Below, one piece after another: positions 1-41,320 of a stretch of DNA of 41,320 nucleotides. The position numbers were made by a program, and so were the translations under genes. This DNA comes from Planctomycetota bacterium. GTDB lineage: Bacteria; Planctomycetota; Phycisphaerae; Sedimentisphaerales; Anaerobacaceae. Each line of letters opens with the position of its first letter. The stretch's first letter is position 1. Location of the stretch: NCBI GenBank assembly GCA_016872975.1, contig VGYL01000001.1, positions 1 through 41,320 on the forward strand. The letters are read 5' to 3'. Below the pieces are notes generated by a model. That model saw nothing but the letters and a program-made list of their open reading frames with translations. It ran no database searches and had not been told where the DNA came from.

Positions 1-1
1 G

Positions 2-472
2 AAGGTCATCATGCGCGTACAGGATGAGCTGACGATCGGCCAGGGCCTCGAGAGCGGCGTGGCCGTCGGCCAGTACGTGCTGAGTCTGACGGAAGCCCGT
101 ATCGACGAGCAGAGCGTCATCGGCGTCGTCTCGGCCGTCTATGCCAAGGTCGCCACGGTCAAGCTCCTCACCGACCCGACCTTGCGTCTTCCGGTCGGCC
201 TCGCCGGCCTGAGCGTGCCCAAGCTCATGGTGGGCCGGGGCGACGGCACCGCCCGCATCACCCTGGTTCCCCGGGAGCACACGATTCGCGCCGGCGACGC
301 GGTCTACGCGGAGAAGAGGCCCGGCATCCTGGATGTCCCGGTGATTGCGGCCGAGGTGGTGCAGTGCCGGCCCGACACGAAGGATCCCCTGATGTGGGAC
401 ATCAGCGTGCGGCCGGTCTGCGATCTGGCGACCCTCAGCGACGTGGTCGTGATGAAGGCGTCGGCGCCATGA
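2..472 (+). CDS. mreC: Rod shape-determining protein MreC, C-terminal part (5' end lies outside the window)
   Basis: The frame is open from the window edge, so the Met at 11 is probably internal. The C-terminal region looks MreC-like. The gene lies directly upstream of mreD and PBP2, which is the canonical mreC-mreD-mrdA order. Confidence 0.75.
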   Translation, partial: KVIMRVQDELTIGQGLESGVAVGQYVLSLTEARIDEQSVIGVVSAVYAKVATVKLLTDPTLRLPVGLAGLSVPKLMVGRGDGTARITLVPREHTIRAGDAVYAEKRPGILDVPVIAAEVVQCRPDTKDPLMWDISVRPVCDLATLSDVVVMKASAP

Positions 473-510
473 GGGCCATCGATCCGGGGAGAGCAGTCGG
501 GAGGGATTGA

Positions 511-1041
511 ATGCGTTGGTTCCGGTTTGCCGTGCTCGTGCTGGTCGCCTCCCTCCTGCAAACCGGCTTGATCCGGGTCCTCGCGGTCCCGCCCTCGCGT
601 CCGGACATCCGGCCGGATTTGCTGTTGATCCTGCTGGTCTTCTTCGCGTCGCGGGCCAAGTCCACGGACGCCATTCTCGCCTCCTTCGCGCTGGGCTTCG
701 CGGCCGACCTGAGCAACCCGATCCTGACCCGCCTCATGGGCCCCCGGATCATCAGCTTCGGCCTGTTCGGCTCGCTGCTGTCCGACCTGAGCAGCACCAT
801 CTCACCCCGGCGGATGACCCACCTGGCCCTTACGATCTTCCTCATGGGCAGCCTGACGACCGGTTTGAGCTATCTGCTGGCGCTGCTGCGGGCCGAGACC
901 GTCGTGACGGCCTGGCGTACCGGCCTGCTGTGGCAGCCGCTCTACTCGGCGATCGTGGGGCCGTTTTTGTTCTTGCCGGTGGGCTGGTGGATGCGCATGT
1001 ATGGCAAGGGGCCGCGGCGGCGCCGTCGAGGACGCCTCTGA
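511..1041 (+). CDS. mreD: Rod shape-determining protein MreD (polytopic membrane protein)
   Basis: This 176-aa protein is very hydrophobic and has about 5 predicted TM segments ('RPDLLLILLVFFA', 'FALGFAADL'). A GGGAGGGA RBS lies just upstream of the ATG at 511. The gene sits between mreC and PBP2. Confidence 0.8.
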   Translation: MRWFRFAVLVLVASLLQTGLIRVLAVPPSRPDIRPDLLLILLVFFASRAKSTDAILASFALGFAADLSNPILTRLMGPRIISFGLFGSLLSDLSSTISPRRMTHLALTIFLMGSLTTGLSYLLALLRAETVVTAWRTGLLWQPLYSAIVGPFLFLPVGWWMRMYGKGPRRRRRGRL

Positions 1042-1067
1042 GAGGGCAGGAAGGAATCTGAGGCTCG

Positions 1068-3212
1068 ATGTACGAAAAGCGCGTCAAGGTGTTCATCGGC
1101 GTCAGCCTGGCGGTATTGTCGGTCTGCCTGCTGCGTCTGGCGCAGATGCAACTGTTCGCCGGTCCGGCGTCCCAGGAGGAGATCGACCGGATCAAGGATC
1201 TCTGGGGCCGGTCGCGCCAGTTCCAGACGCTGCGCGGCAAGATCCTCGACCGCCGCGGGGAAATCCTCGCGGCGGACCTGCCACAGTTTCAGGTCTGCAT
1301 CCACTACCGGCTGAGCGGCTTTCTCGACGAGCGGGTCGTGCTGGCCAGGTTCGCCGCCGCCCGCGTGCAGGACGGCAATCCTTCCTTGTATCAGGTCCAT
1401 AAAGAGGTGGACGACAGACGCCAGGAGCTGGCGCGCATCATCGACGCGTGCCGCCGCCTGGGATTGACCCGGCAGGAGGTCGAAGGCAAGATCAAGGCCC
1501 TGAACGATGCCGTCTGGAACGCCCGGACGTTCCTGTGCTGGGCCCGCGGCAGCCCCGACCCCAATCTCATCGCCCGGTACCAGACCATCAACAGTGTCCC
1601 GCTCTCAGAGGCTCTCGCCCATTTCGAATCTCAGTACCCGGACCCGGCCGAGCGCAGCCGGCGCGTCGCCAAGGTGGATCTGGGCGATCTCCCGGAGATC
1701 AGTCCGGACCTGCCGTTGATGGAGCTCCGGACCGAGGACGAGGTCTTCGCGGCGCAGCTCGCGTTCGCCGACCTGGACGAGGTCCAGATTCTGCCGCGGG
1801 GCCAGCGGTACTACCCCTTCCGCTCCACCGCGGCCCAGACGATCGGCTGGGTGGGCCGGGCGACACAGCCGCGCGATCTGAAGGTGTTTGCGGACGATCC
1901 CCTGGCCAGCTACCTCAAAGGCGAGGTCTGCGGGCGCGAGGACGGCGTCGAGTACGTCTGCGAGAGCCTCCTGCGGGGCCGGCGGGGCGAGGCCGTCTAC
2001 GACATCGACCGCCAGCTCGTCCGCGAGACCGAGACCGAGTACGGCCGGGACGTGCGGCTGACGCTCGACATTCAACTGCAAGAGCAGATCGAGCAGCGGC
2101 TGCTCGATCCGAAACTCAATCCGGACTACCACGGGGCGCCGATGGCGGCGGCCGTGATCCACGTCGGCTCCGGCGACATTCTGGCCCTGGTGTCCCTGCC
2201 GAGCTACGATCTCAATATCGCGCGGTACGCTTTTGACAAGCTGCGGGACGACCCCAACCGGCCGTTGATCAACCGCACGATCAACCGGATCTATCCGCCG
2301 GGCTCGGTGGCCAAGCCCCTGATCCTGCTGGCCGGCCTGGAGTCCGGCGCCATTACGGCCCAGGAGCCCATCAGTTGCCCGGATGCGGCGCCGCCGCCCG
2401 GCTGGCCCAGGTGCCTGATCTTTCGGATCACCCAGGGGAGGGGGCACGACTCGAGCTGGGTCAACAACGCACGCAACGCCCTGAAAGGAAGCTGCAACAT
2501 CTACTTCTCGCGCCTGGCCGACCGGATCGAGTCGTCGGTGCTGCAGGAGTGGCTCTTTCGGTTCGGACATGGACGGGAGATCCCGCTGGCCTGCCCCGTG
2601 CCGCCGGCGCCGGGCACGGTCACCCGGCGTCTCAAGCAGGCGCCGGGCGAGATCGGCAGCACCCCGATCTCGGCCGCCACGGACACCGAGTCGTTCGACC
2701 AGATCCCGCCGCTCCAGAGACGGGAACGCAAGATGTTCGGCATCGGGCAAGGCAATTTCCGGGTCACGCCTTTGCAGGTGGCCAATACCTTTGCCACCCT
2801 GGCCCGCCGGGGCCGGTCCCAACCGCCGCGGCTGTTCCTGAGCCCGGAGACGCCGTCGGCCGCCGAGCCGGCCGATCTGCCCGTCGCGCCGGCGAACATG
2901 CAGGTCGTTCTCGAGGGGATGAACGCCGTCGTCAACGAGCGGGGCGGATCGGCCTACGAGGTCTTCGCCGCCAGCGGCCTGGCGCGACACGGTGTCAGAG
3001 TCTATGGCAAGACCGGTTCCACCGAGCGTCCCTTCAACGCCTGGTTTGGCGGCTTCGCCCAGGACCAGGCGGGCCGTCAGATCGCTCTGGCCGTGGTGAT
3101 CGAGGGAGGCCAGCGCGGCGGCAGCGAGGCCGGCCCTCTCGCGCGCGAGATCTTCCAGTTGTGCGTCCAGGCCGGCTATCTCGGCCCCACCGCAGGAATT
3201 CCAGGCACCTAA
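1068..3212 (+). CDS. mrdA: Penicillin-binding protein 2 / peptidoglycan D,D-transpeptidase
   Basis: The 714-aa protein has an N-terminal TM anchor. It carries the SxxK active-site motif in 'YPPGSVAKPL', an SxN-like 'KGSCN' and the KTG motif in 'YGKTGSTE'. It follows mreCD. Confidence 0.92.
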   Translation: MYEKRVKVFIGVSLAVLSVCLLRLAQMQLFAGPASQEEIDRIKDLWGRSRQFQTLRGKILDRRGEILAADLPQFQVCIHYRLSGFLDERVVLARFAAARVQDGNPSLYQVHKEVDDRRQELARIIDACRRLGLTRQEVEGKIKALNDAVWNARTFLCWARGSPDPNLIARYQTINSVPLSEALAHFESQYPDPAERSRRVAKVDLGDLPEISPDLPLMELRTEDEVFAAQLAFADLDEVQILPRGQRYYPFRSTAAQTIGWVGRATQPRDLKVFADDPLASYLKGEVCGREDGVEYVCESLLRGRRGEAVYDIDRQLVRETETEYGRDVRLTLDIQLQEQIEQRLLDPKLNPDYHGAPMAAAVIHVGSGDILALVSLPSYDLNIARYAFDKLRDDPNRPLINRTINRIYPPGSVAKPLILLAGLESGAITAQEPISCPDAAPPPGWPRCLIFRITQGRGHDSSWVNNARNALKGSCNIYFSRLADRIESSVLQEWLFRFGHGREIPLACPVPPAPGTVTRRLKQAPGEIGSTPISAATDTESFDQIPPLQRRERKMFGIGQGNFRVTPLQVANTFATLARRGRSQPPRLFLSPETPSAAEPADLPVAPANMQVVLEGMNAVVNERGGSAYEVFAASGLARHGVRVYGKTGSTERPFNAWFGGFAQDQAGRQIALAVVIEGGQRGGSEAGPLAREIFQLCVQAGYLGPTAGIPGT

Positions 3213-3425
3213 TACCACAACGCTACGATTTGTCCCTCGGTTTGACATAAGCTACGCTAGAACAGGAGGTTATGAAAATGTCACCCCGTAGCCTTATTGG
3301 CGTTAAGGCGCCGAAGTGACATTCCCGTATCTCATTGTTTCATAATGACTTACGACTACTGCGGTCCCACAAGATAGCGTTGTAGTACTAAGCCGCGTGG
3401 CGCGGACACCGCCCGGCAGAGAGAT

Positions 3426-3671
3426 AAATTCCAAATTCCAAGCACCAAAGCCGCATGGCGAGGAAATTCCAAGCACCAAATTCCAAATTCCAAACAAATT
3501 CAAAAGGGAAGAAAGTTCAAAATCCAAAACGGCTCGCGTCCCGGGGCACGAGCGTTTTGAGCCTTGGAATTTGGGATTTTGGATTTGTTTGAGATTTGGA
3601 ATTTGGAATTTGGTGCTTCCGCCCCCGGGGCGGCTTTGGTGCTTCCGCCCCCGGGGCGGCGATTTGGAATT
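3426..3671. repeat. Compound copy of the ~160-bp AT-rich palindromic element ('AAATTCCAAA...TTTGGAATTT' family), followed by two tandem 24-nt GC hairpin units
   Basis: The left arm (3464-3530) and right arm (3553-3620) are near-complementary around a GC-rich loop. Outer partial arms lie at 3426-3454 and 3661-3671. The unit 'tggtgcttccgcccccggggcggc' occurs at both 3611-3634 and 3637-3660. The same family occurs at 20326, 22033 and 30766. Confidence 0.9.
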
Positions 3672-3705
3672 GATCTCTCCGCAGGGCGGTGTGGAATTTC
3701 CCGCC

Positions 3706-4782
3706 TCAGATGGTGATCCGCACGCGCGTGTCGAGCCGCGATAGCACGGTTCGCAGGGTGTCGAGGAATCGGTCGTTGTCGGGCCAGAGGATGCGGTCGC
3801 CCTGGGGGGTCGGCTCCTCGAGGCGGTCCAGGAAGCGGGACACCGCCGCCTGGTCCACCTGCCGCGACCAGATTCCCAGCCCGAGCCGCTCGACGTAGCG
3901 GGCGTTGAGGACCTGCTCGTACTGCCCGGCCAACGGCAGCAGCAGCATCTTCTTCCGCAGGTACAGGCACTCGCTGATCAGCGAGAAGCCGGCCGAGGCG
4001 ATGACGCCCCGGGCCGTCGCCAGATCCGCGGCGAACCCCTCCGCCGAGGCCTCCTTGAAGACGCAGTTCTTCCATTCGGCGTTCTTGTTGAACCCGTAGA
4101 TGCAGAACTTCTGTGCGGCGAACCGGCCGAGCACGTCGCGCCACTGGTCCTCGCGGGTGCCCGTCGTGGCGTAGATCAGAACGTGGCCGGCGTCGGAGGC
4201 CTGGAGCCGGGCGATGGCGGGACGCACGATCGGCGGAGCCAGGACCGCCGCGTCGCTTTTCAGCGGGGCCTGGAAGAAGTTGGTGATGATGTAGGCACCG
4301 GCGCCGACATAGTGCGCCCGGACCACCACCGTGGCGGTCAGGCGTCCCACGAGGTCCCGGAGCGGGTGCTCGAGCTTGCACATGAGCAGCAGATGCTCGT
4401 TGTCTATGCTGATGAAGGGCACCCGGTGGCGCCAGGCCCACCAGGCGCTGAACGGCTCGAAATCGGTCACCACCAGGTCCGGCCGGAAGGGCTCGTACAC
4501 CTGCTCGAAGAGCGTGCGATTGAGCCGCCGTCCCTGCGGCAGCCGGGCCAGATTCTTCCAGACGGTCGCCGCCGGATCGACGTAGCCCTTGCTGTAGTCG
4601 AACAACAACCCGAAGATCTCTTTGACCCGGTCCTCGTAATAGGGTCGCAGGTACCGCAGCGCCCGGTGCGAGGCAGCGAAAATCACTTCGTGCCCGGCAT
4701 CGAGAAACCGCTGGCCGATCAAGTGCGCGCGGCTGGCGTGCCCAAACCCCTCCCCCGCCATCGCATAAACGATCCTAGCCAT
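3706..4782 (-). CDS. Glycosyltransferase, GT28/MJ1255-like (UDP-glycosyltransferase fold)
   Basis: The preferred start is 'MARIVYAMAGEGFGHASR' at 4782, with an AGGAGC RBS-like motif upstream. The N-terminal 'GxGxGHxxR' motif and the C-terminal 'SAGFSLISECLYLRKKMLLLPLAGQYEQVLNA' are typical of the MurG-like/MJ1255 GT family. Confidence 0.72.
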   Translation of the reverse strand: MARIVYAMAGEGFGHASRAHLIGQRFLDAGHEVIFAASHRALRYLRPYYEDRVKEIFGLLFDYSKGYVDPAATVWKNLARLPQGRRLNRTLFEQVYEPFRPDLVVTDFEPFSAWWAWRHRVPFISIDNEHLLLMCKLEHPLRDLVGRLTATVVVRAHYVGAGAYIITNFFQAPLKSDAAVLAPPIVRPAIARLQASDAGHVLIYATTGTREDQWRDVLGRFAAQKFCIYGFNKNAEWKNCVFKEASAEGFAADLATARGVIASAGFSLISECLYLRKKMLLLPLAGQYEQVLNARYVERLGLGIWSRQVDQAAVSRFLDRLEEPTPQGDRILWPDNDRFLDTLRTVLSRLDTRVRITI

Positions 4783-4878
4783 CCGGTCCTGTGCTCCTGC
4801 CCTGCAAGTGACAGATCGAAGCGGCACAGTCTACCAGATTCGCGGCCGCACGCCAGCGTTACTTCTCTGCCGGTCGGG

Positions 4879-6462
4879 TCAGTTGTCGAGGATCTCCAGG
4901 GCCCGTCCTTCATCCACGTCCATCACGTAGCGCAGGTCCGTAATGGAGGCCGCTTCGGGCGTCAGCGCGGCCAGGTCGTCGCGGGACAGGTAGTCCAGGG
5001 AGAACTTGCGGCAGCCGGCCATCAGTTGGCGCAGGCCCTGGGCCAGCCGCTCATAGTACGTGTACAGGCCGATGGCGCCGGTGGGCAGCTTCTCGAAATC
5101 GCCGTTGCCGAACTCCTTGCGCAGGGTACTGGCGGTGACGAAGATCTCGTCCTTGGTCGAGCCGAACCGCTCGACGTAGACCGGGAGCTGATGGGCATCG
5201 ATGGCCCGGCCGATCGTCTTGCCGACCATGGCCGCCGCGACGGGGGCGCGGGCCATGCCGATCAGCTTGACGTACGGAGCCCCCAGGGACAATCCCTTGA
5301 AGATCAGGTCTTCGAAGGTAAACCCGCCGCCGACGGCAATCGCCGGCAGGTGGCGGTTGCGGTCGGCCAGCCGCTTGGCGTACCGGTACAGGAGCGAATG
5401 CAGGTGCAGCGGCGGGACGCCCCATTCATTCATCATCCGCCAGGGGCTCATGCCGGTCCCGCCGGAGGCGCCGTCCACGGTGAGCAGGTCGAGCTTGCAC
5501 TTGGACGCGAAGCTCAAGGCCCGCGCCAGGTCGGCGGGCCGATACGCGCCGGTCTTCAGGAAGATGTACTTGGCCCCGGCGCGGCGCAGCTCTTCCACCC
5601 GCCGGACAAACGATTCCTCCGACACCATCCCGACGCGGGAGTGCCGCTCGAATTCCTTGAAGTTGCCGTTCTGGAACGCCTCGATGACGGCCGGGTCCGT
5701 CGGATTCGGCAGCACGATGTAGCCGCGCTCATGCAGGAGCTGGGCCTTCTTCAGGTCCCGGATCTTCACCTCGCCGCCGATGTTCTTGGCGCCCTGGCCC
5801 CATTTCATTTCGACACACTCGACGCCAAGTTCCCCAATGACGTACTCGTGCACGCCCAGGCGGGTATCTTCGACGTTCGCCTGAACGATGATCGCGCCGT
5901 AGCCGTCGCGCTGGTGCTGGCGGTACAGGTGCACGCGGCGCTTGAGATCGACCGTGTCGAGGACCCGGCCGTTCTCGATGCGGCTCTGGACGTCCATGCC
6001 GGCGACGTTCTCGCCGATCGTCAGACCGGTCCCGGCCAAAGCCGACCCGGCGGCCAGGCCCTCCCAGTTGTTCTTGGCGATGTCGGTGGACCCGATGCCG
6101 GAGATGAGCCAGGGATAGCGGAACTTGAGGCCCCGGTCGTGGCCGAAGCAGACTTCGAGGCTCACGGCGGGAAAGATCGCCTTGTCGCTGTCCGCTTCGA
6201 TCCCGTGCGCCCCGACGCACGTGCCCATGATGTTCAGGTGGGAATAGTCCACCGGGTAGCGTTTCTCCGAGGCCGTCGTGACGACGCCGAAGGGCTGCGG
6301 ATAGATCACCTCATGGCCGCGATAGGCGGACTTGCCGATCTCGCACATGCCGATGCAGCCGTCCACGCAGGTGACACACATGCCCGAGTTGGGCGTCACC
6401 GAGCCTTCCGTGCGGTTCTTGGTCAGGGTGGCGGCGGACGAATTCACTCTCGAAAGGGACAT
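4879..6462 (-). CDS. Glutamate-synthase-related FMN-domain protein (stand-alone GltB domain-2-like, N-terminal Cys cluster)
   Basis: The 527-aa protein contains 'LLTVDGASGGTGMSPW' and 'IAVGGGFTFEDLIFKGLSLGA', which are characteristic of the Glu_synthase FMN barrel. It also has an N-terminal 'CVTCVDGCIGMCE' cluster. An AAGGAGG RBS lies 10 nt upstream, and the gene starts 16 nt after the upstream stop. Confidence 0.85.
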   Translation of the reverse strand: MSLSRVNSSAATLTKNRTEGSVTPNSGMCVTCVDGCIGMCEIGKSAYRGHEVIYPQPFGVVTTASEKRYPVDYSHLNIMGTCVGAHGIEADSDKAIFPAVSLEVCFGHDRGLKFRYPWLISGIGSTDIAKNNWEGLAAGSALAGTGLTIGENVAGMDVQSRIENGRVLDTVDLKRRVHLYRQHQRDGYGAIIVQANVEDTRLGVHEYVIGELGVECVEMKWGQGAKNIGGEVKIRDLKKAQLLHERGYIVLPNPTDPAVIEAFQNGNFKEFERHSRVGMVSEESFVRRVEELRRAGAKYIFLKTGAYRPADLARALSFASKCKLDLLTVDGASGGTGMSPWRMMNEWGVPPLHLHSLLYRYAKRLADRNRHLPAIAVGGGFTFEDLIFKGLSLGAPYVKLIGMARAPVAAAMVGKTIGRAIDAHQLPVYVERFGSTKDEIFVTASTLRKEFGNGDFEKLPTGAIGLYTYYERLAQGLRQLMAGCRKFSLDYLSRDDLAALTPEAASITDLRYVMDVDEGRALEILDN

Positions 6463-6477
6463 CGCGGGGTACCTCCT

Positions 6478-7155
6478 TTAGGGTTTCTTGATCTCACAGG
6501 CGACGCAGGGGTCCATGTAACACATCATGTCGTGGAACGGGTCCTTCTCCAGGCACGGCGGACTGAGATTGGCGCAGCCGCCGCAGACGGCCTTTTGCGG
6601 CTCCGTGTAGGTGCACCGCAGCGAGCAGGCGGGACAGACATAGATGCAGCCCCCGCACTGGCGGCAGACCTCCGAGGGCACGTCGAACGGCGTGCCGATG
6701 CTGCGGCTCTGGCCGCGGCCCCGAAAGCCGATAGCCTGGGCCATCATCTGCTCCTCGCACATCCGCACGCACCGGCCGCACAGGATGCAGTCCTCATATT
6801 CCTGGCGGAACCGCTGCTGGGTGACCTGGTGCTTCGAGGCCAGGTCCTGGATCGTCTTGGACTGCGGACAGGAGGCCAGGAGCAGCTCGAGGATCATCTT
6901 GCGCGCCCGCACGACCCGCGCGGAGGCGGTCCGCACCTTCAGGCCCGGCTCCGCCGGATAGGTGCAGGAGGACACGAGCTTCGCGCCCGGGCCTTCGCCG
7001 ATCTCCACCACGCACAGCCGGCACGCGCCATAGGGCGTCAAGCCCTCCATGTGACAGAGGGTGGGGATGGGAAAGCCCAGGAACTGCGCCGCCTCCAGGA
7101 CGGTGGTCCCCTTTTCGACGGATACTTCCAGTCCGTTGATGGTCAGTGTAATCAT
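6478..7155 (-). CDS. Fe-S subunit: N-terminal plant-type [2Fe-2S] domain plus Cys-rich [4Fe-4S]-type region (NuoG/HydA N-terminal-like, no catalytic domain)
   Basis: The N-terminus 'MITLTINGLEVSVEKGTTVLEAAQFLGFPIPTLCH...GACRLCVVEI' is the classic 2Fe-2S opening of NuoG/FdhA/HydA. Downstream motifs include 'CILCGRCVRMC' and 'CRQCGGCIYVCP'. The start ATG overlaps the upstream stop (ATGA at 7152-7155). Confidence 0.82.
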   Translation of the reverse strand: MITLTINGLEVSVEKGTTVLEAAQFLGFPIPTLCHMEGLTPYGACRLCVVEIGEGPGAKLVSSCTYPAEPGLKVRTASARVVRARKMILELLLASCPQSKTIQDLASKHQVTQQRFRQEYEDCILCGRCVRMCEEQMMAQAIGFRGRGQSRSIGTPFDVPSEVCRQCGGCIYVCPACSLRCTYTEPQKAVCGGCANLSPPCLEKDPFHDMMCYMDPCVACEIKKP

Positions 7156-10100
7156 GCCTGTTGTTCTCCGGGGACGGCGGACGCGGCACACGCCGGGGCC
7201 TGCCCTTGCGTGAAGGCCAGATCGCACCGCAGGCACCGGCGGGCCTCCGCCGTGACCTGCGCTACGGACAGGGGCCTCTCGATTTCGTGGAAGTTCTTCC
7301 TGCGCTGCTTGACCGGCAATACCGCGGGCACGGCCCGCGTGGCGCGTTCGAGCTCCTCGTCGCCGACGGCGGCGGGCTCCAAGAACACGGTGGGCAGCTT
7401 CAGACCGGGCGGCTCCGCCAGGGGCTCGCCGCGCAGGTACCGGTCGATCATGCGCGCCGCCTTCTTGCCCGCCGCGATGGCGTCGATGACCGTGTTCGGC
7501 CCGGTCACCAGGTCGCCTCCGGCAAAGACGCCCGGGACGGAGGTGGCCAGCGTCTTGGGATCGACCTTGACCCGGCCGCCCTTGTCGAGCTCCAGGCCCA
7601 TCCCGGCCAGGCCGTCAGTTTGCGGCCGCTCCCCGATCGCGACAACCAACGTGTCGAACTGGAGCGTGAACTCCGTCCCCGGAACGGGAACCGGTTTGCG
7701 CCGGCCGCTCGCGTCCAACTCGCCCAGGCGGTTGCGGATGCACTCGATGCCCACCAGGCGGCCCTCGCTCGTGCAGATCCGGATCGGCGACACGAGGGTC
7801 TCCAGCGCTACGCCTTCCCGCAACGCCGTCTCGATCTCCTCCTGGCGGACGCGGATCTTGACGGGCGAGACCAGGGTCTCGATCGTCACCCCTTCTTCCA
7901 GGGCCGCCTCAACCTCCTCCTCGTAGGCGGGCATCTCGTCCCGCGTGCGCCGGTACAGGAGCGTCACGCTGGTGACCTCCTTCTGCCGCAGGGCGACGCG
8001 GGCGGCATCGACCGCCGAGTTGCCGCCGCCGACGATCCCGACGTGCCCGCGCGCCAGCTCCGCGCCGCGCAGGTTGAACGCCTTGAGGAACTCCATGGAC
8101 GGGTAGACACCCGCCACGTCCTCGCCTTCGAGGCCCAACCGCCAGCTTTCGTGGGCCCCCAGCGCCAGGAAGACCGCCTGGAATCCCTCGGCGAGAAGCT
8201 CCCGGAGGGCCACATCGCGGCCCAACTCGACGCCGTGCCGTACGGCGATGTTCTCGTTCAGCAGCGTTCTGATTTCCCCGCGGACGATCTCGCGCGGCAG
8301 CCGATAGGCAGGCAAGGAACAGGCGAGCATGCCGCCGGACTCCGGCAGGGCTTCGAGAACCGTGACCTTGTGCCCGAGCAGGGACAGGCCGTGGGCGGCG
8401 GCCAGACCCGCCGGACCGGCCCCAACGACCGCCACCTTCTTCGCCTGACCGTTCGTCGAGCGGACCTCGGGGTGGTACACCGAAGGATCGACGCGGTCGG
8501 TCACGAACCGCTTCAGGGCGCGAACCGCGATCCCTTCGCCGCCGCCGACGCCCAAACTGCAGCGACTTTCGCATTTGCGGTCGCAGACCCTGGCGCTGAC
8601 GGCCGGGAACGGATTGGCTTCCCGAATAATCCGATACGCCTGTTCGTACTGCCCTTTTTCGATCAGGGCCACGTAGCGCCACGGCTCGGTGTCCACCGGG
8701 CAGGCCGCCTGGCACGGCGCCCCGACGAGGCTCTTGCAGACGAACGCATCGCAGCGCTTGTCCTCGATGTGCCGGCGGTACTCCTCGCGGAAGTACCGCA
8801 GCGTGCTCAGCACCGGGTTCGGGGCCGACTGGCCCAGGCCGCACATGGTCGTGTCCTTGACGACCAGGGCCAATTCCTCGAGCAGATCCAGGTGGCCGGG
8901 CGTACCCTGGCCGTGGGTGATTTCGTCGAGAATTTCGTGCATCCGCTGGGTGCCCTTGCGGCAGGTCAGGCACTTGCCGCAGGACTCGTCCTGGAGGAAG
9001 TTCATGAAGTAGCGGGCCACGTCCACCATGCAGGTGTTCTCGTCCATGACGATCATGCCGCCGGAACCCATGATCGAGCCGGCCTTGGTCAGACTGTCAT
9101 AGCTGATGGGCAGGTCGAACAGGGAGGCCGGGATGCAGCCGCCCGACGGGCCGCCCGTCTGGACCGCTTTGACGCGCGTCTTGGCGAGCGGGCCGCCGCC
9201 GATCTCGTAGACCACTTCCTTGAGGGGCGTCCCCAGGGGGACTTCGACGAGGCCGGTATTGCGGATCTTGCCGACCAGGGAGAAGATCTTCGTTCCCGTA
9301 TTGCCGTCGGTGCCGATGGCGGCGAAGGCGTCCGCGCCGTGGCGGATGATGAACGGCACGTTGGCCAGCGTCTCGACGTTGTTGATGCAGGTCGGAGCGC
9401 CGAAGATGCCTTTGGCGATCGGGTACGGCGGGCGTTGGCGCGGCTCGCCCATGCGTCCTTCGATGGATTTGATCAGGGCCGTCTCTTCGCCGCAAACGAA
9501 GGCGCCCGCGCCGCGCACGATGTCGATGTCGAAGCGGATGCCGGACCCGAGCAGGTTGTCACCCAGCAGTCCCATGCCGCGGGCCTGCCGCAGTGCGATC
9601 TGCGCGTGTTTGATCGCCAGGGGATATTCGCTGCGGACGTAGATGACACCGTCGGTGGCGCCGATCGCGAGGGCCGCGAGGGTCATGCCCTCCATGATGG
9701 CGTGCGGATTGCCTTCCAGGAGACTGCGGTCCATGTAAGCTCCGGGGTCGCCTTCGTCCGCGTTGCAGACGACGTATTTCTTGCCGCCAACCTTGGCCGC
9801 CTTGCGGGCCAACTCCCACTTACGGCCCGTGGGGAAGCCCGCGCCGCCCCGGCCGCGCAGGCCCGATTTGACCACTTCCTGGACGATCCGCTCGGGGTCC
9901 GGGTTTTCGAGCACTTTGAGAAGGGCCTGGTAGCCGCCTTCCCTGATATAGTCGAGGATGCGGATCGGATCGATGCGCTGGTTGGCGCCGAGGATGATGC
10001 GCTTCTGCCCCTGGAAGAAAGGGATCTCCTCCTGGCAGCGGCATTTGCGGGTGGTGCCGGGCTCGCGATAGAGCAGTTCCTCGACCACCGTGCCAGCCAG

Positions 10101-10406
10101 CACCGCATCGATAATCCGCGGGACGTGCTTCATCTCGAGCTTGGGATAGACCGCATGCCCCGGCTCCACCACGATGAAGGGGTCCATCTCGCAGAAACCG
10201 AGGCAGCCCGTGATCCGCAGCGCGAGGCGGTCGCCGAGATTTCGCTCGATGATCTGCCTCTTGATGATGCGGATCAGGTCGTTGGAGCCGCTGGCCTGTC
10301 CGCCGGTGCCGGCACAGATGATGAGGCAGGGTTTGCCGCCGTCCGGCCCGCCCGTGACGGTTCGGCAGAACTCCCGGAACTCGGCGGTGGATTGCATCGT
10401 TGCCAT
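7152..10406 (-). CDS. Fusion flavoprotein: Trx-like 2Fe-2S domain + NuoF/HydB-like NADH/FMN/[4Fe-4S] module + GltD/NfnB-like FAD/NAD(P)H module
   Basis: The 1084-aa protein starts at 'MATMQST'. NuoF motifs are 'GLRGRGGAGFPTGRKWE', 'VCNADEGDPGAYMDR' and 'ESCGKCLTCRKG...MCGLG'. GltD-like motifs are 'CQAACPV', 'VAVVGAGPAGLAAAHGL' and 'VGIVGGGNSAVDAARVA'. The start overlaps the NuoE-like stop by 1 nt (TAATG). Confidence 0.9.
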   Translation of the reverse strand: MATMQSTAEFREFCRTVTGGPDGGKPCLIICAGTGGQASGSNDLIRIIKRQIIERNLGDRLALRITGCLGFCEMDPFIVVEPGHAVYPKLEMKHVPRIIDAVLAGTVVEELLYREPGTTRKCRCQEEIPFFQGQKRIILGANQRIDPIRILDYIREGGYQALLKVLENPDPERIVQEVVKSGLRGRGGAGFPTGRKWELARKAAKVGGKKYVVCNADEGDPGAYMDRSLLEGNPHAIMEGMTLAALAIGATDGVIYVRSEYPLAIKHAQIALRQARGMGLLGDNLLGSGIRFDIDIVRGAGAFVCGEETALIKSIEGRMGEPRQRPPYPIAKGIFGAPTCINNVETLANVPFIIRHGADAFAAIGTDGNTGTKIFSLVGKIRNTGLVEVPLGTPLKEVVYEIGGGPLAKTRVKAVQTGGPSGGCIPASLFDLPISYDSLTKAGSIMGSGGMIVMDENTCMVDVARYFMNFLQDESCGKCLTCRKGTQRMHEILDEITHGQGTPGHLDLLEELALVVKDTTMCGLGQSAPNPVLSTLRYFREEYRRHIEDKRCDAFVCKSLVGAPCQAACPVDTEPWRYVALIEKGQYEQAYRIIREANPFPAVSARVCDRKCESRCSLGVGGGEGIAVRALKRFVTDRVDPSVYHPEVRSTNGQAKKVAVVGAGPAGLAAAHGLSLLGHKVTVLEALPESGGMLACSLPAYRLPREIVRGEIRTLLNENIAVRHGVELGRDVALRELLAEGFQAVFLALGAHESWRLGLEGEDVAGVYPSMEFLKAFNLRGAELARGHVGIVGGGNSAVDAARVALRQKEVTSVTLLYRRTRDEMPAYEEEVEAALEEGVTIETLVSPVKIRVRQEEIETALREGVALETLVSPIRICTSEGRLVGIECIRNRLGELDASGRRKPVPVPGTEFTLQFDTLVVAIGERPQTDGLAGMGLELDKGGRVKVDPKTLATSVPGVFAGGDLVTGPNTVIDAIAAGKKAARMIDRYLRGEPLAEPPGLKLPTVFLEPAAVGDEELERATRAVPAVLPVKQRRKNFHEIERPLSVAQVTAEARRCLRCDLAFTQGQAPACAASAVPGEQQA

Positions 10407-11281
10407 TATGCCCCTTTCCCCTCTGGTGAAACGTTCCGCACGGCGGCCCCGAGGTCGAGCCGGTGTCCCGGACAGCCGCGTCGCGCACACCGATGCAGTG
10501 CGGCGCAGGAGCCGGCCGTCAGCGCGGCCATCGTCGCGCCGCACTCGGGACAATCCGAGCCGTCGGCAAGCTCGCGTCCGCAGTGCGGACACGACAGCAC
10601 CGCCAACGCTCCCTCGGGAATCGCGTCGTCACCGGCGGCCGCGGCATTGCCGTAGAGCGATGACAGGTGCAGGGCGCCCATCTTGCCGGCGAACGAGGCG
10701 GTCAATCGGATGGAAGCCTGGCCCTCCAGGGGATGTCCGGCATCCATCAGGCTCTGACCACACTGGGGGCAACTGACATGGATCGGGAACACCCGCTCGT
10801 CGACGTCCGCGCCGGATTGCGGGAAGCCTTGGCGCGCCTGCTCCAGAATGTGCGGCACCTTGGCCGTGGTGACATGCCGGAAGTAGCGCTGATCCACTAC
10901 CACCGTCGGACCCAACGCGCAGGCGCCGAGGCAGTTCACCGTCTCCAGGGTGAATTCCTTGTCGGGCGTGGTTTCTCCCGGCGGAATGCCCAGTTGCCGG
11001 CGGAACTCCTCCACAATCTTGGGCGCCCCTCGCACATGACACGCGGTGCCGAGACATACGGAGATGAGATGCTTGCCGCGTGGCTTGAGGCTGAAGGCCT
11101 TGTAGAAGGTGACGACCGCGTAGATGTCGGTCAGCGAGCGGCCGGTCGCCGCCGCGACCTTGTGCAGAGCGTCCTGGGGCAGATACCTGTACTTCGCCTG
11201 GATTTCGCTGAGGACAGACAGCATGCCCCCCAGCGAGCCGTGATGCTCGGCGACGATCTTCTCAACAGCGTGCTCATCCAT
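10406..11281 (-). CDS. NuoE/HydC-like thioredoxin-fold [2Fe-2S] protein with a ~125-aa C-terminal CxxC-rich (zinc-ribbon-like) extension
   Basis: The start 'MDEHAVEKIV' at 11281 has an AAGAGG RBS. The NuoE core is seen in 'LISVCLGTACHVRGA...VNCLGACALGP'. The C-terminal part contains 'CPQCG', 'CPHCG' and 'CPECG'. Confidence 0.85.
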   Translation of the reverse strand: MDEHAVEKIVAEHHGSLGGMLSVLSEIQAKYRYLPQDALHKVAAATGRSLTDIYAVVTFYKAFSLKPRGKHLISVCLGTACHVRGAPKIVEEFRRQLGIPPGETTPDKEFTLETVNCLGACALGPTVVVDQRYFRHVTTAKVPHILEQARQGFPQSGADVDERVFPIHVSCPQCGQSLMDAGHPLEGQASIRLTASFAGKMGALHLSSLYGNAAAAGDDAIPEGALAVLSCPHCGRELADGSDCPECGATMAALTAGSCAALHRCARRGCPGHRLDLGAAVRNVSPEGKGA

Positions 11282-11331
11282 TGGAACCTCTTGTCGACAG
11301 GCCAGGTCGGCCCCGGGGGCGACAGCGCCCC

Positions 11332-11604
11332 TCAGCAATATTCCTCGCAGTGCCATACCCCGCCGGGCGAGTCCCGCAACGTGCAGGAGCCGCGACTCTG
11401 GCAGTTGCAGCACAGACCCATCGCCACATCGAGCACGGCCTCAGCGTCGGCCGCAACCGGAGCCTTCCGCCTCGAGGGGATCGGCACGGCATCGTCGAAC
11501 TGCTCGCAGAAGTGAACGGGGAACAGAATCTCGTTGCGCCGGGTGCATAGGAAACTGTTGTTGCAGGTCGAGCACAGGCCCAGAGATTTATCTCCCATTC
11601 CCAT
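11332..11604 (-). CDS. Small (90 aa) cysteine-rich protein with two copies of a C-x2-C-x5-C-x11/12-C-E-(Q/E)-(F/Y) module
   Basis: An AGGAGG RBS lies 8 nt upstream of the ATG at 11604. This is the first ORF downstream of the sigma-54 promoter. The two modules are 'GLCSTCNNSFLCTRRNEILFPVHFCEQF' and 'GLCCNCQSRGSCTLRDSPGGVWHCEEY'. I do not recognise a family name. Confidence 0.55.
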   Translation of the reverse strand: MGMGDKSLGLCSTCNNSFLCTRRNEILFPVHFCEQFDDAVPIPSRRKAPVAADAEAVLDVAMGLCCNCQSRGSCTLRDSPGGVWHCEEYC

Positions 11605-11702
11605 GACTGCAAACCTCCTATTTCCTGCACGCATCCGGACGGTTCCGCGGCACGGCCGCCAGCGCCCGTGCCACGCAGTCGCAACAAACAGCCCCTCCCA
11701 TA

Positions 11703-11717
11703 GCAACGTCCGTGCCA
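11703..11717 (-). promoter_or_regulatory. Sigma-54 (RpoN) -24/-12 promoter
   Basis: The minus strand reads TGGCAC-GGACG-TTGC, an exact match to TGGCAC-N5-TTGC. It lies ~100 nt upstream of the Cys-rich ORF and immediately downstream of a sigma-54-dependent response regulator gene. Confidence 0.65.
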
Positions 11718-11851
11718 CAGGGACATGCCCGGGCTGTACGAGGAGGATCTCGCTGCTTCAACATCTTGCGAGGAAAGAGCTTATGAGAGTGGAAGGAATG
11801 ACCCGATGAGGCGAAAGCATGTCCCCAAACCCGCTGAGCAGAAGACCTACA

Positions 11852-11890
11852 GGTGGGGAGATTGGGACCACTGGGGAGATTCTCCCCACC
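11852..11890. promoter_or_regulatory. Candidate enhancer (UAS): GGTGGGGAGA half-sites arranged as an inverted/direct repeat
   Basis: The sequence is 'GGTGGGGAGA-ttgggaccac-TGGGGAGAtTCTCCCCACC'. It contains the 7-bp-arm palindrome GGGGAGA-t-TCTCCCC, and the outer arms GGTGGGGAGA and TCTCCCCACC are complementary. It lies 135-170 bp upstream of the -24 element. Confidence 0.3.
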
Positions 11891-11894
11891 TTAA

Positions 11895-11978
11895 GCAAGG
11901 AAAAAGGAAAAAGGCAAGAGGCAAAATGGAGATGCGGCCTTTCCCCTTTTGCCTTTTGCCTTTTTCCCTTTGCCTTGC
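11895..11978 (-). terminator. Long imperfect hairpin (about 35-nt arms, GGCAAAAGG-type repeats) directly after the response-regulator stop; a putative terminator or insulator
   Basis: The arm 'gcaaggaaaaaggaaaaaggcaagaggcaaaatgg' pairs with 'ccccttttgccttttgcctttttccctttgccttgc'. On the minus strand the hairpin begins 10 nt after the stop at 11988-11990, and its 3' arm is U-rich. Confidence 0.4.
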
Positions 11979-11987
11979 ATCAGGTTC

Positions 11988-13337
11988 TTACAGGTCCAGG
12001 CCGTATTCGGTGATCTTCTTGCGCAGGGTCTTGCGGTCGATGCCGAGGATCTGGGCCGCCTGCGTCTTGTTGCCGCCGACGTTGGCCAGGACGTTGCGGA
12101 TGTGGTCCGCCTCCACCTCGGCCAGGGTCCGGTTCACCCCGGTCGTGCGCAGGGCCGAGAAGCGGGCAAACGACGGCAGATCCGGGACCTCAATGACCTG
12201 GTCGTCGTACATGACCACAATCCGCTGGATCACGTTCTCCAGCTCCCGCGCGTTGCCCGGCCAGGCGTAATTCTGCAGGGCCTCCATCGCCTTTTCGGAA
12301 AAACGCGGGACCGTCTTGCCCAGCTCCGAGGCGAACTTCTCGGCGAAGTGGCGGACCAAGAGGGCAATGTCACTACCCCGGGCCCGCAGGGGCGGGACCT
12401 CGATCGCGACGACGTTGATGCGATAGTACAGCTCCTCGCGGAACACCCGGCTTTGAATGAGACTGTGCAGGTCCTTGTTCGTGGCGGCGATGATCCGCAC
12501 GTCCACCGTCCGGACGCGGGCGTCGCCCACCATGCGCACCTCCTTGTCCTGGAGGACCCGCAGGAGCTTCACCTGCATGGCGATGCTCGTCTCGCCGATC
12601 TCGTCGAGGAAGATCGTGCCACCGTCGGCGGTCTGGAAGAACCCCGCCCGCGACTCGTGGGCGCCGGTGAACGCGCCTTTGACGTACCCGAACAGCTCAC
12701 TCTCCAGGAGGCTCTCCGGGATGCCGCCGCAGTTGACGGGCACAAACGGCGCGGCGGCCCGGGTACTGCTGTAATGGATCGCCCGCGCCACCAGCTCCTT
12801 GCCGCTGCCGCTTTCGCCGGTAATGAGGACCGTGGCCGAGGTCGCCGACGCCTTGCGGATTGCCGCGAAAACGCGCTGCATCGCGGGCGATTCGCCGATC
12901 AGACCGTAGGCGAATTCCGGCACGGGCGCGGGTCCCAGCGCCGCCGCGCGTCTTTGGCAGAGCTTGTCCACGACCCGGCGGACCGCCGCCAGCAGCTCGC
13001 TCTCGGTGAACGGCTTGGCGACGTACTCTTCCGCGCCGCTCTTGAGGGCCTCCACCGCGCTTTCCACGGTCGCGTAGCCGGTGATCATCATCACGGCGGT
13101 GTCCTTGTAGTTCTCGCGCACGTGCCGGATCAGGTCGATGCCGCTGATCCTGGGCATCTTCAGGTCCGTGATGACGAGGTCCACGGCCGTGCCTTCCAGC
13201 AGGCGCAGGGCATCGACGGCGTTGGGGACCGTGTAGGTCGTGTACCCCTCGGCGGTCAGGGTCCGTTGCAGGACCTCCAGGGTGCTGGCGGTATCGTCAA
13301 CGACAAGAATCGTCTCTTTGTTTTCGGGTGAGCTCAT
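11988..13337 (-). CDS. Sigma-54-dependent response regulator (NtrC family: REC + AAA+ + Fis-type HTH)
   Basis: The REC domain shows 'ILVVDD...DLVITDLKMP'. The AAA+ domain has Walker A 'GESGSGKE' and the sigma-54 contact loop 'GAFTGA'. A C-terminal HTH is seen in 'NKTQAAQILGIDRKTLRKK'. The start overlaps the kinase stop (ATGA). Confidence 0.93.
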   Translation of the reverse strand: MSSPENKETILVVDDTASTLEVLQRTLTAEGYTTYTVPNAVDALRLLEGTAVDLVITDLKMPRISGIDLIRHVRENYKDTAVMMITGYATVESAVEALKSGAEEYVAKPFTESELLAAVRRVVDKLCQRRAAALGPAPVPEFAYGLIGESPAMQRVFAAIRKASATSATVLITGESGSGKELVARAIHYSSTRAAAPFVPVNCGGIPESLLESELFGYVKGAFTGAHESRAGFFQTADGGTIFLDEIGETSIAMQVKLLRVLQDKEVRMVGDARVRTVDVRIIAATNKDLHSLIQSRVFREELYYRINVVAIEVPPLRARGSDIALLVRHFAEKFASELGKTVPRFSEKAMEALQNYAWPGNARELENVIQRIVVMYDDQVIEVPDLPSFARFSALRTTGVNRTLAEVEADHIRNVLANVGGNKTQAAQILGIDRKTLRKKITEYGLDL

Positions 13338-14506
13338 GATTCCGGGCGGTTCTCCAGGTCAGCGACCGGCTCCAGGGGCAGTCGAATGGTGAACGTCGTC
13401 CCCTGGCCGGGCGCGCTGCGGACCGCGATCGTCCCCCCATGCGCGGCGACGATCCCATGAACGACGGGCAGGCCCAGGCCCGTTCCCTGGTTCACCTCCT
13501 TGGTCGTGAAGAAGGGCATGAACAGACGGTCCTGCACCTCGGGGGTCATGCCCACTCCCGTGTCCTCGACGACGCAGACGACGTGCCCCTCCTGCACCTG
13601 GGTCTGGATCGTGAGTCGTCCCCCTCCCGGCATGGCCTGCATCGCGTTGACCACGAGATTGACCACGACCTGGGTCAACTGGCCGGCATCGGCGGCCAAC
13701 AGGGGCATCTCGGGACTCAGCAAACACAGCAACTCGATCTCTTCCTTCTCGAAGTGGTGCCGGAACAGATCGATCGCGCCCAGAATGACCTTGTTGAGGT
13801 CCACGGGCCCTTTGAACGTGGGCGTCTGCCGGGCGAAGAGCAGGAGTTTCTTGATGATCTCCCGGGCATGGAGGGAAGCGGTCACAATCTTCTGGAGGTC
13901 GGGCTTGCCTCCTTCAGGCATGCCCGGCTCGCGCTGCAACAACTGGGCAAAGCCGAGAATGCTGCTGAGCGGCTCGTTCAGCTCGTGGGCGACGCCCGCC
14001 GCCAACTGGCCGATCGTGGCCAGGCGGTCCGCGTGCATGAGCTGCTTTTGCAGCCGGCTCCGCTCCTGCTGGGCCTCCTGGTGTTCCACGATGACGGCAA
14101 TCTGCCGGGCGATGGCATCCAGCAAACTCCGTTCATCCTTCAAGAACGGCCCCTCATCCAGGCTCGGTCTCGGCTCGGTGTACACCACCTCGACCACGCC
14201 GCGGTGTTTGCCGCCCACGACCACGTCCGCCGCCTGGGTGGGGCCGCCCTCCTGAAAGCCCGGGGTCGCATAGCGCCGGGCATCCAGGGTGATCCGGGCC
14301 GACGCGACCTCCGGGTACTGCCATGCCGGCGGGATCAACTCCACCACGCGCTGATAGATATCGTCGGACGACCCGATGAAGTCATCGAAGATACGATTGA
14401 TCCGGTACAGGCAACTCAGCTCCTTCACCCGTTCGCGCAGTGCCCGCGCCGTCTGGTCTGCCGGCGGCGCCACGGCCCCGGCCTTGCTTTCCGCTCGTTT
14501 GCTCAT
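13334..14506 (-). CDS. Cytoplasmic sensor histidine kinase (uncharacterised N-terminal sensor module + HisKA + HATPase_c)
   Basis: The H-box is 'GVAHELNEPLSSI'. ATPase motifs are 'VVNLVVNAMQA', 'DTGVGM' and 'GTGLGL'. There is no TM segment. The N-terminal ~140 aa contain 'KELSCLYRINRI'. Confidence 0.9.
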   Translation of the reverse strand: MSKRAESKAGAVAPPADQTARALRERVKELSCLYRINRIFDDFIGSSDDIYQRVVELIPPAWQYPEVASARITLDARRYATPGFQEGGPTQAADVVVGGKHRGVVEVVYTEPRPSLDEGPFLKDERSLLDAIARQIAVIVEHQEAQQERSRLQKQLMHADRLATIGQLAAGVAHELNEPLSSILGFAQLLQREPGMPEGGKPDLQKIVTASLHAREIIKKLLLFARQTPTFKGPVDLNKVILGAIDLFRHHFEKEEIELLCLLSPEMPLLAADAGQLTQVVVNLVVNAMQAMPGGGRLTIQTQVQEGHVVCVVEDTGVGMTPEVQDRLFMPFFTTKEVNQGTGLGLPVVHGIVAAHGGTIAVRSAPGQGTTFTIRLPLEPVADLENRPES

Positions 14507-14680
14507 GTCTGCTCCTGCCCTGAAACCCGGGCCTTCCGCACGCCAGTATGCGTCGGCTCCCGCCGGCTTGTCAAGCGCCGCGGCCCGTGCGTGCGCAAAC
14601 CGGTCTTGTGAGCTTCTGCGGCAACGGACATTTGGCCCCTGCGCAGCGAAGGATGAGCAGAATGTCCCTTTTCCGGTGGT

Positions 14681-14905
14681 CTCAGGGGGTGTGTGAGAAG
14701 CCTTGGCCTAGGGCTGGTCCAGGGATGGATAGGTGGCACGCCCAAACGCGTTTGAGCGTGTCCACGGCGACGGGTGGCAGCGGCAAGGCCGTAGGCTTTG
14801 CGCAGGCCTTGCCGATGGCGGATGGAATAAGCCATCGGCAAGCTCCGAAGACTCCGCTTGCCGCTGCCACCCATTACTGAGCTGGGTTCTCACACACCCT
14901 CTCAG
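14681..14905. repeat. Nested repeat: a 'GGGTGGCAGCGGCAAG...CTTGCCGCTGCCACCC' palindrome (14772-14872) inside a 'GGTGTGTGAGAAG...CTCACACACC' inverted-repeat element
   Basis: The outer arms at 14684-14701 and 14886-14903 are complementary. The same arms bracket 37024-37150. The inner 101-bp palindrome recurs at 18191, 24295 and 29040. Confidence 0.85.
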
Positions 14906-14984
14906 GAGAGCGCGCGAGCCGGCGTCAAAGGCTATCGCCCTTGACGCCCGATATGGACTTGGCGTACGAAAAGCCCGGTCAGAA

Positions 14985-15788
14985 TCAATACCTGGTCAAT
15001 TCCTCGCGTTCGGCCGGTCGCCGGAGGGCGGTCTCGCTTGCGTGGCGCTCGCCCTCAGTCGGCACCGTGGCCACGAGTTCCTGCACCAAGGTTGCGCTCA
15101 CATGGCCGAAACGGCCCGGGCCGGTGCCGGGCTCGCACGCCGCACCGCGAACGCAGACGGCATCGACGCCCGCCGCCCACAGGCCCGGCAACTCGTCCTT
15201 GCCGATGCTACCGCCCACCCAGGCGGCGAGGCCCCGGTCATGGCATCGGGCGACGAAATCCTCGATATCCCCCAGCTTGTAGTAGTCCAATAGCCCCAGG
15301 CCGAGGCCTTTGTCGTAGGTGTCGACCAGCAGCCCATCGGCCCGCATGTGGGCCGCCAGGTCCGGCCCCTCCTCGATCGGGTCGATGTACCAACGGGCCA
15401 GCCGTTCGTCCGCGAACAGCACCGGCACACGTATCTTGGCCGGAAACCACTTCTTGACCGTTCGGATCAGGGCCGGCCCGAACTCCCGCGCCTCGCCGAG
15501 CGGCATCCTGGCAAGGCCGAGCTTGATGATGTCGGCCCCCGCCAGGGCGACGCCCAACACGGCCTGGCAGGCCGTCGAGCGTCCCAACTGCTCGCCCCCG
15601 ATGTTCGTGGCCACCGGGATCGGCCCCGGCACGGTCTCCCGCACAGCCAGGATGTTGAGCGGATACGGCGTGCCCAGCGCCGCCGCGGGATACTCCACGT
15701 CCACGATATGGACGCCGCCCTCGACCGCCGCGATGGCCTCGGTCTTGCCGCGCACCCCTACCAACAATCTCTGATGCCGATCTCTCAT
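14985..15788 (-). CDS. DUF556/MfnB-like ((5-formylfuran-3-yl)methyl phosphate synthase family) protein, divergent
   Basis: The start is 'MRDRHQRLLVGVRGKTEAIAAVEGGVHIVDVEYP'. This aligns without gaps to the MfnB N-terminus as I recall it ('[27 protein letters not shown]'). 'IIKLGL', 'LVDTYDKG' and 'VCVRGAAC' are also conserved. There is a ~35-aa C-terminal extension. Confidence 0.68.
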   Translation of the reverse strand: MRDRHQRLLVGVRGKTEAIAAVEGGVHIVDVEYPAAALGTPYPLNILAVRETVPGPIPVATNIGGEQLGRSTACQAVLGVALAGADIIKLGLARMPLGEAREFGPALIRTVKKWFPAKIRVPVLFADERLARWYIDPIEEGPDLAAHMRADGLLVDTYDKGLGLGLLDYYKLGDIEDFVARCHDRGLAAWVGGSIGKDELPGLWAAGVDAVCVRGAACEPGTGPGRFGHVSATLVQELVATVPTEGERHASETALRRPAEREELTRY

Positions 15789-16726
15789 TCCGTCATCGCT
15801 CCACTGCAACGAATTCTCGAAAATGCCAGTCCCCCCTGAGCATACGACTTGCGGCACAGCTTAGTTTGTCTTCCCGCGATTGGGCCGGACGCCGGACGGG
15901 TAGAACGATTCGTGCGGGGGCAATGGAAAGAAAACAACGATCCGCTCAAAGGCCAAGACGCAGCCAGTCCCGCAGGGACGACCGAGAATAGCCCACCGTT
16001 TCAACGGTGGGTAATGGGCGTTCGCATGAATCCCTAGCCCCGCCAGGGGCGAAAGAGACGCTCTGCCAATCCGTAGGGGCTCTTTCGTCCCTGGCGGGAC
16101 TGGTCTGGTCTTTCTGGCCGTATCCCCAGCGATGAATCGCTGGGCTATGATCTTTCGCCCTGCGGGCTTGCCGTTAGCCTTTGGGCGGATCATTGAAAAG
16201 AATGGGTATGGTTCAACGCGGGGTAGCAGTCCTGATCGGCCGAAGCCACACGGAAGCGAACATAAACTACTGTGGTGAAAGCCCTTATGGCAATCACAGT
16301 TTGCGTTGTGCGTCACACGAATGGTACCTTGGCTCACGCGATCCTGAACCCTGCCAAGAAATGCGAGGGTCCGGAGCAACCTCTGGAAAGAACCCCGGAC
16401 CCCGCTCGACGCATACCGTCGCACCCGCCCTATCGGCCGCGCCGGGCCGTACCTTGGCGACGACAGAGACAAAAAGAAAAAAAAACGACAAAAATACGTA
16501 GTCAGCACAATAGATAGAAATGGACTATTCCGTCATACTGGACGTGAATCATGGATGACAGGGGTGCCACTCGCGATCTGTTCCCCAGGGGCTGTTGGGA
16601 GCACCTTTCCGGGGTGGTGCCCCGCTTTTCTCTTGGATACCGCCGCCGACCCGAGCCGCCAGACCACGCGGACCAGAGTACCCAGCGCGTCCTTCGGCCG
16701 CAAGCAAGTCCAAAGAAACCGCAGAT

Positions 16727-16846
16727 CATGTCATTGCGAGTCGTGCAGCCGCTGCGCGGCGGGTAGGCGGAAGAAACCCACCGTATCCAGGGTGCCATGC
16801 CTACGCCGCGTAGGCATGTCTACGCAAAGCCGTAGACATGGCACCC
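16727..16846. repeat. Mosaic intergenic repeat ('CATGTCATTGCGAG...GACATGGCACCC' family)
   Basis: The sequence is ~85-90% identical by eye to the reverse complement of 37165-37305. It shares the 'TCATTGCGAG' module with 23611-23733. Confidence 0.85.
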
Positions 16847-16975
16847 AAACCGCCAGTTTCTTAGGAGCGTCTTGACGCCGTAAAGGCCGGACGATATTTT
16901 GGGCAACTTCGACTGTGACGGGCAAGAAACCGTTTTATGGACTTTGACCCTGGCGGGTCGGAAAGGAAGGACAGT

Positions 16976-18160
16976 ATGGGAAAGCGATTGACGGCAGTAC
17001 TCGTGAGCCTGCTGATTGTGAGCGTGGCCTTCAGCGCCCCGTTCTTCGGCAGCCGCAAGAAGAAGGCCCCGCAGGCCGCGGCGCCGATCAAGATCGGCGC
17101 GATCTTCGCGGTCACCGGCGGGGCGGCGTTTCTCGGCGGCCCCGAGGCCCGCACCGCGGAGATGTTCGTCGAGAACCTCAACAAGGCCGGCGGGATCAAA
17201 GGCCGGCCGATCCAGCTCATCGTAAGGGACTCCGCCAGTACACCGGCCCAGGCGATCTCGCTGGCCAAGCAGCTCATCGATGAGGAGAAGGTCCTGGCGA
17301 TTATCGGCCCCTCGACCAGCGGCGAGACCATGGCGATCAAGAACATCTGCCAGGAAGGCAAGACAATCCTGCTGTCGTGTGCCGCGGCGGAGGACATCGT
17401 CAACCCGGTCGCCAGCTACGTGTTCAAGACCCCGCAGAAGGACAGCGACGCGGTCCGGCGGATCTACATGGTGATGAAGGACCTGGGCATCAGCAAGGTC
17501 GGGGTGATCACGAGCAACGACGGGTTCGGGATCGCCGGCGGCAAGCAACTGGCCGCGATCGCCCCGGAGTACGGCATCACGATCGCCACCTCCGAGGTGT
17601 ACGACGCGAAAGAGACCAGCCTGCAGGGGGTCCTGACGAAGGTCAAAGGCGCGGACGTCCAGGCGGTCATCAACTGGTCCATCGTGCCGGCCCAGAGCCT
17701 GGCCGCGAAAGACATGAAGCAGATCGGCTTGAACGTGCCGCTGTTCCAGAGCCACGGTTTCGGCAACATCAAGTACGTCCAGGCCGGCGGCGAGGCGGCG
17801 GAAGGCACGATCTTCCCGTGCGGCCGGCTGCTCGTGGCGGAATCCCTGCCCGGCAACCATCCGCAGAAGAAAGTCCTGATGGAGTACAAGCGGGAATACG
17901 AGAAGCGGTACAAGGAAGACGCCAGCACGTTCGGCGGTCACGCCTACGATGCCCTGCTGGTCCTGACCGAGGCCATCAAGAAGGCCGGCAGCACCGACCC
18001 GGAGGCGGTCCGCACCGCCATCGAGGGGCTCCAGGGCGTCGCCGGCACCGGCGGCCTCTTCAACTTCTCCGCGACCGATCATAACGGCCTGGGCCTGGAC
18101 GCGTTCGAGATGCTCACCGTCAAGAACGGCAAGTTCGCGATCTATAAACCGAAGAAGTAA
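16976..18160 (+). CDS. ABC transporter substrate-binding protein, branched-chain amino acid (LivK/LivJ, Peripla_BP_6) family
   Basis: The start 'MGKRLTAVLVSLLIV' provides a signal peptide. 'IKIGAIFAVTGGAAFLGGPE...AGGIKGRPIQLIVRDSAS' is the typical family opening. It is followed by the permease and ATPase genes. Confidence 0.88.
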   Translation: MGKRLTAVLVSLLIVSVAFSAPFFGSRKKKAPQAAAPIKIGAIFAVTGGAAFLGGPEARTAEMFVENLNKAGGIKGRPIQLIVRDSASTPAQAISLAKQLIDEEKVLAIIGPSTSGETMAIKNICQEGKTILLSCAAAEDIVNPVASYVFKTPQKDSDAVRRIYMVMKDLGISKVGVITSNDGFGIAGGKQLAAIAPEYGITIATSEVYDAKETSLQGVLTKVKGADVQAVINWSIVPAQSLAAKDMKQIGLNVPLFQSHGFGNIKYVQAGGEAAEGTIFPCGRLLVAESLPGNHPQKKVLMEYKREYEKRYKEDASTFGGHAYDALLVLTEAIKKAGSTDPEAVRTAIEGLQGVAGTGGLFNFSATDHNGLGLDAFEMLTVKNGKFAIYKPKK

Positions 18161-18190
18161 GACACGTGTTTCGGCGGCAAACACGTGTGC

Positions 18191-18290
18191 GGGGTGGCAG
18201 CGTCAAGGCCCGGGTTCGTAGTGTGCTCGTAAGAGCATAGAAGATAGCGTCTGACGACGCCACTACAAACGCGCTTGACGCTGCCGCCCA
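18191..18290. repeat. Palindromic 'GGTGGCAGCGTCAAG...CTTGACGCTGCC' element between the binding-protein and permease genes
   Basis: The outer arms 'ggggtggcagcgtcaagg' and 'cttgacgctgccgcccacc' are complementary. The inner module 'gttcgtagtgtgctcgtaagagcatagaa' recurs inverted at 35057-35092. Confidence 0.85.
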
Positions 18291-18367
18291 CCGGAAGTTC
18301 GAAGTGCGGAGTGCTCTGAAAACTGGAAGACTTCAAACGTGAAACTCTCTTCCTGCTTGAAACTGGC

Positions 18368-19255
18368 ATGGATCTTTCCCAGATTGTGCAATACGGTCTC
18401 TCGGGCATCACGGTCGGCAGCATCTATGCCATCGTGGCCATCGGGTTCAATATCATTTACGCCACCACGGGGATCATCAACTTCGCCCAGGGCGAGTTCC
18501 TGATCGTCGGGGCGATGACGGCGATCAGCCTGTCGCACTTCGTGCCGCTGCCGGTGGCGATTGCCGGGGCGGTGCTGGTGACGACCGTGCTGGGCGGGCT
18601 GATGGAGCTGGTCTTCATCCGGCCCGTGAAGAACGCCTCGGTCCTGCGGCTGATCGTCATCACGATCGGCCTGTCCATCGTGATCCGCGAGGTCATGCTC
18701 CACCTCTGGGATGAGACGGTCCGCTCGATGCCGTACTTCACCGGCACCGCGGTCTCGACCGTCACGATCCTGGGCGCGGGCGTTTCGCTGCAGGTCTTCT
18801 GGGTTTTGGGCGTCAGCGCCGTGATCGTGACGGCGCTGACGCTGTTCTTTCGCTACACCCTGACCGGCCGGGCCATGCGGGCCTGCGCCGACGACCGGAT
18901 GGCGGCCCGCCTGTGCGGCATCAACGACCGCCGGATGGTGACGCTGTCGTTCATGCTCTCGGCCGGCATCGGGGCCCTGGCCGGCTGCGTGATCTCGCCC
19001 GTGACGCAAACCCAATACGACATGGGGGCCCCCCTGGCGATCAAGGGCTTCACCGTGGCGATTCTCGGCGGTCTCGGCAACAGCATGGGAGCAGTGGCGG
19101 CGGGCCTGCTGCTCGGCCTGCTGGAGGCCCTGGTCACGAGCCAGTCCTCCGCCTACAAGGAGGCCGTCTCGATCGTGGTCCTGCTGCTGATCCTGGTGTT
19201 CCGGCCCAGCGGCCTGTTCGCCCGACACGGGATCAGTGCCTTGAGGACAGCATAA
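18368..19255 (+). CDS. livH: Branched-chain amino acid ABC transporter permease (LivH family)
   Basis: This 295-aa polytopic protein has 'GIINFAQGEFLIVGAM' and 'GGLGNSMGAVAAGLLLGLLE', which are typical of LivH. Its stop overlaps the next start (TAATG). Confidence 0.9.
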   Translation: MDLSQIVQYGLSGITVGSIYAIVAIGFNIIYATTGIINFAQGEFLIVGAMTAISLSHFVPLPVAIAGAVLVTTVLGGLMELVFIRPVKNASVLRLIVITIGLSIVIREVMLHLWDETVRSMPYFTGTAVSTVTILGAGVSLQVFWVLGVSAVIVTALTLFFRYTLTGRAMRACADDRMAARLCGINDRRMVTLSFMLSAGIGALAGCVISPVTQTQYDMGAPLAIKGFTVAILGGLGNSMGAVAAGLLLGLLEALVTSQSSAYKEAVSIVVLLLILVFRPSGLFARHGISALRTA

Positions 19256-20322
19256 TGCGGCTGCGGATGTACTACCCGGTGCTCGCCACGGCGGTGTTGA
19301 TCGTCTTGCTGCACCTGGTGCTCGCGCAGACCGAGACCACGTATTACATGACGCAGATCACCATGTCGGCCTATTACGCGCTGGTGGTGATCGGGTTGTG
19401 CCTGCTCATGGGCTACGCGGGTCAGGCCTCGATCGGGCACGCGGGCTTTTTCGCCATCGGCGGCTACACCGCGGCCGTCTTGACAACCTACAATCTCAAC
19501 CCCGTCAAGGACACGCCGCTGGTCGCCCGCTTGCAGTCGCTCGGCCTGACGATGCACTGGCAGGACATTTACGGCGCGGACATCCTCTCGTTCACGCCCT
19601 GGGCGGCCTTCGGGGCCGCGCTGCTGCTCACCGGGGTGATCGCGCTGGTGATCGGGGCCTCGGTGATCCAGCTCAAGGGTCACTACCTGGCGATGGCCAC
19701 GCTCGGCTTCGGGCTGATCGTCTACCGCATCGCCCTGGGCACGCCGGTCCTGGGCCGGGCCGACGGCGTCTCGAACGTGCCGCCCTTCCATCTGTTCAGC
19801 GACCTCCAGGTGAACGGGAGAGCCGCGTTCCGGGTGCAGAACTACTACATCGCCTGGGTGGTCGTGCTGGCGGCCATGGTCCTGGCCCTGAACCTCGTCC
19901 ACTCGCGGGTGGGCCGGGCGCTGCGGTCCATCCACGAGAACGAAGAGGCCGCCCACTCGCTCGGCGTCAACACCTATCGCTACAAGCTGGCGGTGTTCCT
20001 CCTCAGCGCGATCTTCGCGGCGATCGGCGGGGTCCTGCTGACCCACTACAACGGCAGCATCGGGCCGGCCGAGGCGCACGTGATCAAGTCCGTGCGCTAC
20101 GTGGCCATCGTCGCCGTGGGCGGGATGGCGAACCTCTGGGGGGCGATGGTCATGGGCATCTTCCTGAACTTCCTCTCCCTGCGCGGCGTCTTCGGCTCCT
20201 TCGACGAAACCATCTTCGGCGGCATCCTCATCCTCATGATGCTCTTCGCGCCCCAGGGACTGCTGCGGGTGCCGCGGCTCCGGGCCTTGACGGGCCTGCG
20301 GGCGAGGAGGAAACATGCGTAG
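19255..20322 (+). CDS. livM: Branched-chain amino acid ABC transporter permease (LivM family)
   Basis: The start 'MRLRMYYPVLATAV' is at 19255. The longer ORF-track N-terminus overlaps livH and is not credible. The LivM signature 'GYAGQASIGHAGFFAIGGYTAA' is present. Confidence 0.88.
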   Translation: MRLRMYYPVLATAVLIVLLHLVLAQTETTYYMTQITMSAYYALVVIGLCLLMGYAGQASIGHAGFFAIGGYTAAVLTTYNLNPVKDTPLVARLQSLGLTMHWQDIYGADILSFTPWAAFGAALLLTGVIALVIGASVIQLKGHYLAMATLGFGLIVYRIALGTPVLGRADGVSNVPPFHLFSDLQVNGRAAFRVQNYYIAWVVVLAAMVLALNLVHSRVGRALRSIHENEEAAHSLGVNTYRYKLAVFLLSAIFAAIGGVLLTHYNGSIGPAEAHVIKSVRYVAIVAVGGMANLWGAMVMGIFLNFLSLRGVFGSFDETIFGGILILMMLFAPQGLLRVPRLRALTGLRARRKHA

Positions 20323-20325
20323 GGA

Positions 20326-20488
20326 CGAAAATTCCAAATCCCAAATCCCAAATTCCAAACAAACTCCAATGCCCAAAATCCAAAATTCAAAACGGCCCCA
20401 CCGACCGGCGGCAGCGTTTTGGTCATTGGTGCTTGGGATTTTGGATTTGTTTGGGATTTGGAATTTGGAATTTGGTGCTTTGATTTCC
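20326..20488. repeat. ~160-bp AT-rich palindromic element (same family as 3426), filling the livM-livG gap
   Basis: The arms at 20328-20394 and 20415-20488 are near-complementary around a GC-rich ~20-nt loop. Confidence 0.92.
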
Positions 20489-20499
20489 GGGGGGGTCTT

Positions 20500-21270
20500 A
20501 TGAGCACCGTCCTCCTGGAAACCAAGGGTCTGGCTCGTTCCTTCGGCGGCGTGCATGCGGTCAAGGACGTGACGTTCCACGTGCCGGCCGGGGCGATCAA
20601 GGCGGTCATCGGGCCCAACGGGGCCGGCAAGACGACGCTCTTCAACCTGATCGCGGGCACCCTGACGCCGCACCGGGGCGATGTGGTCTTTCGGGGCAAA
20701 CCGATCACCGGCCGCAAGCCCCACGCCGTCGCGGGCCTCGGCATCGCGCGGACGTTCCAGACGACCAAGCTCTTCCCCCACATGACGGTCCTGGAAAACG
20801 TCATGATGGGCCGGCACACGCGGACGCGCGCCGGGTTCGTTTCCGGGATGCTGAACCTGCCCTGGACCTGGCGGGAGCATCGGCACACGGAAGAGAAGGC
20901 CCGAGCCATTCTCGACAAGCTGGGCCTTTCCGCCCACACGCACGAGACCGCCTGCAACTTGCCCTTCGGCCGCCAGCGGCTCGTGGAGTTCGCCCGGGCC
21001 CTGGCGACGGAGCCGGCGCTGCTGTTGCTCGATGAGCCCGCGGCGGGACTGAACATCTACGAGACCCAGGAACTGTCGCAACTGATCCGCCAGATCCGCG
21101 ACACGGGCGTCACCTGCCTGGTCGTGGAGCACGACATGTCGCTCGTGATGAACATCTCCGACGAGGTGGTCGTGCTCGACCAGGGGCAGAAGATCGCGGA
21201 AGGGCCGCCCGCGGCGATCCAACGCCATCCGGAGGTCATCCGGGTGTATCTGGGGGAAGAGCATGCTTAA
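20500..21270 (+). CDS. livG: Branched-chain amino acid ABC transporter ATP-binding protein (LivG family)
   Basis: The start is 'MSTVLLETKGL'. Walker A is 'GPNGAGKTT', the signature-like motif is 'LPFGRQRLVEFARAL', and Walker B is 'LLLLDEPAAG'. The N-terminal 27 aa of the ORF-track model are repeat-encoded. Confidence 0.92.
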   Translation: MSTVLLETKGLARSFGGVHAVKDVTFHVPAGAIKAVIGPNGAGKTTLFNLIAGTLTPHRGDVVFRGKPITGRKPHAVAGLGIARTFQTTKLFPHMTVLENVMMGRHTRTRAGFVSGMLNLPWTWREHRHTEEKARAILDKLGLSAHTHETACNLPFGRQRLVEFARALATEPALLLLDEPAAGLNIYETQELSQLIRQIRDTGVTCLVVEHDMSLVMNISDEVVVLDQGQKIAEGPPAAIQRHPEVIRVYLGEEHA

Positions 21271-22027
21271 GATTCTGAACCTCGAGGCCGGCTATGGCGC
21301 GCTGCGGGTGCTCAAGGGGATCTCGCTGCACGTCGCGCCGGGCGAAGCGGTCGCCGTCATCGGGGCCAACGGGGCGGGCAAGACCACCCTGCTCAAGACG
21401 ATCGCGGGCATTCTCAAGGCCCGCGCCGGCGAGGTCGAGTTCGACAAGCGCCCGATCCACCACGATCCGGCGGAACGCATCGTCCGGCGCGGCTGCTGCC
21501 TTGTCCCCGAAGGCCGGCACATCTTCGGCACGTTGACCGTCCGGGAGAATCTGCTCCTCGGGGCCTACAGCGTGGCGCGGGCGGCGCGTCCCTGGAAGCT
21601 GCGGCGCCGCCAGAACGGCGATCACGATATCGACGGGACCCTGGAGCAGGTGTACGAGTTGTTCGGCATTCTCAAGGAGCGTTCGAGCCAACTGGCCGGC
21701 ACGCTCTCCGGCGGCCAGCAGCAGATGCTCGCCATCGGGCGGGCCTTGATGTCCCGGCCGCGGCTGTTGATGATGGATGAGCCGTCCCTGGGCGTCGCGC
21801 CGCTGGTCGTGAAGGATATCTACAAGACCATCGTCAACCTCAAGCGCAGCGGTCTGACGATCCTGCTGGTCGAGCAGAACGCCCGGGCGGCCCTGGCGGT
21901 CGCCGATCGCGGCTACGTGATCGAGACCGGCCAGATCGTGCTCCAGGGAACCGCCCGGCAACTGTGTGACAGCCCCGAAGTGCAGCGGGCGTATCTGGGG
22001 AAGGAATATCGATCCATTGATGAATGA
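21263..22027 (+). CDS. livF: Branched-chain amino acid ABC transporter ATP-binding protein (LivF family) with a ~15-aa basic insertion
   Basis: Walker A is 'GANGAGKTT', the signature is 'LSGGQQQMLAIGRAL', and Walker B is 'LLMMDEPSLG'. The gene overlaps livG by 8 nt. The insertion 'VARAARPWKLRRRQNGDHDI' precedes the conserved 'LEQVYELF'. Confidence 0.92.
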   Translation: MLKILNLEAGYGALRVLKGISLHVAPGEAVAVIGANGAGKTTLLKTIAGILKARAGEVEFDKRPIHHDPAERIVRRGCCLVPEGRHIFGTLTVRENLLLGAYSVARAARPWKLRRRQNGDHDIDGTLEQVYELFGILKERSSQLAGTLSGGQQQMLAIGRALMSRPRLLMMDEPSLGVAPLVVKDIYKTIVNLKRSGLTILLVEQNARAALAVADRGYVIETGQIVLQGTARQLCDSPEVQRAYLGKEYRSIDE

Positions 22028-22032
22028 GGACA

Positions 22033-22189
22033 AAAGCACTAAATTCCAAATCCCAAATCTCAAACAAATCCAAATGACCAAAATTCGAAATTCAGAACGG
22101 GACTCCCGCGTGGCGTCAGCATTTGGGTCATTGGGATTTGGTGCTTTGGATTTGTTTGAGATTTGGAATTTGGAATTTCGGATTTCTCC
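22033..22189. repeat. ~160-bp AT-rich palindromic element (same family), filling the livF-paaK gap
   Basis: The arms at 22035-22099 and 22119-22189 are near-complementary. The loop resembles that of the 30766 copy. Confidence 0.92.
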
Positions 22190-22209
22190 GGCATGTGAGG
22201 CTTAGGCTC

Positions 22210-23523
22210 ATGAACCACGCGATCCCGTACAACCCGAAGTGTGAGATGATGGCCCGCGAGGAGCTGCAGCAACTGCAGATCGAACGGCTGCAGGCGACGC
22301 TCAACCGCGTCTACCGCAGCGTCGCCTTCTACCGCGGGGCGTTCGATGCCCATAAGGTCAACCTGGAGCGGCTCAAGGACGTGCGGGCTCTGCGGGAGCT
22401 GCCCTTCACGACGAAAGAGGACCTGCAAAAGAGTTATCCCTACGACATGTTCGCGGTACCTCTGCGCGACATCGTCCGCATCCACACGACCCCCGGAACC
22501 ACCGGCCAGCCCATCGTCGTCGGCTACACGCAGAACGACCTGCGCAGTTGGCGCGAATGTGCCGCCCGGCTGCTGACGGCGGCCGGAGTAACGGAGCATG
22601 ATGTCGTCCAGATTGCCCTGCACTACAGCCTGTTCGCCGACGGCTTCGGCTTCCACCAGGGGGCCGAGCGGGTCGGGGCCTCGGTGATTCCCGCATCGCT
22701 GACGACCAGCGTGGCCAAGCAGATCGTCGTCATGCGGGACTTCAAGACCACGGTCCTGATCTCGACCCCGAGCCACGCCCTGACCATTGCCGCGAGCCTC
22801 GACGAGGTGCAGGTCCACCGGGAACGGCTGCATCTGCGCCTGGGCCTCTTCGGCGGCGAGCGCTGGGGCGATCCCGTCCGCCGGCAGATCGAAGAGCAAC
22901 TGCAGATCGTCTCGACCGACACCTACGGTCCAACCGAGGTCCTGGGGCCGGGCGTCGCCGGCGAATGCCACCTGCACCAGGGCCTGCATATCAACGAAGA
23001 CCATTTTCTCGTCGAGGTCGTCGATCCCAAGACCCTCGCGCCGGTCGAAGTGGGCGAAGAAGGCGAGCTGGTCCTGACCACGATCACCAAGGAAGGTTTC
23101 CCGTTGATCCGCTACCGGACCGGGGACATCACGTGGATCGATCCCGACCCCTGCCCCTGCGGCCGGACCTCCATCCGCATGGCCCGGGTCCTGGGCCGCA
23201 CGGATGACCTGATCCTGTTCCACGGCGTGGGCTTCTTCCCCGCCCAGATCGAGGAGACCCTTGCCGGCCTGGACGGCGTCAGTCCCTACTTCCAGATCGT
23301 CCTCGACCAGGACCGCGGCATCGAGACCATCGAGATCCGCGTCGAGATCGCCGACCAGATCCCCTTCCTCGACGAGGTCAAGACCATCGAGACCCTGCGG
23401 CTCCAGGCCGCCAAGCGTCTCAAAGCCGTCCTCGACGTCGAGCCCAAAGTCACCCTCGTCGAGCCCAAATCCCTGCGCACCCTCGACCCCGCCACCCGCG
23501 TCCTCGACAAACGGCCGGGCTAA
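22210..23523 (+). CDS. paaK: Phenylacetate-CoA ligase-like adenylate-forming enzyme (PaaK/F390-synthetase family)
   Basis: The start is 'MNHAIPYNPKCEMMAREELQQLQIERLQ'. The P-loop-like motif is 'TPGTTGQP', and the family motif 'LPFTTKEDLQKSYPYDMFAV' is present. The C-terminal ACT-like part is 'ETIEIRVEI'. Pairing with Liv-type transporters is common. Confidence 0.86.
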   Translation: MNHAIPYNPKCEMMAREELQQLQIERLQATLNRVYRSVAFYRGAFDAHKVNLERLKDVRALRELPFTTKEDLQKSYPYDMFAVPLRDIVRIHTTPGTTGQPIVVGYTQNDLRSWRECAARLLTAAGVTEHDVVQIALHYSLFADGFGFHQGAERVGASVIPASLTTSVAKQIVVMRDFKTTVLISTPSHALTIAASLDEVQVHRERLHLRLGLFGGERWGDPVRRQIEEQLQIVSTDTYGPTEVLGPGVAGECHLHQGLHINEDHFLVEVVDPKTLAPVEVGEEGELVLTTITKEGFPLIRYRTGDITWIDPDPCPCGRTSIRMARVLGRTDDLILFHGVGFFPAQIEETLAGLDGVSPYFQIVLDQDRGIETIEIRVEIADQIPFLDEVKTIETLRLQAAKRLKAVLDVEPKVTLVEPKSLRTLDPATRVLDKRPG

Positions 23524-23610
23524 GAAATAGGTCCACGCAGGCTCTTGTCGGGTATGCTGTGTGCACCTTGTCCACTACTGCCGCGTTTCACAAGTACCGC
23601 GACTAAGGGT

Positions 23611-23733
23611 GAGGTTGCTTCGTCGCTGCGCTCCTCGCAATGACATGATTGCCGCGCTCGGCGAGCCTCGCTCGCAATGACATAGAGCGCCCAAGTATGT
23701 CATTGCGAGAAGCTTCAGCGACGAAGCAATCTC
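23611..23733. repeat. Mosaic repeat with three 'TCGCAATGACA/TGTCATTGCGA' modules
   Basis: The modules are shared with 16727-16846, 36991-37025 and 37318-37355. A 'GGCAGGATGCCGATG' module follows at about 23795-23845 and is shared with about 37075-37130. Confidence 0.8.
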
Positions 23734-23858
23734 TACTCTATAATCCCAGGGCTTGCGAAATGCCGTACTACAGCCCCGATGGCGGAAGGACCAATCATCG
23801 GCAGGATGCCGATGGCAAGAAGCCCCACGGACAGGATCTACGGCAGCGAGTACTCGCG

Positions 23859-24110
23859 TCATCCTGTCTGGGCCTTTGCCAGGGGCAGATTCGCGTGCTC
23901 GCCGGTGGCCTCGTTGACGACGACAAGCTCGCCCAGATCATCCCGCTGCAACTGCTCATTGGCATTCAGAAGCTCGATTCCGTAAACCGTCCCGTCCGGC
24001 GCGATGTCTACCACCAGTTCGTCGCTGATCCGCAGCGATTCCACATCCGCTCGTTTCTCGTGAAAGCGTATGTACGCTATGTTGTATCTCGGATCATACG
24101 TCAGCTTCAT
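23859..24110 (-). CDS. DUF2283 domain protein (antitoxin-like small protein)
   Basis: The 83-aa protein has 'MKLTYDPRYNIAYIRF...DIAPDGTVYGIELLNA', which matches the DUF2283 pattern (YDxxxDxxYIxf...G.ivGiEil). Confidence 0.7.
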   Translation of the reverse strand: MKLTYDPRYNIAYIRFHEKRADVESLRISDELVVDIAPDGTVYGIELLNANEQLQRDDLGELVVVNEATGEHANLPLAKAQTG

Positions 24111-24294
24111 GTCAAAACGCCCTCAGAAGTATCGCACAATGACGGAAATCACCAGCCAGTCTCGACGCCGAACAATTGGAATCACGATCGGAAGTCACCA
24201 GCGTGTCCTCTTTAGAATGATAGCACATTTGTACCGGAACTGCCAGTATTTCGGGCCTGGTTCCAAGAAACGGCCTTCTCGGGTACCAAAGGAT

Positions 24295-24395
24295 GGGTGG
24301 CAGCGGCAAGCGCAGTCTTCGGAGCTTGCCGATGGTCTTGCCTCTGCGCCATCGGCAAGGCCTGCGCAGAGCCTCCGGCCTTGCCGCTGCCACCC
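24295..24395. repeat. Palindromic 'GGGTGGCAGCGGCAAG...CTTGCCGCTGCCACCC' element, with inner modules in the opposite order to the 14772 copy
   Basis: The outer 16-bp arms are perfectly complementary. The inner hairpins 'ccgatgg...ccatcgg' and 'ggcaaggcc...ggccttgcc' are shared with 14772-14872. Confidence 0.88.
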
Positions 24396-24556
24396 ACCCA
24401 GACGGTTACCGGGTTCTGAACCAGGCCGTTCTTCGGAGTGTAGGCGATTCGCCCGGCCAGAAGGGGGAAACTACGCACACGCCGCTTCTCCGGCGGTGCG
24501 TAGGTAGCGAGTAAGGTGGCTGTGAACCGCAAGACATCAGGCTGAGGAGTGAAGCC

Positions 24557-24901
24557 ATGGCCGGGTTGGCGGATAAACGATGTGTGCCGTGTGCCGAGGG
24601 CGCCGAGCCGCTCAAAGGGCCCGAGATCCGAAAACTGTCCCAGGAACTGGCGCCGGACTGGTGGGTGGCCGAAGAACACCATCTGGAGCGGGAGTTCAGG
24701 TTCGATGACTTCCGTCAGGCCCTGGATTTCGTCAATGCGATCGGGGAGTTGGCCGAGGAGCAGGGGCATCACCCGGACATCTATCTGAGCTACGGCAAGG
24801 TGAAAATCCAGCTCTGGACCCACAAGATCAACGGTCTGCACGAGAACGACTTCATCCTGGCCGCCAAGATCGACGCCCTGCAGCCGGCGCCGGTGCGCTG
24901 A
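24557..24901 (+). CDS. phhB: Pterin-4-alpha-carbinolamine dehydratase (PCD/DCoH)
   Basis: The 114-aa protein has 'CVPC...L', 'W..........L.REF.F.DF..A', 'EEQGHHPDI' and 'W.TH...GL..NDFILAAKID', the family hallmark. A GAGGAG RBS is present. Confidence 0.9.
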   Translation: MAGLADKRCVPCAEGAEPLKGPEIRKLSQELAPDWWVAEEHHLEREFRFDDFRQALDFVNAIGELAEEQGHHPDIYLSYGKVKIQLWTHKINGLHENDFILAAKIDALQPAPVR

Positions 24902-24950
24902 GAGACCAATTCGTCTCCGGCAGATCGCGGTACGGGCGCAATCAGCGGCT

Positions 24951-26057
24951 TCAAGGAGGCGGAGCCTGCGGCGGACTCGTTCTCTGATAAGGCTCAGCTA
25001 TCAGTTCGGCGATCCGGTCCCGCATCCACGGTTCTCCCGGCGTGCCCTGCCAGTTGAGTTCGCCGTACCACCAGTAGCGCACGAACCCGCCCTTATCGAT
25101 CAAGTACACGCTCGGCCAGATGCGATTGGCCCAAGCGTTCCAATTGTGGCTTTCGTTGTCCACGGCCACGGCGTACTGGATGCCCGCTTCCGCCGCCTTT
25201 TGCCGGACCTTGTACACATCCTGCTCCTGCTTCGTCTCCGGCCGGTGGATGCCGATGACAACACACTTGTCCCGATCGAACCGTTCGTGCCAATCGTTGT
25301 AGTGCGGCAGATTCCGAACGCAGTTGATACAGCCAAAGGCGTAGAAATGCACGACGACCACCTTCCCGCGCAGTTGTTCCAGCCGCAGCGGGGTTGAATG
25401 AATCCACGTCGTAACGCCGACAAGCTCGGGGGCCCGACAGGCGACGGCTCGCACGGCGGCAAGAGGAAACGGCGGCCCCAGAAGCCCTGCCAAGCTCCGG
25501 CGCTGCCGATCCGTCAGGATCGTCAGGAGGTTGCGTTCGCCCTCCACCCGGATCCGGGCGGCGGGACCGGCGCCGCGCGGCAGCGCGGCCAGGGCCATCT
25601 GGATCCTGTGCCTCTGATCCGGCGATAGCCCCAGCGTCGCCGTGACATCCGGCTCAAGGAGGGCGTGGATTCCGGACGCCCGCCGGAGAAGCTGGTCGAG
25701 ACGCTCACGCTGCGGCGGCGTCAGAGCCGCCGAGACCGCCGCCCGCAACGAGTCCAGGATGACACGGGCCTTGTGATTTCGCTCGGCCAGGGGCAGGTCC
25801 CGCAGGCGCCACAAGGAGAGATCCGCCTGGTCCACCGCCGCACCAACGGCCGTCTCTTGCACACGGCTGAGGCCCAGTTCCCGCAGAACGGTTTCCGCAT
25901 GCAGCAGCATTGTCAGGGGGTGAGGGATCGGAACCACAGGCTCCGCAGGCAAGACAGAAGAGGAATCCGTTGCGGACCGATTTCCGGCCGTGGCCATGCA
26001 CACCAGATGAAGGAGTGTCATGGTGACCTTCAGCCCGTACGGGAAGGCGATCTTCAT
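24951..26057 (-). CDS. Secreted TlpA/redoxin-like thiol:disulfide oxidoreductase with an N-terminal 'L(G)LSxxQ/LTxxQR' repeat region
   Basis: The start is 'MKIAFPYGLKVTMTLLHLVCMATA' (signal-like). The C-terminal thioredoxin fold is 'GKVVVVHFYAFGCINCVRNLP' (CxxC) followed by 'WPSVYLIDKGG'. Confidence 0.75.
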   Translation of the reverse strand: MKIAFPYGLKVTMTLLHLVCMATAGNRSATDSSSVLPAEPVVPIPHPLTMLLHAETVLRELGLSRVQETAVGAAVDQADLSLWRLRDLPLAERNHKARVILDSLRAAVSAALTPPQRERLDQLLRRASGIHALLEPDVTATLGLSPDQRHRIQMALAALPRGAGPAARIRVEGERNLLTILTDRQRRSLAGLLGPPFPLAAVRAVACRAPELVGVTTWIHSTPLRLEQLRGKVVVVHFYAFGCINCVRNLPHYNDWHERFDRDKCVVIGIHRPETKQEQDVYKVRQKAAEAGIQYAVAVDNESHNWNAWANRIWPSVYLIDKGGFVRYWWYGELNWQGTPGEPWMRDRIAELIAEPYQRTSPPQAPPP

Positions 26058-26238
26058 TGTCGGCCCCTTGGAAGCGGTAGGGTCATCCTGGCATGCCTGT
26101 GGGCCACGCCGGGGTACATTACGCAGGACACACGGTGAAGTTCTGAAGTTCGACATTTTTTCTGTTGCCTAGCCCGTCGGATTGTAGGATGATAAACTAT
26201 CCAAAGGCCGTGCCCCCGGGACTTGGCAGGACGGCGCC

Positions 26239-27423
26239 GTGTTCGTGGGAGGGAGGTCTTGGGTAGAGGCAAGTAAGATGGCGGCAAGAAGACCCTCGAC
26301 GAAGTTCGCTCCGGCGGAGCGGGCGTCGGCGGACCAGATCGCGCGGCAGGCGCGCCTGTTCGCCGGCAAGAAGCTGCTGGGCCTTCTGCCCGACGTCGTG
26401 CCCTGTATTCTGCTGGCGGTCAACGAGTTCCGGCAGATCGTGTTTGCGAACGAGCGTTTTCTGGAGTTGCTGTCGGCGCAAGAACGGCAGGACGGCGTTT
26501 TGGGCCAACGCGTGGGGGAGGTCCTGGGCTGTGCCCACGCCTTCGAAGAGGACAGCGGCTGCGGCACCACGGAGGCGTGCAGCACCTGCGGGGCGGTCCA
26601 CGCCGTCCTGAGTAGCCTGAGCGGCAAAGCCGACGTCAAAGAGTGCCGCATCCTGCGCGGCCCCAACGCCGAGGCCCTGGAGCTGCGGGTCTGGACAACC
26701 CCGGTGACGATCGAGAACGAGGCGTTCACGATCCTGGCTGCCCTGGATATCGGCCACGAGAAACGCCGCCAGTCGCTCGAGCACATCTTCCTGCATGACA
26801 TCTACAACGTCGCCTACGGCCTCTCCTGGTACACCGACTTTCTGAAAGGGGCCAAGCCCGACCAGGTCGAAGGCTACGTCGATACGCTCGGCCGGCTCTG
26901 CCGCCAACTGATCGAGGAGATCGACGCCCAGCGCATCCTGATCCGCGCCGAGACGGGCGAGCTGCCCTGGAAGCCCGAGCCCCTGCGCTCCCTGCCGCTG
27001 CTGCAGGAGGCGGTCGAGCTGTACCGCCGCCATCCGGTCGCGCAGGACCGCCACCTGCGCTTGGACCCGGACGCGAAAGACATCCCGGTCGTGAGCGACC
27101 GCACCCTGCTGTCGCGGGTCCTGTGCAACCTGATCAAGAACGCCCTGGAGGCCTGCCGATCCGGCGAGACGGTCACCGCCGGCTGCACGAAGCTCGACGG
27201 CCAGATCGAATTCCGCGTCCACAACCCCGGCGTCATCCCGCGCGAGGTCCAGCTTCAGATCTTCCAGCGCTCGTTCTCCACCAAAGGCCCCGGCCGGGGC
27301 GTCGGCACCTACAGCATCAAGCTCCTGACCGAGCGCTACCTGCACGGCCGTGTCTCGTTCACCAGCACGCCCGAGCAGGGCACCACGTTCCAGGTCCGCT
27401 ATCCGCTCACCCCGAAGGGATAA
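26239..27423 (+). CDS. Soluble sensor histidine kinase: PAS-like domain with a C-x9-C-x5-C-x2-C cluster + 'FLHD' H-box + HATPase_c
   Basis: The Cys cluster is 'GCAHAFEEDSGCGTTEACSTCGAV'. The H-box-like motif is 'HIFLHDIYN'. ATPase motifs are 'NLIKNALEA' and 'GRGVGTYS'. An alternative start is 'MAARRPS' at 26278. Confidence 0.8.
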   Translation: MFVGGRSWVEASKMAARRPSTKFAPAERASADQIARQARLFAGKKLLGLLPDVVPCILLAVNEFRQIVFANERFLELLSAQERQDGVLGQRVGEVLGCAHAFEEDSGCGTTEACSTCGAVHAVLSSLSGKADVKECRILRGPNAEALELRVWTTPVTIENEAFTILAALDIGHEKRRQSLEHIFLHDIYNVAYGLSWYTDFLKGAKPDQVEGYVDTLGRLCRQLIEEIDAQRILIRAETGELPWKPEPLRSLPLLQEAVELYRRHPVAQDRHLRLDPDAKDIPVVSDRTLLSRVLCNLIKNALEACRSGETVTAGCTKLDGQIEFRVHNPGVIPREVQLQIFQRSFSTKGPGRGVGTYSIKLLTERYLHGRVSFTSTPEQGTTFQVRYPLTPKG

Positions 27424-27471
27424 GCCCGCGTCCCAGGCACCTCGGCGGCAGAAGCCCTGGGGCGGCATCTG

Positions 27472-27615
27472 CCGTACCGCGTTGACGCGGTGTGGGCAGT
27501 TCTGCGCCGACGCAGGGTTTGGCATACCGCGCTGACGCAGGCGTTCGGAGTACCGCGTTTACGCGGGCCAAACAGTCCGGCACTCCTTCTTCCCTTCCGC
27601 GTTTACGCCATGTGG
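27472..27615. repeat. Tandem short hairpin units ('CCGCG-TTKAC-GCGG' stems every ~25-30 nt)
   Basis: There are at least four successive units. They are the reverse complement of the units at 37636-37714 (compare 'cgttcggagtaccgcgtttacgcgg' with 'ccgcgtaaacgcgggactccgaacg'). Confidence 0.8.
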
Positions 27616-27643
27616 AGCCGGCTGCGCCGGCAGACTCATAGAC

Positions 27644-27811
27644 CCGCCTTATGAGTTTTGACGAACAAGCTCGGTAATGTCGCGTGAACCGCTCTCCGCG
27701 TAGGTCGTGCGTCCTCGCACGACATCTTCGGCGAGCGGGGACGCTCGCCCTACGAAGAGCGCCTGTCGCCGGGTTCATTACCGAACTTGTTCGTCAAAAC
27801 TCATAAGGCGG
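27644..27811. mobile_element. MITE-like or structured element: 36-bp AT-rich terminal inverted repeats (1 mismatch) flanking a 96-bp GC-rich core with internal hairpins
   Basis: The left arm 'ccgccttatgagttttgacgaacaagctcggtaatg' (27644-27679) pairs with the right arm 'cattaccgaacttgttcgtcaaaactcataaggcgg' (27776-27811). The core contains the hairpins 'gtcgtgcg-tcct-cgcacgac' and 'ggcgagcg-ggga-cgctcgcc'. There is no coding capacity. Confidence 0.6.
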
Positions 27812-28082
27812 TACTCCAAACGGCTTTCACCCGCTGTGTCGAGAGGGACGGAGTTCTACTCTGCGCGTCGGGAGAATCCTGCCCTCCGAAAGCTGGAGAA
27901 CCCGCCATTTTCACCTGCGTATCCTGTGGGATTCTCTATTCCCGCGGGGGATCGGTCGCCCTGCGGCAAGAGCCAGTGCCAGAGTACGGCGGAAGCTGCC
28001 ATGCGTGTACGGGATAGACATGTCGATGTAGCCGCGGCCGTGCCAACGACGCGGAAACGCCGCAAGGAACGCATGGCGCTTC

Positions 28083-28991
28083 GTGCGGCGCACCGGCGCG
28101 ATCGTTGGGGGTCTCCTGGCGGCGCTGATCGTTCTGGCGGTCGTGAATGAGAGGTTCTTCCCGGTTCCGGAGGCCCCGCGCCGGGGCCGGCCCTCCCATC
28201 CCTCTGTCCGGCCGGCTTCCGAAGCAAATGGCATCGTTCTGCGGGTCATGACCTACAATATCTGGATGAGCGGCGCCCGTCGAGGACCGGTGTTCCTGAG
28301 ACCGCAGCACGTAGCCGAGCGGGTACGCCGCATGGGAGAGCTGATCCGCGCGCACCGGCCCGACCTCGTGTTTCTGCAGGAAGTGGCGCAGGAGGCCGGT
28401 CCCGGCTCCTTCGATCAGACGCCGCAATTGGCCGAGGCCGCCGGCATGCATATGTGGAGCTTCGGCGCCAGCGTCAACACCGGCCTGCCCTTCTATCGTC
28501 TGGTCCGGGGCAATGCCATCCTGTCGCGCTGGCCGCCGGAGGTGGTGACCAATCAACCCTTGCCCGGCCGCCCCCTGCTGCGCCGGATCGGCATCCAGTA
28601 TCGCACGCTCTGGTGCCGCACGCTCCTCGGCGGCCGGGAAGTCCTGCTGGCCTCCGTCCATCTGACGGCCCTGTTCAGCGGGACCCGGCCCCGGCAGATG
28701 GAGCAGATCCTGGACTTCGCCGGCGACCAACCCGCCCTTCTGGCGGGCGACTTCCACGCCGAGCCGGACCGTCCCGCCCTCGACCGCCTCCTCGCCACCG
28801 ACAAATTCACCGCCCCACTCGACGGCTCGCCCACCTGTCCTTCCCGCGCCCCCAGGCGCCAAATCGACTACCTCTTCGCCCCTGCCGACTGGCAACTGCT
28901 GGAGTACACCGTGATCCCCAGCGACCTGTCGGACCACCTCCCGGTACTGGCCACCTACCGCGTTCCCGGGCCGAACGAGGCAACCCCGTAA
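28083..28991 (+). CDS. Endonuclease/exonuclease/phosphatase (EEP) family protein with an N-terminal membrane anchor
   Basis: The gene has a GTG start. The TM segment is 'GAIVGGLLAALIVLAVV'. EEP motifs are 'VMTYNIW', 'PDLVFLQEV', 'GNAILSRWP', 'LLAGDFHAEPD', 'IDYLF' and 'SDHLPVLATY'. Confidence 0.82.
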   Translation: MRRTGAIVGGLLAALIVLAVVNERFFPVPEAPRRGRPSHPSVRPASEANGIVLRVMTYNIWMSGARRGPVFLRPQHVAERVRRMGELIRAHRPDLVFLQEVAQEAGPGSFDQTPQLAEAAGMHMWSFGASVNTGLPFYRLVRGNAILSRWPPEVVTNQPLPGRPLLRRIGIQYRTLWCRTLLGGREVLLASVHLTALFSGTRPRQMEQILDFAGDQPALLAGDFHAEPDRPALDRLLATDKFTAPLDGSPTCPSRAPRRQIDYLFAPADWQLLEYTVIPSDLSDHLPVLATYRVPGPNEATP

Positions 28992-29039
28992 TACCGGCGC
29001 CTCTGTGCGGCAGGGCAAACGCAAAGTCGTTCGCTGTAT

Positions 29040-29175
29040 GGGTGGCAGCGTCAAGCGGAGTCAGGGCTCCCAATCGCGATTCATCGCGATTGGGAACCCT
29101 CTTCGGAGCTTGGCGATGGCGGATTGCCCGTGCGCAGGACCATCGCCAAGGCCTACCGGCCTTGACGCTGCCACA
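29040..29175. repeat. Palindromic 'GGGTGGCAGCGTCAAG...CTTGACGCTGCCAC' element (longer variant)
   Basis: The outer arms are complementary. The inner hairpins are 'cccaatcgcgat-tca-tcgcgattggg' and 'ggcgatgg...ccatcgcc'. Confidence 0.85.
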
Positions 29176-29331
29176 CGTCTTCGGGACTTTGCGTTTGCCC
29201 TGCTCTGTGCGGGGCATGCCCTTGCTTTTTGCCGGGATCACCTCCATAATGGGTACTTGCTGTCTCGTTGATTTGAGCGATGAGAAAAGAGCGGTTTTTG
29301 CCTGCCGATGAGCCGCCGCCAAGGAGGCGTT

Positions 29332-29802
29332 ATGCCCTACGTTTCGTTGCAGGAGTACTTCCCGGAAGTAGCGAAGCAGGAGACGCGGTCCATCACCGTG
29401 TTTCCCGGCTCCGGCTCGAGGCTTCCCCCCAACGACTACGGTTTCCTGGAAATGTACTGCGATGAGCCGGGGTGCGACTGCCGGCGGGTTCTGTTCTACG
29501 TGATCGCCCGATCGCGGCCCGGCGTCCAAGCGGTGATCGGGTGGGGATGGGAGGACGTGGACTTCTACGCCCGGTGGATGGGATCGGGCGACCAGACGGA
29601 GGCCGCCCGCCTGAAAGGGCCCGCCCTGAATCTCCTGAGCCCGGCAACCGACTTGGCCCCTGCCCTGGTGGACCTGGTCCGCAACGTCCTGCTCCAGGAC
29701 TCCAAGTATGTCGAGCGAATCAAGAGGCACTACCAGATGTTCCGGGAGAACGTCGAGAGAAATCGACGACGCCAGCGGCGCCGGCCGAGGAAACGCCGAT
29801 AG
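29332..29802 (+). CDS. Hypothetical protein with a 'YCDEPGCDCRRV' Cys motif and a highly basic C-terminal tail
   Basis: An AAGGAGG RBS lies 4 nt upstream of the ATG at 29332. The protein is 156 aa. GC3-rich codon usage is consistent with coding. The C-terminus is 'RNRRRQRRRPRKRR'. I cannot assign a family name. Confidence 0.5.
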   Translation: MPYVSLQEYFPEVAKQETRSITVFPGSGSRLPPNDYGFLEMYCDEPGCDCRRVLFYVIARSRPGVQAVIGWGWEDVDFYARWMGSGDQTEAARLKGPALNLLSPATDLAPALVDLVRNVLLQDSKYVERIKRHYQMFRENVERNRRRQRRRPRKRR

Positions 29803-29955
29803 GCAGCATTCGCAGAATCCCGCCTTGATCCGACGGGCATAATGGGGTATCATAGGACCGGTGATACGCCGAGACGCCGTAGGGGAATGGGGGGGGACGC
29901 CTCGGAGTCGAGTTTCTTGGAGTCGTAATCGCAATCTCTCCAAAGGAGGTACACG

Positions 29956-30767
29956 ATGAAACGCCCCGCCTTCACCCTGATCGAGCTGCTCGTCGTCATC
30001 GCCGTGATTGCCATATCCTGATGGCCGTGCTGCTGCCGGCCCTGGGTCTGGCGCGGGACCAGGGGCGCAAGATGAAATGCGCCGCCAATCTCCGCGGCCT
30101 GGCGGTGGCCAACGGCGTGTACGTGGCCAACAACGACGACTGGACGGTGCCCTGCCGCTTCACCGTCGGCTCGAACACGACCTTGTGGACGAGCAACCGG
30201 CAGTTCCGCCAGTACATCGGCTACAGCGACACGCAGCCCGGCCTGTCGTCCGTGCAGACGCCCGCGCGCTATCGCTGCCCCAGCGACCAGCAGAAGGCCT
30301 GGGCCCACGCCTACAACGTCGAGCAGGGTACGACAACCGGCACCCTGGTCAGTTACGGCTACAACATCGAGGACTGGTACCCGTCGATCGGCTCGCCCTC
30401 CTGGGACGCCACCATGGGTATGTCCGTGCTGGGGCACAAGATGTCCACGATCCCGCACCCGGCCGAGAAGATGCAGTTCAACGAGGCCCACGACTGGTGG
30501 AGCAAGTGGAAGGGCGCCGACTACATCCACGGCTGGGACGTGCTGGGCCAGTTGGGCACCGTCAATCAGTACAAGCAGGCCGGCTGCGGCGGACCGACCA
30601 TGTACCGCCACAACCAGGCCGTCAATCTCGCCTTCTACGACGGCCACGTCGAGAGCCGCCACAAGAGCAAGGTCTGGATTCCGGAGCACGCCACGGTCAA
30701 GCCCTATCAGCCCGGCATGTGGGTCGTCCGCCGTGACATCTGGGAGAAAAACGGCGGCGGGAGGTGA
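29956..30767 (+). pseudogene. Frameshifted prepilin-type N-terminal / DUF1559 (H-X9-DG) pseudopilin-like gene
   Basis: An AAGGAGG RBS precedes an ATG at 29956 encoding 'MKRPAFTLIELLVVIAVIAIS*' (stop at 30019-30021). The frame offset by 2 nt continues from 30021 with 'MAVLLPALGLARDQGRKMKCAANLRG...' and ends with 'YRHNQAVNLAFYDGHV' (H-X9-DG). Removing 2 nt from 'ATAT' at 30013-30016 restores the canonical 'VIAILMAVLLPAL'. Confidence 0.75.
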
Positions 30768-30892
30768 AATTCCAAGCACGAAATCCCAAATCTCAAACAA
30801 ATCCCAATGACCGAAAGGGAAGAAAATTCAAAACAGGTCGCCCGCACGGCGTCAGCGTTTCGGTCCTTGAGATTCGGTACTTTGCCATTTCC
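30766..30892. repeat. Degenerate copy of the AT-rich palindromic element (intact left arm, eroded right arm)
   Basis: The left arm at 30766-30836 matches the 22035 copy closely. The loop 'cccgcacggcgtcagcg' is shared with that copy. The right arm at 30856-30892 is truncated and mutated. Confidence 0.8.
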
Positions 30893-31030
30893 GCCCACCA
30901 ATATACCGCTTCGCCCGCTGGAATCAACCCAGAGCCGACGCGATGGTCCGATTGCCGTTGGGAGGCAATTGAGAGGGTATACCCAGGGTTTGTCATAAGC
31001 TGCTTGCGTGCGGGTCCCATCCTCGATAGA

Positions 31031-31264
31031 ATGAACACCATGAAGCTCACGAGAATCACATTGGATCCCAAGATCATGGGAGGCAAACCCTGCATTCGAG
31101 GGATGCGTGTCACGCTCGATATGATTGTGGGGATGCTCGCTTCGGGCCATTCCAAGGAGGACATCCTCCAGCGCTACCCCTACTTGGAGCCGGCGGACAT
31201 TGATGAAGCGCTCGCCTATGCCGCCTGGCGCGTCGAAGAGGTCGAGGTGCCTCTTCCGTCATAA
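31031..31264 (+). CDS. DUF433 domain protein (antitoxin-like partner of DUF5615/PIN-like toxins)
   Basis: The 77-aa protein has 'ITLDPKIMGGKPCIRGMRVTLDMIVGMLASGHSKEDILQRYPYLEPADIDEALAYA', the typical DUF433 core. Confidence 0.78.
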   Translation: MNTMKLTRITLDPKIMGGKPCIRGMRVTLDMIVGMLASGHSKEDILQRYPYLEPADIDEALAYAAWRVEEVEVPLPS

Positions 31265-31269
31265 CGGCT

Positions 31270-31421
31270 ATGAAGATCCTGATCGACATGAACCTCTCGC
31301 CCGCGTGGGATGATAGTTACCGTACTGAACGGATGCCGGGAATCTCTGGAACGGGGCGCATTGATCAGCTTGGACGAGGCCACCCGGAGAATCCGGATTC
31401 TGCCGATAGAATCCCTCTGAG
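31270..31421 (+). pseudogene. Internally deleted and frameshifted DUF5615 (Mut7-C/PIN-like toxin) remnant
   Basis: The N-terminus 'MKILIDMNLSPAW' is the canonical DUF5615 opening. It is followed at once, in another frame, by the canonical C-terminus 'LERGALISLDEATRRIRILPIESL*' (stop at 31419-31421). About 60 central residues are missing. Confidence 0.6.
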
Positions 31422-31619
31422 AAGGACCCATACGAAGCACGAACTTCGAGGCCCGAGATTCAGAAGGGAATGAGGCTCGGCGCCGGCGTTTCGGCCATTT
31501 GTGCTTTGGAATGCCGCGCTTCGCTCGCAGTGATATGTTGGTTTCGGAGTGATCCTTCCGCTTTCGCGGTGTGGGGTTTGGAATTTCGGATCTCCTCGCG
31601 GCACAGCCGCATGTCCCTC

Positions 31620-31684
31620 AGGAGGGCAATGATGCTGATAACGACCAGCAACTCGATCAACGGGAATCCCCGGCGCCTGTCCAT
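31620..31684 (-). pseudogene. Truncated prepilin-type N-terminal fragment
   Basis: 'MDRRRGFPLIELLVVISIIALL' runs directly into sequence of the AT-rich repeat family ('...EEIRNSKPH'). No mature domain follows. Confidence 0.45.
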
Positions 31685-31952
31685 GGCGATGTCCCCTTCT
31701 CACATTGACGGACCGGGTGTATTCTCCGCTCGAATATACGGCTTCGGCGGTGTGAATCAACTCCGAGGCCCAACGCAAACGATCCGTGCAAAGGTGAGGC
31801 ATGGGAGCCGAGGCGCACATCGCTGGAGGCGGTGGACTTGTTCTTTTCGCTTGCCGATCGTGACAGGGTTGTGGACAATAGTGGAGAATCTCGACTCAAG
31901 GGTCCAGGTTGGGCCCCAATAAGAGAGATATGTCTTCTGGCGGAGCGATCAG

Positions 31953-33557
31953 ATGGGACAGCGACAAGGGATTCTTCTTGCTCTTCTGCTCCTTGCGGGC
32001 GGCATGAGCCTGCCGGCATCGACACAACCAGCCCATACTGCCGGCGTGGTCTTCTCGCTGAAGATCCGTGAGAATTGGGCGCACATCATAGGAGCGGACT
32101 CGCCGAGATTCACATTATATGAGGACAGAAGTCTGATCTACTTCAATCCCGGCGAGAAACGATACGAATTTGCTCGACTCACGGAAGGTGAGTACACAAG
32201 TCTGAAGGACGAGATCCTGCTGGAGGGTCTTTGGCTATTGAAGTCCAGGTATTCCCGCGTGCATTGGACAGACCAGGATACCTACTACTTCTACTTCGGC
32301 GGCAACACTCCGCGAATGGTCGAGGTCTACGGTCATCCCACGGCAGAACTGAAGTTCGGGTCCGTACGCAGCACGGTCTACGAAATCCCGCGATCTCTGA
32401 GGCTATGCTTTGACACCGTGGCCGCCTATCGACACCCACAAGCCCGGCCTTGGCTGCCCGAGAAAATCGAGGTCTTGGTCTTCGATCCTGGCAGTACACC
32501 CCATTTCTCCGATTGGCCGGACCGCTGGCCGTCGCCCCGTCTACCGGGACGCGCCTACTCGATCTTCCTGCCCCAAGACCTGTACGAGGACTTCCGGGCG
32601 ACCATGAAGAAGAGTTCCTGGGGTGTCACGATCAACGGCAAGGCCCTGGCGGTTTCGCATGGAATGCCGATTCCGGGCGAGAAGGTGTTCGGCCGATATG
32701 GCGTGGCCCCGGAAAGCCACGTAGATGAAAGGCCGGGAGCTTGCCTCTACAGCCACCTCCTTGACGTCCTCTGGCTGGGCGGCAAGCTCAGTCCCTTGCA
32801 GAGCGCCGCGCGCGAAGGCGAGTTGAATCGGATTCGTTCGCTCATCGCGGAAGGGGCGGATGTCAACGCCAAAGAGACGGACGGCAACACAGCGCTGCAT
32901 TGGGCCACACATGAGGGACACGCCGAAGCGGCCAAGATACTCCTGGCCCATGGCGCACACGTCAACGCCAGGCAAACGAATGGATTCACCGCGCTCCATG
33001 GAGCCGCCTGGCAGGATCGTCAGGACATAGCCGATCTACTGATCACCGCCGGCGCCGATAGGAATGCCAGATGCAGCCACGGCACCACACCATTGCATGT
33101 CGCCGTTTGGTGGGGCAAGAGCCGGACAGCGGAACTCCTCATGGAAAAAGGCGCCGACGTCAATGCCAGAGATAAGATGGGCGACACACCCTTGTGTGAG
33201 GCGGCCTGGAACGGCGATATCGGTTTGGCAAGAAGCCTGGCACAGAGAGGTGCCGATGTGAATGCTGGGAATGACAGAGGAATAACACCTCTGCACAATG
33301 CGGCGCGCCTGGGCCATTCCGATGTGGCGGAGATGCTCATCCATCGAGGCGCCCATGTCAATGCGAGGGACGACCGGGGGCACACCCCTTTGCACTTCGC
33401 GACATTCGAGGGCTACGCGAGGATAGCCAAATTGCTGCTGGCCGGCGGCGCCGATGCAAATGCCAGGACCGATGACGGATATACGCCCCTGGAGTGCGCA
33501 CGCCTGGGAGGCCACGAGAGCGTTCTTTCCCGCCTGCTCGAGCAAAGGTCCCCCTGA
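31953..33557 (+). CDS. Secreted protein: unknown ~270-aa N-terminal domain + 8 ankyrin repeats
   Basis: The signal-like N-terminus is 'MGQRQGILLALLLLAGGMSL'. There are eight 33-aa ANK units ('G.TALHWA...GH..AAKILLAHGAHVNA' and similar) from about 32799 to the end. The 5' half is visibly less GC-rich than the neighbouring genes. Confidence 0.85.
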   Translation: MGQRQGILLALLLLAGGMSLPASTQPAHTAGVVFSLKIRENWAHIIGADSPRFTLYEDRSLIYFNPGEKRYEFARLTEGEYTSLKDEILLEGLWLLKSRYSRVHWTDQDTYYFYFGGNTPRMVEVYGHPTAELKFGSVRSTVYEIPRSLRLCFDTVAAYRHPQARPWLPEKIEVLVFDPGSTPHFSDWPDRWPSPRLPGRAYSIFLPQDLYEDFRATMKKSSWGVTINGKALAVSHGMPIPGEKVFGRYGVAPESHVDERPGACLYSHLLDVLWLGGKLSPLQSAAREGELNRIRSLIAEGADVNAKETDGNTALHWATHEGHAEAAKILLAHGAHVNARQTNGFTALHGAAWQDRQDIADLLITAGADRNARCSHGTTPLHVAVWWGKSRTAELLMEKGADVNARDKMGDTPLCEAAWNGDIGLARSLAQRGADVNAGNDRGITPLHNAARLGHSDVAEMLIHRGAHVNARDDRGHTPLHFATFEGYARIAKLLLAGGADANARTDDGYTPLECARLGGHESVLSRLLEQRSP

Positions 33558-33641
33558 AGGATCGCGCCGTCCAGGGCGATGGGTATGATGGGCAATTCGG
33601 GGGCCATCCTAACCTGTCAGGCGCAGGCCCGTTCCCGGCCG

Positions 33642-34064
33642 TCAAGGATCGGTTCGCCGTTTCTTGCGGTGGAATGTCAGGAAGTCGCCGGGCGAAAGCA
33701 CCTTGGTTCCGCGGCATTGCCGCGTGGGGAAGTGTGCGTGGTTCCCGGTGACGAGGCAGGCCGCCTGGCCGGCTCGGGCGACCTCAAGAAACGGGTGGTC
33801 GTCCGGGTCCGGCAGAGGATCGGACAGCGGGGAAGACGCCACGAGGACGCCGCTGTGCTCGATATGGTCCACAAGAGCGACAACTCGGTCGATGCGGAAC
33901 CCGAACTTGGGACGACGGAGAACTTCGTCGTACTCGGATAGGATGCGAGCGTCGAGACAGAGAGACAACTCGCCGGAGGAAATCATCCGCAGAATCTGGG
34001 CGCAAGGCCCCCAGGGGGACAACAGACCTGCTACCAGAACGTTTGTATCGAGGACGATCTTCAT
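33642..34064 (-). CDS. PIN-domain toxin (VapC-like, TIGR00305-type)
   Basis: The protein has 'MKIVLDTNVLVAGL', 'ILSEYDEVL' and 'DPDDHPFLEVARAGQAACLVTGN'. Its start overlaps the antitoxin stop (ATGA at 34061-34064). Confidence 0.85.
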   Translation of the reverse strand: MKIVLDTNVLVAGLLSPWGPCAQILRMISSGELSLCLDARILSEYDEVLRRPKFGFRIDRVVALVDHIEHSGVLVASSPLSDPLPDPDDHPFLEVARAGQAACLVTGNHAHFPTRQCRGTKVLSPGDFLTFHRKKRRTDP

Positions 34065-34348
34065 CGAGAGCGCCTTTGGCGTACTTCTTTGATTTCTGCG
34101 TCGATCTCCTCCCTGGAGATGCCGTCAGTCCCTTGCTCCACCGACCGTCGCTGCAGGCTCGTCACCGCCTCCACGGCCCGGGCTCGGCGGAAGGCCGACA
34201 GGGATTCTTCCAGGTTCGATTCGTTGACCGCGGCGAGAATGGCGATGGGGCGCCCATTACTGGTGATGACCATCTCGCCTTCTCCCGGAAGCGTCTTCCA
34301 GACCTCGCCGGATTTCTCACGCAGGTCGCGAATGCTGACAAATCTCAT
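34061..34348 (-). CDS. Type II antitoxin (Phd/YefM-like N-terminus)
   Basis: The 95-aa protein has 'MRFVSIRDLREKSGEVWKTLPGEGEMVITSNGRPIAILAAV', an antitoxin-type fold signature. It is translationally coupled to the PIN gene. Confidence 0.75.
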   Translation of the reverse strand: MRFVSIRDLREKSGEVWKTLPGEGEMVITSNGRPIAILAAVNESNLEESLSAFRRARAVEAVTSLQRRSVEQGTDGISREEIDAEIKEVRQRRSR

Positions 34349-34387
34349 AACTTGATCCTTTGCCGTATGTACCCAATCATGTATTCA

Positions 34388-34416
34388 ATTGTGTACACAG
34401 TTGTTCTTCCTGTCAA
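34388..34416 (-). promoter_or_regulatory. Candidate sigma-70 promoter of the antitoxin-PIN operon, with an overlapping TGTACA palindrome (possible operator)
   Basis: The minus strand reads TTGACA-17 nt-CACAAT, ~40 nt upstream of the ATG. TGTAC/GTACA motifs are repeated across the spacer and downstream ('atgtac..atgtat..tgtacac' on the plus strand). Confidence 0.4.
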
Positions 34417-34694
34417 GGGAATCGTCGTGTGCAGTACCGACATTTCGGCTTATCCCTTCCCGGGCAAAGGTTTATCCGCACCCGCCCACGCCGGAAAAGC
34501 AATGATCCGCTCAAAGGCTAAACAGGAATTTTGGCCACAGAGGACACAGAGAAGAGCCCAGGCCGGAGGGCAAGAAGGTAGGAAGTCCAGAAGGTCGGAG
34601 GGCCGGGCGCCCTTCTCCCTTATTTTCTCACTTTCCCCAGCGTTTCGGCGGCAGCGCGGCCGACCTGGAACGGCTCCGCCAGGGAGTCGGCGAC

Positions 34695-34904
34695 GTGGCC
34701 GGTCCACAAGAGTTCCGCCAGCGGTTGCTCAGCATGGGTGGACTGGAGGGCACCCGCAAGGTGTACGTACAGGCGGTGACCCTCAGCGCGGACGGCCGGC
34801 ATGCCCGGGCACAGTGCGTGCGGCGGGAAAGCGAGACCACCCTCGTCATTACGACGCCCCAATGGCATCATTTCGACAACGATTGGTGGCAGGTGGACGA
34901 CTGA
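34695..34904 (+). CDS. Possible gene remnant or small ORF (C-terminal '...TTPQWHHFDNDWWQVDD')
   Basis: The frame is GC3-rich and open from 34506, but no ATG occurs before residue 'M' at 'LLSMGG'. The upstream part is repeat-derived ('GHRGHREE' module). It may be a truncated gene. Confidence 0.25.
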   Translation: MAGPQEFRQRLLSMGGLEGTRKVYVQAVTLSADGRHARAQCVRRESETTLVITTPQWHHFDNDWWQVDD

Positions 34905-35119
34905 TACCACGGCCCTGCCCCATAGAGGCCATCTCCATGCCGGGCTTCATACGAGCCCGGCTTTTCTCGTGCGCTGCGTAGGATGGACCTCAGCCCACGT
35001 GGATTACCCAGCCACGCGCGTACAAAGGTGGCACTGGGCTCCTGCTGGCCTTTGCCTTGCTTTCTATGCTCTTACGAGCACACTACGAACCGGATTTTTC
35101 GTCGAATCGCGGAGGGAAA

Positions 35120-35782
35120 ATGCAACCGCGCCGGGATTTGTGCATTATGATAGGTAAAGACCGGCGCCGGGGCATAGCGATGACGGATGAAGTGATAGAG
35201 TGCGGCTTGGACGCCAAGCCCGACATTGTCGATGACGACCAGAGTCTGGTCTCTGCGGCCCAACAGGACCCGCAGGCCGCGGGCAAGCTCTATGACAAGT
35301 ATTATCGCGAGATCTTCGGCTACGTGTATCGTTGCACGCTCGACCATGCGGCCACCGAAGACCTGACGTCGAACGTCTTTCTGGCCGCGTTTCGGCACCT
35401 GGGGCGTTTTCGCTGGCGGCAGATCCCCTTTCGGGCGTGGCTGTATCGCATTGCCACGAACGAGATCCGGATGCACCACCGCCGGCACCGGTGGGCGAAA
35501 GCCGCCGGCTTCCAGGGGCAGCTTGGCGAAAGAGAAGGCGCCGCTCCCGCCGCGGATGAGCCGCCGGCGGCGGCCGAGGAGTTCCGCCTGCTGCACGAGG
35601 CGTTGCGGGAGTTGAAGTTGAAGTATCGCACGGTGATCGTACTGCGGTACTTCGAAGACAAGACGATTGCGGAAATTGCGGAGATTACCGGGGCCAGAGA
35701 AGGCACGATCAAATCCCAACTGCACCGCGGACTGGCCCAATTGCAGGAAATCCTCACGCGGTGGGATGTTTTGCCGAAATAG
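35120..35782 (+). CDS. ECF-type RNA polymerase sigma factor (sigma-70 regions 2 and 4)
   Basis: Region 2 is 'LYDKYYREIFGYVYRCTLDHAATEDLTSNVFLAAFRHL...WLYRIATNE'. Region 4 is 'RTVIVLRYFEDKTIAEIAEITGAREGTIKSQLHRGL'. The start at 35120 has a GGAGGG RBS. Alternative starts are at 35147 and 35180. Confidence 0.85.
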   Translation: MQPRRDLCIMIGKDRRRGIAMTDEVIECGLDAKPDIVDDDQSLVSAAQQDPQAAGKLYDKYYREIFGYVYRCTLDHAATEDLTSNVFLAAFRHLGRFRWRQIPFRAWLYRIATNEIRMHHRRHRWAKAAGFQGQLGEREGAAPAADEPPAAAEEFRLLHEALRELKLKYRTVIVLRYFEDKTIAEIAEITGAREGTIKSQLHRGLAQLQEILTRWDVLPK

Positions 35783-35796
35783 CTGGGAACAGGACT

Positions 35797-36516
35797 ATGA
35801 GCACCGAGGTAGAGCGAATCGAGCAGTACCTGCGCGGGATCGCCGTGCCGGAATACGTGTCCGAGCCGCATCGGCAGCAGTTGCGCCGGCGGATTCTCGG
35901 AGAAGTCCGAACGGGTCGGACGACCGCCCTGCCCTCCAGGACGTGGAAACTCGCCGCGGCCGCCGCCGTTCTGGTGGGTCTCGGCGGGATCGTCGGGATC
36001 ATTATCGAAATGGGGTCGGATGCGGCCGGCCGCAAGCCGGGCGGCGACCACCAACTCGTCAGCCAGGGCGCCCTGCCGGTGTACACGATCAGCACGTCCG
36101 ATGCCAACGTTGCGGCCGACGCGCAGCAAACGGAAACAGACCTTGCCGTGCTCGATCTCCTGCGGCGCCAGAACGCCGCCAAGCTGGTGCGGGTGATCGA
36201 GTCGGAGGTGAACGGCCGGCTCGACAGCCGGACCCTGGTTCACCGGTACACGTTGCCGGACGGCCGGGTCCGGACTATCGGCGAAGGCGACCGGGACTAC
36301 CCGAAGGCCGCGGCGCAGATGTGCTTGACGACGGCCGCCTGGACGGAGATCGACCAACTGCGGCAGACCGGCAAGGCCGAAAGACTCGGCCCACAGGAAA
36401 AGGAAGTCAAGGGCCGCGAGTTCGTGTTCAACCGCGAGCGGTACACCCTGCGGGATGGCACCGAAGTCATCCTGTCGGTCGGCGAGCCCAAGGAAACGGA
36501 ATCACCACAACGATAG
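35797..36516 (+). CDS. Single-pass membrane protein downstream of the ECF sigma gene (anti-sigma candidate)
   Basis: The start 'MSTEVERIEQYL' lies 15 nt after the sigma stop. The ~45-aa cytoplasmic N-terminus is followed by the TM segment 'WKLAAAAAVLVGLGGIVGIII' and a ~165-aa external domain with no recognised motif. Confidence 0.5.
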   Translation: MSTEVERIEQYLRGIAVPEYVSEPHRQQLRRRILGEVRTGRTTALPSRTWKLAAAAAVLVGLGGIVGIIIEMGSDAAGRKPGGDHQLVSQGALPVYTISTSDANVAADAQQTETDLAVLDLLRRQNAAKLVRVIESEVNGRLDSRTLVHRYTLPDGRVRTIGEGDRDYPKAAAQMCLTTAAWTEIDQLRQTGKAERLGPQEKEVKGREFVFNRERYTLRDGTEVILSVGEPKETESPQR

Positions 36517-36541
36517 AGAGCAAGCTATCGGGAGAACCGCG

Positions 36542-36961
36542 ATGAAAGCACACAGGATCACACGCATGGGTTTATTGCTGCTGGCCGGGGTCCTCGTGGC
36601 CGTGGCCGCCCTCGGGGCAGGGCGCGCCGCGTCGGAGCCCGTCCAGGGGACTTCCGAGATCGAGCAACTCCGCAAAGAGGTCGCCGACCTGCGCCAGCGG
36701 GTCGAGTCTCTCGAGCAGCAGTTCGCACCGGGGGTGCGTTTCGTCCTTCCGGCGGATGGCAAGACCGTGCCGGGCGTCATCGACCCCTATCAAGGCCTGC
36801 GCCAGGTGCCCTCCAACTGGAAGCGGTTCGAGTTCAACGGCATGCCGTACTATGTCTGCCCCATCGAAGACACGCGCCAACCCGCGCCCGTGGCCAGGAA
36901 GCAGACGCCGGCCGGCAACGCGCCGGCCGCGCCCCAGGCAGACGACAAAGCCAAACCCTAA
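36542..36961 (+). CDS. Secreted small protein with a coiled-coil segment
   Basis: The start is 'MKAHRITRMGLLLLAGVLVAVAALGAG' (signal peptide). The heptad-like segment is 'EIEQLRKEVADLRQRVESLEQQ'. This is the third gene of the ECF cassette. Confidence 0.45.
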   Translation: MKAHRITRMGLLLLAGVLVAVAALGAGRAASEPVQGTSEIEQLRKEVADLRQRVESLEQQFAPGVRFVLPADGKTVPGVIDPYQGLRQVPSNWKRFEFNGMPYYVCPIEDTRQPAPVARKQTPAGNAPAAPQADDKAKP

Positions 36962-37023
36962 GTTCCGCATTTCGGAAGTCCCGCGACCCATGGGAGGAGA
37001 TCGCTTCGTCGCTGCGCTCCTCC

Positions 37024-37150
37024 TGAGCAGGTGTGTGAGAAGCCGGTTCCAGGTGGCATGGGCTTCCAGCCCATGAATCATCGGCAGGATGCCGATGCCA
37101 CGAAAGCCCACGGGCAGGATGCCCGTGCCACTTCTCACACACCCTCTGAG
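37024..37150. repeat. 'GGTGTGTGAGAAG...CTTCTCACACACC' inverted-repeat element carrying 'GGCAGGATGCC' modules
   Basis: The same terminal arms occur at 14684-14701 and 14886-14903. The inner modules 'catcggcaggatgccgatgccac' and 'cacgggcaggatgcccgtgccac' are themselves hairpins. Confidence 0.85.
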
Positions 37151-37164
37151 GAACTGGAAGCGTT

Positions 37165-37355
37165 GGGTGCCATGTCTACGGCTTTGCGTAGACGTGCCCA
37201 TCCGGGGCGAAAGACATGCCGACGAGGCGTAGGCATGGCACCCTGGAGGCGGTGGGTTTCGTTCTCCTGCCCGCCGCGCAGCGGCTGCGCGACTCGCAAT
37301 GACATGACTGGCGGCTGCATGTCATTGCGAGCGAGGCTGGCCGAGCGCGGCAATC
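37165..37355. repeat. Mosaic repeat: an inverted copy of 16727-16846 plus an extra 'CATGTCATTGCGAGCGAGGC' module
   Basis: The reverse complement of 37165-37305 aligns to 16727-16846 with one insertion of about 25 nt. Confidence 0.85.
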
Positions 37356-37635
37356 TATCTCTATCGTCCTGGAACTTGCGAAATGCCGTGCCGGACATGT
37401 GAGAGAGCGTGCGACGGGTCGCGCTGGCGATGTCCAGGGCGGGGGCCAGCAGAGACGCGCTGTCATGCCTCTCCAGGGGCAGGGCCAGGAAATGCTCGAT
37501 CAAGTCCAGGGCAATTACAGGTTCAGCGATGGAGCCGTTTGGAGTTCCGCCTTCAGGCGGGTCTGAAGGTCTTCCGGCGCAGCCGGCTCCATCTTCTGCA
37601 AACGCGGAAGGGAAAGTGGAGGCAGGACTGTGTGA

Positions 37636-37714
37636 CCCGCGTGAACGCGGAACTCCGAACGCCGCGTGAACGCGGTACTCCCAACGCCCGCGTAAACGCG
37701 GGACTCCGAACGGC
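37636..37714. repeat. Three tandem ~27-nt hairpin units 'CCGCGTGAACGCGG-aactccgaacg'
   Basis: The units 'ccgcgtgaacgcggaactccgaacg', 'ccgcgtgaacgcggtactcccaacgc' and 'ccgcgtaaacgcgggactccgaacgg' abut directly. Confidence 0.85.
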
Positions 37715-37904
37715 TCCGGGCCACACGCCAGGTGTTCCTCGCAGATCATTCCACGATGACGTTGCCTGCATGCGATTGCCCTGAAGAGAACCGGGCCATT
37801 TCGTCTCCTCGGAGAAAAGCGTGAGATTCTTGTGCCCCAGGCCGGGGCTGGTTCGTGATAATAGGGAACAACGGTCGTTGGGATGACGGTAACGGCGTTC
37901 ACGA

Positions 37905-38441
37905 ATGCTGGAAGATGAGCTGCTCAAACTGAGGTTCAAGGCCGGCAGCCTGGATGCGCTGCAGCGGATCTACGAGAAGTACCGCGACTATCTGCTGACC
38001 TTGGCGATGGCGATAGTGAACGACGGCGGCACCGCCGAGGACGTCGTGCACGATGTCTTCGTCACGTTCGCCCAGTCCGCGGGCAAGTTCCGCCTGCACG
38101 GCAGCCTGCGCAGCTATCTGGCCACCTGCGTGGTCAACCGCATCCGCGACCAGATGCGGACCCGCAAACGGCGGGGCTCCGCGTTGGACGAAGAGATGCC
38201 CCTGGAATCGGACATCGACCCGCCGGATAGGCGGCTACTGTCCGACGAGCGGTCGCGCCTGGTCGCGCGGGCCCTGGCCCGGCTGCCGGACGAGCAGCGC
38301 GAGGTCATCGCCCTGCACCTGAACGGCCAACTGAAGCTCCGCGAGATCGCGCGGCTTCAGGCGGTCCCGCTGACGACGGTGCGCGGCCGATACCGACACG
38401 GAATCGAGAGACTGCGGTCCCTCCTGAACGGGAGATTGTGA
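37905..38441 (+). CDS. ECF-type RNA polymerase sigma factor
   Basis: Region 2 is 'IYEKYRDYLLTLAMAIVNDGGTAEDVVHDVFVTFA...YLATCVVNRIRD'. Region 4 is 'EQREVIALHLNGQLKLREIARLQAVPLTTVRGRYRHGIERLR'. Confidence 0.85.
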   Translation: MLEDELLKLRFKAGSLDALQRIYEKYRDYLLTLAMAIVNDGGTAEDVVHDVFVTFAQSAGKFRLHGSLRSYLATCVVNRIRDQMRTRKRRGSALDEEMPLESDIDPPDRRLLSDERSRLVARALARLPDEQREVIALHLNGQLKLREIARLQAVPLTTVRGRYRHGIERLRSLLNGRL

Positions 38442-38442
38442 C

Positions 38443-40281
38443 ATGAGAGCGGCACGCAAGATCAGACGGTTGGTCCAAGCGGCCTCTTTCCGGGCCAGTC
38501 CCGAAGCGGATAAGGCCCTTTGGACGGAGGTGCTCAAGGAACATGGCCGCCGGCGGACGGCGGATCAGACGCCGCATCGGCGCAGTTGGGGGAGGCTCGG
38601 AATGCCCCTGTGGACCACCCGGATGAGTGCCACGGCTCTTCTGGCGGTCGGCGTGGCCATCGGCGTCGTGATTGGAGCGACGATTCCCGGGCCGCAAGAG
38701 GACTCGAACCCGCGGGCCGGTTCCCCCGGGGAAACGCGCACGTCAGACGTTCAGCCCGACCTTTTCGCGCTGCGCCAAATGGCGGCGGCGCAAGACGTGA
38801 AGGGACTGGCCGCGATCCTGGCAGGAGGGCCGTTCGAAGGCAGACTGGTGGCCGCCAACTTTCTGGCCAAGATGGCCCCCCTGCCCGCGTTGGAAACCGT
38901 CTCTGTGCAGGCCGCGGGAGAGCTGCGGGCGGACCGCCAGGGAGGGAATCCGAGGCTGTACTCCACCGGGCACGCCGACTGGCTGGAATTGGCCGACGGC
39001 ACGATTACCGTGCATGGCGCGGCCACGCCCCAGCGAACGACCCTGGTCCGACTGACCCGGGCCAGGGAAGAAGATGCTCAGCCTGGGAAGGACCAGGGGG
39101 ATTTGGATCGTTTGCGCAAGGAGCGTGGCGACCTCGAAAAGGAGATGGCAGGCGCCCGCGACATTCCGGCTGATGTGAACCAACTCCGCAGCCGCATCGA
39201 CGTGTGGAACCACATCCTCGACGCGAGCGAGGGAGCCGTCTACATCAGTGCGGCCGGCGGTGGTCTGCACCTGCAGGATCGGGTCCGTCGGCGCGAGGCA
39301 CACCTCTTTCCCTCGGACAGCGGCGTCCGCGCCGAGTGGCACGGCGTCACGGTGGATGCCAATAGCATTACCCTGCTGAACGGGCTGGCCCCGGTTCGAA
39401 CGGACGGCCCCCTGGTCCCGCCGGCCGACTGGCGCAGCCGATTCGACCGGCGGTATTCGCTGGCGGACGGCGAGATCTTGCGGTGGGTCCGTCCGCCATT
39501 CATCCCCGAGCGGCAGTACCACTTGCAGGGACTCCGTCAGGACTCCCGCGTGAACCCGGGCCCTCGGCCCCCCTTCTTGTTTCTATCCTTCCGCTGGGAC
39601 GGCACGTTGCACAGTTCGGGCGTCGCCGCGCACGAGGGCACGCTGGGATTCCTCCTCGGAGATCTGGGCAGGGAGTTCGGGCTGAAACAGTATGAGATAG
39701 GCGGTCCCACGGAACTGCTCCAGCTTCCGTTGGGCGGTGATTGGATCGTCCGTGCGGATACGTCCCTCGAACAGAGGTTCGGTGCCCTGGAGAGGATCCT
39801 GGAGCGCCAGTGGGAGCGCCGGATTCGCATCGCCCGCCGGCGCGGGGAGCGGGAGGTCATCGTCGTACGGGGACGATACGAGAGACAGCCGCTGGAAGGC
39901 CACCGGGATACGGACCCGATCTATCTGTTCGCGGAGACCGCCCCCGACAAGGCCAGACCCCTCGGAGGCAGCGGTCAAACGACTGTCGCCGGGCTCCTCC
40001 ATCAGGTCGGCGCGCGCTTCCATCGGCCCGTCATCCTGGAGGCCCAGGGGCTCGATGAAATACCCATCCGGTTTCAGCCCTGTGTGTCCTACACCGTTCC
40101 CACCGGGCGCAGGTCCGAGCGCCAGGGACCTTTCACGACGTTCGGCGATGGGAATCTCGATCCGGTGCTGGCCAACCTCACCCGGCAGATCTCCGTGGAG
40201 TTCTCGTGCGAGACCCGCCCGTTCGACACGTGGCTCGTCACCGAGATCGAAGAGCCGAGGAAGGGGCAGGAGCAGAGATGA
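38443..40281 (+). CDS. 612-aa single-pass membrane protein (anti-sigma candidate) with a ~525-aa extracytoplasmic domain of unknown fold
   Basis: The start lies 1 nt after the sigma stop. The ~60-aa N-terminus is followed by the TM segment 'MSATALLAVGVAIGVVIGATI'. Codon usage is GC3-rich throughout. No motif is recognised. Confidence 0.6.
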   Translation: MRAARKIRRLVQAASFRASPEADKALWTEVLKEHGRRRTADQTPHRRSWGRLGMPLWTTRMSATALLAVGVAIGVVIGATIPGPQEDSNPRAGSPGETRTSDVQPDLFALRQMAAAQDVKGLAAILAGGPFEGRLVAANFLAKMAPLPALETVSVQAAGELRADRQGGNPRLYSTGHADWLELADGTITVHGAATPQRTTLVRLTRAREEDAQPGKDQGDLDRLRKERGDLEKEMAGARDIPADVNQLRSRIDVWNHILDASEGAVYISAAGGGLHLQDRVRRREAHLFPSDSGVRAEWHGVTVDANSITLLNGLAPVRTDGPLVPPADWRSRFDRRYSLADGEILRWVRPPFIPERQYHLQGLRQDSRVNPGPRPPFLFLSFRWDGTLHSSGVAAHEGTLGFLLGDLGREFGLKQYEIGGPTELLQLPLGGDWIVRADTSLEQRFGALERILERQWERRIRIARRRGEREVIVVRGRYERQPLEGHRDTDPIYLFAETAPDKARPLGGSGQTTVAGLLHQVGARFHRPVILEAQGLDEIPIRFQPCVSYTVPTGRRSERQGPFTTFGDGNLDPVLANLTRQISVEFSCETRPFDTWLVTEIEEPRKGQEQR

Positions 40282-41192
40282 AATGCGGCCCAGACAAGAC
40301 AGCCCGCGGGAAGGCGCCGAGCGCGAAGGCCGCCGGCTTCACGCTCATCGAGCTGCTGGTCGTGATTTCGATCGTTGCGCTGCTGCTGGCGGCCCTGCTG
40401 CCGGCCCTGCACGCGGCGCGGAAGCGGGCCCGCGGGGTGGTCTGCCGGGCCCACCTCAAGCAGTGGGGAACGACCCTGGCCGTGTACCTGGAGGAGCACC
40501 AGGGCCGTTTCGCGCGTTCTACGGACATCCTCCCCGCCCTGTCGCTCCTGCGCGGTCTGCACCTCGATCGCAACACCGATCCCAATGACCCGAGACGCTA
40601 TCACGGGGTCGAGACGCGCGACATCAGTTGCTGTCCGATGGCCACCAAAACCACGGGCCAGGTGAGCGGCGGGGCCACGAGCGGCGGCGTGAACTACCTG
40701 GAGATGAGCGTGGGGGGGACCTTCCTGGCGTGGGAGATCCTGAAGCCCACTCCGGCGTTTCGCGGAAGTTACGGCTTGAACCGCAATCTCTTCGGCAGCC
40801 TGTCGAATCTTGTCTTCTTTGGGACCCGGTGGCGGAATGAAACCAACACGTACACGCTCGCGCGCGGCGCCAACATCCCGGTCCTTCTCGATGCGGTCAG
40901 CCCCACGGTCTGGATGATGACGGAAAAGGACCCGCCGCCCAAGAGTGAGCCCGTCGTCGGCATCGTCGTCAGCCTGTTGGGGGGCCTCTACCACATGGAC
41001 CTGAGCATCAACCGCCACGACGGGACCATGAACGCCTTGTTCCTGGATTGGTCGGTCCGCCCGGTCGGGCTCAAGGAGCTCTGGACGTTGAAGTGGCACG
41101 GCAACTTCAACACGGCCGGGCCCTGGACGAAGGCCGGAGGCGCCAAACCGGAAGATTGGCCTCCATGGATGCGGAAGTTCAAAGACTACTGA
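40278..41192 (+). CDS. Prepilin-type N-terminal cleavage/methylation domain protein, DUF1559-like with a variant H-X9-DW motif
   Basis: The start 'MKCGPDKTARGKAPSAKAAGFTLIELLVVISIVALLLAALLPAL' overlaps the upstream stop (ATGA at 40278-40281). The C-terminal 'NRHDGTMNALFLDWSVRP' corresponds to the H-X9-DG box. Confidence 0.85.
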   Translation: MKCGPDKTARGKAPSAKAAGFTLIELLVVISIVALLLAALLPALHAARKRARGVVCRAHLKQWGTTLAVYLEEHQGRFARSTDILPALSLLRGLHLDRNTDPNDPRRYHGVETRDISCCPMATKTTGQVSGGATSGGVNYLEMSVGGTFLAWEILKPTPAFRGSYGLNRNLFGSLSNLVFFGTRWRNETNTYTLARGANIPVLLDAVSPTVWMMTEKDPPPKSEPVVGIVVSLLGGLYHMDLSINRHDGTMNALFLDWSVRPVGLKELWTLKWHGNFNTAGPWTKAGGAKPEDWPPWMRKFKDY

Positions 41193-41220
41193 TTCCTGCA
41201 AAGGAGCGGGGGAAAGCCGA

Positions 41221-41274
41221 GGGGGTCAACTCTTGACACTTGACAGATCCGTCAAGTGTCAAGAGTTGACCCCC
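41221..41274. terminator. Perfect 24-bp-arm palindrome (6-nt loop) downstream of the last gene
   Basis: 'gggggtcaactcttgacacttgac-agatcc-gtcaagtgtcaagagttgaccccc'. There is no T-tract. The palindrome contains four TTGAC/GTCAA half-sites. Confidence 0.5.
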
Positions 41275-41320
41275 ATACTCCCCCTTGCAGGAAGTCGCGG
41301 CCCTGCGGCATTGAAAAAGT

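Follow-up and report, generated by a model that had tools for sequence, protein, structure and literature searches.

A conserved sigma-54-controlled gene cluster most likely encodes a Bfu-type flavoenzyme ending in a stripped-down glutamate-synthase-like subunit

We found that a 41,320-nt stretch of DNA from a Planctomycetota bacterium (hereafter the window) carries five closely coupled genes on the minus strand (g1-g5, 4879-11604), with a perfect sigma-54 promoter in front of them. The features of the locus are as follows:

13334-14506, minus strand: cytoplasmic histidine kinase, counted from the first ATG (the stop-to-stop frame extends to 14707 and the start codon is uncertain)
11988-13337, minus strand: NtrC-family sigma-54 enhancer-binding response regulator (REC, AAA+, HTH_8), just upstream of the promoter
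11851-11892, minus strand: candidate upstream activator site, an inverted repeat consisting of the GGGGAGAATCTCCCC palindrome and a third TCCCC half-site
11702-11717, minus strand: sigma-54 (-24/-12) promoter TGGCACGGACGTTGCT, exact consensus, with the g1 start codon 98 nt downstream
11332-11604, minus strand: g1, 90 aa, ribosome-binding site AGGAGG
10406-11281, minus strand: g2, 291 aa
7152-10406, minus strand: g3, 1084 aa
6478-7155, minus strand: g4, 225 aa
4879-6462, minus strand: g5, 527 aa

A first-pass annotation had described five tightly coupled genes, and the TAATG and ATGA overlaps that it reported were borne out, at g2/g3 (1 nt) and g3/g4 (4 nt) respectively. The gap with AAGGAGG lies between g4 and g5, where the site overlaps the g4 stop codon, but it measures 15 nt and not 16. 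A 50-nt gap separates g1 from g2. The five frames have a GC3 of 0.76-0.90, and in orthologous loci the JGI and NCBI gene callers independently arrived at an identical gene set, g1 included. The domains assigned to g1-g5 also hold, profile searches having returned 2Fe-2S_thioredx, Complex1_51K/SLBB/NADH_4Fe-4S, Fer4_20/Pyr_redox_2, Fer2_4 and Glu_synthase, as does the proposed control by sigma-54 and an NtrC-type regulator.

The promoter is the sole -24/-12 match in the window, even with one mismatch allowed, and 27 of 44 related loci have a comparable sigma-54 element upstream of g1. Where enough sequence was available, the regulator was found upstream in 42 of 54 loci; the kinase was present in 42 of 52. 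In 16 of 44 loci, belonging to several phyla, a GGGGA-N5-TCCCC(+TCCCC) element follows the regulator stop codon at a distance of 30-120 nt, against a background of 0.0012 per kb elsewhere in the same loci, and the NtrC-type regulator would bind this palindrome. The N-terminus of the kinase is a GAF-like sensor domain of ~145 aa, which gave a faint GAF match in one orthologue and was found again in other kinases near g5. Sigma-54 and this dedicated kinase/regulator pair would together switch the operon on.

The small g1 protein contains two C-x2-C-x5-C-x~12-C-E-E-[FY] repeats with eight invariant cysteines, by which it may bind a metal or a cluster. It matched no family in Pfam or NCBIfam; its own family counts ~2500 members, all named hypothetical, and the two homologues we looked up both lie inside the same seven-gene cluster. 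g2 is a HydC/NuoE/BfuC-like [2Fe-2S] subunit (2Fe-2S_thioredx, 1e-47) whose closest solved relatives are the HydC proteins of bifurcating hydrogenases. It bears a C-terminal extension of 140 aa with eight further invariant cysteines and zinc-ribbon-like CxxC pairs; C76, C81, C117 and C121, together with the tail cysteines 171, 174, 231, 234, 244, 247, 265 and 270, are 100% conserved in 54 orthologues.

g3 is a fusion. A weak N-terminal Trx-like 2Fe-2S domain, Complex1_51K, SLBB, NADH_4Fe-4S, Fer4_20 and Pyr_redox_2 follow one another in the Pfam/NCBIfam searches, so that the first part holds the Trx-like domain, the NADH-FMN site, SLBB and the NuoF [4Fe-4S] cluster, and the second, GltD/NfnB-like part two [4Fe-4S] clusters, FAD and an NADPH-type YRRT site. 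Residues 28-561 matched solved bifurcating HydB/NfnB chains at E=1e-161 to 1e-198, the best of them aligned end to end, as compared with 1e-108 for Nqo1; the core thus resembles the bifurcating enzymes more closely than complex I. The cysteine motifs, GxGxxG, GGGNSAxDAAR and YRRT of the GltD part are kept in 57 orthologues. This module sits where the C-terminal ferredoxin-like domain of HydB/NuoF-like proteins would be, and orthologues lacking it have the canonical HydB 2x[4Fe-4S] tail instead and, with it, the full canonical HydB domain set. Since no characterised precedent exists for such a swap, bifurcation by the fused form stays putative.

g4 is a short HydA/NuoG-N-terminal (BfuA-like) protein with no catalytic domain (Pfam Fer2_4 and Fer4_7, 4Fe-4S dicluster domain), comprising a [2Fe-2S] cluster, two [4Fe-4S] clusters and an eight-cysteine C-terminal module. 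Twenty-one of its cysteines reach 97% conservation or more, with 20 showing no variation at all, and it lacks the His-ligated cluster motif. Its closest solved match was 9mqx_A, a NuoG-like chain of 247 aa, and it also resembles HydA N-termini; we take PDB 9mqx to be the Wor-Bfu tungsten aldehyde oxidoreductase. The solved chains 8oh5_C, 9bov_A and 9n5u_A matched g4 and also the GltD half of g3.

g5 is a stand-alone GltB-type FMN TIM barrel with an N-terminal C29-x2-C32-x3-C36-x3-C40 motif. Glu_synthase was its only Pfam/NCBIfam match (1e-12, 48 bits, residues 279-400), and the amidotransferase domain, the GXGXG domain and the 3Fe-4S cysteine motif are all absent; the first two are missing from the whole operon, as the first-pass annotation had noted. 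The AF2 model (pLDDT 89.9) found as its top fold match, also with the highest identity, the Synechocystis Fd-GltS with 2-oxoglutarate bound (1ofd_A, E=8e-10). E198-D199-x-R, Q223-G-A-K226..GG and GGTGMSP align with the FMN-site motifs of E. coli GltB, and the motifs aligned with the GltB FMN/2-oxoglutarate site are invariant in 129 family members.

On the other hand, the likeness to GltS is remote: identity is 17% in the fold alignment, hhalign gave a probability of only 16-50%, a sequence search of PDB chains returned no match, and in the fold search the alpha-hydroxy-acid oxidases (glycolate and lactate oxidases, flavocytochrome b2) and IDI-2 nearly equalled GltS. These findings would fit a different substrate for g5 in the same Bfu-type complex. 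It might be another 2-oxo acid or imine, an alpha-hydroxy acid, or some unrelated small molecule to which the GAF-like kinase responds, in which case the enzyme would be a catabolic or redox-balancing oxidoreductase and would not form glutamate. The cluster's own two-component system and conserved operator, suggestive of a specific inducing signal, point the same way. We regard this alternative as rather unlikely, given the invariant GltB motifs, the rank and identity of GltS among the fold matches, the exclusive Glu_synthase assignment and the nitrogen-linked relatives described below.

The order kinase-regulator-g1-g2-g3-g4-g5 was found again in 80 genomes, which belong to more than ten bacterial phyla, and because of this repetition the five-gene arrangement is far beyond chance; NuoE, NuoF::GltD and Fer2 genes thus accompany the GltB-like gene elsewhere. 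The hosts are mostly anaerobic fermenters and syntrophs (Phycisphaerae, Ignavibacteria, Syntrophales, Zixibacteria). In a scan of loci anchored on g5, in which g5 is present by construction, g4 lay directly upstream of g5 in 76/76 loci, while the NuoF-like gene was found in 65/65, the NuoE-like gene in 60/60 and g1 in at least 46 of 57. The GltD module occurs in 58 of 69 orthologous loci. Since GltD is dispensable in the other 11 and the GltB-like protein is never missing in this g5-anchored scan, the latter would be a core catalytic module and not an add-on. Judging from these patterns, the invariant core is made up of the HydC-like, HydB-like and short-HydA-like proteins and the GltB-like subunit. 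Within the set, conservation is highest for g5 (77-93% identity across phyla), which suggests tight interfaces within a complex. Moreover, the different order in Elusimicrobia (g5, then NuoE, HydB, Fer2_4) and a minimal four-gene version in Aminicenantes argue for a functional g5-Bfu unit.

The first-pass annotation had read the operon as the Stn/Nfn module set plus one extra subunit. The building blocks are indeed those of Stn/NfnABC (Nfn-Bfu), namely NuoE-like, NuoF/HydB-like, NuoG/HydA-N-terminal-like and GltD/NfnB-like NADPH-FAD blocks (PMC7483475, PMC10482914, PMC11829005, PMC12018979). However, in Stn/NfnABC it is the NuoG/HydA-like subunit (StnC/NfnA) that carries the GltD/NfnB-like module, which there feeds the mid-potential path, and StnB is an ordinary homologue of HydB (PMC7483475, PMC9304861), whereas here GltD lies at the C-terminus of the HydB-like protein, the usual end of the low-potential ferredoxin branch. 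Stn, in addition, has three subunits and no GltB-like protein. With a different fusion partner and an optional GltD, we rejected the derivation from Stn by an extra gene. A related possibility is that NuoE, NuoF::GltD and Fer2 make up an NADH/NADPH/ferredoxin transhydrogenase of the Stn/Nfn kind, and that the GltB-like protein is an accessory or a separate enzyme sharing the transcript. A single polypeptide does hold both the NADH-FMN and the NADPH-FAD sites, and the GltD half is similar to the NfnA/StnC NADPH module. We nevertheless consider this highly improbable in view of the GltD-less loci, the constant adjacency of g4 to g5 (itself present by design of the scan), the GltD position in Stn, the conservation of g5 and the Elusimicrobia loci, which keep g5 and the Bfu genes together in another order.

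The cluster therefore finds its nearest kin elsewhere, in Bfu Type 2, whose members pair a short BfuA with a separate catalytic subunit, as in the Wor-Bfu tungsten aldehyde oxidoreductase (PMC9304861; PMC12318220). As in Bfu, one operon encodes HydC-like, HydB-like and short HydA-N-terminal-like subunits plus an extra catalytic subunit, and the solved structures nearest to g2, g3 and g4 are bifurcating complexes. Unlike in known Bfu enzymes, a GltB-type FMN barrel serves as third-substrate module, and it is not among the Bfu functions listed in the literature examined; most loci have the GltD FAD/NADPH module in place of the HydB ferredoxin-like domain, HydC and BfuA bear the additional eight-cysteine tails, and g1 and the sigma-54/two-component control come on top. 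Our literature search found no description of the enzyme of the seven-gene cluster. The cluster most likely encodes a HydABC/Bfu-type electron-bifurcating flavoenzyme with g5 as its presumed catalytic (third-substrate) subunit, and would sit more naturally among the Bfu enzymes, as a new type, than among derivatives of Stn.

The gene structure, domains, promoter, co-conservation, homology to bifurcating enzymes and nitrogen-gene context of relatives are observed; we infer that the subunits form a complex, and likewise its stoichiometry, substrate, direction and electron path, the path by analogy with the Bfu model (PMC12018979, PMC9304861). g2 and g3 would form the NADH-binding FMN core, g4 the Fe-S cluster chain and the glutaminase-less g5, with its own N-terminal four-cysteine cluster, the catalytic end, electrons passing from the g3 FMN/[4Fe-4S] to the g4 clusters, the g5 N-terminal cluster, the g5 FMN and finally the substrate. 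The second branch of the core normally starts at the HydC cluster and reaches ferredoxin by way of the HydB ferredoxin-like domain, which only a minority of orthologues retain; in the window, the GltD module fused into g3 takes the place of that domain and would add an FAD/NADP(H) port. g1 is probably an extra small metal/Fe-S subunit or a dedicated carrier. The likeliest reaction would be the condensation of 2-oxoglutarate with free ammonia to 2-iminoglutarate and its reduction to glutamate, serving nitrogen assimilation. We give about even chances to the locus encoding, as a whole, a soluble multi-subunit Bfu (HydABC-like) iron-sulfur flavoenzyme that acts as a glutamate-forming, ammonia-dependent reductase with NADH plus NADPH and/or ferredoxin as electron donors. 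The general idea of a split, NADH/ferredoxin-linked glutamate-synthase-like enzyme, already put forward in the first-pass annotation, fits this evidence. If true, nitrogen assimilation may be coupled to NADH, NADPH and ferredoxin in anaerobes.

With NADPH-GltBD and ferredoxin-GltS the cluster shares the GltB-type FMN barrel and its conserved active-site motifs, and its operon also encodes a GltD-type NADPH-FAD-2x[4Fe-4S] module. Unlike in GltS, the amidotransferase, central and GXGXG domains are missing and the N-terminal four-cysteine motif replaces the [3Fe-4S] motif; unlike in GltBD, GltD does not form a beta subunit of its own but is optional and joined to a NuoF-like protein, and a NuoE/NuoF/Fer2 chain separates the pyridine-nucleotide site from the FMN barrel. 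Another FMN-domain-only GltB homologue with an exchangeable electron-input module is the putative F420-dependent FGltS, an FrhB::GltS(FMN) fusion (PMC3448663). The input module here is the Bfu core and not FrhB. Split archaeal-type glutamate synthases are further truncated or modular GltB relatives; in the literature examined, neither FGltS nor the others have been characterised biochemically.

Like GltBD, relatives of g5 are linked to glnA and nitrogen regulators. These relatives, 47-71% identical to g5, stand alone or with Bfu genes of their own, and the nitrogen-linked ones (47-63%) come from four independent settings: glnA, a GAF-ANTAR regulator and the g5-like gene in Margulisbacteria; the g5-like gene, glnA and an NrpR-like gene, adjoining nifH/nifDK-like genes and a NifA-like activator, in Thermodesulfovibrionales; a REC-ANTAR regulator followed by the g5-like gene in Calderihabitans; and purL, purQ, purF and pyrG followed by the g5-like gene, Bfu genes and a GAF-ANTAR regulator in Elusimicrobia. 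The neighbours of several stand-alone relatives are uninformative, and the neighbourhood survey found no conserved glnA, amtB or PII gene beside the seven-gene form; both observations speak for another substrate. Since, in addition, the kinase is not NtrB-like, the nitrogen link rests on the more distant relatives.

The 2-oxoglutarate+NH3/glutamate couple lies at about -0.1 to -0.15 V by our own estimate, much more positive than NADH, so that a bifurcating core would be thermodynamically unneeded for glutamate formation, which counts against our main reading. The enzyme might instead run oxidatively in amino-acid-fermenting anaerobes, converting glutamate to 2-oxoglutarate and NH3 while co-oxidised reduced ferredoxin or NADPH pulls the unfavourable NAD+ reduction, in the manner of the Etf-dependent lactate dehydrogenase. 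The largely fermentative or syntrophic hosts and the reversibility of Bfu enzymes (PMC9304861) would agree with this, as would the Liv-type amino-acid ABC transporter genes nearby in the window. However, that transporter is not conserved at other loci, as is the case for every further neighbour gene across the related loci, and the relatives of g5 accompany assimilatory genes (glnA, nif, glutamine-dependent biosynthetic amidotransferases). As sigma-54/EBP control is also more typical of assimilation, we consider the oxidative direction improbable.

Finally, a distant relative of g5, P0253 (800 aa), carries an N-terminal extension with 4Fe-4S-type cysteine motifs that looks FrhB-like by eye only.

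The operon under study consists of five minus-strand genes, g1 to g5, and is accompanied by a regulator gene and a kinase gene, with which it makes up a seven-gene cluster:

4879-6462, minus: g5, GltB-like protein, 527 aa
6478-7155, minus: g4, short HydA/NuoG-like protein, 225 aa
7152-10406, minus: g3, HydB/NuoF-like protein fused to a GltD module, 1084 aa
10406-11281, minus: g2, HydC/NuoE-like protein, 291 aa
11332-11604, minus: g1, small Cys-rich protein, 90 aa
11988-13337, minus: NtrC-family response regulator, directly upstream of the operon
13334-14506, or up to 14707, minus: histidine kinase, upstream of the operon

The G+C content of the window is 64-67%, and genuine reading frames were distinguished by a GC3 of 0.76-0.90. 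A 50-nt gap separates g1 from g2, g2 and g3 overlap in TAATG, g3 and g4 in ATGA, and the 15-nt gap between g4 and g5 contains AAGGAGG. Profile searches agree with every assignment made in the first-pass annotation, which had described five tightly coupled genes: the NuoE-like, NuoF FMN/SLBB/[4Fe-4S], GltD-type, Fer2_4 and Glu_synthase domains it anticipated were all found, the SLBB domain being borderline. The flanks, with mreCD, PBP2 and a glycosyltransferase on one side and an MfnB-like gene, a Liv-type ABC transporter and a PaaK-like ligase on the other, are unrelated to the cluster. The MfnB-like gene (14985-15857, minus) is a homologue of 4-HFC-P synthase of methanofuran biosynthesis, here in an apparently planctomycete genome, that scores under the NCBIfam equivalog cutoffs and is not kept in related loci. 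Likewise, the transporter (binding protein, two permeases and two ATPases) and the PaaK-like AMP-forming ligase that follows it (together 16919-23523, plus) diverge from the kinase side and are not conserved beside the cluster elsewhere.

Over its first 561 residues, g3 can be aligned from end to end with HydB/NfnB of solved bifurcating complexes, with E-values of 1e-161 to 1e-198 (among them the NiFe-HydABCSL of A. mobile, the HydABC of A. woodii, T. kivui and T. maritima, the NfnABC of Caldicellulosiruptor and T. sibiricus, and Stn), compared with 1e-108 for Nqo1 of complex I. The protein reads, in order, as an N-terminal Trx-like domain, a NuoF FMN domain, SLBB and [4Fe-4S] domains (Pfam Complex1_51K, 4.5e-46; SLBB, 26.6 bits against a cutoff of 27; NADH_4Fe-4S, 1.7e-33), and then a GltD-type Fer4_20 and FAD/NAD(P)H domain. 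In the GltD part, GxGxxG, GGGNSAxDAAR and YRRT are kept in 57 orthologues, and we take the last of these to be an NADPH marker. The g2 protein matches 2Fe-2S_thioredx at 6.9e-47 with four invariant cluster cysteines, its nearest solved chains are HydC, and its 140-aa tail carries eight more cysteines that are 100% conserved. The g4 protein, with Fer2_4 (3.4e-17) and Fer4_7 (3.2e-07) domains, would hold one [2Fe-2S] and two [4Fe-4S] clusters; its cysteine pattern lacks the His-ligated cluster motif of NuoG/HydA, its C-terminus has eight extra invariant cysteines, and its closest solved relatives are the 247-aa NuoG-like chain 9mqx_A and HydA N-termini. Finally, g1 has no family match in Pfam or NCBIfam and is built of two repeats of C-x2-C-x5-C-x~12-C-E-E-[FY]. 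Its family counts about 2500 members, every one of them named "hypothetical"; the two homologues that we looked up lie in the same seven-gene cluster and were called as genes by other pipelines.

Two further features of g3 were observed. Residues 848-873 (7788-7865) form a 26-aa insertion in the GltD part that resembles a tandem duplication (EEVEAALEEGVTIETLVSPVKI / EEIETALREGVALETLVSPIRI) and is absent in more than half of the orthologues. In the N-terminal Trx-like domain (10190-10330), the first Cys pair of the [2Fe-2S]-type motif is shifted, to C27/C31 instead of the CxGTGC of HydB; this pair varies between orthologues, many of which have one Cys only, and it brings to mind StnB, in which Gly stands in place of two Cys, and the zinc sites that have been reported for NfnB.

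These assignments place the locus close to the HydABC-like electron-bifurcating (Bfu) family, whose members use a third substrate to reduce NAD+ and ferredoxin in a coupled reaction, or catalyse the reverse. BfuB is defined by Nuo51 FMN, SLBB and NuoF [4Fe-4S] domains (IPR011538, IPR019554, IPR019575) and a C-terminal ferredoxin-type 2x[4Fe-4S] domain (IPR017896) whose clusters B3/B4 serve the ferredoxin branch, BfuC is the NuoE-like [2Fe-2S] subunit (IPR002023), and BfuA has at least 2Fe-2S and 4Fe-4S ferredoxin-type domains (PMC9304861). Here, g3 has the FMN and [4Fe-4S] set of BfuB with a borderline SLBB domain, g2 matches BfuC and g4 matches the BfuA minimum. In contrast to BfuB, however, g3 lacks the ferredoxin-type 2x[4Fe-4S] tail: the HydB alignment ends at residue 561, and the GltD Fer4_20 domain comes next. 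In the model of Bfu enzymes, electrons of the third substrate pass through the BfuA clusters and B1 to the FMN, while on the low-potential branch ferredoxin receives its electrons from the HydC cluster C1 by way of B3/B4, which lie in the ferredoxin-like domain of HydB (PMC12018979); the GltD module occupies the exact place where B3/B4 would be. Moreover, 11 of 69 homologous loci in other genomes (L018, L028, L036, L041, L052, L053, L055, L064, L066, L075, L080) have a g3 without the GltD module, and all eight orthologues of this kind that we examined end in the canonical HydB ferredoxin-like domain, CxxCxxCxxxCP...CxxCxxCxxxC. With the HydB tail they combine all domains of the BfuABC set of Schut et al. 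2022 (PMC9304861) with g5. Such GltD-less clusters offer natural controls for judging what the fusion does. In Type 2 Bfu enzymes, additional subunits feed a BfuA without the A3 and A5 clusters (PMC9304861); the short BfuA-like wire and separate catalytic subunit of our locus resemble this arrangement, a likeness rather than a class assignment. Judged from these domains and alignments, the complex very probably has a Bfu-type architecture.

The same evidence bears on the comparison with the Sporomusa-type transhydrogenase (Stn, or NfnABC), which the first-pass annotation had taken to consist of a NuoE, a NuoF::NfnB fusion and an H-cluster-less HydA, a composition to which the present locus would add a GltB subunit. 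The primary paper (PMC7483475) and the Bfu survey (PMC9304861) say otherwise. StnC is a GltD::NuoG fusion (PMC7483475), so in Stn/NfnABC the GltD/NfnB-like NADPH-FAD module sits on the NuoG/HydA-like StnC/NfnA and HydB is unfused, whereas in the window GltD sits on the NuoF-like g3, at the opposite end of the complex. In line with this, no GltD part was found in g4 by profile search, and in the chains 8oh5_C, 9bov_A and 9n5u_A residues ~4-97 match g4 while residues ~102-395 match the GltD half of g3. Furthermore, Stn/NfnABC has three subunits and no further catalytic subunit, in contrast to the five co-conserved genes of our locus, which include g5.

The g5 protein has one Pfam match, a weak one to Glu_synthase (1.1e-12, 48 bits, residues 279-400), and none among the NCBIfam models. 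Searches against PDB chains, with the single sequence and with a 50-sequence profile, returned nothing relevant. A first AF2 model, for which few sequences of 78% identity or more had been aligned, reached a pLDDT of 57 and matched generic FMN barrels; it was replaced. A profile search with more distant relatives yielded sequences 47-71% identical to g5, and with a 129-sequence alignment AF2 produced a model with pLDDT 89.9 and pTM 0.89. In the fold search this model comes closest to Synechocystis ferredoxin-glutamate synthase with bound 2-oxoglutarate (1ofd_A, E=8e-10, 17% identity), followed by other glutamate synthase (GltS) entries interleaved with alpha-hydroxy-acid oxidases and IDI-2. 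An hhalign comparison of the g5 family with the single E. coli GltB gave 16-50% probability over ~80 columns. More could be learned about the motifs from a plain local alignment, in which they pair as follows (g5 / E. coli GltB):

NVEDTR / GGEDPAR
KWGQGAK-NIGGE / KVAQGAKPGEGGQ
GGTGMSP / GGTGASP
GGGFTFED / DGGLKTGVD

The g5 residues of these motifs are invariant in 129 of 129 family members, and in GltS the motifs presumably line the FMN/2-oxoglutarate site. Pfam match, motifs and fold thus bear out the earlier assignment of the 527-aa protein to the glutamate-synthase FMN domain, as a distant relationship. The protein shares with the GltS alpha subunit the FMN TIM-barrel synthase domain and the 2-oxoglutarate/FMN-site motifs, but not its amidotransferase, GXGXG and [3Fe-4S] features. 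GltS carries its [3Fe-4S] motif, CX5CX4C, after the FMN domain; this motif is absent from g5, which has no conserved Cys past residue 400 and whose only invariant cysteines are C29, C32, C36 and C40 at the N-terminus. As had been read from the operon before, searches of g1 to g5 against Pfam and NCBIfam found no N-terminal Ntn-type glutamine amidotransferase domain and no C-terminal GXGXG beta-helix domain, and neither occurs among the conserved neighbours. With the motifs kept, the [3Fe-4S] site absent and cysteines at the N-terminus only, g5 can be described as a divergent GltB-superfamily protein that is reduced to the FMN domain and brings a cluster-binding motif of its own, remote from characterised GltS.

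The g5 protein has more than 8000 database relatives and is still 79-81% identical in Planctomycetota, Lentisphaeria, KSB1, Thermodesulfobacteriota, Bacteroidota, Eisenbacteria and Verrucomicrobiota. When one genome per species was scanned, at least 580 occurrences of the seven-gene cluster were confirmed, spread over more than ten phyla (Planctomycetota, Zixibacteria, Ignavibacteria, Acidobacteriota, Syntrophales, Bacteroidota, Verrucomicrobiota and others); among the matches listed, the closest loci belong to Phycisphaerae and Sedimentisphaerales metagenome-assembled genomes. The best 80 of these at least 580 loci were kept and searched by tblastn with the window's proteins, and gene presence was counted where enough upstream sequence was available:

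Gene presence among the best 80 of at least 580 loci
g4 adjacent to g5: 76/76 loci
NuoF-like gene: 65/65 loci
NuoE-like gene: 60/60 loci
GltD module: 58/69 loci
g1: at least 46/57 loci
regulator: 42/54 loci
kinase: 42/52 loci

On these counts the five genes are co-conserved, and the NuoE/NuoF/Fer2 trio co-occurs with the GltB-like gene. All-against-all ORF clustering of the best 80 loci revealed no further conserved neighbours (transporters, aminotransferases, glnA) within 10 kb, the sole recurrent downstream genes being sensor kinases that share the N-terminal domain of the kinase. That g5 remains about 80% identical throughout points to an important, constrained function.

More distant relatives of g5 occur in other settings. 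Stand-alone forms are found in Calderihabitans maritimus, whose g5 relative is 63% identical and lies behind a REC-ANTAR regulator, as well as in Caldicoprobacter, a Moorellaceae genome and three others. The minimal operon of Aminicenantes (71%) comprises NuoE (163 aa), HydB-like (617 aa), Fer2_4 and g5. In Elusimicrobia (59%; L089 7001-13261), purL, purQ, a His_biosynth-family gene, purF and pyrG are followed by g5, NuoE, HydB, Fer2_4 and a GAF-ANTAR regulator, so that the partnership of g5 with Bfu subunits is kept despite the other gene order. Margulisbacteria (54%; L091 4844-8581) have glnA, a GAF-ANTAR regulator and g5, and in Thermodesulfovibrionales (54%; L090 1-10500) g5 stands with glnA and an NrpR-like gene, next to nifH, nifDK-like genes, a NifA-like activator and another copy of glnA. 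In these three lineages the g5 relative seems to be under ANTAR antitermination rather than sigma-54. A distant relative of 800 aa, P0253, is extended at its N-terminus by a stretch with 4Fe-4S-type Cys motifs, which by eye resembles FrhB and, if so, recalls the putative F420-dependent glutamate synthase FGltS (PMC3448663). The picture suggested by these neighbourhoods is that of a catalytic FMN subunit taking electrons from exchangeable donors. Glutamate formation is suggested by the repeated link to glutamine synthetase, nitrogen-type regulators and glutamine-using enzymes, and since no glutaminase is present, free ammonia is the likely nitrogen donor. The association with nitrogen genes holds for relatives 47-63% identical, whereas the conserved neighbourhood of the seven-gene form has none. 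Read from motifs and neighbourhoods, the case for a glutamate-forming enzyme is evenly balanced.

A working mechanism may be proposed. The products of g2 to g5, perhaps also of g1, would form one complex in which NADH binds at the g3 FMN and electrons travel through the g4 clusters and the N-terminal cluster of g5 to the g5 FMN, where 2-iminoglutarate would be reduced. The other branch would lead to ferredoxin where GltD is missing and to FAD/NADP(H) where it is fused. Because the 2-oxoglutarate/NH4+/glutamate couple lies, by our own estimate, near -0.1 to -0.15 V, the reaction may be imagined with either of two stoichiometries: the substrate might be reduced by NADH together with reduced ferredoxin (or NADPH), by analogy with other Bfu enzymes, or the electrons of NADH might be split between the substrate and ferredoxin. 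Joint reduction of a substrate by two carriers has been proposed for high-potential Bfu types, for example Nuo-Bfu and Rub-Bfu (PMC9304861).

A more ambitious reading, which we regard as improbable when all its parts are taken together, is that of a widespread, unrecognised anaerobic glutamate synthesis by a Bfu-type complex whose third substrate is free ammonia plus 2-oxoglutarate. Glutamate formation would then be coupled to ferredoxin, consumed together with NADH or reduced by splitting NADH electrons; most lineages would have rewired the low-potential branch by swapping the HydB ferredoxin-docking domain for a GltD NADPH-FAD module; and g1 would stand for a new family of 2x4-Cys Fe-S proteins, acting either as a subunit or as a carrier dedicated to the complex. 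Third substrates recorded for Bfu enzymes are H2, formate, CO, NADP, pyruvate, aldehydes, aryl-CoA, F420, quinone and peroxide (PMC9304861 and 2025 papers), and 17 BfuB clades had no assigned function in Schut et al. 2022 (PMC9304861). A glutamate-synthase-like module is absent from the functions in this survey and in the 2025 structural papers, and neither text nor supplement of the survey mentions glutamate or Glt. The open-access literature, to which our search was confined, contained no NuoEF- or Bfu-linked, bifurcating or confurcating, or ammonia/ferredoxin-dependent truncated glutamate synthase. Relative to the open-access literature, the g5 catalytic module and the exchange of the ferredoxin domain for GltD in a HydB-like subunit are new, and further unusual features are the two Cys-rich extensions, the unannotated 8-Cys small protein family and the conserved dedicated sigma-54 regulatory unit. 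For anaerobes, Bfu enzymes are one of the major means of energy coupling. If the substrates are indeed 2-oxoglutarate and ammonia, nitrogen assimilation of many uncultured anaerobes would be wired to the NADH, NADPH and ferredoxin pools, a wiring missed by current metabolic reconstructions, which would label the genes "NADH dehydrogenase" and "glutamate synthase-related". The natural domain swap is, moreover, a ready-made experiment on the low-potential branch of Bfu enzymes.

Regarding regulation, TGGCACGGACGTTGCT at 11702-11717, 98 nt upstream of g1, is an exact sigma-54 consensus and the sole match in the window, even at one mismatch; 27 of 44 loci have a -24/-12 element ahead of g1. Inside the operon there is neither a sigma-70-like promoter nor an intrinsic terminator signal that exceeds background. 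About 155 nt upstream of the promoter lies GGTGGGGAGAATCTCCCCAGTGGTCCCAATCTCCCCACC (11851-11892, minus), a palindrome with a third half-site. In 16 of 44 loci, spread over several phyla, the same element, GGGGA-N5-TCCCC with a further TCCCC half-site, occurs 30-120 nt past the end of the regulator gene, against a background for GGGGA-N5-TCCCC of 0.0012 per kb in the remainder of the same loci. This conserved palindrome is likely the operator, or upstream activator site, of the enhancer-binding regulator, an AAA+ protein that matches Sigma54_activat at 1e-70. The features of a sigma-54 operon are therefore all present by sequence (-24/-12 promoter, adjacent AAA+ activator, candidate upstream activator site), which favours the control by sigma-54 and an NtrC-type regulator suggested at first sight. 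An assignment of regulator and kinase as NtrBC orthologues was rejected: the regulator scores 430 bits against an NtrC cutoff of 558, and the kinase is AtoS/ZraS-like in its catalytic half only. The kinase is not NtrB-like, and its N-terminal domain is only faintly GAF-like.

This N-terminus (14070-14506, KELSCLYRI...) forms a ~145-aa sensor domain, with a faint GAF match in an orthologue, and recurs at 34-42% identity in larger sensor kinases just downstream of g5 in six loci (L049, L052, L060, L065, L070, L078). Directly after the regulator stop codon, 11888-11985 contains a 42-nt imperfect inverted repeat, 86% complementary and made of AAGGCAAAAGG-like units, which overlaps the edge of the operator-like element and may act as a terminator or insulator hairpin between the regulator gene and the sigma-54 operon. 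A second TGGCAC-containing copy (GTGGCACGGGCGCTG; 11660-11675, minus) lies 44 nt downstream of the promoter, is devoid of the -12 TTGC and pairs with 11646-11659 as a 14-nt inverted repeat.
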